NCBI GenBank assembly: GCA_963924565.1
Contig: OZ004608.1
Coordinates: 7,750,001-7,814,000, forward strand
DNA length: 64,000 nucleotides
Reading direction: 5' to 3'
Source of the DNA: Ascidiella aspersa
Taxonomy: Eukaryota
In this document: in pieces, positions 1 through 64,000 of the stretch
Position numbering within the stretch: the first letter of the stretch is position 1
How the letters are laid out: each line of letters starts with the position of its first letter
Notes under the pieces: model-generated
Told to the model about the DNA's origin: nothing
The model's input: the letters and a program-made list of their open reading frames with translations, nothing else
Databases searched by the model: none
Translations under genes and position numbers: made by a program

Positions 1-708
1 GTAAAACAACCGTTTTTAAGAATCGCGGCAAAAGAAGTATCACAGGTGACACATAAAACATTCAAGGAAAAGGTTTTATGAGCAATAGAGTTTAAAACGA
101 GTTCATTAAGTAGAAATTCTAGGATACTGCTAATTTACGCCTGGGAAGTTGTTATTGAAACAACAAAATGGAATGTGATTTTTTACATAATGCAGCTAAT
201 TAAGAAACACCACATCAATTAACAGAAAACCTTGACTTGCAACAACAAAAAAGAGCCAACAGACTTAACTTGAAGAAAAATCAGCAAAAATGACAACCAG
301 ATAATTTCATTTTCAAGTTTGTGGACTTGTCAACGACAAAAAGTTCAGTGATAATATTATGCTATTTACCTTATACGTTCCCTTTAGGGGTGCATTTGTT
401 TATTAGGGGCAACTGTCAAGTTATCTTGGTTAGGAAGTGTGCCGCGAATATATTTTTTTATTCATGTGTGTGTAGCAAGCTAAAAAAGTTTCTTTGAACC
501 ACTGAGCGAGACACTTTACAGTTTAAGCATTGTTTTCGTGTTTACATCTTTACACCCATGCCTAGGAAATGCTGTCACGTTTATTCCAAGTCCATAATAA
601 CGAATGAAAGGTCTCGGACCAGGACAACGACCAAGACGAAGCTCCTTGTCCAAGTTTGACCATAAAGATGCGCTCCTGCCAACTTCAGTTTCCCGCCGCC
701 TAAAAGCT

Positions 709-3700
709 TCACTCTCCAGCTGGCTCAAACTGTTTAATGAAGTCCACTTCAAGCGGGTGAAGGTTCCCGGCAACCACAAGAGAATGGAGCGGGCGACCCA
801 AGTCACAGTCAACAAGTCGGCCCAAAGGAGCGGCTACGATCCGCTGGTCGTCCCAGCCAACCCTCGAAAGTGCTACGCACGTTGTTTGGCAGGTTAAAGC
901 TGTAAAAGAGACGAGGGTAAAGTCGATGAATTTGAATTGCGACGGGACAATATAGTGAGTAAAGGGAACCGAGTAAAAAAATAAACTTGTTTTAAATTAT
1001 ACTTTGTTTTTCAAATTTAAACTTGTTTTTACCGGGCATGGACGAACTTAGGCCCGCTGAGTCTTTACAAGTAAACTGGCAGATGGTTCATGACTTAAAC
1101 CACTGTGATCTTGATTATGGTTATTCTTTTCTTAAATTGTTAGTACAAACGTTGGTTAGGGTAGGCCATCGAAGGGTTGCCACACAATTTTACGAAAAAT
1201 ATAGACATTTAAATATCTTTCAAGAAATTTGTAGGTTTTTAAAGACTCAAAATTGGATCGCTTTAGGTACTTTAAAAATACTTACCGAAAAATTTGAATT
1301 TAACAAGTAACATTACTGAAAGCTATTTAACACCAGGTGAGTTACATTGATCTTAGCTCGTTTATTAAGGTTTTCGAAATATTTACCTGGTTTTTCCCCA
1401 TTTTCAGTTTTCCTTTCAATAATTTTGAGCAATTGAGAGCAAGCTGTATTGGCAGTCATGTACCTGGGAGGTTCATATACTTTTCTTCCTCTTAAAAAAA
1501 GAATAAACTCTATTAAAGCACAATACACTGTTTACAAAGCAATAAGTAGTAAATAAATTATAAAACATGATGAAATCAACTCATGTATTCAAGAATTAAA
1601 AATCTTACAAATGATGTAAAAAGACTAAAAAATGTTCATACATATGTTAATAATTTCCTATATACAACTTAGAGGTTAAACCAGTAATTTAAGATGTAGG
1701 ATGTATATGATAGATAACATTTTTATCAAATATTTTTTTTAAGGGTATTTATAATTGGATTCCTTTTTACGAAGAAACCTAGAATAAGCTTAATGCTGTG
1801 CATTAGGGTTGTTAAAAAAAACACTTTTTTGTCAAATTTCAGTGGGGAATTGTTAGGTTGCATCTGAAAAGCCCACAAACCAAATCTGAGCACGTTTGGT
1901 TCAGTATTGACCGTGCTACGTCAATTTGAAAATTCAGATTTGGGCTAAAATTTAAAAAAAAAAAAATTGTCCTCCCCTAAAAGTTTTTTTTTCTTCTTTT
2001 TTTGCATTGCTTTGTAATTGAATAGCCATATAAATAAACCTGTTTTGCAGTAAAAAAGTGAGTAGTCATGGTACAAATGTCACATTTCAACAACATTCGT
2101 TAGGCTGTTCTGTACAACAAAATGGCTTAAAAATTTTAAATAAAGTAGATGCAGTAAACATGACATCAAATTAATATAATAGTGCATTTAGTCTTCACAC
2201 AATTATATCAATTACTTATCTAAAGTTCAAAAAATGTGCTAAAAAGTCATTTTTCGTACAAAACAGTCTAACAAATGTTGTTGAAATGTGACATTTGTAC
2301 CATGACTGCTCACTTTTTTACGTCAAAACAGGTTTATTTATGGCTATTCAATTGCAAAGCAATGCAAAAAAAAAATTTTTTTAGGGGGAGGACAATTTTT
2401 TTTTTCAAAATTTTAGGCCAAATCTGAATTTTAAAATTGACGTAGCACTGTCAATACTGAACCAAACATGCTCAGATTTGGTTTGTGGGGTTTTTAGACG
2501 CAACCTAACAATTCCAGGGGGTCCCCCCTGAAATTTGACAAAAAAGTGTTTTTTTGAACAACCCTACTGTGCATACATGAAACTAAATGGCAGTTAAAAA
2601 AGACTCAACATTAAGACTGTCTAACAAGCATAGTATTGAATATACTGTTGCTCTCAGGCATTGTTCCAATGGTAAAATTGTTCTTCCGGCAAAAAAGACA
2701 ATTTCACAATTGCAGCAAATTATTGTCAAATCACCTCCTCATAATTATAAAGGGGTTGTTCTGACAAATATGAGTTTGGCGCCGACGTTTCGATTAACTA
2801 TACGGGTAATCTTTTTCAGGACAAAAAGACTTGGGTACATATCAAGTAAGTCAAAAGACACCTTAAAGTTACAAGTCTTTTAGCCCTAAAGAAGATTACC
2901 CACATAGGTAATCGAAATGTAGGCGTCAATGAACCCCTTAATAATTATATAATGCCTGGCAGCAACAGTATATTTACCTCATCATGTTTTCCACTGTTTG
3001 TTCTTTCACTTTGATGTCGAGCAGACAGAGAGTGTGTAAGCCCCTTCGCAAGTTGGACTCAATCTTGTCGTAGAAACTGTCAGGCTCCCAGTTATCGTTC
3101 CAAAATACAATGGAAACCGTTTCGCCAAAGCTGTACAACTTTACAAAAAAATAACAAAAAAGGTGAGTGAAGTTTAAGGTGGTTTAAAAGCAGATAAGTG
3201 GAACAGCCTTTGGTTTGTGTTAGTGGTTACTTGTGCTGTACACTGCAACTTTTTGAGATTGTCAGAGCTGGCAGGTAAAGGTAAGATGTAAGCAAGAGAA
3301 ACCATAAAGACGCAAGTAAAAATATTAAGAATGTATATAGTTTGTTATTTTATACTTTATACTAGGCATTTCTGACAAAACAAGCATTTGTTTTCAGCAG
3401 AATATTTTAGCGCCGCATTCAAATCGCTATCTATCAAAATTTACAAAAAATTCTAGAAAACTTTGTAAAATTTATGTGTACGGGAAATATGTCATGTTCA
3501 AATGGCAGTGAAAAAGATGAACATTAATTTTCAACAAACTCGACTATATGCGTCCATTGTTTTTTAAATAAACACCAATACTTTACTTACTTGCAACCCA
3601 CAGCACCCAATTGCATTCATAATTGACGCATTGTGTACAACCTTGTACGAAATACTTTCCTCAATTGCTCGAAGAATAAGATCACTGTGTGTGGTGGCCC

Positions 3701-4845
3701 TAAAATAAGAGTTAAAAATAATTTCATGATCAAAGCTCTTCAGTTAGTGTAAACTGAAGATGATACAAGTTCGTATCGAAACGTCTTAATCTAGATGCTT
3801 TCGATCTACTCGACCTTTTTGGCTTTGAAATTTATTATTAAACAAAGTATGTCATATTCAAATAAAGAGAATTCAATGAATGATTACAAGACATATACTC
3901 ATTCCTATGTATCTAGAGAAAGCTGCTCATTCTTGACAAAAAATGTAGTATTTTAGGTTTCCAAGAAAAGTACCAAAATAAATTTCTCGATGTCTGAGTC
4001 AACTCATTTAACAGTTCAAATCCATTCAGCGATGCAAAATTAAGCACATTTATTTTACCCAAAGGGATCTCCGATCACCAAAAACGCCACATCTTCCGTT
4101 TTGGCCAGCTCAAAAATGTTATTGGACCCTTGTTCCACCATATCGCGATCTGCAAGAATAACAGAGCGCCCGTAGAACTCTTCCTGTCAAATATATGCAG
4201 GATTTCTGTTTTGCCAACAAAAAAACAATAGCTAAGGTTTCCATGTTTAGGTTTGATAACTGTGAAAAATATTGTCAGATTGTTGATAAAGTATCAATTA
4301 CATTTAATTTGTTTGGACTTTAGTTAAAGAATTGGTTAAATACAGATAAAAAAATTCAACTAAATGGTGCATAACCCTGATTTTAAAAAAGCTTAGGATG
4401 TTCATTTCTACGATTTAAAAACGTTTTGATATTAGGGCAACTTAATATTGATATTTAGAAAAATAGAGATATAAATTAGCAGCTTTGCCGGAAAGTTCTG
4501 CTAAATTGAGAATTGTTTGCCACCTTAAATTGTTAATAACAGCAAAATCCAACGATACTGCTTTTTGCGCGCATAGAAAAGTGTGCTGAAAAAACTTAAA
4601 ATTTACCTAAGGCAACTTAAAAAATAAAAGGGCACCTAACGAACAAAACATTGTACTACAGGCAATTTGACTGTTTTTTTAAATAACACAAAAGTGATTT
4701 AACAAACCAGTTCCGCTTGTCCACACGACAAAATTGAGGTGTAGGCTTCCAAGTAGACTTTGGCGGCTTGTTGTATAATCTTCAATCCCTTAACAGTAAC
4801 ATCATCTGGGCCACCAAGACCCAGACCAATTAAGTACAGCACCAT
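709..4845 (-). CDS. DPH5: Diphthine methyl ester synthase, 6 exons, ~275 aa
   Basis: Exons 4845-4708, 4183-4059, 3699-3591, 3138-2978, 1490-1387, 899-709; all GT-AG with consistent phases (828 nt). Translation has [21 protein letters not shown]...LEAYTS...VIGDPFGATTHSDL...[25 protein letters not shown]...[12 protein letters not shown]...YEPPRYMT...PLHSLV, all DPH5 motifs. Confidence 0.96.
1804..2566. mobile_element. Foldback-like non-autonomous hAT element with ~330-bp inverted arms, in DPH5 intron 4
   Basis: Ends TAGGGTTGTT...AACAACCCTA; exact 8-bp TSD CTGTGCAT at 1796-1803 and 2567-2574; the two halves are near-perfect reverse complements. Confidence 0.9.
2741..2948. repeat. Inverted repeat carrying two degenerate hammerhead-like motifs (possible Penelope-like element remnant)
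   Basis: ATAATTATAAAGGGGTT pairs with AACCCCTTAATAATTAT. Minus strand reads CCTGAAAAAGATTA...TAATCGAAACGTCGG; plus strand reads CCTAAAGAAGATTACC...GGTAATCGAAATGTAGG. Confidence 0.5.
3751..3788 (+). ncRNA. Minimal type-I hammerhead ribozyme-like motif, antisense in DPH5 intron 2
   Basis: CTGAAGA-T-GATAC-aagttc-GTATC-GAAAC-GTC: intact CUGANGA and GAAA core with a 5-bp stem II; stem I pairing is weak. Confidence 0.4.
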
Positions 4846-4944
4846 GTTTTTAATCTAAAAATATTCAGAGACCACAATCAATTGACCCACCATTGTATAA
4901 GGTCGAAATATATTTTGTTTTAAAAAAATGCATTTTTGTTTATT
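4846..4944 (-). promoter_or_regulatory. Putative MRPS7 poly(A) signal followed by a splice acceptor just upstream of the DPH5 ATG
   Basis: Minus-strand AATAAA at 4944-4939; TTTTTAG acceptor (AG at 4856-4855) leaves a 9-nt leader before the ATG at 4845. Confidence 0.5.
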
Positions 4945-5142
4945 TATGTTTAAAATTTGAGTCAGCAACTAACTGGCTGTGGTTAAAAGAATATCGTTTT
5001 ACAAGGCCGGTTTAAATATTTATGCCGATTTTAGACATTACAAGTTTTCAGAAACACAAAACATTGCGCTACCCAAAAAATAAACATGGCAAAAATAGCA
5101 GCAATTTTAACCACGTGCAATCAAAAAGGAAAACCGAACTGT

Positions 5143-5862
5143 TCACTTTCTCCAGCGAAAATGGGCATAAGCACGCTTTGACTCGGCCAGTTTGTGCAAT
5201 TCTTTCTTTTTCTGCACGAGGTCGCCTTGGTTCTGATAAGCACGTAAAATCTCCTGACTCAATCTCAGGCCAGCCTTGGTGTTTGGCTTGCCGCTCGCCG
5301 AACCGGCACGCGTCACCTTCCGCTTGATGTGGGCAAGGAGCCAGCTGGAGGCGATAAAGAACTGATCCTTGTCGTCGAGCGGGTACGGGATCTGGTACAC
5401 CTGTGAGCCCCGTCTCAAAGACTCCACATTCACAACCGGCTTGATGTTTCCCAGTCCTTCATGGAAAACCTTAAGTGGATTTATTTCGATGTGCGGTTTT
5501 TCCTCCTCGCTGGCGGCATGGTACTTCTTGAGTTGGGCAAACTTGATGAGGGTCAGCGTATCTTTCAAGATGGCGTCAGCCGCTACGCCCTTGCCCTGCT
5601 TTAAGATTAGCTTGCGGAACTTGTGGAGAGTTTCGTCGTAGAAGCTAGAGTACGTGTGATCATTGGGCGCCGCCTTGATCTTTTTTAATGACATTGTATC
5701 ACCGTCCGCTGGGGGGTTGTCTTTATAGTATTTGGGGTCTGCAATTGGGTCAATCCATTCAGGCCCGTACATTGAATAGTTTTTCACAAACAAAACGGCC
5801 CCGAAATGTCTGTTGGAACCGCAGAAGGAGCCTAACCTCAAGGGCAATTTTACGATTGACAT
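5143..5862 (-). CDS. MRPS7: Mitochondrial ribosomal protein uS7m, intronless CDS, ~239 aa
   Basis: S7 motifs (LILKQGK, KPVVNVESLRRGSQVYQIPYPL, VQKKKELHKLAESKRAYAHFRW) plus the mitochondrial-type N-terminus (YGPEWIDP, KIKAAP...SSFYD). First ATG is 5862 (MSIVKLPLRLG), preceded by TTTTTTAAG; the track start at 5928 is not an ATG. Confidence 0.93.
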   Translation of the reverse strand: MSIVKLPLRLGSFCGSNRHFGAVLFVKNYSMYGPEWIDPIADPKYYKDNPPADGDTMSLKKIKAAPNDHTYSSFYDETLHKFRKLILKQGKGVAADAILKDTLTLIKFAQLKKYHAASEEEKPHIEINPLKVFHEGLGNIKPVVNVESLRRGSQVYQIPYPLDDKDQFFIASSWLLAHIKRKVTRAGSASGKPNTKAGLRLSQEILRAYQNQGDLVQKKKELHKLAESKRAYAHFRWRK

Positions 5863-6373
5863 TATCTTAAAAAATGGAAAAAATATTTTTATAATACTAG
5901 GATTGAGTAGGTTTGCTTGTAAACACATTTTTAATCAAACCTAACACAATTTTATTGTGGTAGCATGTTTTCTCTGGCCCGTCTGCGTTTCATGACCGGT
6001 ACACACGCAATAGTTTTTCTAAAAAAATTTGTGTGCACATCTAATTTGGTATATATTGCACACTTAAATTTTGACAAAATTAGGCTAAATTGTGGTAGAT
6101 TTTTAACCTAATGTATTGAGAAAAACATAATTGCAAACCTGCACACACAAGATCTTGGCGTCATGGCGTGAATCGCCATGAAATGTAAACTGGCTCTGGG
6201 GTGCAGCCCGAAATTTACATGTGTGACACTCAAAGATATCTTATGCCTATGATAAGGCATGTCATATACAAGCATTTAATGGCACTTTACACTGAGATCT
6301 TGGATGTGCAACTAAATTTTTGGGTGTGCAATTTTGTTTTTTACTCACCTTAGGTTGGCACAGGAAAACATTG

Positions 6374-6579
6374 GGCATGCTGGTCAAGCATCCTACCACA
6401 ACGCACATTATTTAGGTTAAGGTGTGGGTTAGCGATTTGGGTTAGGTGGGCCAAGTATTATTATTAAATAATGAATATAATAATACTTGACCCACCCTAA
6501 CCCAAACTCGCTAACTCGCACCCTTACCTAAATGTTGTGTATTGATTAAATAATTGTGGTAGGATTCTAGACCAGCGCC
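6374..6579. mobile_element. Palindromic MITE, Merlin-like (GG...CC ends, 8-bp TSD)
   Basis: TSD AAACATTG at 6366-6373 and 6580-6587; internal arms GGGTTAGGTGGGCCAAGTATTATT / AATAATACTTGACCCACCCTAACCC. Confidence 0.75.
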
Positions 6580-6851
6580 AAACATTGCGCTAAACAAATT
6601 TATAACTTTGAACATCCTAAATACCGTTGTCGCTAAAAAAAAGTAATTGAAAAAATGTTTTGTATGTCAGGGTTGGAATTTAATTAAATTTTACATTAGC
6701 AACTCACAAGTTGTGCAAGTGTTTATCAATATGCACTCGCTCAGACGAATTTAATCGTTACCAATTTATAATACAATAATTTGGCCTTCAGTCTTTACAT
6801 GATGTTGTCGCAGATAGAAACATCAAGTAGTCCAGTAGGTAAAGCACTGAT

Positions 6852-7849
6852 CAGGGTTGCCAGACTATGAAAAGGTCTTCAAGCCGAAATAATACCAAAA
6901 AAAGGCCAAATGGACATTTGCCTGTTTCTATTGTAAATAATAAAATATACCTATAAATCAGGTGGGTAATTATCTTATGCAGCAAAAAAATGGTCCAACA
7001 GGAAAGAGTCATATAGCGTCTAACAAAGCTGAACACTTTTAATAAAAAAGTCAAATATGAAAGCAGTTAATATTAAAATGTCGTCAATAAATCAAGCTAA
7101 ATTCATGATGTATTTAAATGAATATTACTACACTAATGAATAGACTTGTTACAAAAGAAGATTCTTTGTAACAAATCTATGATTTTTAATGACAAATTTA
7201 CTTATACCATAACAAACCATCAGAATAACGGTAATTTGAAAAGCACTCAATTGCGAAATCACAAATCACTTGCAAGCTGTACAACTGATTTTCTGAAAGC
7301 ATGCGTGGCTGGTAAGCCAGCGGTTGAGTTCTACCGCTCGATCAAAAAGTGAACACATTACGTTTCTTAAAAATAGAGCTAGCTCCACCAGGCAACATAT
7401 CAATAGATACATTACGTTTCTGTATACCACATTAATGTCTATAATATTCATATTTATAGATAATTTATGACTTGAAGCTGATTTTAATAAATTGTAACAA
7501 AACTAATTTTAAAAGTAGCCCGAAAAATAGCAAGTATAAAAAACTGTAGTGGATGAGCCTTTTCATCCGCTACAGTGGTGGTATCTGGCACCACTGGCTT
7601 GCTAGAGGGTGAGCACTGAGCACAGTCGGACTTGGCGCCGGCGTTAAACAAGTATAGAACATGTGTTGAACAAAGGCAAATATGGTTTCATCCGGCAAGG
7701 TTACGATATATAAGAAATATTGATTAATTTGAAGAGTAAATTAAAAAAGCCAAATTTAAGGCCAAATGTATAATTCCTAAGGCCAACCGACTCTAAAAAA
7801 AGCCAAATTCGAGGAATTTGGCCTTAAAAAGGCCAATCTGGCAACCCTG
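6852..7849. mobile_element. ~1-kb non-autonomous DNA transposon, EnSpm/CMC-like
   Basis: TIR CAGGGTTGCCAGA / TCTGGCAACCCTG, 2-bp TSD AT, subterminal AAGGCCAAAT repeats at both ends. Confidence 0.7.
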
Positions 7850-8987
7850 ATCCTACCTTTCAATACAACAACCACACGTTGTCTCTGTAAACATAGAATG
7901 CTAAAACTTTATGACAAGTACTCTATGTTTCAAGGAGTCGAACAGAAACCGAACCGGAACTTTATGAACCGGTTTTGGATGATTTTTTTAGCGTGGAATC
8001 AACACATTTCAACATCAAAGTAAACAAGACGATTAAATGTTTAATGACGCTGCTCGCAGCGAATGAGAATTCATATTCAACACAGTAATATACCAAATAA
8101 ATCACACATAATAAAACAGGGTTAAAATATCACATAATGGTTCAATCGCATAATAAGCATATTTTGATATATAGTTCGATGTTATTCGGAGCCTTTTGCC
8201 AATTTTAGTTTCAATTTCGAACTGTTATGCAATATTTAAACATGTTTTTTATACTTGTACATTGACAATGGAAATTTTGGGCTTGCAATTAAATAAAATT
8301 GACAATTAAAAAAGGTTTTTTTATTCATGTAAAACCTAAATAAATTCCATAAATACAAATGAACTCTGGCAGGTAAAATTTACAAATCGTTATATTTATA
8401 CAATTATTTTATATACCAAGGGCGTAAAACTATACGTACAGGGAGGGGTACGTATGTAACGTAAATAAACAAGATTTTTATTATCGGTAGTTTGCATATG
8501 GGAAAGCTATATGTTCTTTATTAGCTGAGATGCGTTAACAACGCGCAAAGTGGACATCTGGAAAACATGCACCATTTAAGTTAACCCAAACTACAAATTG
8601 ACAAACGTATAAGTGCGCCTCTATCACTACAAGTTAAAGACCGCTAAACTCACAATGCCAACAAACAGCCTAATATAGTTTAGTCTCATAAGCCAGTGGA
8701 AACGAGGTTTTTGCGTCTCAAGCGTTTTCGGAGTGAGAACCGGAACAGTATATTATACGTTAAACCATTATAGGCTGTTTCAAAGGTGGGTTAAGTGACA
8801 CAATTTTACAACAACACCCAATGATCGCTACAAATCTACAAAGCATAAAGCATTTCTACAAACCGTCAGTGGTCCTTTCTTAATATAGTTAAGTAACATT
8901 AAATTGTTGACAGTTCTACAACGAAGCGCGGTCGCCTGAATCACGCTGATTCTATAGTTTACTGGGCCATATATGACTATGTCAAAA

Positions 8988-11900
8988 TTAAAGCAATTTA
9001 AATTGAACTATCCTAAGATTGTTTTCAAATATTTCAACTTGGCACCGACGCTCGTTTTCATCACTGAAATCTAAAGCTTTCTGAACACTTTCGATCGCTT
9101 GTTTGTAATAAGTTGCCGCAAGTTTATATTTCGACATATTGTCGTATGTTGTCCCGATGTTGTTTAAACAGTGACAGTAAACTTTGTACTTGGCTGCGTC
9201 GGCACCAAAACGATTTTCCATCAAGGCGATCGCTTCTTGCAATGTAACTTCCCTTTGCTTAGACTCTTTGATGTAATCTTGACTCACACCAATCGCATTT
9301 AAGCACAACGCTTCGTACACACACCTCGCATTCCCATCGACGTTCCTCACCTTTTGCACCTCCCGACGTACGTCACGCATTAATGGGATCACGTGGTCTG
9401 CGACTGTTTGTTTTGCGCTGACGTCAGATGAAGCAAGTTCTTTATTAACTACTTCCATTCCATCAACACATCTCTTAATTCCCTCCAAGGCGTGTTCAGT
9501 GTTGACTTTGTTTGTGTAAAGCGATGCCGCGACGCGGTAGAAGGTGGCAGATTGTAAATAGTGCTTCTTCGTGCGCAGCTTAAACGCCGACGCTTCCAGC
9601 TCGTCGGCGGATAAATATTCCATCTCGCGGATAAACTTCACCAACTTCTCGACTTGGTCAAGTGCTTTGCCGAATTGCAGCATCTTGAAATGCTGCAAAC
9701 ACGCCTTCAGTAGTTTGGCTGATTTAGCGCCTTTAAAGTCAAATAAATGAGTCATTATTTATAATTCAATTATTACCTTAATTAAACGACTTTTCGAAAT
9801 TCGTTTTGATATGCGTTTAGTCACAGCGGTATTTTAACCAACGACAAACCATTCCTAATGGATATAACGTCGTTATTATTTGGACTGAAATTAAACTTGA
9901 AACACTTCTTGAAGCTTTAGGTTACAAATTTGGAAAATAAGGCTTTTCAATTAAATATCAGTTATACAATTTTTAGATTTTGTACACCCATCATCTTGTG
10001 TGCATCTATGTAATGTTAGGCTACTTACTGTGTTGTTTAAATGTCGCTCGAAGCTCTTCTCCACTCATAGCTGTCTCAATTAATTCGCTATCTAAATAAA
10101 ACAGGAAAATTGACATATGAACGTATCAGCAGATGGACAGAATTCAACCACCTAACTGATATTATATTTATTTATTAATAATAGCTTAAAAAATCCCAAA
10201 ACATATCTTATAGACTTATAGAGTAATTGTGTTTGAACAGTTTTTTTCTTCGACAAGCCAAACTTTTAAATTGATTATAAAATGGAACTTTTCTATCCTG
10301 TTGTAAATATTTTATTGATATGAAAAATAATTAATTATTGTAAATTGGACAAAACAATTAAATCAGGGCAAGGAGAATATTTTTGGTATTGAAAATTACT
10401 TAGGGCAGGACAGCAGCGTTTGGAGTCTAATCTGGCTCAGGACCTGGCAAATTCTTTTTTGCTTTTTAAAACTTTACTCGTTTTAATTAATGCACTTCAC
10501 CTCACTTTATTTGTTCTGTTGCCTTTCTACTTTTTCCACTGATGACCACTAATTGTTTTCAGCCTTTGTTTTAATCAGGGCTGGGGAGCCGGAGCCGGAG
10601 CTGGAGCCCGGAGCCCGGAGCTAAGCATTTTCTCTGGAGCCAGAGCCGGAGCCGGAGCCATTGTTATTATTTTTGTGGAGCTGGAGCCGGAGCCGGAGCC
10701 ATTTTTATTATTTTTGTGGAGCTGGAGCCGGAGCCGGAGCCATTTTTATTATTTTTGTGGAGCTGGAGCCATTTTTCAATTTGTGGTGCTAAAGCTAAGA
10801 AATTATATTTTGTTCCATCTCCAACGTTAATTAGCCAAAAGCAATTTTTAAAACTTGCCATTGAATAAGTGAGAGTCATTGGGTGTGTGTTTGATGGCTC
10901 CGGAGCTGGAGCCGGAGCCAAAGGATTGAGTTTTACGACTCCGGAGCTGGAGCCGGAGCCATTTAATAATTGCCTGATGGCTCCGGAGCTGGAGCCGGAG
11001 CTAATGCTATTTTACGGTGGCTCCCCAGCCCTGGTTTTAATGGTGAACGACAATTCCTTGCTGAAACTAAAAAACCCGGCAGTCTGGGTTTGAGCGTGGT
11101 GTGGAACAGTGTAGCTGTTTTTGTGAGCAAGCGAGCCGAAGTACGCGCTAGCCGTTCTGCTACAGATTAAGCTTAGTGGTGGCGTTCGCGCCACACAGCC
11201 ATTCTGATAATATTAAATACTAATGTTTAAATTGGGTGTGGCAGCCGGTCAGTGACAGGCCGTCAGTGAATAAGATAAGCACTTGTTCGTAAGCAATTAG
11301 GCTGCAGTCGTAAATCGTAAAAGGAAATGTAAATCGTAAAGGCTGAAGCAAGTATGGTGTGGAACGATTTTCACCTATAATTCAAGGATATATAACACCA
11401 TTATGAGTGGATTGCTGTGTCCGCCATCTTTTAAATGATTGGATTGGTGTAATATCGGGTTTTGCGGTCGGAGTCGGACGCTAAACTCGAGATTCGATTT
11501 TATTTTTTCCAAGCTTGGTCGATCTTAATTTGTTTTAAACTCACTCTGCCGTACTAACTGGGGATAATTCTGAATGAATGTTAATAGAATACAACGGCTT
11601 AGTTTATCGACACTAGACAAGTTAAACAAGCCTTATAATTGTAAAAATCGTGCAAGCATCAGAAATAACCTGCACCACGTTGTGCTTGTTGGTCAGACTG
11701 CTGCGATGTACCAGGTGTGCTGTGCAGTTCGTCGTAAGTGGTTTGGTTAGAAGCCTCAAATTCTAGCCACATAAAGTTCAAGTTATTCGAACATTTTTAC
11801 ATGGAATGATTAATTATTGTCAGTCTGTGTACACGTATTAGGCCTGAGTTCCTATGTTGTTTGATTCCGTATTTAAAAAAAAATAATTATTTAGAATACC

Positions 11901-14805
11901 TTAATATTAGCTGACTAATGCGATAAATTATTTTTTAAATGAAACGATAAATAAATCGTTTTTTACACCAATATCTCACAACATTTATTTGTTTGTTTTT
12001 CTGTGGCGGATCACTTTTATTAAAACTTTGCTCACTTAAACCATGGTTTAAGCATCAGTTATATTATTAAAAGTAGGCCATATCTAATTACCTCCAGATC
12101 TTTCAGAAAGCGAGTGCACAAACGACTTGCCTCCTTGTATTAATAATGTACTAAGGGGGCGGAACTGGCCATCGCTGAATGACGTCTCCCCAATCTTCAT
12201 CTGCTTGACCGCGTCCGCAACCTGATATAGGATGACGTCAGATTTTATTTTGGAAAGTCTGGCTTCTAATTGATTTCTGACGTCAATCATAGTGGGGCGA
12301 TCTTTAGGGTTTTGTTTCCAGCACTTGGTCATAACATCCACAAGAAGATCGACAACTTCTCTGTCTTGCTGGTTGAGAGCGGACTTGAGTTTGTTGACGT
12401 CATCCCATAGAGGCCGTTCTCCTTTTTTTACCGCCTCAACCAATGCACCGTGACCAAGTGTGTATGGGTTCTTTCGGGTCAGCGCCATGTGAACCACAAG
12501 AGCGTAACTGTAGACGTCCATCTCTTTTGTTGGTGGCAATTGTAGACTATCAAGGCGCTCAGGAGCGGTATACGCTGGTGTGTATTGAACTTCTGTGGTT
12601 GTATCGGCTGATGAAATTGTTAGAGATGTGGTGTAGCTGCGAAATTCAGCGGCGCCGAAGTCAGCTATCTTGCACTGGAGGTTTCTGTCGAAGAGAATGT
12701 TTTCCGGTTTGATGTCTCCATGGACCAGACGCTTTTCACTGCTGAAGTTGTGGATGAAGGCCAGTCCTCTCGCAACATCAGTTAGCATTCGCAAGCGCAA
12801 TGGGATGGGAATATTAGCATCTTCGTCCATGAAGACATCTGTCAGGTTTCCATTTGGCATCAGCTCCGCCACGATTGCCATTGCGTTCTGCCATTTGGTC
12901 CACCCGTGCACACGGATGATGTTCTGGTGGTTTGCCCTTTGTATCGCTTCCATTTCTTTCTTTAATCTACAAATACAGGGAAACACGTATGGAATTTTTT
13001 TTTTAATTTTGCAATGACTTATGTCTCAGTAAAGTCATTTGAAAAAAAACTTAAGTCCAAGTCAAGCCACAGTCCCAGTCAAATCCCAAACAAGTCACTA
13101 TGAGAGCAAGTCAATTTCAAGTGAACTGTTAAACTATTAAAGCTGGTAAACTCGTCCATTTATGAACAACAACTCAACTAAAAAATAACACCAACGCAAA
13201 ATACTACAATCAAATTCTTTAACGTGCAAAACTAGAGATAATTTTACTGAAAAACGCTCAATGTAATCCCAAGATATTGGACAAAAAAGACTTTATTTTT
13301 CCTAAAGACTTAGATCAAGTCAAGTAATTTTGGTCAAAATAATTAAGTCAAGTCAACTTATTTATCAACAGTGACTTAAGTGCACTTAAGTCATTATAAC
13401 ACTGGGTGTTACTATCGCATCCCCATGTCAATTAAAACGTGTTCTTAAAGTTGTAAGGGTCATTTTCGCAACATTTTCTAACGTGTGAAGCTTGACAGTC
13501 GCTTAAGCTGGAGTTATGAGGTCAAGATGGAAAATATATTAGGTTTTATCACCTCAGTCTACCACCAGGTGTACGCATATTTTACACAAACTACAGATAT
13601 TGGCATTTAAAGTAAGTGGTATAATTGATTCAACGCACCCCCCAATTCGCGTAATGATCAGAACAAAAATATTTTACTTTGTTCTGTGCTTGCAAAATGC
13701 TGTATCATCTTGATTGTGCTTTATTTCTCGCACGATATTTTTTGTTTAGTGACAATGTCATTTTAACAAAGACAGGATTTAGGCCGCATTTGTTTTGAAC
13801 ACGCGTAATAGGAAATAAAATGTTTTAAGTATGAAAGAAATTGACTCATGAAAACTAATTGTCAGCGTGTTTGCAGTACAAGATACAACTTTTGCAAAAT
13901 TAGAGTTCCCTGATTACTTAAACTCGTGACGAGCAGGTGACTTGAGTATGGGTCTTACTTTTTTTCCAGTAGATCCTTTTGTTTTCGGCTGCCAGTGACT
14001 GGAAAGCACTTGAGAGCCACCAAGCCAATCGAGTGATGTCTTGCGAGTCGAATTACTCCGAATGAACCCGATCCCAACTCGCCCTCTTCGCCTTCAAGGA
14101 TTTCAACCTCTTCGCAGGGAATTAAGCAGAACTGTTTCGGAAGTGAAAATAGATTATGATTTGACTCTCATAGTGACTGTGTATTGTCAAAAGAGTAGTA
14201 TGTAGTGTCGAAATAGTTTAGATAAAATCGTAAAGATAATTAACGACCCATAAGCCAATATATAAGCGGTTTCTTCACTGGGATAAATTTTGATGGTCGA
14301 GAGGAGTAGGATGGTTAATTCTAAAGGATTTTTGTTGTGAATAAAACCATGTGACGTCACACGACAAGGTTTTTAAAAGGGATTTATCTCTGTTTACAAT
14401 TGGTATTGCCTTCTGGCTTCGGTTCAATAAAAAAAACCTAAAAAATGATTGCGATGAGTACCGATAACTAAATCCACATAAAAGCAATTCATAAATATCG
14501 AAGTTTCGTAATTTAGAGAATTATAAGGTGAGAAAGTAGGGTGCTTAGATTTGCGTCAAGGATTTGAAATAGCTCTATACAACGCCCGAAAATAACGATT
14601 TTCTAACCACGTGGGGTCATAAAAGAGGAGAAAAAAAAAACTCTTGACACGTTAGACGATATTCCTGGTAAACATTTCTTTACCTTAAAGGCGAAATGTA
14701 ATTCTGAAATTATGGAAAATTGTATTTTTTTGCTAAAAATCGATTTCCTTGTATATATTATAATAAAGGCATTGTTACTGTACTTACTAGGGAGTTGTCC
14801 GCCAT
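8988..14805 (-). CDS. RIPK/IRAK-like non-RD Ser/Thr kinase with C-terminal TPR-like domain, paralog A, 6 exons, ~654 aa
   Basis: Exons 14805-14788 (MADNSL, least certain), 14131-13959, 12966-12092, 11762-11670, 10091-10029, 9730-8988; GT-AG, one continuous frame. Kinase motifs GSGSFG, VALK, HGDIKPEN, DFG, APE, DVYSY, CW...P.DRP. TPR-like CLNNIGTTYDNMSKYKLAATYYKQAI. Exon sizes 173/875/93/63/743 match paralog B exactly. Confidence 0.85.
10576..11033. mobile_element. hAT-type MITE rich in GGAGCC/GGAGCT subterminal repeats
   Basis: TIR CAGGGCTGGGGAGCC / GGCTCCCCAGCCCTG; exact TSD GTTTTAAT at 10568-10575 and 11034-11041. Confidence 0.9.
13008..13404. mobile_element. Degenerate MITE with AAGTC subrepeats
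   Basis: Repeated CAAGTC motifs; right end AAGTCATTATAACACTG pairs imperfectly with left CAATGACTT; no clear TSD. Confidence 0.45.
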
Positions 14806-15771
14806 TTTGTAAGCAATGCAAACTTGGTTACTTCAGTTGTTTGCTTATTGTGCTGTAGTCAATTAGGCTAGCTTGTTGCTAACTAAACAGGCAAATACCT
14901 TAATCAAAGTTCACTATCCACAATTATTTCAGAGCAACTAAACCTATTTACATAAACTTTAATTACAATTGGGCTAATATGCTATGTCGAGCCGTAAAAA
15001 TTGTAGCACTGCAATAACCTCAACGAGCATACAAGGTCGTATAAAGCCTATGTGAGTGATTTGAATTAAACCAAGTAGGCTGCGCTTTGTTCAAAGACTG
15101 GTCGAGTTACGCAGCCTATGCTGTATAGGTTACACAGACAATAAGGCTTTTCCCAAATGCTCCAGCAGGTGTAAAGTTTCAAACTCTTTGTAGGAATCTT
15201 CGTTTGATTTTTCTTACATAGGCTTAGGCCTTAACCGACTTACCTTTTATCATAAACGATAGTTAATGTTAGTAGGATAATATAGCCCCAGTGCATATTA
15301 TTGGACTACTGTACATTCAACCGTCATTTCATTAATTTTTTAACGCCTTTTTGATAAAATGTGAAACCTAATCAAGGACGTGCAGTCAGGGGGGCAGGTG
15401 AGGCACTCTGGAACCCCAAAACGGCCGTAGTTGCAGCCTAGTAGCTCATTAGTTTTTCTAGTAAAAGCTGAAAATATGAATTAGTGTTTATTTAATATGC
15501 GGCCCTCCTGTAAGCATTACATTTCCTTACTGGCCCTTGTTTAAAAAAGGTTGCCCACAACTGATTTACAGTAAGATTCTCTCACGCTATGGGCTTTTCG
15601 TCACTATTGGACAGGGGCGGATTCGGGGTTTTAATTTGGGGGGACATAAATTTTTCAGAGATTAATATAACAATTACCCTTTAAAAATGTTCTCGAGTAA
15701 AGTCTTAATAGATATAGTTGAAAACCAGTCTAATCGTATAAGGGTAGATTGCCTTTAAAACAGCGTTTATC

Positions 15772-16023
15772 AAATATAGTTTATGGCGCCCTAGTTTAAC
15801 AAAATTTGTATCGAAAAGGCCCGATTTTAATAAATTTTGTATCCTAAAGGCCAGATTTGAATAAATTTGTATCCTAAAGGCCCACTTTTAACAAATGGTG
15901 TAGACTAAAGGCCCCCTTTAAAAACATTTCGTAGCCTAAAGACCCACTTTCAACAAATGATGTACGGTAGCCTAAGAGACAACTTTTAACAAATGTTGTA
16001 GCCTAAAGGCTTAGTTTAACAAA
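15772..16023. repeat. Minisatellite, ~31-bp unit, ~8 diverged copies, in the spacer between the kinase-TPR genes
   Basis: Units resembling AAATTTGTATCCTAAAGGCCCACTTTTAAC. Confidence 0.8.
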
Positions 16024-16524
16024 CCTTTTTCATACCGCTGCCAGCTTTCATCAAAAGCTTAATTTTGGGGGTAAAAATATTTTTTTTGGCAAATAAATTT
16101 TCGAGGTCAACAAGCTGCGTCATTCAACAGATTTTTTTGCCCGTTTAAAATTAAATGGAAGAAGTTATAATTTATCCATATTCATAAGTCTAATTAACAA
16201 ACGTTAATTAAAAAAAATCATAATAGGGTAGCGGCTTTATGCCCAGTATCATATTCGTGTTAAACATTAAACTTGTTTTCAGAAGCCTCCGTGTTTGTCA
16301 ACTAACAAAAACTCAGATATAGTTTGAACTTTAATCTAGCTGAGTGGCTTAAGGCTGGTTCAACATGGCTTACAGCAATTGTAGAACTCAATATAGGTCG
16401 CCAAAAGCATATTCATCTTTATGAGTAAATGGGATTAGCTATCGAAATGATGACGTTTATTGAATATTTAAAGTAAATGTGTAATTTGTTTTAAGTTTTT
16501 TAAAACTAGTTAAAGCTGATAAAA

Positions 16525-19500
16525 ATGTCTTTGTCGATGGCTACAGCTGAACAAGTAAGTGTAGTGTGCATAACATTTTCCATGTGAAGTTAAGTTTAAA
16601 TAACCATAACTAAAAGTACAACTATATGATAAATTTAGTGTAATAAATAAATCAGATCGGTTCAATATTTTTGTTTTTATAGTGTTGAACAGCCTCGTGT
16701 TTTCTAACAGCAAATCTCAATAGAAAAGCCTTGATCACCCTTATATCTATAAATAAGTACCAAGCAACTATTTAGGAATAACACTTCTGATAATTCATAT
16801 GACAATAAATTATTTTGCAAAGCTGATTTAGGAATTTGCTATTTGAAATCAGACTCTTAGTGGGTCGCAAATCTTTGGAAAACAATAAACATCACCATTC
16901 ACCAGGTCAAAGTAAACTCTTAAAGGATAATTTAACAACATAAAAGACTTGATATATAAGGACTGTAAATCTAATTAAACCTAAACATTATTTTTATCGA
17001 ATGCTATATTCTCTATTGATCCAATATTTTTATTTTCCTATAGTTTCGTTCCATTCCTTGCAACGAGATTGAAATCCTCAATGGCGAAGAGGGCGAGTTG
17101 GGATCAGGTTCATTCGGAGTAGTTCGACTCGCAAGGCATCACTCGATTGGCTTGGTGGCTCTCAAGTGTTTTCCAGTCACTGGCAGCCGAAGGCAAAAGG
17201 TTCTGCTGGAAAAGAAGTAAGTGTCTAAGAGTAAGGAACCCCAGGCCCAAAAGTTTAAGTTGTTACTAAACGAAAAAAAAAACCACTATGTAACGTCATA
17301 GTTTTCTGTATAATATTAAATTCTAGGCTACTTCTCTCCGCAATTAAAACTTTATGTAAGAAAAACTTAACAACACTTTTTGGGGGTTTGGGGCACATGG
17401 CCATGCCCCCACACCCTTCTACCACAAAAAGAAAAACCATACTTTGTGCCTATGTTAACTAAGTAAGTACAAAAAATAATTATGTTTCTACCAAGTCTTA
17501 TTCCACTATATTAAAATCGTTTTAGCTTGGCTTAGTGCATCCCATCGCACCGTAAAAAAAAAGTTTGGGCAATTTAGAAGTTATTGTAGCGACTTTTTAG
17601 TTATGTTGAGAAACTTATGGTAGTATCCTATATTCGTTTAATAAGTAACAAAACCTAAAGTCGCTAAGTGAGTTCTATCCGGGTAAATATAAATTCTATT
17701 CTGTCCTTAGGAATAATTAAACACAACAAATGTATCTCTTTAGTATATATTGGGTTAAGTGTAAAAGATGAGCGTTAATAACTATCACAAACAAGAGTTT
17801 AGCATTACTATCGGCATTACACAAATCTACTTACAATATTATTGTCAAATCATAGCATGTTACTGCAATAACCACGAATCAAAACTGGCATATTAGAACC
17901 GAATCGTTCTCAAATATATAGCACAAAATGCAATACAATTTAGCAAAGTCATCACGCTAACAATTCTATTTTTGGCCAAGTTGGTAATTTAGAAACACAA
18001 AAAAAGTCCATCAGTCGTTCAAAGACCTGCAGACTAGGCAGCAGGAATTTGCTAAGATAAACAGTACACAGGACTGGGCGCCCACTTATCTCGCCCGAGT
18101 GGCCATCGCTTCGGGCAGCGAATGTCGCTCGCACGCACAGGCTACATTAACATTGTATGCTCTAAATAACCGAAATAAAGTCGTGGTAATGTACACCTGA
18201 AAAAGATAGAAAGGAACAGAAAATAACTACATTAATTTCGAAATGCAAAAACACTTTAGAATTATCGCCGTCTTAAAACCTATTTAACAATTCGTAATAA
18301 CTCCTAATGATAGTGGAACTTTGAGATTATAGCTTGTGACAATTAACAAATTTAGGTGTTTACTGTGTTGATAAACACGTAACACTTATAAGGCCTCTTT
18401 TGTGAATTAATTACATCGTTGAAGCTTTTGTATTGAAGACAACACTTGTCCAATCTACAACTAACAAAATAAAGGAACTGTGTGCTGTTTATAAGGTTAG
18501 GCTACATCATTTTGTCACGTTCAGATATAACTTAATGCCGACACATTTTGACACAACGTTGTGACGTCACGGTATGTGGTAACTTTGTGACGTTACTTTA
18601 TGACGAAACTTTGTGACAACATCTCTGAAAAAATTGTCCGCGCCTGATCACAGTGTATTTTTAATCGCACGAATTACGATAAAAACTTTGTATTCAGGAG
18701 ACATATAACGCATTAGGCACACAAAAATTATTGCACATTGCTTTGAGCCTGCAGCTAAAAGGCTGTTTAGAAATCACGCAAAATTTTCACGCGATGTTCA
18801 CAACAGTATACGTTTCCTTTATGTTGTTGCAATAGGCGTTAGACATAACACAATTTATTGCAAAAACAGTATAGAATTGTGCAAACCGGTAAAACATGAA
18901 TACCCCCGCGTATGTTACTTTGAAAAGGTGTAAGAAAAATACTTGTAAAAAGTTGGAAAATGTTTATCTTAGTTGAATTATAATTAAAGTATAGAGCTTT
19001 TATAGCTTCGCAAATATGCTAAGTTATAAAATACAGAAAAATGCCAGAGGTGCACGACAAATTTTAGCTCAATAGATGAGTTCCAAATCAGCAAAAAGTA
19101 AACGAAAGTTTTGCGCGACGATTTTTAAATTTTGACAAAACCTGTTTGGAGATGATTGGCATGGCGTGGTCTCACACCCGTGTACACAACGTAGGTCTCA
19201 ACAAACCGTACCATACTGTAGCCTACTAAATACATCCCATAGGACAATGTTCGACAACCCTTAGTCGCTGTCCAAAGTCGAACCCAGAGTGGTTTCAGCA
19301 CGCCAAAATAAAATTTGAATTTTGTTGTTAAAACGTGTAGTTTTAATAGGTTTGTTTTACCAACTGTTGAACAGGAGCGGGTTTAAAACGATTTTACCTC
19401 TAAAAATCGGTCTAATTAAATGTAAGAAGAGATGGTTTTAAAAGCGTTCAAAAACCAAAACGTGTTTGCTAGTTTACAATGTGAGTTTACAGGGTGTCAC

Positions 19501-22500
19501 CAATGTAAACAATGAAAGGATGAAATAACAATACTTTAAGAAACGCGAAAATTTTAATCGTTTTTCCAGATTCCAGTAATCAGTTAGTGTGTGGTGGTTG
19601 TTCACTTTTACACCGGTGGCCACCAAACTATGTTCCGCTGGATGATTGACACATCTTAATTCCGACTTCATATAAAACCCTTAAACAGAGTTTCGTAAAC
19701 CATGATGGCAGTTTGATTTGCTTGGGTCGGCGACTAAAGAAGTTCGCATGGTTAGATTTATTAACATTGGTTTTAAACAAGATTTCTACAATATTTGAAA
19801 AAATGCCGAAGCGAGACGAAGACTTAAATATGGAGCTGTTAAACTCTTAAGGTTAAGATCAAGTTTAAATGAAGTCCTATAAAGACGCATTGAGATATAT
19901 TAGGTTCAACAGCAGTTAAACTGCCTATTCCGCATATACAAATAATTCGATCGCCATTTTTCAAAGTGTCATTATCGTAAAACATCAAACTCCAGGTGGC
20001 AAAGTAAAGCACAAAAATAGTATAATGTTACATTTGTGGCACAAAATGGAGCCTTTTTCGTATCATTTGATCTACTGCAGTGGTCGGCAAACTGTGGGCC
20101 GCATAGCCATTTTTAGTGGGCCGCGAGTTACTTTAGAAAAGCTGAGTGTCATCAAGTAGTTGTGGGCCGCGAGATAGCCGAACGTTCATTGCACTGAATT
20201 TTAAAAGTTCTTCTTTCTAATAAATTTAATTGCCTAAGCGCGGTGCTGACCCGCGTGCCAAATGTGTCCATGAGAGTGCCTATAGCCCACTTCAACTATG
20301 TAAACGCAAATTGTTTTGCGCTTCGCGTGTTTTTTTTTCGTTTAATAGTATCTTTGCAATACATTATGACATGGCAGCGTCGGTATCAAGGCGCCGTGTA
20401 ATATTTCACCTTTTCTTGGTGTCAAGTTCTGTCAACAGCCTAACATGGGTGAGCTTGTACTCCCTGCGTAATGCAATTTCTACCAAAATATATCATGTAA
20501 TTTACACAAACATCGTGTAAACGTGTTTCGTGCGAAACTTTTTACGTGGCTGCGAGTGCCGCCAATTAGCTGTGGAGATTATATAGTGTTAAATTGTTTA
20601 TGCGTCGTGTGGCTCATAACTTTACAGTCGAATTTCTGGTAAATTAAACTATAAATGCCGTACCATCGAGCAATATTCGAATCCTTTTATGTGCAATATG
20701 CGTCACGTATCTTTTCATTTTTGCCAAAAACCAATAAACCCTATTTATTTATTTTTTTTATACGCGAATGTTGATTTTACATTCATATATGCGCACGAGT
20801 TCGTTCGAGAACAACAAAAGTGTTTCTCAGAACAATTGTTATATAACGTAACTTTGTGGCGTCATGCTAGTTTCTCCAACTCAAAACAAATATACTGGTT
20901 CCACTGCTGTTTTTGTAGTAGTTTTACCTAGTGGGCCTTCAATAGCTCTGAAAAGATTACTTTGGGCCGTGACAAAAAAAAGTTTGCCTACCACTGGCCT
21001 ACTGCATTAAATATTCTAGTGTTACTTTAAATGATCTTAGTGTGCTTTCTGTCGTACCACGATGAAAGAACTTAATAAACGTTTCAAACTTGCCAACATA
21101 ATCCTAGAAAACGCGGACAAATGTCGTTTAAAATTATTTTAATTACGATTTGGACGTGTTATTAGTGTCTACATAAGGACCTATTCTGAACATATTTCCT
21201 ATACGCGTTTGCCCGTATTTGCAGGTTAAAGAAAGAAATGGAAGCGATACAAAAGGCAAACCACCAGAACATCATTCGTGTGCACGGGTGGACCAAATGG
21301 CAGAACGCAATGGCAATTGTGGCAGAGTTGATGCCAAATGGAAACCTTAGAGATGTCTTCATGGACGAAGATGCTAATCTTCCCATCCCATTGCGCTTGC
21401 GAATGCTAACGGATGTTGCGAGAGGACTGGCCTTCATCCACAACTTCAGCAGTGAAAAGCGTCTGGTCCATGGCGACATCAAACCGGAAAACATACTCTT
21501 TGACAGAAACCTCCAGTGCAAGATAGCTGACTTCGGCGCCGCTGAATTTCGCAGCTACACGACAACTCTAACAGTTTCATCTGCCGCTGCAAGCACAGAA
21601 GCTCAATACACACCAGCGTATACCGCTCCTGAGCGCCTTGTTAGTCTACAGACGCCGCTTACTAAAGAGATGGACGTCTACAGTTACGCTCTCGTGGTTC
21701 ACATGGCGCTGACCCAAAAGAACCCATACACACTTGGTCACAGTGCATTGTTTACGGCGGTGAAAAAAGGAGAACGTCCTCTATTGGATGACGTCAACAA
21801 ACTCAAGTCCACTCTCAACCAGCAAGACAGAGAAATTGTCGATCTTCTGGTAGATGTTATGAAAAAGTGCTGGAAACAAAACCCCAAAGATCGCCCCACT
21901 ATGATTGACGTCCGAAATAAACTGGAAGCCAGACTTTCTAAAATAAAACCTGACGTAATTTTGCATCAGGTCGCTGACGCGGTCAAGCAGATAGACATTG
22001 GTGATACGTCATTCAGCGATGGCGAGTTCTCGCCTCTTAATACGTTAACTCTACAAGCAGGCCTAGTTGTCACACACTCGCCTTCTGAAAGACCTGGAGG
22101 TAACTCAATATGACTTAATTCTGGTTTAGGTGAGCAAAGTTTGAATAAAAGTGGTGCGCTACAGAAAGGCAAACAAAACAAATGATCTGAGATAAGGGTG
22201 TAAAAAATGTTTTATTAGTCGTTTAAATTAATTAAATTACATTATTGCACTTTAGGTTCACACGTCAAGTTGTTTTTTAACCAAACCTACCATTTAGCTA
22301 TACTTAATAATTATTTATTAAAAATGAATTCCTGGCTAATGGAATTGTGTGTAAAATCTAACAAACTTTGGAACTCAGGCCTAAAACGTGTACACAGACA
22401 GATAATATAATTTTTTTTTTGTTTTATGTTTCTAGAAGTTGAGGCTTCTAACCAAATCACCTACGACGAACTGCACAGTACGCCTGGTACATCGCAGCAG

Positions 22501-25500
22501 TCTGACCAACAAGCACAACGTGGTGCAGGTTATTTCTGTTGTTGGCACGATGTTTACAATTATAAGGCTTAATTCAACTGTCTGGTGTTGTCAAACTATA
22601 AAGCATTTGTATTCTGTAAACATTCAATCATAATTATCCCCAGTTAGGACTGCAGAGAGGGTTTAATTTAAATCAAGTTCGACTCATAAAGTTCGAAATA
22701 AAATCGAATCTAGAGTTCATCACCCGACTACAACTCAAACTGCGAAACCCGATATACCACCAATCCACACAATTAAAACAGGGCGGACACAGCAATCCAC
22801 TCATAGTGGTGTTAAACAGGGTGGGCCGGAAAAACCTACCACATTTCAAATTGTCACTGTACCAAAGCTTTAGCAGTACGACAGGAGGTTGAATTGAAAT
22901 ATTGCAGCAAATAACTTACGATTTGTGAAGTAAATAATGTATTGTGCAAATTTTTACAATTTTGTATCTGTATGTAAAATGGCCTGGACTGGCGAACACC
23001 GTGCATTTATTGTGGAAGATTTCGTTAGAAATGGTGAATCTGAGACTCGAGGGCGCCATCTACAGGATGTAAAACATAAATAGATCAAATAGTAACCTTT
23101 TGACTTTCGAGATGAGACAATACATGTTTTAATTGCTTAAAAATTTTGTCTCTTTTTCCCACTTTCAAATGTGATAAGTTTTTCTGCCGCACCCTTCACC
23201 AGTCCGCGCCATTTTACATACAGATACAAATGCACAATACATTATTTACTTATAAAAACTAAAACCTGAAACACAAATGGTAAGTCGTTTTTTTTCTTTT
23301 TTTTTTCTTTTTTATGGTAAGTCCTTTGCTGCAATATTTCAATTAGACCTCTTGTCAAACTGCTACAGCTTTGGTACAGTAACAATGTGAAATGTGGTAG
23401 GTTTTTCTGGCCCACTCTGTATAGCATTGTAGGTAAAAACGTTCCACCCCATTCTATTCCGCGTTTACGATTTACATTACCCTTTACGATTTACATTCCC
23501 CTTTACGATTTTAGGACGTTCTTAATGGTTACAAACTTGCTACAGCGCAAAGCACGACGGAATTCAGCCAAATAAAACGACTTTGTCAGGTCCTGAGCCG
23601 GATCAGAATCCCAAATCTGCAGTCCTGTCCGAAGTATTTTTTTAAAACAAAAATATTATCCTTGCCCTGATTAAATTGTTTTGACTAATTTATAATAACT
23701 AATTATTTTTTATATCAATAGAATATTTACAACAGGATAGAAAAGTTCAATTTTATAATCAATTTAAAAGTTTGGCTTGTCGAAGAAAAAAAACTGTTCA
23801 AACACAATTACTCTATAAGTCTATAAGATATGTTTTGGGATTTTTTAAGCTATTCCTATTAATAAATCAAATATCAGTAGTCACTTGGTTTAAGAAAATA
23901 ACATATTGCATTTTTATCAACACGTCGTTTTCGTTTTTAACGTAACCTACAATTTAGCTATGCTAAATAATTATTTACCTAAAATTGGATTCCTGGCTAA
24001 TGGAATTCTGTGTCAAATTTAACAAACTTTGGAACTCAGGCCTTAAACGTGTACACAGACAGACAATAATTAATCATTCCATGCAAATTGTTCGAATTAC
24101 TTTAATTTTATGTTGTTTTATGTTGCTAGAAGTTGCAGCTTCTAACCCAACAACTTACGACAAACTGCACAGTACGCCTGGTACATCGCAGCAGTCTGAG
24201 CAACAAGTACAACCTGGTGCAGGTTATTTCTGTTGTTTACACGATGTTTACAATTATAAGGCGTGTTTCACTTGCCGAACGTCATTCTACTCCGATTTCT
24301 AAAGTTCCCCTAAGCAACAATTTATTTCTGATTTCAATACACACATCCTGATTTTGGGAATATCTTTACAACAAAGTAGGAATACTTCTTTTTGTTACTA
24401 GCTTTGAAAGTTTGACAGTGGCACGTCGCGGAAAAAAAAAGTTTCTCGAAACTCTCCAAACACAATTATCTAAACTTATCTTTATCGTCTTTTAAGTTAC
24501 TTTGGTCATTGAATTCTGGCCACCTGCTGTTAGGTTCGCATGCCAATTTTCCGGTTTTATTTATAGATAGCGATTTCATTGAGACAGCCATTAGTGGAGA
24601 AGAGCTTCGAGCGACGTTTAAACAACACAGTGAGTAGCCTAACATTACATAGATGTACACAAGATGATGGGTGTACAAAATACTAAAAAAATAGATAACG
24701 GATATTTAATTGAAAAGCCTTATTTTTCAATTTTGTAGCCTAAAGCTTCAAGAAGTGTTAACTATTCAATATCAGTTTAAATAATAACGGTGTTATATCC
24801 ATTAAGAATCAATTTCTTTTCGGTTATAATGCCGCTGTTAACAAACAACCAAAGATTTTATGAATACATTTAAATAACATAATTAATTTAAAAATTAATG
24901 TAAAGACTCTGTATTTATTATTTTAAAGGTAGTGACTTAGAAAAACTACTGAAGGCGTGTTTGCAACATTTCAAGATGCTGCGATTCGGCAAAGCACGTG
25001 ACCAAGTCGAGAGGTTGCTGAAGTTGATCCGCGAGCGCAAATATTCATCCGCCGTCGAGCTGGAAGTGTTGGCGTTTAAGCTGCGCAAGAAGAAGCACTA
25101 CTTACAATCTGCCGCCTTCTACCGCGTCGCGGCATCGCTCCACACAAACAAAGTCAACACTGAACACGCCTTGGAAGGAATTAAGAGATGTGTTGAAGGA
25201 ATGACAATCGTAAATAAAGAACTTGCTGCGTGTGACGTCAGCGCAAAACAAGCCATTACCAAACACGTGATCCCACTAATGCGTGACGTAAGGCATGAGG
25301 TGCAAAAGGTGAGAAACGTCGATGGGGATGCGAGCTGTGTGTACGAAGCTTGGTGCCTGCATTTGATTGGCATGAGTCAATATTACATCAAGGAGTGGAA
25401 GCATTGGGAAGTTACATTGCAAGAAACGATCGCCTTGATGGAAAATCGTTTAGGTACTGACTCCGCCAAGTACAAAGTTTACTGTTACTTTTTGCACAAC

Positions 25501-25671
25501 ATCGGGATAGCTTACGAAAATATGTCGAAGTATGAACTTGCGGCAACTTATTACAAGAAAGCAATCGAAAGGTATAAAAAATGTTCGGAATACACGGATG
25601 AGGATGAAAGACAGCAGTATATAGAGTTTAGTGAAAGCGTCCTTAGGGGCGTTCAAAACAAGTTACTCTGA
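16525..25671 (+). CDS. RIPK/IRAK-like non-RD Ser/Thr kinase with C-terminal TPR-like domain, paralog B, 6-7 exons, ~658-689 aa
   Basis: Exons 16525-16554 (MSLSMATAEQ, least certain), 17044-17216, 21225-22099, 22436-22528, 24130-24222 (duplicate of the previous exon), 24567-24629, 24929-25671; GT-AG, frame continuous; same motifs as paralog A. Confidence 0.85.
20078..20996. mobile_element. Non-autonomous hAT (Charlie-like) element in intron 2 of paralog B
   Basis: TIR CAGTGGTCGGCAAACT / AGTTTGCCTACCACTG; imperfect TSD ATCTACTG / GCCTACTG; subterminal GGGCCGC motifs. Confidence 0.8.
22817..23419. mobile_element. Internally deleted Tc1/mariner-type element plus an inverted second left end
   Basis: TIR CAGGGTGGGCCGGAAAAACCTACCACATTTC at 22817; inverted copies end at 23195 and 23419 (followed by TA). 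Relic transposase ends MAWTGEHRAFIVEDFVRNGES and GRHLQDVK. The homologous intron of paralog A (~11395) is an empty TA site. Confidence 0.75.
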
Positions 25672-27292
25672 CGATGACGTAATTCAAGTTTTAAACTTCA
25701 GCGTTCAAACACCGCATGGTTTTGTATGTTTATAATTGTGTTACAACAAACAACTTTTTAATTTTCATGCCAAATTAAATATTAACATGTTCAAAGTACT
25801 GTTGTGATATTTTTGCAGCCGATTTTACGAAAACCTAATTTGTATTTTGTCGTTTGTTAAAATAGTGTACATTAGTGTAACTCACATAAAACGATTTCAA
25901 CATCGCCAACAGAAAAATGTAAACTAAATTATTCACCATTTTTTTTACTAAATGTTGTTTCGCAAATTGGCCTTCGAAATTAGTAACGCAACATGTTTCA
26001 AATTATATGGGTCTGTTGTTTTTATCTTTGATCTATACAATACAAAAAATAACGCGAACTATTTCTAATGTTGATTTTAACACAACGAAACAGATTTAAC
26101 GTCGTCGCCTTATATACAGAGTATTGATTCATCGTGTATTTAATAACATACGTCGCCTGTATGTATGCTGATGCTAGATATTTATTTTGGGAATAATTTA
26201 CTGCGATACGATTCGATAAGAAATGACGTCGTACTATCGTGAACTTAGCATAGCTTCGAGCCGATATTATCGGACACGCGTCATCAGTACTTCGTAACCA
26301 CGAACCATGTCGAGTTTGAAACGGATAAACTCATTTATGGGCCTCGCGTTACTTTAACATTTATTAGAAAAAACTTCGGATGCACAAAACCAATCCATTT
26401 TGTTTTTAATTTCTTTAATTACTTTCTATTTATAAGTTTCTGTTTTTCGGTAAACTGCTTTTCATTTTAGTATTCATGCTAACGCAAAGTTTTGTGATTA
26501 GTTGTACAACGAAATCAACGAAATCAACGTAATCTGCGTATGGCAGTTTTCCAGTTTGCAAAAACGTCGGACCCAAGTCGTCACGTGATACTTGAACAAC
26601 ACCCACACATGCCCCTATACAACAGGTTACACAAAGAGGATATGTAAATTTGTAAACGCCTCTGCCTGACGTTTGATTAATTCGCCCATACACGTTCTGC
26701 CGTGCGTATAAAGCACGTTAGTCTTTCGTGCCATCATGTTTACACCAAAGTTTCGCTGGGCTGAGCGTTGCACAGTTGACAAAGATATAGGAATGAACGT
26801 TAATTCTAAGTTGAGAAGTAGCAATTTCAAGAACAAGTTAGCAATTTTGAACTAATAAAAGACCCCAAAATAGTATGCCGCAGCTGTGATTGGGTTAAGT
26901 TTGTTGACGCTTATATGACGTACGCCACTTTTCGCCTAATCTAACAAAAGCTTAAACTTTCTATGGTCACACTTTGCATGGTTACACTTATTACCGGCGA
27001 CTTTGAATTATTCTTCCTTGATGATGAACTTCAAATGAGTAAAACGATATTATCAAAAATAGTTTCGTCACATTCTTTATAAGCGAGGCTTGGATTCATT
27101 TCTTTGTCTTTTAAGTAGGCGCTAACTATATTATGTAAGCAGAGATTTGTTTTGAATTATTTTAAAAAATCGCTCTAATTATTTGGGAGAGCGTTTTGGT
27201 TATTCGAAACACCTTGAACACAATGATTCTGTTCCACTGTTTACAGAAAAAACATAGATGTTTAGCTTAGATGCCAAGTATAAGCGACAAAA

Positions 27293-30200
27293 ATGACTGC
27301 AAACTTTTGGCTTGCTGCAGTGACGGCGATGATACTGTGTGCTGTTTGTACTGGAATACCAGGTAAACACAAGTTTAAATCCTAATTTAAAGACCGATGC
27401 TTTCGCCCAATTTGAACTAAAATTTGCGTCGGTTAGTTATGCGCATAATTTGAGGTGGGATACGTGGGGTTGCAAAATTTTAAACCCGGAAAATACAAGC
27501 GCTCCAGTTTTTCAAAAATTTATTCAAATTGTTTAAAGCTGGGTAAGCATCATGCAATGTTAGTTCCGGACATTTGAAAAATACCATTGTGGCGAGGGAG
27601 ATATTTCAATTTAAAATTTGAGCACATTTTGATCAGTACATTTTACATTTGTGGCTGCATACACGCTTTTAAACGTTCGTATTTTCGCACTAGGCAAAGC
27701 AATGTAAGCCCCTCTTGCTCTTTTTGTGCATTGTATCTTAACTAAGATTTTCGCCGGGTTTTTCTGAACGGTTTTAGCTTCATGATTGCCGAAAAAAATT
27801 TGTACAAAAATTAAAAGGAATATTTAAACGAAATGATCTTGATTTAGCAAATACGACAATAAATATATTTTTTCAATGCATAGTTTACTATAGTTTTACT
27901 ATGCATTACAGCTATTTTTCAAACATTCGTTGCATTGCAATTACAAAAATCGCCGTATACCTTTGCGCACGAATTCACTCGACAACAAAAACTGTTTTAA
28001 GGTTATTTTATAAACCTTATAACGTTATTGTGTGACGTCATCCCAAAAAAAATTCCGGATCCACGCCGGGTAGATTCTGTTAAACTCCAATTTTGTTTGG
28101 GTTTTTGATCAATTTAATCTTATGGAGTCGTAGAGATGGAATTGCAATGTTGCCCAAATGAGCAAAAAAATTACAATAAAACTGAAATAAACAGCATCAC
28201 GCAATTAGCCCATGTAGCCAATCGAGTTTTTTGTCGGCGGCGTTTCAAGCTGCAGCACAATTCCCGCTTTACATCGGACTATTATTACCAACAATCGTGC
28301 TATTGTAATTTTATAACTATAGCAGTGGTTACAGTTGCAGCAAAATCTCTTGTAAAATACAATTTCAGTTGACTGTTACACATTGATAGACGACACAATT
28401 TTTCGTTGCACGGTTAGACAACAAGTTACTTTATGCTTCAGGTATTCAGAGCAACGACCCATGCGACCTGCTTTTCAAATGCATGACGAAAGAAAATATA
28501 TTCCCGCCAAGAGCAATTTCATCTTACAGGAGTTTTAAACAAAGAAATGCTCTCAGAGGTGACCATAGTTGCGTAAAAGCATATACACTTTAATGGTTTA
28601 TCCTTGAAAGTAATGAACCCGGCAAGAAGAATGCAGTGCATTTTTTTCTGGTTAAGGAATGATTATATAATCAGTCATGGTTGAAATGTTTAATAAGAAT
28701 TTGTGAAAATTTGTCATTAATTTTATTAATATTTCTAAATGTAAAACAATTGAAAATGCACGTTGTCCTTTTAATCTACTAAAAAACAATAAAATCTTTT
28801 TTCAATTGATATGTAATAACTTACCTGTAATCTGCCGAAATTAGCTCTAGGATTGGCGTACGTCAAAAAATCTGGGAATAAGAATGTATTCCCACGTCAG
28901 TATTGTTAAGTCTACAAAAATGTTTAAAAAAATTCTGAATTCAGGTTTTTCGGCGACAGCTATGGATCTGCGATTGTGTGCCACTGTCTTTAGAGACCTG
29001 ATGCAAGACTTCGCAAGATACGACCCACGTAAGTTACCCTGGATTATATCCCTGCGTTTGTGATCTATATGCGTAGCTCAGTCTAACGGACCAGATTGAA
29101 ACGTAAAAATGTGATATTTTTGAGGTAATTAAGGATAAATCTGTATTAGCGTCAGGAACCATATTTAACTCCTTATTTAAGATATTTTTTCTGAGAAATT
29201 ACCTATTCCGTCAAAAAACTCTTTGTTTTATTACAAAACTGTAACTTAATGCACAAAATAATTTGGTTTCGGATCAGCACCTATTCCAGTCGATAGAATC
29301 GGAGGAGTACCAATACTATTAATTATATCGCATTTCTACTCCAATTCAATATTATTGGACATCCCTAAAGCTACCTCCTAATCCCCCCACCCACGGCAAC
29401 GCCAAACGCCAAGTGTTCGACCAACGAAAAGAGGTCCTATACGCACATCCCAAGTCAATGAGGTACGCTTCGTAGACGGACAGCTTTTGTTGGTGGCCGC
29501 CCGTCGCATGTTTACGTGAACGGGGCGGAAATCCAGCTGCGGTGCGAAAGGCAGCCAGCGGATGCCATCAATAAACTGCTGCCGTTGCTCGGATTCGATA
29601 CGCACGGTGTTTAGGCCAAAACAAAATACATATTTTTTAGTAAACATGAGTAGTAATGGCGTTTAGGCCCCAATCGTTAGGGTGTATTTTTTCTTGTCGA
29701 CATCCATGTATAGTTGGCGCGCTTAGGCCCAAACTACATTACGTTGTATTTTTTTTTTCTAAATAAACATGTATAGTTGGCGCGCTTAGGCCCAAACTAC
29801 ATTACGTTGTATTTTTTTTTCTAAATAAACATGTAGAATTGGGGCGCTTAGGCCCAAACTACATTACGTTGTATTTTTTTTTCTAAATAAACATGTAGAA
29901 TTGGGGCGCTTAGGCCCAAACTATACAGTAGGTTGTATTTTTTTTCTAAATAAACATGTAGAATTGGGGCGCTTAGGCCCAAACTATCCAGTAGGTTGTA
30001 TTTTTCTTCTAAAAAACATGTATAATTGGGGCGCTTAGGCCCAAACTAATAGGATGTATTTTTCTTCTGACAAACCTGTATAGTTGTGGCGGTCAGGTCG
30101 AAACTATAGGTTGTATTTGCATCTCGGTAGACTAGTAAATTGTGGCCTTTGTTTTGCTTGTTAAGCCGCTTTCCTTAGTTGTACGGTTGCAAGTTCGAGC

Positions 30201-33200
30201 GTACAAAACGCCCCTTGTGCATTCTGAAACTTTGTGCGCGTCTCGGCATTCTTACAAAAGTTTACTTCTTCAACCTCTCGAAAAAAACGTGACCTAATTC
30301 TTTAAGGCCAAGGTGAAATCATGAGTATGACCTTACCCCGATCGCCAACTGGACAATTAAAGCATTCTAACTGAAACGACTGTACGGTATCATCTAAAAA
30401 CTTTATAGCCTTTGGAATCAAGTAATTAGGTTGCCTGTTTCCCGAACGCCAAATCGATTTATAACCCAGCAAACCAGCATCATGGTTAACGTGGGCTCAG
30501 TATGTTCTCCTTTTATTTCCTGAAACAGTCCTCATATAATTTCCTAAAGAAAATCCGCCAAGCAATTGTATTTTCTCATTTCATATCGTAAAAGAAGTCC
30601 GCCAAACATTCCGAATGTCCTCCATTTTTATAAAACAAAGACGCGTGTAACTTGGCCATCGCCCTAATAACCCGCCCTCTTTTCGTATTTTACCAGGATT
30701 GCGCGCCACACATCGCCTCTATTACTTCCGTGACGACGCGTCGACTTTTCAAGAAGCCACAGCCTCGTGTTGCCAAGCCGGCGGAAAGCTGGCCATCTTC
30801 AGGAACGACGCCGAGTTTAATCGGATCCAGTGCGTAGCCACCCCCCGGCAAGGCGGACTACAGATGCACAGAGTGCAGTCCTCTTATATCGGTATGAGGT
30901 AGACTTATGCGCGTTTTGCTTTCGGTTCAACAAAAAAAAAATAAAAAAAACATAGTTTGATAAAACCAATGCCTTGTCGCGTTTTCCTTAAAGGTATTTA
31001 GACTTATTTAAGTTTCATCTTTGTTGGTCCTACAATAGCAGGTCTCATTAGCTAATTGTTTTATGACGTCACAATGTCATGCTGGCCCTGGTGCACGCGA
31101 ACAAAAGTGTTTTTTAGGGTCCGTGTTAAAAAAATAGTTAAATAACCCCAGCACTAAACAATCTTTGAACATTTGTTATAAATACGACTTTCTATGTTTT
31201 TCTTGGGCCTGAATCAACTTGGCCAGACGATTGAGAACGTTTTTGCGTTGCTTTTTCTTAACAGCAAACACTCTGGTTGATCGTAACAACCACGACAGCA
31301 CAGCAGACCATCAGCACAGCAAAATGTGCTTCGCGGTAACCACAGCGAGAAAGTGGCAAAACGTGGAATGCAACGTACCTCGGACATTTGTCTGCTACAT
31401 AGACGGTAAGCAGAAACTATGGTTTGAGCTTAATGTCATACAAACTTAATAACATAAATAACATTGCAGATGTTGAATTAAACATTGAAAATAGACAGCT
31501 GTGTCGATTCGGTGGAGAACAAAAGTTAAACTGCTATGTGTTGTGTGTATTAAATCTGCAGGCAAAACAGGTTAGTTTTTAATTTCAGCACTCTGGTCTT
31601 CTTTCAGTTTCTTCAGCGGGTTTCAACGAAACAACGAATTGCATCAGTAAAGCAGTCGTAGCTAAGACAACAGGAACAACAAGCACAATAACAACCAACA
31701 CGGCGACTCAAGAAACAACGACATTATCAACTACGGCAGCGGTAACCCCAAGTACAATAATAGCAAAAACAACAACAATAGCTACCACTATAGGTAAACA
31801 ACCAACGAAACCAACATCACAATTCACAGCAACAGAGAAAACAACAATAACAGCAGAGTCATCGCAAACCGCAACGGATTCATCCCCAGCTGCAACAGAA
31901 ACAGCATCCATATTGAAAAATACAGTTACAGCAGTCACCTCTGTAACAACAGAAACAGCAGCAGCAGCAGTAATCAGTTCCCAAAAAGATGGTCGGAAAA
32001 CGAAAGGATCACAGACAAGGACATATTCGAAGACAGCATCCACAGAGGAAACATTCAGTACATCTACATCTCCTACAAAGACAAACCTTGAATTAGGAGC
32101 GACAACTCTACCTTCGTCTAGCACCAAATCGCATTGGTCGACAACGGGTGCTACACAGGATGCTCTAGCTTTAACCGATAACCAGTTTCCAGTTGCGCTC
32201 GGCTTGACGCAATCGCTAGCGCCAAACACAACTGCAAAACCGCAGCCTACGAGCAAATCAGTTGCGACACGAATACACACAGAGGAAACATCGCAGACAG
32301 CGCATGCTTCTGCAACCGCTCATCGTACTACGACAGCAGCAATTAAAACAGCAGGGATGTCCACACATCAAGCGACCAGCACTGTACTCAAGTTTACCGG
32401 CGAAACAAAATCTTATAAGGGCCAAAAGATGGGAAGACTAATTCAAATGACTAGTTCAACTAGTACAGAAATATCGTCAACAACAACAACAAGTCCAACA
32501 ACTGCCAGTACCATTAACACACGTCGATTAGAAACACGTGTCAAACCGCAATGGACAATAGCAACACCAACAATCAAACATACAACTGCAAAACCTCCAG
32601 AAAACATAGCAACACCATCAACACGAACAAAAATTGTCAGAAAAGCAACAGCAAAAACAATTACATCAGCAACAACACAAAGAAATATTGAAAGAGCAAC
32701 AACATCAATAACAGCAACAAAAATGGCAAAAGGAACAACGCCAGAAAAAATTGAATTAGTAACACGTCCTGAAATGACCACAGCAATAAAACCAACCAAC
32801 ATGAAAACAGAAACAACATCAAGAAAACCAACGACAGCACAAATAACAGAATTGCCAAAACCTTTGCCATTAGTCGAAACACCAACGCCTGAAACAAAAA
32901 CCACAATTCAGCAGCCTCAACTAACAAAATCATTCAGAGAATTGTACCAGACCTTACCAACAACAAAAACTTCCACCAACACAAAATCAAAGATGGTGTC
33001 CGAAGTGCCAGCAACTGAAGTCGAAACGACAACGGAAAAACTTGTTGTTGTCCACTTTCGATTCCCGGCAAATGAAGGGAATGTCGACGTGGAGCCGGTT
33101 ATCCAAGAAACCGAACGGGCCGAGACTCGAGCGGAATTTCGGTTTCTATCGCCCGGCCATTCCGACGAGGTTTACGATTTTGAGGAGCCGCTGCCTTCCA

Positions 33201-36200
33201 ATCAATTTACAACACAACTTCCGACCAACATAACCGAAAGTAAGCACATGTGCATATGCAAAACTTAAGCTAATATCGAGGTTTTAGTGCTCGTGGTAGG
33301 TGGCTACTGATTAATTTAATGATTAAACTCTTGGTAAGACGTAATTAGAATATCAAAGCTCATACAGAAGTCATGTTGATAAAATGAATAAAGAGTTATT
33401 CGAAACGTTCAAAATAATACCTACTTCTGTATGGGCTTTGATATTCGTATTACGTCTTACTACAACCTCCAACCATGCTCCAAAACTCTTGGTAAATTTC
33501 AGACTTCTTAGTGACTTAGTTCCTACACAGCGATTTCATAGTAATTGTTGGTTGGATAAAAAGTTACATGTTTTACAAAGTCCGAAGTAAATTCCACTGT
33601 TGATAGGTATGTGGTAGACTTTAATGTAAAACTAAAGCTACTTATTGCAGCGTATATCCGGATGGTTTAATTATATGTAGAACAGACATCCAATCATCTA
33701 TGAGCTTTAATATTATTTCAATTTTAAACTAATTGGAATTTCTTGAAGCCAAAGTTTCTTAAGACGTTTAGTTTATATTGTTTAAAAAACGTACCTTTCA
33801 ATGTAGCAATCAGTATGTTGATTCGAAAACATTGGCTGAAACGAATTAATGTATACGATATCGGATCGGCACCGAAACCATTTTGGTGTCACACAAATAC
33901 CGATACTACCACTTAGCATCGGATAATGGCTCCGATCCGATATTATCGCACATTCCTTCTGCGAACTCATCCCTACTATATACTACGAAATATTAACGTT
34001 TGATAGTAGGTGCGAAAATACCCGTTAAGCTTTAACACAACTGTTTTTGTTTTAGATTTATCGAGTATCACATACAACTCCACCACGACGCCCGACAATA
34101 GTAATAGTATTAATAGCAGCAGCATTGCCAAAGGCAACCACAATAACATTACCAGCAGCTACAGCAACATTACCAGCAGCAACATTACCAATACCAACAG
34201 TAGCATTACCAACAACAAGAGGAACAACAACAACAGGAGCAGAAGCAATGATAGGGATGACACGCCTTCCACTCCGCTAATCTGGACAGCGAGCGCTAAC
34301 GACAGCTCCCCAGCTCTCAAGGAGATTTGCGACACGTCCCTGAGTCTCTGCGCGGCGCCAAAGCTTACAAAACTCTCGCTAATCACGATACAAGATCAGC
34401 AGGCGAGCGAAGATAAAGGAAGCGACCAATCCAAAGAGGATCTCCTCAAAAGGCCGTTGGTACGTTCTGGCGGCTCAGTTGTGCTTGGAGTTCAAGCTCC
34501 GGCAAACGAGACTGTCTACGTTGCTTTTACCAACGTTACACGACAACAGGCCAGCGTCTTTGCCAACGAGCCGCCGCCGCCTGTTGATAACCAAGTCCAA
34601 GTGGAAGCGCCTATCCCGGAGCTGATCACAGTCTCAACTGGATCCTCGGTGCCAGTTAACTACACGATCCGGGTGGAAAGAAACTCTGTCGACTTAGGAT
34701 CGCTCCTGGCAGGTAAAGGAAGGCGCGAGTGGGCTCCGGCCAATGTGAAAGTCACAGAGGCGAAAATGGTGTGCGTCTATTTGGACAAGAAGACAAAGAA
34801 GTAAGTAAACGGATGCCCTCTTGCTTTTAACGTTTTATTTGGCGTTTTAACGTATAATTTAGCGTGCAGCATGTTGGTTAATCAGCTTCCAAAACCCCCC
34901 TGCACTAGTACCAAGTGTTTTTATCTCATACATACTCTATTCTTTCAGAGATTTGCGGTTTTAAAGAATCTTTAGAAATGCAATAGTTAAAAGTGTAGAA
35001 CCGTTGCCAACCAGTGTGGTAACAAGTTTTGTTAAGTTATTTTGTTGTATTTGCGTGAAAAGGAAAACAAATTCTACTTAAAACTGTAGATAGTTTGATG
35101 TTTTTGCAACTCTAGGATTGTTTTTCATTTATTAAATAATGTAATTTAATCCATTATGAAATGTTTGCAATTAAAATATCTCCAGTTATCATTAAGGTGA
35201 AACATCAACGTTGGGATCAACAAACTATTTGCCAAAAACACATATGCAACGAAAAAGTTCAGGCGACACAAACCTTTTTCTTTCAAGATCACGTTTTTTG
35301 CAACAAGGTTTTATAGATGTATGGTGAACCAGCCATTATGTCATGAAACCACTGCACAAATTGTTGTTAACGTTATAAACAACCCGATCGCAGATTTTCG
35401 AGAGACGGCCTAAAAGCGATCAACCCCACGTCGAAGAACTACTACTGTGTCTCCAACCACACCACGATATTTGCCGCCATGCTGACCTTGAAGACGGTCC
35501 ACATTTCTGAGGGTGTTAAGGTATACGGCTGCTTGTCATTGGGTAATCATGCAAGGGACAGATGTTTTTCTTTGGACCATGTCCAGTCTGGAACATCTAG
35601 ACACATACTAGTAAAACTAAATTTTTGAATAATACATATGGGTGTAAAAATGTTTAGAGAATTGTCCAGTGATTTTTAGTACTTCGAGCCCTCAATAGGG
35701 TATTATTCATATAAGGGGGTCTCAATATAATTCATTCCAAGCACTGGAGTTCAGGATAAGAGGACAGTACACTCGTGTAGTTACACCGCAGTGCTACAAG
35801 AGTTTTGCAAATCAGCATTAGGGACGAATTCAAATTTAAATTCATCCCTAATTTACTCAAGGCGGAAAAATACGCAAAACAAATTAAAGGACTGTTAATA
35901 TTTTAGTTAATCAGAACAGAGGCTTCGACGGAACTTGTGGTACATGTACTTTAAACACCAAAACTTCAACCGTTTTAATAGATCACCTAAAAATACATAA
36001 TTAATGGTGATCAAACTTCCAAGTTTTAATATGTTTCTTCCAAACTGTATTTAATATATTTAATGAGTCATATATTTGATGGTATACTACCTAGAGTTTA
36101 TTGTTGTTTTAGTCGGCCATTCGTCACGCATTTCAAGTTTAATCGATTTTAAAATAATGCTACGCGAGTATCGGATGAGTACAGGTACTAATACTTGCTT

Positions 36201-39200
36201 TTGAAGTCGCAGGCCAGTATAGGACACGTGTTTTATGTTTTTGGCGTGTTTGATACCCCTGCTTTATTAGCTATTGACTTTGATCTGATATTAGAAGACA
36301 TCTAGGGTATTTTACGCTTTTCAGATCGCCAGCTACACCACCGAGGTCATTTCGGTGATTTCACTCGTATTCGCCGTTTTCGTGCTGACCAAGTTCCGCC
36401 GACGCCTGCAGTCCGACCGAACCGTTGTGCAGATAAACCTCTGCCTGGCCCTGCTCTTCTTCCACTTGATGGCGCTGTTGAGCGACCTGGCCCTGAACTT
36501 TGAGCGAACTTGTGAGATTGACGCGGTCTTCATCCAGTTCTTTCTTCTAAGCACAGGTTAGTTGTCTTTTAAAATGCTGGAAACAGTGTGGGTGTCAAAC
36601 ATTTAATTATCGCATCCCATTAATACCGAATTTTTTGAGCAATGCGGTCGGCCGCGGGGACCGCCGTTCCGATAGAATACCCATCGGGCTACTTGGAAAA
36701 ATAAAACTTTGTGTGAATTTAGCAGCCCCCGTTTTTGCAGCGCTGGGTGGTTTCTTGAGCCCAATTTTGCCTGCTTTGTATTGCGTGGGATAGCGTCGGC
36801 ATTCGTCTGGTGGACACCAAGCGGATGAGGGGCATTTTTAGCATAGTTTGTAATCTCGTGGTTAGATACAAGCTGTAGCACAATGCGAGGACTTAACTGT
36901 AGTACTGTCCGAAAAACGTCTTGCTCGAGAATGTGTAGTCATTCCTTATTCTAGCAGCTACTTCGAGGACCTTCTCCAGAACGAGTCTGCAGCAGCGCGT
37001 TAAAGTGATAGGCGTCAAATTTGAACAAAGTTATTTTTGGGAGTCGTTGTGTAGAAATACATTGTGTGTTCATTCGTGTTGTGGTGAAAATCGTACATCG
37101 CTTTGATCGCCTCTCAAAATGCATTTTGTATTACCTGTAGAAAATTAACAATTAAACTTCAAAACTAAACTTGCACCAGATTTTTTTTTATTAAAAACGA
37201 AACGCTTTTACCAGGCTTTAAACAATTTGACAAGAACAACCTAAGATAAAACTTTCAAATTTAAAACGCATAGGTTTTTTCTTGAAAATAGCGTGGCTTT
37301 TGACTTTAAAACAAGTTTCGAAAGTTGTTTCAACCGAAATTTCCTGAACTAAAAACAATCTTCGTGAACCGTTCACAATACTGTGCAAAATCGCCTTAAT
37401 CCTGTAACGAGCCCAAGAATCTCGCACACAAACCACGATAAACTCGATCATAACCTCGCCACCAACTCTATCATAATTTTCGAAATGACAGCGTTGAGGA
37501 TGCTTCTGGAAGGCGTCACGCTCTCGCGCAAGACCTTCGGCGACGCGTTGAAATCTTTTTCGCTAAATCTCAAATTTTGACCGGGTGCTGCTTTAGAACT
37601 TCTCCTGAAATATTCTTAGAAAATAGCCAATAAGCTTCACTGGCAAAGTTGTTCCTCTTAAATTTTCCACAAGTTGGGCAAAATAATTTTTCGCTGACAT
37701 CATCACCGATGACTTCAACGTTGAAATAAATTTTTATAAAAACAACTTTTAAACAAAATTTGCAGAAGTCTTAACTTTATGTTCGCTCTTCCTCAAAACG
37801 ACAGCGTTCTGGATGCTCCTGGAAGGCGTCACGCTCTCGCGCAAGACCTTCGGCGACGCGTTCCAGCTGGAAAAGTCGCGCGCCGAGACCTTGACCAAGC
37901 TGGCCGTGGGCTGGGGGATTCCCCTGGCCGTTGTGATCGGCTCGGTCGCTTTCGGCTTTGCTTACGACACGTACATGGCGCTCAATCCTGAGTTCGTGGT
38001 GATTCTGTACGGCCTGAGGTACTCAGAGTGTTGGATTGACAAGCGCTCGGCCTTGCTGCTTTGGGGCGTCGTGATACCGGTGGCTGCCACCCTGCTCGTG
38101 AACCTCGTGATCGTGATCAAGGTGAGTTCATGTGATGTGAAGATGTGTGGTGCTTTTTTTATCCGATACCGATAGTCGTTACTTTAAGCAGAATTAAGCA
38201 GACAGGCCGATCCAGTACTGATTAATGTAGATATAATGGTAAAACATGCAAAAGTAAATTCGATGAAACTAGCAACAGTAATTTTTTTCAGGTTTTAAGA
38301 CAAATTTCTGTTCGCGTTTGGAACCCCTTCTGTTGTAATAATTCATTATTTTCGGATATATTTCTTTTAAAGATATTGTAAATAAACCTAAATCTTTCAA
38401 ACATGTTGGAAATATTACTTTCAAACATTAAACATAAACATACATTGGAAACATTGCTGAGTAGTTATTGAAACAGATACGATAAGACATCGGAAATAAA
38501 AGCTGGAATAGATTTGAAACAAACATTAACACTTTGGTATTGAGGAAGAGTCCACAGGGACTTTGCTCGATAAAATCAGCTTTATTTAAAAGGGATTTAA
38601 AGTAAGGCTTTGCGAAACAAAAGGCCGTTTGGAAATATGACCAAAAGCTCACCTCAACTATAGCGTTATGGAACATTACTCGAACACAATATCGAAATCG
38701 CTCTGAAAAATGCTTCACTTTTGATAGAGACAGCAATTGCCCGCATGGCACTATTGGTCGGTCCACTCATGGGAAAGTGTTATTTATCGGTAATGTTCGG
38801 TTTAAAACAGTGGTTCTCAACTGGGGTGCCATTTCTAATGCTTAAGGGTTTAGAGAGATATTTAATAATCTTCAAGAATATGATTTTTGCTCCACTCTTA
38901 CCATTTTTGTGTAAGATTAGAGTTCAATAAATCCAATTGTAAATTCCTATACGATGTGTAGAATTAATGTACGTTGTTCCAGTTCCATTTATTGTGACAT
39001 TTCAGCAAATACTCAACGAAAAGTTCAGTCAGGGTACCGAAAATCTACTTATTATTTTTGAGGGGTGCCGTAAGCCATAAAAGGTTGAGAATCACTGTTT
39101 TAAAAACCATACAGCTTAGAACTTCCGTCAAAGGTTGGATGAGAAGTTGTCTTAAATGGCAATAAGCAAACAACAAACAACAGGGTATACTGCACAAGAC

Positions 39201-40467
39201 GCGCAACGCCTTTTTCTTCACTTGTAGGTCGGAGTGTTCGTCTTTCACATGAGCAAGAAGACTGAGCGTTTCAAACCGACCGTGATGCGGCAGACGAGCA
39301 CCATGTCGATGCTAGAGAGCAACATGACGCATACCAGGGCAAGTCTGAGAGCGATGATGCTACTATTACCCATCCTGGGGATTCCCTGGTGCCTTATGTT
39401 GCTTCAAAGTAAGCCGGTTGTTTCTTTTGTGCAGATAAAATGATATTTTAACAAGTGGTATATAGTTTAGCAGTATGTTGTAATTATTGCCAGAAGTGTT
39501 GTAAATAATCCCCTGTGGCATTATGTTGCTTCAAAGTAAGCCGGTTGTTTTTCAAAGGAACCAATATTGATATTTTACCAACAATTTGTTATTTATAGCT
39601 TTTAGTCGCGTTGCAATGACTTACAATTAAATCAATGCTTAGGCCTATTCAATTACACTACTTGTTTTCTACCGACTTTTCTTCACCCAAGTTTTTGGGT
39701 AATAACACTAGACTTGAATATTGAACTGCTCTAATTGACTGTATTTTTTTAAATTGTTAGATTTACGTTGTTCAGCTGGACAAAAAGTTTAGTGAAAATA
39801 GTTGGGTCGCCACATCTTGGCTGTTATACTTACGCTAGTATTTTGGTCCCGCATAAAATGGTCGAGAAACACTGTATTAAAGCAACTGGTGTGAATATAC
39901 TAGATAAGAGTCCCAAAATTGTCTCGTAAAAAGTGTCTAATGGAAAGTATCGAAGCTTAGAGCGCGTGAAATTAGATGTTTATGGATGTAAATATCGTCA
40001 CTATAGTCCAGACTTGGGCAAACTGCAGCCCGGGGGCCGGATGCGGCCCACCAAGCAATATAGCCTAATCCGGCCCGCGACTCATTTTCAAGAAAACTTT
40101 TTAGGCAAAAATAAGCCTTAACATTTTTTGATTGATTTCAGAATAAGCTCGTAGAAAGTGTTTATTTGTGTCAAAGTTAATAACGCTGTACATTAGATGT
40201 TTATATATATCGTTAAAGGCGGTACGACACAAAAAAAATACTGAGAACCACTTACTTCCCCAGTTATCTGTCCTTTACTTTCCAGTCACCTCGACCGCTT
40301 ACATGTACGTGAACGTGATCAGCAACGGACTTCAGGGATTCTTCCTTATGGTGATCTACTGCTTTCTCAGCAACGAAGTGAGAGCAGCGATGACCGATCT
40401 CTGCGGCAGGAAGAGAGGACGCTACATCCGCGAGTCCTTGCGGATGTCCACTAGCACCAGCCACTAG
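27293..40467 (+). CDS. Adhesion GPCR 1: signal peptide, C-type lectin-like domain, mucin-like stalk, short GAIN/GPS, 7TM; 12 exons, ~1340 aa
   Basis: Exons 27293-27362, 28442-28558, 28945-29028, 30697-30891, 31265-31405, 31608-33239, 34056-34800, 35394-35520, 36325-36556, 37805-38121, 39228-39408, 40286-40467; phases consistent (exons 2-3 least certain). Motifs: TFQEATASCCQAGGKLA...WQNVECNVPRTFVC; CVSNHTTIFAAML; QINLCLAL, WMLLEG, GWGIP, CWI, LLPILGIPW, NGLQG. Confidence 0.88.
29608..30120. repeat. Tandem repeat, ~62-bp unit, ~8 copies, intronic
   Basis: Unit AAACATGTAGAATTGGGGCGCTTAGGCCCAAACTACATTACGTTGTATTTTTTTTTCTAAAT; central copies near-identical, edge copies degenerate. Confidence 0.9.
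38808..39096. mobile_element. hAT (Charlie-like) MITE
   Basis: TIR CAGTGGTTCTCAAC / GTTGAGAATCACTG; TSD GTTTAAAA / TTTTAAAA. Confidence 0.8.
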
Positions 40468-43426
40468 AAAGAAAGGAGAAGGAGGGGAATAGACAGGAAG
40501 CAGGATGAAGAGGATGAAAGGATTTAGGAGGACGTGATAATGAGAAGGAAAGTGGGTTATCGTGAAAAGCACAAAACCCAACAAAAACAATATCAGTGTT
40601 AACACTCAACGAGTCCTGTCCACTATCTTAATCGACTCGATTTGATCGCTACTCGTATCGCAAACGGGTAAGCCGAGTAAGCTTTGGCTCCAATAAAGTT
40701 TTTTGAAGAAATGCTTAGTTTAAAAGCGGCGGGCTTAAATCTCGAAAAGTCGCCACCAAGTTTGCTTTCCTAACGAAAGGAAAGGGTTACTAGGTGTACC
40801 ATGTACTTGTTAAAAAATTACAACAAAAGGACGTTATTTGCAATTTAGTCATAACCAATATGTTTTATTCGCTTTTTGTATTCTTATTCACAACAATTTT
40901 GCAATTGACTCGTATCCTGTCTTATATAACACGCTAAAGAATCGTTGTGCAATATTCGACTCTAGAAGATGCCTAGCATACAGAATTTATGTTTTTGAAC
41001 AACGAAAAATTAATGATTATATATACGTAAATATTGTGTGCGCTGTGTGTATACGTCGCCTAAAAGACTGGACCTAAGGTGTTATTTTTTTTCTGTTTTT
41101 GCAGTATTTCCAGTATTACCTCGCCATACTGTGGAACCGTTCATATTTGCCGTTGTAGGTACTCTTTGCTTTCATATTGCTTTTTATTCCTCTCTATTGA
41201 TCTACAGAACTAAATATTTCAACCGGGACAGACTGTAATTTGAATCCGGAATAAGACTCTCCTGTATTCCTACAGGAAAAATCACTAGACCTATCAATTC
41301 TATCATATCCGGCGCCGCTGCTAATGGGCCAAATGTTCACAAAACAAATACGTTGATGATGTCTTTGTGCTGCTAATTTTCACCTAAAAATATTTTAGGC
41401 TGACTTGTATCTTTTGCTTTGCACCTGCTCTTCTGGTCGAAATATTTCAAATTCTATACATATGTATAAAACAAACTGTTAATATATCTGCGGCGCGAAT
41501 AAAACTGTGACTTTTCGTTGTCGTCTTATCAAGGAGTTTTGTTTTGAAAACAAAAAAGAAAGCCAAGCCGCTCGTGTGTTTATCGACACTCAATAAACGG
41601 CAAAGCATGAGTTATATTGAATCGAAACGGTGTTTGTGGAAAGATTTGAAAACCTGTCATTTGTTGGACATTTCTCCCTGGAAACATGTAGCTCTTGTCA
41701 TGTGCGCAGAACTATGAAGGCAGGGTTACAATTGGCCTTTCGGGGGTGCTTATAAACCCCCTATAATTTGAGCGATTTCCTGGATTCGGTTTACATGTAA
41801 ACTACCCGAGTGTCGCAAATTGCCGGAAAACGCCTTTCGCGAGCCAGACAGTTTTAGTAAGTTGACACCAGCGAACCGCGCATTTGATACTTGTAATATG
41901 CCTTGCAAACTGCAGCTATAGGGGCGTTATATTTCATAAGCGTTATAGTTGCCTGCATTTAAAGCGGACTCTCAAATGGCACGTTTGTAATTAAAAAGTG
42001 GTTTTGGTTTTAAAAGGGATGTTGTTTTCGTTGCAAATTTAACATAGTTTATAATGAGGAGATGTATTGATTCATTGGCGGTATTGAAACCCTCAGAATA
42101 GCTGTTTTTTAATAAATTACATGGCTTGCAATGATACATCTTGTAACTCATATAGGTGATATTTTCACATCAGATTCACTTTTTGATTGTTAATATAGCA
42201 TACATTAAAAGTGTTGTTATTCACACGTGATATTGTTGTATTTAGCTATAGAGGCAGTTATAAATGGCATGTAATGAAAAAATGTCGTAATTAGTGGGCG
42301 ACAAAATAATTAACAGCTGAAGAGTTTTTTAAAATTTCACATGACGTACCATCGAGTTAAGGCAGCATAGTATAGGTATAATCACAGTTGGGAGTTGTGG
42401 GTTGCGGCTTATCTATAAAATGATATGTATTGTGAGTCATTCTCTATATTGCATACATGGCAAACGGGCTTTACAAATGTCGCGTGGCAGTTTAATGAAG
42501 AGGCGATCTGAATCACGGGTAACGCGAGTTTCAACAACTAAAGGTTGTTGTGGTGTTCTATCTAACTTGCGGAACATGTGGGCGGGTATTGCGCAGAGCA
42601 TACAGTTTTTTCTAAAGTTGAATTAGGGGCAATGCTATTTCAACCACGATAGACCCAAATATTTTTCAATAATTAACTGATCACGGGGAACCCCCGGCAC
42701 GCCTGGGGACTAATTTAAGCCGGGTTGTGGATATGCCCCCCTTCCTGGTAAAGGCCCTGCGAACGTGGTAAAGTCAATGACTAAAATTAATCGATCAAGC
42801 AGCACTGCAGGGCTGCAGCACCGCAAGGCTGTGATACAGCAGTTAGCAAGGCGAGTGCGGGTTCTTTAATATATCGAGAATAGAAATAAGTAGGCCTGGG
42901 TGCCAGAAGAAAAGTTCAGTGCGAGCGTTCGATTAGTTTAAGCTTGTCCATTCGACTCGTTGTGTACATTGGAAGCGTAGATATTTGACATGGAAAAAAT
43001 GTTTTATGTTACATCAAAAGTTAAGTTTACATTAAATCGTGGATTTTGTTGTTTTTTCTTTTTTTTTAATTCGCAAAATATCTATCCATGCTACTTGTGG
43101 AAATTGGTTCAAAAGGGAATTACCTAGCAAAGTTTTTTCCAGTATTATTGTTAAACTCGCCATCTCACAACTGTAGCACTTCTTCGCTATAAGTCTTTAA
43201 AAAAATATTGTACCATATTTGTCGCCCCCCACCCTCGACACAAACGCACAGAGCATAACACACGCAGAAGTGTACACACACTCATAGGCGAACAAGTTCA
43301 CCTTCACACCATAACCTCTATACAGCGCGATATCTGTTAGCAACGACAGAAAAGCTTATGACGGAAATTGCCATCAGCGCCAGCCTGTATTCACGTTTTG
43401 CCATTGCCTCGCGTTACACTTTAGCC

Positions 43427-43559
43427 CAGTGGTTCTCAACCTTTTCAGGATTCGTTCCTCTCTAGTCAAGAGTTGAGCAAAAATCAGTTTCTCTAAATTT
43501 CTCATATATCTCTTGGCACCCTTGAGCTTTAAAAATGGCACCCTGATTGATAACTACTG
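43427..43559. mobile_element. Very short hAT MITE (133 bp)
   Basis: CAGTGGTTCTCAA...TTGATAACTACTG with exact TSD CTTTAGCC on both sides. Confidence 0.8.
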
Positions 43560-44912
43560 CTTTAGCCTTAAATGATCCTAAAAGCATCCTGCGAGTAACA
43601 CGAGGTCGTTTGACAACTACAAGCAAAAGCCCACACAAACGCGACTTTCCACGCAAGGCAAAATTAGTGGGGCTGGCTATTCGTTAATGAGAAGCACGTC
43701 ACTGCTGAGTCTTGCGTTGGTGTGTTTGTTTATGTTTGTAGGCAGTAAATCGGTAATGCAGTTAAGTTGAAAAACGACTTAACGCGATTCGGTAAAACGC
43801 AATATTAAGCCGCGCTTAATTTTATCGCATCATGAAAATAAGAATTTAACCAGGCCCTGACTGTTAAGCATCTCCTAAAGTACATTAGTTCAAAATTTAA
43901 CCTAAAATTTCTCCTTTACCAAATATGAAATCGCATTTTAAATACGTTTTTCTAATCCTATAAATATTGTTTTTTTGTTAAGGCAGCTACAATCCAGCCA
44001 TCGTACTATAAACCTCCGTTTTACTCCTACTTTCCATACGATTGGGCACATTTTCTGTGTCGATGGGAATAAAATTAAATGATATAGTTAAAGCACGGGA
44101 CGTACAGATATGACTGAAAACAAATACACTTAATTTGCAGATATGGTTTATCGTGAAAAACAAATTGCGAAACTGTTGTGCCAAATAAGCTAAAAGTGCG
44201 ATTTTGCAAGAAACTCTAGAGTCTAGACACATGCTTGTTGTGATCTATTGGTTGTCGTACGACAAATATCTGACACCTTTGCTCGAAATATGTATTAACA
44301 AAAAGAAAAAAAAAATGACCTATGTCGGATTTAACGAGTTTCGCGCGTCCCAGAAGCGACCGGATTTCTTTCGAAATGTCGTTTTACTAAATATTTCGTT
44401 TATCTTGAAACATTTTCTCGTGTTTCTACTTCAGTGGGCCCTCCTGCTTCGATTAAGGTTCAGAGGGGTTTTTAAGATGTGTTTTGTACAGAAAATAAAA
44501 AATTAAACGCAGAAGACTTGGTCGCTTGAATAAACTGCAGTTCGGACCCTTAAGCGTGATGAAAAGCATTTCTTCTCACTTACCCAACGAAAACACCGCT
44601 TTACAGACTGTTCATTTGCTGTTGTTTAAAAGAAGTGGTTCTTTCAGCTTTTGCGGCAAAGGCGCTACGACAATAAAAACAGCATTCGCTTCCATATTTA
44701 TTTACGTTATACCTGCACAACGCAAATATCAATTATAACGTCGTTGTTTTGGATACTGTGCATTAGAGTATCGCCTGCTTACCTTGATGACTATTTGTAA
44801 TATAAAAGGATATAGTTTATAGGAATTAGGTAATATTCCAAAATTACCGTTTTTCCTGGTCACTTAAGTATTTCCGAATCACAGTTATGCGAATTAAAGT
44901 AATGGGCTTGGT

Positions 44913-45228
44913 ACAGTGGTTCCCCAACTGGGGTCCGTGGACCCCTGATGTCCGTAAGGTGTTTCAAGTGGTCTGCCAAGCAGCTTTTCTAATTTCTTTG
45001 ACGATTATTTTTTATTGTTTGGAGCACACCATTCTAATTGCTTTTTACCCATTTGATTGCTTATGTACAGTAAGTATACTGTATTTTAGTATAAATATTT
45101 GAATGTCAGAGTAATTTCTGTAGGATTGTAGGGAGATTAAAAAAAAATTGTCCTAAAAATTGATGTTGCACGCTTTTTATTTAAAGAAGCATATAGGGTT
45201 CGCCAGATAAAACTATTGAGAATCACTC
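44913..45228. mobile_element. Degenerate hAT MITE
   Basis: Left end CAGTGGTTCCCCAACTGGGGTCCGTGGACCCC, right end TTGAGAATCACT; TSD not recognisable. Confidence 0.55.
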
Positions 45229-48105
45229 ATTTGACGTTTACATATTTTTATTCGACGCGGCCCGTTGTAGATTTCCGCCTCTTCAGTCACGATCGGATGA
45301 CGATGCACGCCGGCGTGTGACGTCATCGCTACGCGTCGCACTTAAACCGTGACGTAAAGGACGGGGGAGTTTACAGTCGAGCGCAGAGGAATGCGACCCG
45401 TCCTTGTCTTGTTTGATTGCGCCGAAACGCAAGGCCGCCCAAAGCTGTTTTGGCTAAGTGCCGTTAAATGTGCCTTGCAATTTAGGTAAAGGGAAAATTT
45501 ACCCGGCCAAAGCCCTTCTATAATCAGGGCAGAAGTTGATCTGTGGATTTAGACAAAGCAAGGCTTTTCGTAGGGAAATTTACCGCGTCTATAGAGGTTT
45601 GTCCGGCAATGCCTAGCTTTGTTTCAAGTTAGTTGGATACTGGGTGCAGGTTAGCCGTTTTTTTAAAACAATCCAAGGCTTGCCTGGGGAATCAGCGCGT
45701 TCAGAAGTTTGGCCGGCAAATGCTTAGTCTTGTTTTTATTTATTGTATACGGCCGCAGGTTAGCCGTTTTCGGAATTGTTTGGGCCTCATTGCGTACATA
45801 AGAAACAGCGTTCCACAATACAGATCAATGCTGAATGATTTCCTTGAATCCTAGATTAACCGGTGGATGATCTAAAAAGGTCTCACATCTTGTTGTGGTG
45901 TGCGTGTTCCGCTTTAGGCTGGGGATTCCGAAATACCAGGCAGGGTGACCTGATGATTTTCCCGCAAAAGCGAGCGCATCGTTTCTACGCGATAACAAAA
46001 CATGACAAAAACCTGTCGTTTTATCGTCAAAAAGTAGGAATTGCGTTAAACAGAGATAGGCTGGATAGGTGTCATCACTGCGTCTTGCTGAGTTTTTTTT
46101 TCTGAAACTGCTATATAGTTTACAGTCAGAATGATCAAATATCAGAGCAGGTTAGGCGTACGCCGAAAACCAATAGAGATCATAGCTTGGTGTTGTTTAA
46201 TTTAAGAAGTCGTTTCTGTTTGTTATAGCGAAATTCTTGTTTCAATATTCAATTATACAGACTGAAAATCTTTTAAAAGTTTACAGGCACATAAAGATAG
46301 CCTGGTGGTTTCTAAATTATCGAAAGACACATTGTACACGTCGTTGTTGGCTTATGGCCAATACCATCGGAAGGGAAACGAAATTCGATACAGGCCGTCA
46401 CGCATGGCACTGGTTTTTGTCACATATTTCCTTTATTTATATGGCACAATATCAAATTATAGTGAGGTTTCCAGGCATGTTTGGAGATCTATAATGCAGT
46501 GTTTATAACATACTTGTTTTTTTTGCGTGTAAAAATAACAAGTTTCCCTGACACAGACAATTAAATTTCCAGACGCTAAAATAGAATTCTGTCTCACTAT
46601 TTTAGGTAAAAGGGGAGTTCACGTCTTAATACTACCTTATTCCATTTAACATTTCATAATGAAATAGTTGGTAACGGAATCGGAGGTCGTACATTTAGCC
46701 AGAAATATAGTGTATCACTAAGGGAATAAAATATAAAGTATTATAGTTTACACCTTTTTGGGCTCTGAAAAGCTTAGCGAGCGTTTCGGTTGCGAATGAC
46801 GTGGGCGCCATTCCAGCGGCTTCGTAGTTTTCTGGATTTCCTGTAAAGTAACAAAAAAACTGCGCAAAATGTTTGGTAGACCGATGGCGGCCGCGCACCA
46901 CCGACCTTCAACGGGCTTCGATCGACCAAACTTCCTTCAAGTGTCTCACTTTTGCAGGAATCGAAGCCCGTTTACGCGCGCCGCCTTTTGTGGGACTGTT
47001 TATGTTGTGATTAAAATTTTCTGATGCTTGGCCGGCTTCGGCGCGAAGCTTCCAAGCCCAGGAAACCACGCAAGTGTGGGGGTTGGAAGGCAGAGTTACA
47101 ATGATAAAGTCTACAGCCATAGTGTTCCCCATACTAAAAGCTATATTGCAGAAATCTTTGCTCTGGCTGGGCACTAAGGTTTTAAGGCTACACAAAGAGT
47201 CCTGGATAAAATAGAAACTTTGTTAGCTAGTATAAGTTTTAGCAACGTACGAGACAATTTAGATAAGAGATATTTCTTAATCTTAATGAAGGTAGCTAAT
47301 TGAGCCAGCGCGCAAGAAGCTGATTATGCTGTAAAGTGTTGTTGCAGTGCTGTGCATTTCGGCAATTGCCCACGGTCGACGGGAACACTGTGAGGAGTCG
47401 ATAGAGCTTGCGAAGCACGTCAGTAACGGCTAAGTTGTTTAACAAGTAATAAACATATTTTGCAGTTTTATTATTTTTTATGAAACTATTTATATAGTCC
47501 CAGCAGTGTACTTGACAATGAAACAATTATTTTTTTAGCATGCAGAAACTGTTTTTCATTGTAGTGTTACAGGTATGTAGAAACGTCGGCTTCGGGCATT
47601 TGTTATAACCGGTACATTGCACATTGCAAATTAGGAAATAACTGTCTTTCTGCATGGAACATCTTGCACAAGAGAGAAACTAAATATGGTCAAAAGAATT
47701 AGTTATGCCGGAAATATTAGCTATTATGCGCTACTAACACAATTGGTGTAATGTCCACCGGACCAGGGGTCATTAATCTAATGCTCTTTGTTGATAGCCG
47801 TATTCTCTTTTTTTAATCTAAAATTCAGGTGGTACTTTTAACAGCAATTTGTATTATATTATGGACAGTAGTTAACGATAAATTGCGTAACATGACTAAT
47901 ATATTAGTTCCAGGTTTATTTGTTATACGCGACTTCTATTTATATGCGGCTATTTAATTACAGATTAGGGGCATCCGAGTTTGAATCTTACAGTTGCGCA
48001 CGCGTAGTAATAGCCAGGTTCATTTAGCACCATTCGTATATCATAATCGATATAACGCAGTGGTGTTCAAACTATAAATATATATGACACACCGCGGACG
48101 TAGAT

Positions 48106-48333
48106 CAGGGTTTCTCAACCGGGGCCTAGCATACTTTAAGGCCCTGGGGCGGTATTTAGGGTAACGCAGGATTATTTAATTTTAATTAGCAAACTTGTGT
48201 TTTTAGTATGACTTTATAGACATACATAATGACGATTTATGGAGTATTTTTCTGAGACGTGAAAAGGGTCAAAAAGGTTTTTTGAAAGCCATTACAATGA
48301 GGCACATAAATCATAAAGGGTTAAGAACAGCTG
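48106..48333. mobile_element. Degenerate hAT MITE
   Basis: CAGGGTTTCTCAACC...GGTTAAGAACAGCTG; TSD decayed. Confidence 0.5.
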
Positions 48334-49403
48334 GTTTAAAAAAAATAGCGCAAAGGAACACTTTGAAACACCAACGTCAAATTAAAAAAAAAGCATAACG
48401 ATAGGCGTAGCAAAAAGATATGTGAGCTTTCTCCATTTTGATAAGTCTATCAATTGTAAGGCTTTTTAATACTGATAGTTTTGCTTTTTGAGAAACCCCT
48501 TAAACTTTCTAACTAAGCACGCATATTTGGAAACAGATTCCTTTATTCAAACGTTTACTGTGAGTTGTCATCATACAGATGGCAATAATCATAGACAAAA
48601 ACAATGCCTATTTTCCGTCTTAGTTGAGGCTCTGTGATCCAGTCTTGGAACCGTTAGCCTAATATATATTATATTCGTATAGCAAGTTATAGATCTGATG
48701 GATGACAGTCAGTATGTCGAAAAAATACCGTCGCGTAGCAACTTTTTTAACATCGAGCCACCATTTACGCGAGTTCAGTCATCCTGAAATTGCGGCGTGC
48801 CAATTCGGGCGCGTTTCCTTTAGATTGCGCGAATTCGGCGAAACATTCATAAATAGTTGCTCTGTACACACCGCAAAAGTCTCGTTTCGACGATTGTTTT
48901 CAGTTTCGTAGAATTTCACAGAAGAGCGATGTAGCCACGAGGGATAACAACTTAACGTAATAGGTTATATTTGAGTTAAATCTACATGCTACTGTTCCGT
49001 ATGCCTATAAACAGTTTTACCCTACTCGCTGTACTCTACGTTTTATGCCAATTTTTTTTCCTGGTCGGTTTTGTAGGCCTACATTTACATATCAGTATAT
49101 TTGGTCAGACTTTTACAACTTGATCATCCTTCGTGTCTATCACTTTTTTTTTTTCGAATGCGAAATGCCCATAACTCTTATTTGAAATTAATCTGTTTAC
49201 GATTAATCATTTTTTTTAAAGAAAACGAAACTTAATTAAAGCTTTTCAAGGTGTATTTAAAAAAAATAGTTCTGCAATCAAAAGAACGTTAGAAAAAAAT
49301 TGGTAAGATATGCTAATTTGGAATCAAGTATAGAAGGAAGCTATACTAGATTTTTTTGCCTATCAGTCTGTGCTTTTCACGACTGCATAAAATTGAAAAT
49401 CAG

Positions 49404-49623
49404 ATAGTATACAGTTCATGAGAATAGTATACAGTTCATGAGAATAGTATACAGTTCATGAGAATAGAATACAGTTCATGAGAATAGTATACAGTTCATG
49501 AGAATAGTATACAGGTTATGAGAATAGTATACAGTTCATGAGAATAGTATACAGTTCATGAGAATAGTATACAGTTCATGAGAATAGTATACAGTTCATG
49601 AGAATAGTATACAGTTCGTGAGA
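49404..49623. repeat. Minisatellite, 20-bp unit x ~11
   Basis: ATAGTATACAGTTCATGAGA repeated head-to-tail with only a few substitutions and no spacers. Confidence 0.95.
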
Positions 49624-50518
49624 AAATATTCGTGACTGTTTGGGTAGAAAGGCTCCCCCTCCAAAAAAATATCTTTAAATGGTAACAATAAATAGTATCT
49701 TCAAGCAACTATACAGTTGTTTCAAATATGAACAACGCAGTAACCGTCTTCTATGGTTTGTAGCGGTTTCTAAAGCACAGCTTAAAAGACTGGCGGTCAC
49801 GGCAAAGGTGACATCATGTCACAGAGTTTTTGTTTTTGCTTTCGGTTCATCAAGAAAGGAGCAGCTCCCCAGCGTGACCCACGTCCGCCAAAACAAAGGG
49901 TGATTAAAAAACTGACAGAAACGCAGCAAAGAACAAAACCTTATGGTTGCTACTTTACATAATTCGTATGATTCCATTTAAGTAAAGTTTAATACAAATA
50001 ACTGTTTTTTCATTGTCGTTTCAGATGTGTATTTTATTAGTACCGCTACATGATGAAACTCAGGGAAAAATGAACAGTTAATCGTCAATTTTGTGCTGTG
50101 TTTGCTGAATTTTTTTTCTTAGAAGACAAAAAGCAAAATAGATGTAATTAAAAAGTTTAAAGTACTTTTTGCAGGTTTCAAGCGAAACTTAACCTTGTAT
50201 TGTTGAAAATATAACTTTTCTAAATTTTTTTCTAATCAAGATGCAAATTAGTGCGTCGTTTTGCAAATTATTGTGAACTTCCTATATTAATATGGCATCT
50301 GATCAGCTCCGATACCAACCTATAGTATCGGACGAGTACCAATACTACCACTTGGCATCGAGCATTGCTTGCAATCCGATATTATTGGAGATCCCAAGTC
50401 ACAGCGAAGTCATTATGATATCTGCTTTTAATGTCATTATGATATCTGAAAACTATTATTTCATAGTTTCCTTTAATCGTTTTAACAATTCAACATGGTT
50501 ATTAAAAAGAGTCTAGAC

Positions 50519-50883
50519 CAGCGGTTCCCAAACTGGGGTCTGCGGACCAACTGGGGTCCGTACAGCAGTTCCCGAGCAATTAGACTATGTTTTAAAACGT
50601 TATCTGTCGTTATTATTGTCTTTAGTTATGCTTTATTATTCGATCATATAGCGTGTTATATGATGTAGTTTGTGACATCACAAAGCATCTATTATGCTGT
50701 ACTACCTGCTATCAGCGAATCCTTCGCATTAGTTAGAAAGTTGTTATATTAAAAGAATCTCCACTATTGTACTACAAGAAACATGGGTCAACTGACCCTT
50801 GAATTTTTACAGGGCCGCGAAATATTAAAATATTCGTAAATGGTCCACCAGGCAATTTTTTTAGAAAAGTTTGGGAACCGCTG
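50519..50883. mobile_element. hAT (Charlie-like) MITE
   Basis: Perfect TIR CAGCGGTTCCCAAACT / AGTTTGGGAACCGCTG; exact TSD GTCTAGAC, matching the NTCTAGAN preference of Charlie-type hATs. Confidence 0.92.
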
Positions 50884-51888
50884 GTCTAGACAGAGTGTCT
50901 GGCACCCGCCAGCAAAGTTGCCAATTCTCTTGACGTCACCACTTATGTAGCAACGTCATCACGGTTGCATAGTGTAGTATTGTAGTGGAAAAGCCGCACG
51001 CGAGGCGTCGATACTGCCTCCTACTGCGGAAGCTATCGAAAAGCCATTAAGATGTGCTGTTATTTCGGCTACTATAATCAGGCTCGAATCTATAGCGTAA
51101 TTACAGAACCTATACCAAACTGGTGGCGTTAACGTGAAGCCTTATAAGAAGCACTTCCTTTGTGCGCTAAACCCGCGTGCTCTCATTACTGCAGTGACTG
51201 CATAATTCAAGTTGGCACGTCACCCACTGAAAAAGCCCGACTTACGCATGGTAACGTTTACACAGCTTGGCATGCGCGTCTTGCGCTATGACGGTCTTCT
51301 TTTTACTCGGAAGCTTGCCTGGCAGGTTTGCGACATCCTTGCGTATGTTTCCCTGCTGTGTTTTGTTGCTTGTGTACTCAGTAACACGCCAAAATACCAT
51401 GTAAGTGCTTGACAGCTGGAAAACGTGCATTGTTATCGAAACAAGATGTGGTTTGAAATACAAATGCCAAAAATCGTTGCGGTTTGACAGTGGCGGCTCA
51501 TTTTCGGGCTTTTGCTGTTTAATATAAGCTTGTAAGGCAACCGTTTAATCGTATGTTTTGCTTGGTTTTGTCCTGAGTAAGTTATGGGACCGCCGTTGCC
51601 AACTGTTAGTTTGAATAGACAGGAAAGATAGATTTAGTATATGTTCCTACCCTGAGGTTGTGTAAATAGTGGTAAGGTCAGAAAGATATTTGCGAAACCT
51701 CGAGAAGTTCACTCTAGGGGTGCTTTCTGCGTAGGCTTCGGGTTGTAAGATTGGGATCCGACCAATTTATGGTTGTTTTCATTTATTCTAAGACAGATGT
51801 TATACTGCTTGGGCACTTACCTAATGCTTTGTGTATTTTAGCCAAATGTAAGTGATAAATGTCACTTTTAGTTACCGGACGGGCAACC

Positions 51889-54800
51889 ATGTTTGCCTCC
51901 CTAATTTGGGTTTCACTTGCTTTGTTGCAAAACGGAGTTTCCAGTCAAGGTAAGTCCATTTCATTTAATGTACAAAGATCATTTAAATGCTTTTGAGGGC
52001 AAGCTTTCGATTCTAACTCTTGTTTAACAGCATAAATCGTCATTCCTTAAGTTTTCGTTTTCTTCGTGATTTCGTTCAACATTTAATGAATATAACAGCA
52101 TCGCAATGCTATTTTCTCGAACCGGATATGAAATATATAGCTGACAGCAGATACCTTTCGATTGCGCAAACTGTTTTTTCTAGTCTTTTTTCTGATAAGT
52201 TTCATTTCTTGAACCATTTATACGAAGTCCCGTTTCTCATGTCTGGGGTAGGTTTGTATAACTTGGTCTAGACCAGGGGTTCTTGGACTTTTTTATTGCG
52301 GACCCCTAAAATTTGTTTTTACTTCGCTCGAACCAAGGTAGGCAAGGCATTTTAGAGATGATGCCATAAGTTGACGTCACAATACAAATAGACGACTGTT
52401 TCCGGTCAACAAACATGTAGAACTGAATTATAGTTTAAATACATTCAGTGCAAAAACGTTTTATTTTTAATCAAACTCTTTTCTTTGAATATAGAAAAAT
52501 ATTTGAATTTGGACTTCATGGACCCCCTAAAACGAGTTCTCGGACACCCAAGGGGTCCATGGACCCCAGTTTAAGAACCCCTGGTATAGAAGGTTGGCCC
52601 AACGTCCAAGCAAACGTAGGGTGTCACAGAGCTGCAGAAACTTTCGCGACGGTCAGAAATTGGATGTTGTGGGCGACGCCACAGTATCCACTAGAAAAAA
52701 CTCCAGCTTATCAATGCCATAAAGGTATAAGACATCAATTTTGTTCGTTGTAGATTGCTTGCTTGATCTTCTGTTTGTCGTGGACAGTTCCGGATCGATA
52801 AGCGAAGACGATTTCAAGACGATTAAACAAGTCCTGGCCAACACTTCCGACGTTCTGGAGCCAGTCATCGGTAAGGAGTTGCAAGTCGGCATTCTGCAGT
52901 ACGGAGACAATAATGAGAAAGCGTAAGTCTGTAAATGCGAGAAAGGGTTTAAAACCGTCCGAAATGAAGTGTCTGTGTCGCACAAGAATAAGCCTGGCTA
53001 TTGTAATCGAAGTGGCTATTTGACCGAATCGCTTTTTACGCTTGTGCCAATACGTGATTATTTAAGCTAAGGTTGGGGGTTAGTTAGCGTTTGCGTTTGG
53101 GGATGATAATATTATATTTATTTTACGAGTTTGGCATGATTCCAGTTGATGATTATTTGTCGATTTAAACTAATTTCGTGTCCGGGTAAATAGGCTTTTT
53201 CTGAAACTATGACGTGACTAACTTACGTTCAAGAAACCAGTAGACATGGTTCCGTGAGTTTCACTTTATTTAACCGCACATAATACAAATTCAGAATACT
53301 ATTTCTCATATAAACTATGATATCATTCCGTATACACCAGCTGTGTAATGTTGCGACGCGTTTGGCGATAAACTAAGATATAGGAATTCACTACATTTTT
53401 ACACCAAAGTCAATTTATTTTTTGGTATTTAAAAAAAAATCATCAATTGTTGAAGTTTTGCGCGACGCACACTTCGATAACCCTAAAATACACATTACAG
53501 GCCAAAATCTGCTCATCACCTGTTTTTAAAACTTTATGGCATTACATACGCGTTTATCTAAGGAAAAATAACTTGTTCGTTAGGTAACAAGAGTAAAGTT
53601 TAGCGGGAACTTTAGGTCAAAGATGATAATATATATATTATTTTTTTTGTTTGTTTTCGATAATATATATCTTTTTTTTTTATCATCTTGTTTTTTTTGT
53701 TTTTTTTAGGAACTCTGGGAAATATATTTAGACTTAACATCATGTTTATCAGCACATAGTAGCAAAGTAATCAGGTCGGACTACCATGCTATGTTGTTCT
53801 CCTTCAGTTGTGTCGTTTTTTGTTTGTTTGTTTTTTGTGCTGATCGGTTTGTCCGCAGCGAAGTGGCCCCAAGCCTAAAATATATGGAGAGAGACACGCA
53901 GTTAAACAGGACAACAAACGACCTTCAACGAGCAATGTTGACAGATGTTTTCGCCAACCTCTGTCAAGTCGAAACAAAATCTCAAATTCTCTTCCTTTTT
54001 GTTTAGCCCCAACCACGAATCTTTCAATACGAATTACTACAAAACGCCGCTGAAACTTGGTGAATGCAACACCACAGCCTGCTACCGGACAGCAATAGAT
54101 ATAAAGATGAAACACATGTATTCGGGAAACACTTATACAGCATTAGCGATTAAAAGATCTGTAAAGGTAAGAACTATCTCACTTAAATGTAAATTACCAT
54201 AGAGAACAGCACAAGTTTTTTGTTAAATGTCGCACCAAATCTTGTTGAACGAATATTTTTCGAATTCTACGACACTTCTTAAACAACCTAAAAAATTTTA
54301 AACAATTTGAAAATAACTTTACCCATCATTAAAACGCATTATTATCTCATCCATTTGTACTCTCCCGAGAATCTTTGTGGATTTCATTCAGTAACGTTCT
54401 TATCGTTATGTTTGTCAATAATACCGACCAATAACATAAAACACAGAAAGCAAAACCGAACTGAGGGAAAGAGTCGCATAAGTTTTGTGCAGGGCACGAG
54501 AGAGTTTAGTATTTCTTGTAGTATCGGAACCTAAAGTATATATACCTTTTCAACGACACTGTAATGGTTGATATCGTTCGCGTTGGGAATTAATTTTGAT
54601 ATTTTCAAATATGAATTTTTAAATTTATAATATGCTTCTCACTTCCTCGCTGTTACGCGTTTGGACATAGCTTTTATCATAGGTTTCAACCTTCTTTACT
54701 TTATTTTTATTAAAAGTTGGAGTTTCCTGAAACCAAGCGAACCAGCCCTTCAACGAAAGTATTAATTCTTGTAACAGACGGAGATGCGACCGACAAAAGC

Positions 54801-57800
54801 AACCTGATGAACAGGTAGCTATTTTAAGTGTATTTGTACCTTTTTAGGTTTATATATTGTGTATTTTATCTGTAATTTCGTGACAAATGATACCCAATAC
54901 CTGCTGGAATATAAATGTGCGATACTGGAGTGAAGAGGATTTAATGTCAAATTAATATAGTTGTTTCATGGTTTAGTTCTAACACGGTGTTTCCATACTT
55001 AAAAATTTTACCTGGACAAAACCAAAGTAATTCCCATTTCACTTTTTTAACGCTAACGATTAGCCTATACGTTACAAATATGTGTCCAATGTTCCTGATA
55101 TTTTGAAGAGCCAAAATGGACTCCTCTCAACAACTAAATATAGTTATTTGTGCAAACTTAGATGAAATAGTTGCCGTTTAATAAAATTCTTTGCAGTTAC
55201 CAAACCCAAACCTTAACAAAACTGAATTTGGCTCAAATCACCTTATATTTCGTTTTAATTTAAACTATTTTGTTTTTTACTTTAATAACTACGTTAATGG
55301 TATCTTACCCTTAGTATGGGAATCAAATCAAAGGTTTTGTTTTTACCCAGTTATAACCTTACGAAAGCCAACAACATCACCGTGTACGTGGTCGGAGTAG
55401 GAGACATATCTTTGCCTGATCTTCGAATCAGCGCCAACGGTGGAGTGTCCGACGACAGAGTCTTCAACCTGTCCGACTACAAGGCACTCAACCAAGTGCT
55501 GAGAACGATCATCGAAAATGTTCTGGCCGACTGCATAACAAGTGGGTCCTGATTAAAATCACAAACTTGAACAGCCTGTTGTAACGGTAGAGTTTTATAG
55601 AGAGCCGTTTAGGTGACGTCTTGCTTTGAAACTTAAGCGTGGTTAAATGAGTGTTCGGTTTACACTTTAGCAAGTTGGGGACAAGAAAAAACAATCATTT
55701 TGCCTGAGAAGAGCAACGTCATCGCGGCGTGTAAAAGTTAGCACAAAATGCGTGAAAGACGAATTACAGAAAAAACTTTTCGAAAGTGTCTTGTAAGCTA
55801 GCAGAAAGTTTTAGTGGCTTTTGGACCATTGCAAAAAGCTTTTATTAAACTGAAGGTAAAACGAACTCATCCAATATTTTAACCGACCAACTTAAAACAT
55901 TTAGAAAATCAACACAAAATCTTATACTAAATTAAATTTAAGCCCATATAGAAGTAAGTAGCATTTTAAATTTTGAATGTCTGTTTATTTATTTACAATG
56001 AATAAAGATATATAAGAAACGTTTATAGTTCTACTATACATCTGTATGAACTTTGATATTCTTACTACGTTTCATAGAACCTACAACCATTACGCTCCAA
56101 CTAGATTCAGTTTGTAACAATATTTCTAAATACATAATTTTCAGCAACCACTCCTCAAACTTCAACCGCGATGGATCCTACGGTACAATCAACAGTGGTT
56201 ACAAGCGCACTACAAACAACAATAACAACAGCAACGACAGAAACAACACCGATGACAGCAGCATCTGCTACAACAGCTACAACTGCAACAATAACAACAG
56301 CAACGACAGAAACAACACCGATGACAGCAGCATCTGCTACAACAGCTACAACAGCAACAACAGAAACAACACCGATGACAGCAGCATCTGCTACAACAGC
56401 TACAACAGCTACAACAGCAACAATAACAACAGCAACGACAGAAACAACACCGATGACAGCAGCATCTGCTACAACAGCTACAACAGCAACAATAACAACA
56501 GCAACAACAGAAACAACAGCGATGANNNNNNNNNNNNNNNNNNNNNNNNNNNNNNNNNNNNNNNNNNNNNNNNNNNNNNNNNNNNNNNNNNNNNNNNNNN
56601 NNNNNNNNNNNNNNNNNNNNNNNNNNNNNNNNNNNNNNNNNNNNNNNNNNNNNNNNNNNNNNNNNNNNNNNNNNNNNNNNNNNNNNNNNNNNNNNNNNNN
56701 NNNNNNNNNNNNNNNNNNNNNNNNNNNNNNNNNNNNNNNNNNNNNNNNNNNNNNNNNNNNNNNNNNNNNNNNNNNNNNNNNATCAGCAGGGAATACAACG
56801 GCATTGGTTCCAACTACAGACATATCTACAGCTACACGTCAGGGTCGAATCATAACAACTGCTGAAACAGGTTATCCACGTAATAAGTTCGAATACATTA
56901 AATTTATATTTTATTTTATCAAAATGTGAACGAAAGCTTTATATTCGAAATCAAGGGTTAAAAATCGACTGATCAACTTAATTATAGACAGTTTTCTATT
57001 ACAAAATAATCGTGTTAACTTCATAATATTGCTCTCATCAGTTTTATCAACATCAGTTTTAATGACTGTTGACGGTAAAAATGAAATATGGTGTTGGCAA
57101 TTGATAAAATGGAAAAACAGTAATGGATACGTTTGACAGCATTAACACTAGCCTACGGGTAAAACTAGCCACCCAAAACGCAACAAGACTTTAGTCTATA
57201 CTATTTATCGTTATCCTATATGAAAAGTGATGGCTTGATATAAAATCAGATCGAAAACGTATAACGAAACCATGCGCTAGAGTGACTAGACCATATATTC
57301 GAAAAAAACAATATCGGTATTCACAAAAGCTAGATCATACGTTCTGATTAAAAATTGCAGCTGCTCCTGCCAGAAAAATGGCTTCACCGCGGCTAAATAA
57401 ACCCTACATCTTTATAAAACGAAATCACCTTTATAAACTGGTAAAAATATGCATTGTTTATCAAAAATATATATCCACCAATGACTCTTTTTTTTCATTA
57501 TGCGAAGCAGAGCCTCTCCCGCTTGACATCACAGCCTACGCCGCTGTGCAGCAACTCTGCCGTGTGTCGCCCAGCGGTTGCCTCTTTTCCAACTCTTCAG
57601 ACTTACGCGTCCAGCAGCTAAACCAGGGCCAGCGGGCTGCCGTGAGCCCGACCAAGTCTGTAACACCCAGCGGACGCTGCTCTTCGATCCAGGGCTTGGA
57701 AAAGGCCGAAAACTTCAGCGCATTTGTGGCCTTCAAGAGCGCCAACTTCTCCGAGCTCCTGCCCTTGCTAAACCGCAGCGCTTGGCCTTTAAGAGGCAGC

Positions 57801-60800
57801 GAGATACTGAACATCGAAATCCCGCTGCTACAGTTGATCAAGGTGCTCACGCCCGTGTCGTTGGCCGTCAACTACTCGGTTGAGCCCGGCTGCACGCGCC
57901 ACTCTTCGCGGGAAATTGCTCCCTCAAATACCGCGGCTGCTCAGCCCGACGATGTTCGCTTCTTGAGCGCGCGGATGACCTGCGTCTTCGTCAACACGGC
58001 GCTTAACAAGTGAGTTTCAGTCAGTTTGTTTCTTTTTGCGTGGTAATCTATTTGTTAAACTTTTTTGTTCTTGTATTTTTAGTTTTATCTGTTCATGCAG
58101 TGTCATTTATTCATTTTAGTTAGGTTTTGAGGGTTTTCGTACGGTCTTGTCCGTTTTAACCAGTTTTACTTACTTCAGTTTTTGACCTGTTTTTGAGGTT
58201 TTCCGTTTCGTCCGATTTTAACCTTTTTGCAAGTCATGTATTAACTGTTGAATGTCAGAAGTAGGGTTTCCCACTCTTGTTTTCGGAATTTTGTTTATTT
58301 CTTTGTCATCCTTAGACTGTTCTTCATAAAGCTTTGGCCAGCTAAATTGTCAAAAATTTTAGCTGCTCCGTTCGTTTCCATCAAATTAACTTGAACGGTA
58401 GAGACCTTATAAATAAATAAGTGTTTTGGAGGCGTTCCGCATTTCCATATTCCGGTATTGACTATGCTTATTCCTGCATGCTCTCTTAACGACACTTGTT
58501 CTGTTTTATCTAGTAGGGTTAAATTTATAACCTTTTTACGAACATTTATTTTATTATTTCAACCCAAATTAACTAGGATTTGGATTTAATTGCGATTGAT
58601 GGTAACTTTTTTTAGTCATAGTAGCTTTTTATTACACCTGACATGATGTTTATACCGAAGATACATGTACATCTGTGTGTATTGAAAATGATCCATTTCT
58701 TTGTTACTTGCATGGTTTTTCTCAACCTCTAGTCTAAACACTGAATAAAATAAGGACATATATATAATTATGGATTAAATAAACGTAACCTAATCCTTTA
58801 CTGCTTTTGTGAAGGTTTTCAACCTCGGGCATCGCAACACTGAACGCTGATACCCTGAATGCTACCTGTCACTCAAACCACTCGACCGTGTTCGCCGTTC
58901 TCCTCTCCTTCGAAACTTTCACAACACCTCAGCACGTCAAGGTGAGAAAATTACTTGATCCGTGTGATAAGTATTAAATGAATGAAATTGACATGCTCAA
59001 AGTGCCACCAATGTACCGCAAAATCGTTTTGATCAGTTGCCTTTGGCAAAATTACGTAATGTTACTCTCTATCGCAAACAAGTAATTTTATCGTTTGCTT
59101 AACTGGGAATTAATTATGCCAGTCTTTTTAAAGCTTAACTAGCTGTTTACCAATGCTTACCGCGATCGCAAAGTTCTGATACAGCAATAAACCACTAATT
59201 TCGTAAAAACACAGAAGCCGTTAAATTGTTCGGTTTGCAAACTTATTTCTAATATTATATACAACTCAAGCATTTGACTGTTTTTTTAAACATAAAAAAG
59301 CCTGTTGGTCTTTTGAGCAGGTTGATCCGCAGTATTGCGCGACATTCAAAACTGATTTAAATTTTGACAAATGTGACTAAGAATTCGTTTTACTACTTGT
59401 TGTATACGAATTGAATTGGAAATTTATTCTACAAATGAAACCTCAATAATTTGTTTAAAGCCCATTGGATTTTTTGTTGACATCGCTCTCTTGCATATAC
59501 AGAGTGAAAATAATGCAACATCTAAAAACAAACTAGAAAATGAAATTATCAACGATAATAAGACTGTACTTCGTTTGCGTTAACAAATTATAAAGTGTTT
59601 TTTTTTTAATTGGGTACTTATTCAACCGGTAATCGTTGGAGCAGAGCAGCCCATATGTTCGCAAAACTTTAAGGATACATCTTACACTAACTATTACCTT
59701 ATTACAGTATATATCGTACGCCGTGGAGGTTGTCTCCATCTTCTGTCTCCTGGCCACCATCCTGGTCCTCTTGAGAGTCCGGAGGCGTCTACGCTCGGCT
59801 CGCACCTTCATCCAGATCAACCTCTGCTCCTCCCTGCTCGCTCTTCACTTCTTCGCGCTCTTCAGCGACGCAGCGGTGAACAATTGGTCGGCTTGCGAGA
59901 TGATAGCAGTCCTCATCCAATTCTTCCTCGTTAGCTCAGGTTAGAAAGCGAAGGGTTTAATCGATGGTTATTTACCGGAAAATGAGTAGCATTAGTACTT
60001 GTTTCGTCGCGCGACATATTATTTTCAATTGCATAGAAAGTCCACTGTTACGGCGTATGCGATACCAGTGGATTGTAATTGAATCAAGCAAACAGCAACT
60101 TGCTCCTAACTAAACCGAACAATTGAAAACTTTATGTAAAAGGCTAGGCTGCAATAGTGAGTATGATTGCAAGGCGTAAAGAACTCGCACATAAAGACTA
60201 TAGGTTTAGGTACAAAAACTTGATAAAACCCCATGATAAAAACAGCAGTTCATTTAAGGTTGAAGTTAATTCTCTTATCGGTCAAATTTGCTTCTTATAA
60301 ACAGTAAATTCAATTTCTTTACCGGTCATATTTTCTTCTTTTAAATATAGCGACTCAAATCTCACTGTAGTTTGCTGTAAATGTAGGCACCGTTTTTACA
60401 CAACCAGGCACATAATCAAGTTTCCACTTAGCAGAAAGTGCAACAAGCTGCCTCATGTTGTTTCAGCTGCCTGGATGCTGCTTGAGGGACTTTCGCTGCT
60501 GGCCAAGACCTCGGGCAACGCGCTACGTTTGGAAAAAGAGCGGCGCCTTCACATGCAGCAGCTCCTTCTGGGCTGGGCTGTACCGGGCGTTGTAGTATTG
60601 GCCTCGGCGGCTGCAGGATTCGCCACAGGCACCTACATGGATGCCACTCCTACACTGGCCACGACTGCTCTCTCATTTGCACCTAAGTACGCTAAGTGCT
60701 GGATTAAGCCTAAATCTCTTGTACTGGTGTTGGGGGTCATCGTTCCAGTCGCCTTGGCTGTTGTAGTAAACCTGGCGATCCTGATTCGTGTCGGGGTTTT

Positions 60801-62319
60801 CGTGTTTGGAATGAGCAAGAAGACGGACAAGTTTAAGCCGACCGCAGAACGAGGGAGTTGCGGGAATCTGATCGGAGTCAACACCGTCCACGTACGAGCT
60901 TCCATGAGGGCGATGCTGCTTCTTCTGCCCTCTTTGGGAATCCCATGGATCCTAGGCTTCTTGCCAGGTATGTTATACTTCTAGTGCTACCTGTACACGT
61001 GTAGGCTACTGTAAGCGTTGTCATGCGAACGCTGTGTTTTTTTGCGAAAGCCGACTATTGAAACTTATTTAGTGTTTCAAGTTAAAGTAAGATTCGGTGT
61101 TTGTAAACCTTATGAAAATACTGGAGTGCAAGTTATTTGCAAAAGGGAGTAATACTTTGTTAAAGTATTTTTTTGTTAAAGGTTGGGGCGAGCCTATATT
61201 GTGTTGTGTCGTGTTGCGTGCTTAATTAGCACTACAAAATTATCACCGGTTGCTAATTACGCCGACTGTAAATTCTAGCATTCATTATTAATTTAGCGCC
61301 TTTGTTCTTAAATGTAGGGCTAGGAATTAGGTTTTCGCATTTCGGGACAGTCGTTAGTCCACGTAACAACTGAGTTTACGGTGTAGGATAAGCGCACTAA
61401 CACGATTGGATATCCGTTATCGTTATTAATTATTTGGTTTCCCTTCACCGTTGTGACGATCCATTTTCTCTACCATTGCGTGAAGTTAATGCTAATGCAC
61501 TGGGTTACACTCGCACTAAGGTTACATGTTTCATGAACTATACTTTAATGTCAGCACAACAACTTTCATCGCTCCTAAATTTGCTTCCAGTGAAATTAAA
61601 TAGAAATAAGATAAAATAGTACACCGAAAAAAGTTTACCACAAGAAAACTATCTGGCGGCTAGGGTGGGGCAAATTAAGCAATGGCACGGAGGTATGCCA
61701 GTTAGCCTACTGTTTGTACACACAAAACTTGAACTAATGGTGATACCAGTGTCAGACGAAAATCTTGTCTTGCGCGATACGAATTTACATATATTCTTCC
61801 CTTCCCAGTAAACATACAATAGCGACAGAGTTTACTGCATTATATTCATCCATACAACGCAAGCGTGTGTGCATTAAAAAATACATGTGTTTCTCTTTTC
61901 GTTTGTTCTCAGTTACCAAGGTGATTAAAGTGTCAGACTTATCTTGCGCGATACATATTTACAGAGATAATTTCCTTATTAGTAAACACACGATAGGAAG
62001 AAAGTCTGCTATGTTATGTCCGTGTATAAAACCCAAGCTTATGTACGTTACAAATCCTAATGTGTTCCTTGTTTTGTTCTCAGTTTACCTCCACGCCTTC
62101 GTGTACCTGAACGTGATCACCAACGGACTTCAGGGACTCTACATCCTTTTAGTCTTCTGCGTCTTCAGCAAGGAGGTGCGCAAGGCGATCCACGAGGACA
62201 TCAACAAGATCAACCTGAAGAGGAGCTTCAATCCTCCCTCTTCCTTATCCAAAGATCGGAGGACCCACCCTGAGGTGGCGCCAACTCCACCTACAGTTAT
62301 GGCAACCAAGTTTGCCTGA
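51889..62319 (+). CDS. Adhesion GPCR 2: signal peptide, VWA domain, Thr-rich repeat stalk, short GAIN/GPS, 7TM; 11 exons, ~1000 aa (stalk spans a gap)
   Basis: Exons 51889-51949, 52754-52922, 54007-54166, 54717-54814, 55351-55541, 56145-56870, 57511-58009, 58815-58941, 59708-59939, 60467-60967, 62084-62319; phases consistent. Motifs: DLLFVVDSSGSI, GNTYTALAI, LILVTDG, VYVVGVG; CHSNHSTVFAVLL; QINLC, WMLLEG, GWAVP, CWI, LLPSLGIPW, NGLQG. Confidence 0.88.
52274..52583. mobile_element. hAT (Charlie-like) MITE in aGPCR2 intron 1
   Basis: CAGGGGTTCTT...AAGAACCCCTG; TSD GTCTAGAC / GTATAGAA; internal GGACCCC motifs. Confidence 0.75.
56215..56525 (+). repeat. Coding tandem repeat (TATTETTPMTAASATTA-type units) in the aGPCR2 stalk
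   Basis: At least 4 near-identical units differing by TTA or TIT indels, running into the N gap. Confidence 0.9.
56526..56781. other. Assembly gap (run of N)
   Basis: 256 N inside the stalk-repeat exon. Confidence 0.99.
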
Positions 62320-64000
62320 TCCGGTGAGGACAGATTAGGGTGTGACGTCATCGGCTTGATGTCATCTTCAAGCGTGACGTCATACGGCTTCGGTCAATCG
62401 GCAGTGGGCGGAAACCATTGTTATGTGCAAACATATTGAGGTAGATCAAAGACTTGTTTGTGGGATTTCTTGGACCCAAAATGTTTCGTGCAATTATTCT
62501 TCGTGTTTGTTCAAAATCATTGTTTGTTGAACTACACAATTGCTTTTTCGCTGAAAGTTGCTAACGATTTATATTACAACGACTTATTAAGATAAGGACG
62601 TTTTTTACGGAATTAGTGTCATAACAATAACTCGGAAATGCAGGCTGCTTTCATGTTCGCCTTTACGTTTCTTTTATATGCAACTCAATGGGATGCGTGT
62701 AATATTATTTTATTGTTCTTTTGTTTCTTTATATTTCGTGCATTTTCTTTTCTTCCTATTTTATTGATTTTTTATTTTTTACCTGCTTCATGAGCGCATA
62801 TTCTTGTTGTGGTTGTTAAGATGCAAGTTCAATATTAGTTTTGACTTTGTGCTAATTTAAAAGTTTTTCGCGAACTTTAAAGACTATATGCCTGACATCC
62901 AGCAATTGAAATGCTGAGCAAAGTGGTCAAGGGGAAACGATTTTAAATTAAAATGCCGCGTTAATAGCCAGACCACAAACAAGTAAAACAGATAAACATA
63001 AAATTGGGATATTTGTCAAGTACTTGGCTGGCATAAGTAATCATTACATTTTGCAAGCTAAACCAGCTCTAATGGGTTTACAAAACCTTTTTTGATAATA
63101 AACCCGTTTGCTTTAGACTTATTTCCAACGTTCTAGATTTTGCTTTATAAATACTATTGACACTGTTTACCTTTTATTAAATAAACTTGTTATTTATCAT
63201 GTGAATTAACTTGTTATTTCAAAGACACAGTCGTGGTTGTTCCACCGTATAGGTCAATAGGACAGCACGATGAGTTATGTGCAATATGATGTAGGTCACA
63301 TTAATATAAAAACCTGAAATATTATTGTTATGCAACACATGTGGCCTCATATAGTACAGCCATTTTGTCAAGTGCTTTTTAAGTCATGGTCGCCGCCGTT
63401 GAATGTATTGCCATGATCTACCGCAGGAGATAACATAGCTCATTTAAATGCGATTACTAAGAGAGATTGCTCTAAAATGTAACAAAAGTGTCCGAACAAT
63501 AAAAAGATCGATAATATCCGATCGAAACCGCCCGAAACTAGAAAGGTACCGGCGCCGATCCGATATTAAACTGGCATTGGTAAATTAACCACAGTATCTA
63601 AGCCTCTCAATGCTAAGGCACTGTTTGGTCAAATAAGCTCCGAAAATGTTCTGATTTCATAATATACGAAGTATTGGCATCCCGATATAGTCAAAATAAG
63701 TAAACTCGAACTTTTAAACTAATTTTATTGTCCTAAATGTGTTTACTTTATTTGAAGTTTTCGAGTGACATGTAATTTGCCGCTAACGCTTTGCTATTAG
63801 ATTACGCTAAACAAATGTTGTTTTTGACTTAGTTAGTCTGTTAAAACGTTTTAAACCTAATGTGTATCTACAAATTACCAATAAAGGATATCGTTTTGTT
63901 ATGAAAACGAATTGAACCCGTTTAGTCAGCCAAGTAAAGACCCCTCTTGATGGATTGTTGTTTTTGAAAGAAAATCATCTGTTTTCCAAAAAAGCCCGCT

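Follow-up and report, generated by a model that had tools for sequence, protein, structure and literature searches.

An ascidian gene family joining a RIPK-like kinase to a TPR-like domain under diversifying selection

No invertebrates are more closely related to vertebrates than tunicates, whose intracellular infection sensing is poorly understood; few classical cytosolic pattern receptors are known from ascidians. A 64,000-nucleotide stretch of the Ascidiella aspersa genome (contig OZ004608.1, positions 7,750,001 to 7,814,000; hereafter the window) carries four long open reading frames with kinase and TPR-like sequences. An initial annotation, made from the letters alone, read the four frames as two genes, and this reading holds with all of its coordinates: they are paralogues of six exons each, arranged head to head (copies A and B; Table 1). 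In both, the kinase exon ends at GGAG/gtaa and is followed by exons of 93, 63 and 743 nt, equal in size between the copies, with phase 1 at all three of these junctions. Database and fold searches were run exon by exon, and the exons were concatenated only for dN/dS and for a frame check, in which each copy gave an uninterrupted frame of 654 codons and a stop, with GT-AG at each junction. The window includes 256 N, which were kept as they stand. Two exons lie beyond the initial model. A separate 173-nt exon, outside the long kinase frame, supplies the Gly-loop (GSGSFG) together with the VAxK lysine, and a first coding exon of six codons lies upstream of it. The latter was identified from its ATG and donor pattern together with the end of an RNA contig from run X3; the transcribed 5′ stretch of copy A contains a single ATG and a gtaagt donor. 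Comparing the two halves of the spacer between the genes revealed no detectable DNA similarity and, by that route, no conserved upstream exon. The predicted protein of 654 aa consists of a short N-terminus, the kinase, a linker of ~110 aa and a TPR-like solenoid of 5.5 repeats; it has no signal peptide and no membrane segment, in agreement with the cytosolic location first proposed. The pair's neighbours in the window are mitoribosomal S7 and a secretin-type 7TM exon, with no visible immune context.

Table 1. Features of the two genes (positions in the window)
Feature	Positions	Strand	Evidence
Copy A exon 1, 5′ UTR and six codons	14788..14890, ATG 14805, donor after 14788	-	X3 record 21 colinear from 14890 to exactly 14788
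Copy A exon 2, 173 nt, kinase N-lobe (GSGSFG Gly-loop, VALK lysine)	13959..14131	-	X3 record 17 covers 14131-13962
Copy A exon 3, 875 nt, remaining kinase (HGDIKPEN, DFG, APE) and conserved post-kinase tail	12092..12966	-	Pfam Pkinase 1.9e-36; X3 record 17, 0 mismatches
Copy A exon 4, 93 nt, phase 1-1, Ser/Thr/Gln-rich linker	11670..11762	-	exact placement of X3 record 17
Copy A exon 5, 63 nt, phase 1-1	10029..10091	-	splice sites; fits 64-letter gap in X3 record 17
Copy A exon 6, 743 nt, TPR-like C-terminal domain and stop; 3′ UTR runs below 8988	8988..9730	-	X3 record 17 covers 9729-8900
Spacer between the two start codons, ~1.7 kb, divergent promoters	14806..16536	.	sequence
Copy B first coding exon, six codons	16537..16554	+	inferred by analogy with copy A; ATG, gtaagt donor, phase 0
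Copy B exon 2, 173 nt, Gly-loop and Lys	17044..17216	+	90.5% identity to copy A exon 2
Copy B exon 3, 875 nt, kinase domain and tail	21225..22099	+	Pfam Pkinase 1.3e-36
Copy B exon 4, 93 nt	22436..22528	+	sequence, splice sites
Copy B second, duplicated 93-nt exon (candidate)	24128..24220	+	acceptor, donor and frame intact
Copy B exon 5, 63 nt	24567..24629	+	sequence, splice sites
Copy B exon 6, 743 nt, TPR-like domain, 11 helices	24929..25671	+	AF2 pLDDT 96.2; Foldseek KLC1/2, LGN, sNASP TPR; Pfam TPR_1 27.4 bits

RNA shows that copy A is spliced from the kinase to the TPR-like exon. A contig of 2,961 nt from the public run X3 (record 17) is spliced over exons 2, 3, 4 and 6 at the annotated boundaries, with pieces at 14131-13962, 12966-12092, 11762-11670 and 9729-8900, and the 64 letters between the last two pieces correspond in size to the 63-nt exon. 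As it has no mismatch over the kinase exon, the transcript comes from copy A and not from copy B, and since no third near-identical gene copy was found in the genome, the contig does not represent a retrocopy. In run X4, of which ~6% was read, no reads fell on the exons, which would be compatible with low or restricted expression. Seventeen apparent SNPs from runs X1-X3 were not taken as polymorphism: 13 of them carry the letter of copy B, which indicates cross-mapped paralogue pieces or conversion.

The kinase appears fully equipped for catalysis. The translations contain GSGSFG, VALK, the alphaC Glu, HGDIKPEN, DFG and APE, so the intact catalytic set noted initially is borne out, and the proposed non-RD, RIPK/IRAK-like class holds. 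The nearest solved structures are those of RIPK1-4; RIPK1 and RIPK2 are themselves non-RD kinases. Using phmmer against PDB sequences, the best scores were obtained for RIPK1 (99.7 bits, 2e-27) and RIPK2 (92.8, 3e-25), followed by RIPK4 (82.0), RIPK3 (81.9), BRI1 (81.6) and IRAK4 (67.9), placing the kinase closer to RIPK1-4 than to other kinases among solved structures. The next named matches of the homologue in Ciona are fish RIPK2. In a quick-search tree of 26 rows, none of them from IRAK, RIPK3/4 or MLKL, the ascidian kinases group into a single clade (SH-aLRT 93), which joins fish RIPK1, RIPK2 and MAP3K-like kinases in a polytomy. Judged by sequence, the kinase lacks no catalytic element and is of the non-RD type; it belongs to a clade specific to ascidians that appears nearest to RIPK1-4. 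Death domain, CARD, RHIM and ankyrin repeats were absent from the Pfam results, in which the exons, P0190 (the Ciona homologue) and P0164 gave only Pkinase and sub-threshold TPR; inspection of the tail by eye found no core of the IQIG/VQVG type. A three-chain prediction (exon 2, exon 3 and the C-terminal domain) of intramolecular docking between the C-terminal domain and the kinase scored 0.00 against a mark of 0.34, a value that weighs neither way.

The domain encoded by the last exon is recognisable mainly by its predicted fold. AF2 modelled it with a pLDDT of 96.2 and a pTM of 0.91 as 11 helices, and at E<=0.001 Foldseek matched it to the PDB 44 times, with the TPRs of KLC1/2, LGN/Pins and sNASP at the top; the KLC and LGN matches have E values of 3e-5 to 1e-3, a probability of 1.0 at best and TM scores of 0.45-0.58. 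By sequence the domain just misses the TPR threshold, its best score of 27.4 bits (TPR_1) falling short of the required 27.8, with a single repeat at residues 188-216 of the 246-aa exon product, in which consensus residues were recognised by eye at positions 4, 7, 8, 11, 20, 24 and 27. In the model, the domain is a right-handed solenoid of antiparallel helix pairs, like solved TPR domains. A NACHT or NB-ARC NTPase gave no match, and kinase, linker and C-terminal domain account for all 654 aa.

The two genes belong to a large family. At least 36 same-strand pairs of kinase and C-terminal domain are present in the genome, and the domain follows 25 of the 26 best kinase matches; it also occurs without a kinase in at least 38 genomic places and in multi-copy proteins. 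A search for the same architecture elsewhere found it in Ciona intestinalis, where one clear homologue (XP_002121803.3, LOC100178883, P0190, 739 aa; uncharacterized in RefSeq) combines the kinase with the same C-terminal domain (hhalign 98.4%). Twenty named proteins with the TPR-like domain were looked up and every one is ascidian, and the kinase clade and the domain span ascidian orders (Ciona, Clavelina, Styela and Phallusia). The family had been proposed to be lineage-specific; this stands for ascidians as a group but not for the present genome, as the spread across orders and the Ciona fusion make it ascidian-wide and strongly expanded here. Literature searches on RIPK/TPR in ascidians, on kinase-TPR proteins and on the name of the Ciona locus turned up no paper on the family or on LOC100178883; the family size, the Ciona fusion, the ascidian scope and the groove-focused diversifying selection described below are new here. 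A Clavelina relative (P0185) carries a different helical tail that is not homologous. The N-terminal parts of long Styela proteins with the C-terminal domain gave no Pfam domain and stayed below 0.8 in an Atlas feature search. For the N-terminal module of kinase-less genes, Foldseek and VIA gave only a generic ferredoxin-like fold, a PDB-sequence profile gave no match, and TRADD-like_N matches were sub-threshold.

Selection differs sharply between the two halves of the protein. Among 11 paralogues of contig C3, omega is 0.24 for the kinase, with 75 nonsynonymous against 91 synonymous changes, and 1.45 for the C-terminal domain, with 286 against 53 (binomial P 0.006; omega >1 in 71 of 88 pairs), the omegas being derived from parsimony and Nei-Gojobori counts, not codon-model likelihood, with recombination and gene conversion among the tandem paralogues outside the counts. 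The hot codons fall on alternate helices 5, 7, 9 and 11 with i, i+3/4 spacing, flanked by invariant residues in a gap-free alignment. In the Pfam-registered repeat they occupy TPR positions 2, 5, 9, 12, 13 and 34, which are the concave-face ligand-contact positions (PMC1261162), an assignment that draws on how one repeat is registered and on the alternation of helices rather than on model coordinates. Copies A and B provide an independent replicate, differing at 24 of 39 hot codons and at 45 of the 207 others (odds ratio 5.8, P 2e-6). Over the whole protein their dN/dS is 0.39 at a dS of 0.29, indicating that both copies are constrained; for the C-terminal domain alone, omega is 0.49, below 1. 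By these counts, the paralogues show purifying selection on the kinase and diversifying selection on the putative concave face of the TPR-like domain.

The initial annotation had suggested a sensor and effector in one chain. This idea gains independent support from the at least 36 fusions and from the diversified groove beside a conserved kinase; the ligand, the activation step and the immune role are inferences. On balance, we consider it probable, by a modest degree, that the protein is a one-chain recognition-plus-kinase receptor, in which the RIPK-like kinase is kept constant and the concave groove is diversified, and which would bind a ligand, become activated and have an immune or cell-death output. 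The TPR-like groove would be the surface that recognises the ligands, various proteins or peptides that come from pathogens or represent altered self. Binding in the groove could switch on the attached kinase by relief of autoinhibition or by clustering, comparable to the induced proximity of RIPK1/2, and a single chain might thereby do the job of a vertebrate NLR and RIPK2. A wider proposal, which we regard as plausible but hold more tentatively, is that ascidians possess NOD-less single-chain intracellular immune receptors, in which a RIPK-like kinase, or another small N-terminal module in sister genes, is wired to a hypervariable TPR groove and tandem arrays of dozens form the repertoire.

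Other explanations deserve consideration. The variable groove might recruit endogenous substrates or scaffolds, making these substrate-adaptor kinases of specialised signalling (development, gametes, stress) rather than non-self receptors. KLC and LGN, the best structural matches, do bind endogenous cargo and partners, and mitoribosomal S7 and the 7TM exon nearby offer no immune context; however, omega above 1 focused on ligand-contact positions in recent tandem duplicates is unusual for conserved host partners, and diversifying selection at such positions is typical of conflict or self/non-self systems (PMC4986451), so we regard this explanation as unlikely. The same arms-race signature would fit a guard or decoy, in which pathogen effectors whose normal targets are host TPR proteins take the TPR-like domain as bait, its modification being signalled by the kinase. 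Kinase-free occurrences of the domain, at least 38 in number, and its presence in multi-copy proteins agree with this, but no candidate guarded host TPR protein was identified and the domain is ascidian-only among named proteins, making a guard role quite improbable.

Still less probable is a role in allorecognition or self-incompatibility, with the groove reading polymorphic markers of self of the kind involved in ascidian colony fusion or in the self-sterility of ascidian gametes. A recognition face under diversifying selection would suit allorecognition, a task that fungal NLRs with hypervariable TPR/ANK/WD repeats do serve (PMC4986451); yet the protein is cytosolic, lacking a signal peptide or membrane segment, and its diversity lies between paralogues, with no allelic hyperpolymorphism seen in the runs because most apparent run variants are cross-mapped copy-B letters. 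That the two genes are duplicates in decay, or a wrongly joined gene model without functional importance, is hardly credible and, for copy A, largely refuted: the absence of X4 reads (~6% of the run) and of a transcript for copy B is countered by intact frames of 654 codons, conserved splice sites, a dN/dS of 0.39 at dS 0.29, the spliced contig of copy A and an architecture that recurs 36 times and is also found in Ciona. If the receptor reading is correct, a RIPK-type kinase joined to an arms-race recognition domain in a large transcribed family would be a new chordate receptor design, and RIPK-type kinases could couple to sensing without death-fold adaptors or NLRs. The family is directly testable, as Ciona is genetically tractable and the hypervariable positions name the residues to swap between paralogues.

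Among known systems, plant BSK kinases (RLCK-XII) and mycobacterial PknG are also cytosolic proteins with a kinase followed by TPRs, a likeness of domain order only; they form small conserved families from other kinase subfamilies, and their groove is not known to be hypervariable. Plant BRI1-type kinases score below the RIPKs against the ascidian kinase. KLC and LGN/Pins TPRs, whose concave groove binds peptides, are the closest structures to the C-terminal domain, but at 12-17% identity, with a large rmsd and longer ascidian helices (up to 25 residues), the likeness is one of fold class. Ciona LOC100178883 has the same architecture, with a kinase of the same clade and a homologous C-terminal domain, and differs by its longer low-complexity linker (739 aa in total) and ~36% kinase identity to the Clavelina query relative. 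As a multigene family whose C-terminal repeat region is under diversifying selection (omega 1.45 versus 0.24 for the kinase), the ascidian genes resemble NLR/STAND proteins. Fungal NLRs with hypervariable TPR/ANK/WD repeats (Dyrka et al. 2014, PMC4986451) and brown-algal NB-ARC-TPR genes (PMC3341825) likewise have TPR arrays of the KLC type whose concave face is under positive selection, and form multigene families with combinatorial N-terminal effector domains, among which a protein kinase is possible. In contrast to these, the ascidian protein belongs to an animal lineage and has no NACHT/NB-ARC NTPase between effector and repeats, and its repeats are not near-identical internal copies, only one being recognisable by sequence. 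Vertebrate RIPK1 and RIPK2 (and RIPK3 and RIPK4; TKL) are alike in kinase and in plan, with an N-terminal kinase, a linker and a C-terminal protein-interaction module, whereas the ascidian proteins carry a TPR-like solenoid in place of the death domain, CARD, RHIM or ankyrin array, and their kinases form a clade of their own, with dozens of copies and a hypervariable tail.

Blastn of one half of the region against the other recovered an inverted head-to-head pair of paralogues, copy A and copy B. The long 'kinase' ORF of either copy begins at a splice acceptor and is without the N-lobe, whose Gly-loop and lysine lie in a separate upstream exon that starts in phase 0 without an ATG and is preceded by a six-codon first coding exon. 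The kinase exon (exon 3) ends at GGAG/gta and is followed by a 93-nt and a 63-nt exon, both phase-1, and by a 743-nt last exon encoding a TPR-like product, the C-domain; the junctions proposed here by the initial annotation are exact in the sequence. Joined by script, both sets of six exons gave 1,965 nt (654 codons plus stop) with no internal stops, identical exon sizes and GT-AG at all junctions. The two proteins share 81% identity, with a dN/dS of 0.39 at a dS of 0.29 (kinase part 0.28, C-domain 0.49). Exon 4 and its flanks are locally duplicated in copy B (window 22320-22560 and 23985-24280), and copy A has a single 93-nt exon 4. Because splice sites and frame are intact in both duplicates, their sequences could permit alternative or tandem use.

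Coding exons of the two kinase-TPR genes and neighbouring features of the window
Feature	Position	Strand	Remarks
First coding exon, copy A	14805..14788	-	six codons, gtaagt donor, 5' of 173-nt exon
Exon 2, copy A	14131..13959	-	173 nt; Gly-loop (GSGSFG) and VAxK lysine
First coding exon, copy B (predicted)	16537..16554	+	six codons, gtaagt donor, 5' of 173-nt exon
Exon 2, copy B	17044..17216	+	173 nt; Gly-loop (GSGSFG) and VAxK lysine
Exon 4 duplicates, copy B	22436-22528 and 24128-24220	+	acceptor, donor and open phase-1 frame intact in both
Ribosomal protein S7-type ORF	5143-5928	-	
451-aa ORF	31913-33268	+	no Pfam match; in strongly skewed stretch
Secretin-family 7TM receptor exon	60475-60984	+	

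Four public sequencing runs (X1-X4) were compared with the copy A region. Coverage by X1 and X2 is equally deep in introns and exons and thus DNA-like; the depth of X3 is concentrated on exons. A 2,961-nt X3 contig (record 17) joins exon 2 (14131-13962), exon 3 (12966-12092, 0 mismatches to copy A), exon 4 (11762-11670) and exon 6 (9729-8900), with 64 unaligned letters at the expected place of the 63-nt exon and 15 more 5' of exon 2, so that RNA spans the kinase and TPR-like exons as had been anticipated. X3 record 21 follows the genome without a break from 14890 to 14788, ending precisely at the predicted exon-1 donor. A retrocopy as the source of record 17 is ruled out, since the genome contains only two loci this similar, and the contig represents spliced copy A RNA. 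No reads on copy A exons were found in the RNA run X4, of which ~6% was read. Very high-copy repeats occur in copy A introns 4 and 2 (window 10500-11100 and 12900-13500, respectively), where X1 and X2 depth exceeds that of the flanks thousands-fold; the intron 4 repeat, with GGCTCC-type microsatellite runs, is the sole part of the stretch with X4 reads.

Searches and fold prediction used single exons. The exon 3 product scores as a protein kinase (Pfam Pkinase, 1e-36); among solved structures it is closest to RIPK1 (2e-27), followed by RIPK2, RIPK4 and RIPK3 and, after these, by plant BRI1 and IRAK4. The initial annotation was right in describing a non-RD kinase with intact catalytic motifs: the set is complete, with an HGD catalytic loop, once the separate Gly-loop/Lys exon is included. 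In a small tree, the window kinases cluster with paralogues on contigs C3 and C9 of this genome, Clavelina lepadiformis proteins and one Ciona protein (SH-aLRT 93), and this ascidian clade has no supported placement relative to fish RIPK1, RIPK2 and MAP3K-like kinases. In translations of these ascidian members, a short P-L-x-x-F-type motif recurs ~40 residues past the kinase domain (window 21920-22099 and 12270-12092) and could be a docking motif.

The last exon was predicted as 11 helices (pLDDT 96.2, 47-row alignment), with best Foldseek matches in the PDB (E from 3e-5, TM 0.45-0.58) to the TPR domains of kinesin light chains, LGN/Pins and sNASP. Pfam detects one repeat, slightly sub-threshold (TPR_1 27.4 versus 27.8 bits); the label 'TPR-like' is therefore correct at the level of fold, yet falls short of the sequence threshold. 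No death, CARD, RHIM, ankyrin or NTPase domain was found in the encoded protein.

The family is large in this genome, with at least 89 matches to the kinase exon and at least 74 to the C-domain exon. At least 36 pairs have a kinase match followed by a C-domain match on the same strand 1-14 kb away, and such a C-domain match follows 25 of the 26 top-ranking kinase matches; 38 C-domain copies have no such upstream kinase. The majority of pairs lie in arrays on C3 (32.6-38.4 Mb). Two arrays in opposite orientation occupy 36.8-37.85 Mb of this contig with a spacing of ~50-90 kb and include one pair of copies, L028 and L029, that are identical across both exons compared; the duplicated unit thus far exceeds the gene. 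We consider the gene structure and the family claims very nearly certain.

Selection was compared between the kinase and C-domain exons of C3 paralogues (14 genes pairwise, 11 of them for tree counts; gap-free protein alignments). As counting estimates without recombination control, median pairwise Nei-Gojobori dN/dS was 0.23 for the kinase exon and 1.32 for the C-domain exon, exceeding 1 in 0/87 and 71/88 pairs, and parsimony on separate trees gave 75/91 and 286/53 nonsynonymous/synonymous changes (omega 0.24 and 1.45, the latter P = 0.006 versus neutrality). The nonsynonymous changes are uneven, with 1.7-3.4 per residue in helices 5, 7, 9 and 11 and 0.4-0.9 in helices 6, 8 and 10, and in the hot helices they recur at three- to four-residue steps with invariant residues between. 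Simple decay is disfavoured by this pattern, and the C-domain reading frame is open in 13 of the 14 genes. With TPR position 1 placed by Pfam at residue 185, hot codons 186, 189, 193, 196, 197 and 218 fall on positions 2, 5, 9, 12, 13 and 34 of the recognisable repeat. Positions 2, 5, 9, 12, 13, 33 and 34 are the variable, concave-face positions of TPRs, and 2, 5, 6, 9, 12 and 13 contact ligand in HOP (Magliery and Regan, PMC1261162); the same pattern is reported for fungal NLR TPR arrays (PMC4986451). The sequence register of this one repeat thus places these hot codons on the putative concave face. As an independent replicate, copies A and B, with C-domains only ~32% identical to those of the C3 genes, differ from each other at 24/39 hot codons versus 45/207 of the remaining codons (odds ratio 5.8, P 2e-6).

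In a library of 1.84 billion proteins, the C-domain gave 518 matches, part of which are ordinary multi-repeat TPR proteins aligned at the one recognisable repeat only. Among 20 matches looked up, all named proteins are ascidian (Ciona, Styela, Phallusia) and 'uncharacterized'; Pfam found no kinase in any of 20 matches scanned, long ones included. A paralogue-seeded search with follow-up yielded the same architecture in Ciona intestinalis XP_002121803.3, a kinase whose C-terminal region is homologous to the C-domain (hhalign 98.4%, E 1e-14), and same-clade Clavelina kinases, some with different tails. Given these relatives, the architecture is, on sequence comparison, old within ascidians and already deposited, and it is undescribed (no published description was found in our literature search). 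Other arrangements were also seen. P0001 (Ciona intestinalis XP_026692798.1, 1277 aa) comprises four tandem C-domain copies (E 1e-96, four stretches) and faintly matches Pfam TPR-S 'sensor' repeats. Of two same-clade Clavelina lepadiformis kinases, P0185 has a long unrelated helical tail and P0193 an N-terminal fragment of a guanylate-binding-protein GTPase domain, a join that may be a gene-model fusion. Kinase-less C-domain genes (G000:C4:3.85-4.12 Mb, L032, L036-L055; G000:C1:0.3-0.6 Mb, L033) carry a ~150-aa N-terminal module in 25 copies; it contains a hydrophobic stretch rich in Gly and Ala and is predicted to adopt a ferredoxin-like alpha/beta fold (AF2 pLDDT 80). Sub-threshold matches to Pfam TRADD-like_N in 4/11 members (best E 7.8e-4) and a weak Foldseek listing of TRADD-N offer a lead only; if true, one sensor domain would be paired with two death-receptor-pathway modules.

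The constant kinase and the diversifying groove lead us to lean slightly towards a receptor, in which a signalling kinase is coupled to a variable recognition surface. By analogy with RIPK1/2, ligand binding in the groove would activate the kinase through relief of autoinhibition or clustering. The same groove variation may instead reflect paralogue-specific substrate recruitment, and the C-domain may serve allorecognition or play a decoy role. Read as receptors, the kinase-TPR proteins, although without an NTPase switch, would follow the same logic as NLR, TRIM5 and fungal HET-type receptors.

Follow-up and report, generated by a model that had tools for sequence, protein, structure and literature searches.

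Why should two adjacent paralogs keep nearly the same kinase and differ so much more in the domain that follows it? The 64-kb window, the whole stretch of DNA analysed here, holds such a pair, inverted and head-to-head: gene A on the minus strand (~9.0–14.8 kb) and gene B on the plus strand (~16.5–25.7 kb). Each was modelled with five exons (1947 nt, 648 codons). The models are open and colinear, with no indels between them, AG/GT exon borders throughout and matching phases, and run from an N-terminal kinase through a Ser/Thr/Gln-rich linker to a single terminal exon of 743 nt. An extra copy of the 93-nt linker exon in B was omitted from all A–B comparisons. The features are as follows.

16525..16554, plus strand: gene B candidate first coding exon, with ATG and phase-0 donor (read by eye)
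17044..17216, plus strand: gene B exon starting the kinase N-lobe, with Gly loop GSGSFG and the VALK lysine (sequence comparison)
21225..22099, plus strand: gene B main kinase exon with a helical tail after the kinase; RIPK-like and non-RD (HGD), with intact DFG and APE (Pfam Pkinase, 1.3e-36)
22436..22528, plus strand: gene B linker exon, 93 nt, Ser/Thr/Gln-rich
24130..24222, plus strand: gene B second (duplicated) 93-nt linker exon, in frame, AG/GT retained, absent from A
24567..24629, plus strand: gene B linker exon, 63 nt
24929..25671, plus strand: gene B TPR-like exon, 11 predicted helices forming five hairpins and a capping helix (AlphaFold2, fold matches)
25351..25386, plus strand: gene B helix 7 groove stretch, residues 141–152; A–B differences at TPR positions 2, 5, 6, 9 and 12
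25486..25521, plus strand: gene B helix 9 groove stretch, residues 186–197; A–B differences at TPR positions 2, 5, 9 and 12
25558..25671, plus strand: gene B last 37 codons, with far older divergence from A, silent and replacement alike
14788..14805, minus strand: gene A candidate first coding exon, with no evident likeness to its B counterpart (read by eye)
13959..14131, minus strand: gene A kinase N-lobe exon
12092..12966, minus strand: gene A main kinase exon
11670..11762, minus strand: gene A linker exon, 93 nt
10029..10091, minus strand: gene A linker exon, 63 nt
8988..9730, minus strand: gene A TPR-like exon, the paralog compared with B

The pair is neither an assembly artefact nor two alleles of one gene, for contigs from sequencing run X2 contained both kinase versions, one at 6 differences in 887 nt and another at 43 in 417 nt. 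In a single RNA run, of which ~6% was read, depth was 1–2 in sense orientation at the 3' end of the gene B TPR exon, with no reads on the kinase exon and no splice joint seen. Judging from sequence, the kinase and TPR exons probably splice into one protein of ~650 aa. No hydrophobic stretch that would form a membrane segment occurs in either model, where hydropathy over 19 residues peaks at 0.9.

Both kinases carry the catalytic motifs GSGSFG, VALK, KKEME, HGDIKPEN, ADFG and APE, a set that by motif would match an active non-RD protein kinase (HxD without Arg). The best PDB matches were RIPK1 (1.4e-27) and RIPK2 (2.1e-25), and the top 25 were all one or the other; named protein matches were RIPK1 and RIPK1-like, with ~32% identity to fish RIPK1, and plant receptor kinases scored below RIPK1/2. 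The C-terminus of RIPK family members bears a RHIM, death domain, CARD or ankyrin repeats. None of these was found in A or B, where Pfam on both large exons gave kinase and TPR only and the remainder is a short low-complexity linker. Non-RD kinases have been linked to innate immunity (PMC8463890).

The terminal exon is predicted to form a TPR superhelical domain of stacked antiparallel helix pairs with a concave groove. Its AlphaFold2 model has 11 helices at pLDDT 96; used as a Foldseek query, this predicted model gave TPR domains of KLC and LGN as top matches (E 4e-5), and its VIA match to 7t7t had Z 14.7 and rmsd 2.9 with 144 aligned. Pfam TPR_1 detected a single repeat, scoring 26.0 bits in B (7e-6) and 24.6 in A against a cut-off of 27.8. 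This match sets the register of helix 9 and beyond, placing residues 186, 189, 193, 196, 197 and 218 at TPR positions 2, 5, 9, 12, 13 and 34; the register of helix 7 was inferred from Gly147 as position 8. TPR positions 2, 5, 6, 9, 12 and 13 are ligand contacts lining the concave, peptide-binding face (PMC1261162). According to the same source, these groove positions are variable across all TPR proteins, so the location of changes is not by itself specific to immunity.

The kinase core of A and B differed at 21/237 residues (91.1% identity) and the TPR exon at 69/246 (72.0%), an amino-acid distance ratio of 3.2. The threefold faster, indel-free divergence of the TPR domain claimed in the earlier note was thus confirmed; its count of 65 TPR differences is reproduced when the first four codons are dropped, and the motifs that it quoted are all present. 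dN was 0.17–0.18 for the TPR exon and 0.044–0.046 for the kinase, and dS was 0.27–0.32 and 0.15–0.17. Because TPR dS is also raised, and whole-domain TPR dN/dS is 0.54–0.67, figures for the entire domain could by themselves be put down to weaker constraint. The silent excess traces to the last 37 codons, residues 210–246, where a joint fit put dS at ~1.5, versus 0.20 for residues 1–209 (LRT 16.8). Kinase dS (0.16) did not differ from that of TPR residues 1–209 (LRT 0.65), so equality of silent divergence between the domains holds for that part of the exon and fails when the tail is included (LRT 5.7). Alignable introns diverged by 0.17–0.26, not clearly different from the kinase. The kinase and most of the TPR exon are of the same age; the last 37 codons are older.

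These silent rates bear on two claims about the pair. Gene conversion of the kinase exon, for which the earlier note had suggested testing, is unsupported: with kinase dS equal to that of TPR residues 1–209 and not clearly unlike that of introns, it does not explain the contrast. The clustering of changes in the last helices stands in part. Both motifs quoted for it are groove stretches, but 20 of the 69 differences fall in the last 37 codons, where the very high silent divergence means that part of the C-terminal cluster reflects older ancestry, not selection. A trend toward aromatic residues was weak, with F, W or Y in B only at nine sites and in A only at five.

Could relaxed constraint after duplication, combined with kinase-exon conversion, account for the pair with no positive selection? 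The whole-domain omega below 1, a non-groove omega of ~0.5–0.6 and the mosaic of divergence along the duplicate, with its much older tail, all speak for it, and against it stands the equality of kinase and TPR 1–209 dS. It explains part of the threefold contrast of the pair, but not the groove pattern. Site models on the pair alone gave LRTs of 12.9 (tail included) and 4.4 (tail excluded); their omega estimates were unstable, and we do not rely on these fits. The question is better put to the family.

Searches of the genome with two TPR exon queries returned 74 and 75 matches, ~30 of them on C3 at 32–38 Mb, and the kinase exon returned 45 at E≤1e-20. Of 30 kinase matches checked by a script, 29 are followed on their own strand by a TPR exon no more than 12 kb away; inspection of the match tables placed the remaining 15 far from any listed TPR match. 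With two further kinase–TPR loci in fetched DNA, at least 31 genes appear to join a RIPK-like non-RD kinase to a TPR domain. TPR exons fell into groups that we term X, Y, Z and W. In group Y the TPR resembles that of group X, and the kinase ahead of it is far more distant and contains an additional intron; for four group Y genes no kinase was found within ~8 kb upstream. The N-terminal exon of group W is not a kinase. The TPR exon thus looks modular, placed behind different N-termini. Among 33 aligned TPR exons, domain length was near constant and the hairpins were dissimilar.

We sought relatives of the TPR domain elsewhere. A HMMER library search yielded 517 at E≤0.001; of 20 clusters looked up, the 14 with names were all ascidian (Ciona, Phallusia and Styela) and the other six had no name or were "hypothetical". 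Ciona XP_026692798.1, Phallusia CAB3263277.1 and CAB3260946.1, and Styela XP_039255685.1 have in common with A and B a ~240-aa TPR-like domain at 25–35% identity; all are annotated "uncharacterized", and in most the N-terminus is different or the domain is repeated in tandem. CAB3263277.1 starts with the C-terminal part of the same kinase (38% over 69 aa, E 1e-11) and runs into the TPR domain, the only such join among 168 library proteins, 111 of which match the domain over at least 150 columns. For neither the TPR exon nor the group W N-terminal exon did word-index searches turn up longer relatives, and an ESM Atlas search with the kinase–TPR Phallusia protein returned generic TPR clusters only.

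A TRADD-N identity, which would call for an RRM-like fold with a uS motif, was considered for the group W N-terminal exon and is unconfirmed. A GS motif is present in 4 of 5 aligned sequences, and the exon has a beta-alpha-beta-alpha-beta order, in a model of pLDDT 45; it had no Pfam match, its best fold match reached only Z 4.8, and no TRADD chain was among the fold matches listed.

Site models (GY94, self-written, on IQ-TREE trees) were fitted to each group: 14 exons in X, from which an exact duplicate and an apparently disrupted copy were excluded and in which a truncated copy was kept up to its stop; eight in Y (one copy with a stop excluded); four in Z; and five in W. In all four, TPR exons showed omega of 6–17 at 5–17% of codons. 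For group X, M0 omega was 1.83 and M2a placed omega2 of 10.9 at 13% of codons with an LRT of 304, which changed little with refitted branch lengths (299) or, for 13 genes, with M8a/M8 (296) or other codon frequencies (280). Up to eight different residues occurred per selected site among its 14 genes. Group Y reached omega 16.8 and LRT 180, and Z and W had LRTs of 51 and 30. X and Y are ~68% identical; being related, they may exchange sequence and so are not fully independent. By contrast, the kinase exons of 13 group X genes had omega 0.23 and LRT 0, with no positively selected sites, and their synonymous tree length (2.2) was not shorter than that of the TPR exons of the same genes (1.5).

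Recombination does not produce such values. Twelve neutral simulations with tips reshuffled every 10–60 codons gave LRTs of 1–15 (maximum 15.4), and a tree-free count found 1.25 extra bases per first or second codon position at groove sites (p=5e-5), against 0.27 (X) and 0.15 (Y) per fourfold site. Relaxed constraint is rejected for the family by the same data, family LRTs of 30–304 exceeding the neutral range and the tree-free excess over fourfold sites being 4–8 fold; as a full account of the pattern we judge it highly improbable. The changes are extremely concentrated in few codons, as a targeted mutator or local mutation hot spots might make them. Third positions of the hot codons are mostly fixed, however, X and Y show no excess of silent variation beside them (in Z it is somewhat higher, 0.21 vs 0.14), and all four bases are affected; hot spots are ruled out on these grounds for X and Y, and we give the idea next to no credence overall. 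Across the family there is positive selection on the predicted TPR groove, at helix-A positions that recur in the four groups, and purifying selection on the kinase.

The 23 selected sites of group X, in B numbering, are 71, 85, 89, 93, 96, 127, 141, 145, 148, 151, 156, 161, 182, 186, 193, 196, 197, 215, 218, 230, 233, 240 and 243. Most are on helices 5, 7, 9 and 11, spaced i/i+4/i+7; odd (A-type) helices carry 17 of them and even ones four (p=0.01). By TPR numbering, on which the assignment rests, the selected positions are predicted to lie on the concave face.

Although identity of A and B to group X is only ~30%, the sites chosen in that group predict where the pair differs: at 17/23 X sites versus 52/223 others (p=2e-6), and without the last 37 codons at 11/17 versus 38/192 (p=2e-4). 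X-selected sites 85, 96, 182 and 197 are identical in A and B. Omega of the pair at X sites was 2.9 (p=0.002), falling to 2.1 (p=0.07) when the tail was dropped; at sites chosen from Y the two values were 2.4 (p=0.013) and 2.7 (p=0.015), so that significance without the tail is borderline. At 12 groove positions from the literature, nine differed (omega 2.4, p=0.051), as against 5 of 28 other helix positions of the same two repeats (p=0.001), which speaks against random placement. The pair therefore has dN/dS below 1 over the whole domain and 2.1–2.9 in the groove, and the proposal in the earlier note, that a binding groove is under diversifying selection, draws its support chiefly from the family and less from the pair.

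Alleles of B in other samples carried seven replacement and six silent variants, one of the 13 at an X site and none at the 12 groove positions. A McDonald–Kreitman test was not significant (p=0.36). As far as these few haplotypes tell, diversity lies between paralogs. Ascidians possess self-sterility and allorecognition systems, and grooves that read polymorphic host peptides or receptor tails, in sperm–egg self-sterility or allorecognition, would be a natural use for such variation. A Phallusia relative with an extracellular sushi region and a hydrophobic segment ahead of the TPR domain is in keeping with this, and allo-incompatibility is mentioned in PMC8195603. Yet allorecognition loci keep many divergent alleles, whereas the sampled B alleles lack groove variants, and A and B have no membrane segment. 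We regard within-species recognition as quite unlikely.

The kinases of A and B are not uniformly conserved. The activation segment differs at 6/13 residues and the rest of the kinase at 15/224 (Fisher p=0.0003, in a window chosen post hoc), in agreement with the roughly six differences noted earlier; omega above 1 there is no part of this result. Together with neighbouring C-lobe loops the segment accounts for 14/74, versus 7/163 elsewhere. One reading is sub-specialisation, in which each groove co-evolves with an endogenous client or with its own kinase; groove and activation segment have both changed, and TPR–kinase binding is recorded for a plant BSK, rice BSK3 (a reference title in PMC5478731). 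Among paralog pairs of group X with 0–5 kinase differences in 228, however, 10 of 11 differ at 5–9 of the 12 groove positions, so a groove does not evolve in step with the kinase it is attached to, and omega of 6–17 in four groups would be far above that of usual partner co-evolution. We hold sub-specialisation to be very unlikely.

Surfaces of the kinase activation segment and C-lobe loops are often attacked by microbial enzymes. The changes there also fit a reading in which these kinases signal in defence, their host partner is conserved, and the TPR groove is driven to change by pathogen inhibitors that bind it; escape of this kind would likewise give omega above 1 at a binding surface. Radical many-way changes over the whole groove are hard to square with one host ligand, and escape does not by itself require more than 30 copies. 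We consider it unlikely.

A constant kinase behind many fast-changing grooves points instead to external, evolving ligands and a shared output. As members of an expanded ascidian family whose groove is under positive selection, A and B are, in our view, rather likely to be cytosolic immune sensors. The groove of each paralog would bind a different fast-evolving foreign peptide, from a microbial or viral protein; binding would lift an inhibition by the TPR domain and linker, or cluster the proteins so that kinase domains activate each other; and the conserved kinase would feed one common defence or cell-death output. Duplication would provide new grooves, in each of which selection rewrites ~25 residues. 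Every step from ligand to output is, we infer, of this conditional kind. More tentatively, and with odds a little short of even, the family may amount to an NLR-like repertoire that uses no NLR components, in which dozens of cytosolic receptor kinases, each a single chain, combine different pathogen-reading grooves with a constant RIPK-like output, the sensor exon having been swapped onto other kinases and onto non-kinase effectors.

Sea squirts are among the closest living relatives of vertebrates, and this family offers a concrete, testable candidate for intracellular pathogen recognition by invertebrate chordates, which lack adaptive immunity. If the immune-sensor reading is right, ~25 residues per protein set specificity on a small 246-aa scaffold predicted with high confidence. 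Natural pairs with identical kinases and different grooves (for example C3:37.69 Mb and C3:37.74 Mb) make swaps and pull-downs direct. The family appears undescribed in the literature searched, which left most subscription journals outside and in which mention in a genome-paper supplement is possible; it is not described in the available part of PMC8195603.

How does this design compare with known systems? By similarity, the ascidian proteins resemble vertebrate RIPK1/RIPK2 in having an N-terminal kinase domain with a non-RD catalytic loop, and differ in having a TPR domain where a RHIM, death domain or CARD would stand. Plant BSKs (RLCK-XII) share the order of kinase and then C-terminal TPR; they are cytoplasmic and have roles in immunity (PMC5478731). 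They number 5–12 genes and act downstream of surface receptors, and a hypervariable groove is unreported in the available part of that paper. The ascidian kinase is not RLCK-XII, being an animal gene with best matches to RIPK1/2, and the two fusions most likely arose independently.

ALPK1 supplies a working model for control of a kinase by a solenoid within a single chain: the concave side of its helical solenoid binds ADP-heptose and controls the kinase (PMC10113258). In ALPK1 the kinase is an alpha-kinase, the solenoid is N-terminal and there is a single fixed ligand, whereas the ascidian family has an N-terminal RIPK-like kinase, at least 31 genes and a hypervariable C-terminal groove.

In fungal TPR-NLRs such as Podospora Pa_2_10340, positive selection is confined to the concave face (PMC4986451). 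The ascidian genes are like these in being cytosolic (predicted here), in concave-face selection by TPR numbering and in forming an expanded modular family. They are unlike them in having a kinase as output domain and no NACHT/NB-ARC NTPase, for which the 648-codon models have neither a match nor room. Fungal TPR repeats are near-identical and vary in number, whereas the five ascidian hairpins are dissimilar and fixed in number. A variable repeat sensor joined to a constant signalling domain is already known from the NLRs of plants, animals and fungi; if our reading holds, direct fusion of a TPR domain to a RIPK-like kinase is a further way in which this design has arisen.

On C3 of the same genome, one pair of copies of the family (L011/L012) has identical TPR exons, through either a very recent duplication or a duplicate in the assembly. 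Premature stops interrupt two further copies (L010, L028), a pattern consistent with birth-and-death turnover.

At L051–L055 (C3, 34.4–35.0 Mb), TPR exons of paralog group Y, which are 67–71% identical to those of group X, are preceded by a distant RIPK-like kinase with an extra intron. This is an apparent swap between sensor and kinase modules.

Elsewhere in the genome, the TPR exon lies behind other exons. In relatives on C1 and C4, the place of the kinase is taken by an alpha/beta exon that has a GS turn and a putative likeness to TRADD-N:

L063, 3840–4535
L064
L065
L066, 3679–4407
L070, 4250–4708

In group W, a repeat rich in Ala, Val and Gly, whose copy number varies, lies 5′ of this putative TRADD-N-like exon. 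At L069 (C2, 36.40–36.41 Mb), a family TPR exon is preceded, in the same orientation, by Ig and FN3 exons, which belong either to a fusion or to a neighbouring gene. At L060, where a group X TPR exon has no kinase, two mutually related exons of ∼100 aa and of unassigned type lie upstream of it (2073–2366 and 6781–7092).

Other features of the window, within and beyond genes A and B, were mapped:

5143–5934, minus strand: gene for ribosomal protein S7, in a single exon (Pfam 3e-23)
10580–11020: short GC-rich hexamer-like repeat array within a gene A intron
22810–23426: element in a gene B intron, whose terminal inverted repeats are 113 bp long
31583–40467 and 56050–62319: at least two adhesion-GPCR-like genes (Pfam 7tm_2)

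The gene B element is taken as a high-copy MITE-like repeat because its read depth exceeds that of its flanks, several-fold to >10-fold. Gene B also contains an internal duplication (22228–22576 and 23890–24270) that copied the 93-nt linker exon together with its two splice sites, and may thereby encode a longer or alternative linker. The S7 gene is probably that of the mitochondrial ribosomal protein, and the adhesion-GPCR-like genes combine Thr-rich stalks with secretin-family 7TM exons.

Database proteins P0013, P0022 and P0118 present the TPR-like domain in alternative architectures. The Ciona protein (P0013) has four tandem copies whose groove residues differ, the Phallusia protein (P0022) joins sushi, a membrane segment and the TPR domain, and an unnamed protein (P0118) combines TPRs, a kinase and an RNase 2-5A domain.
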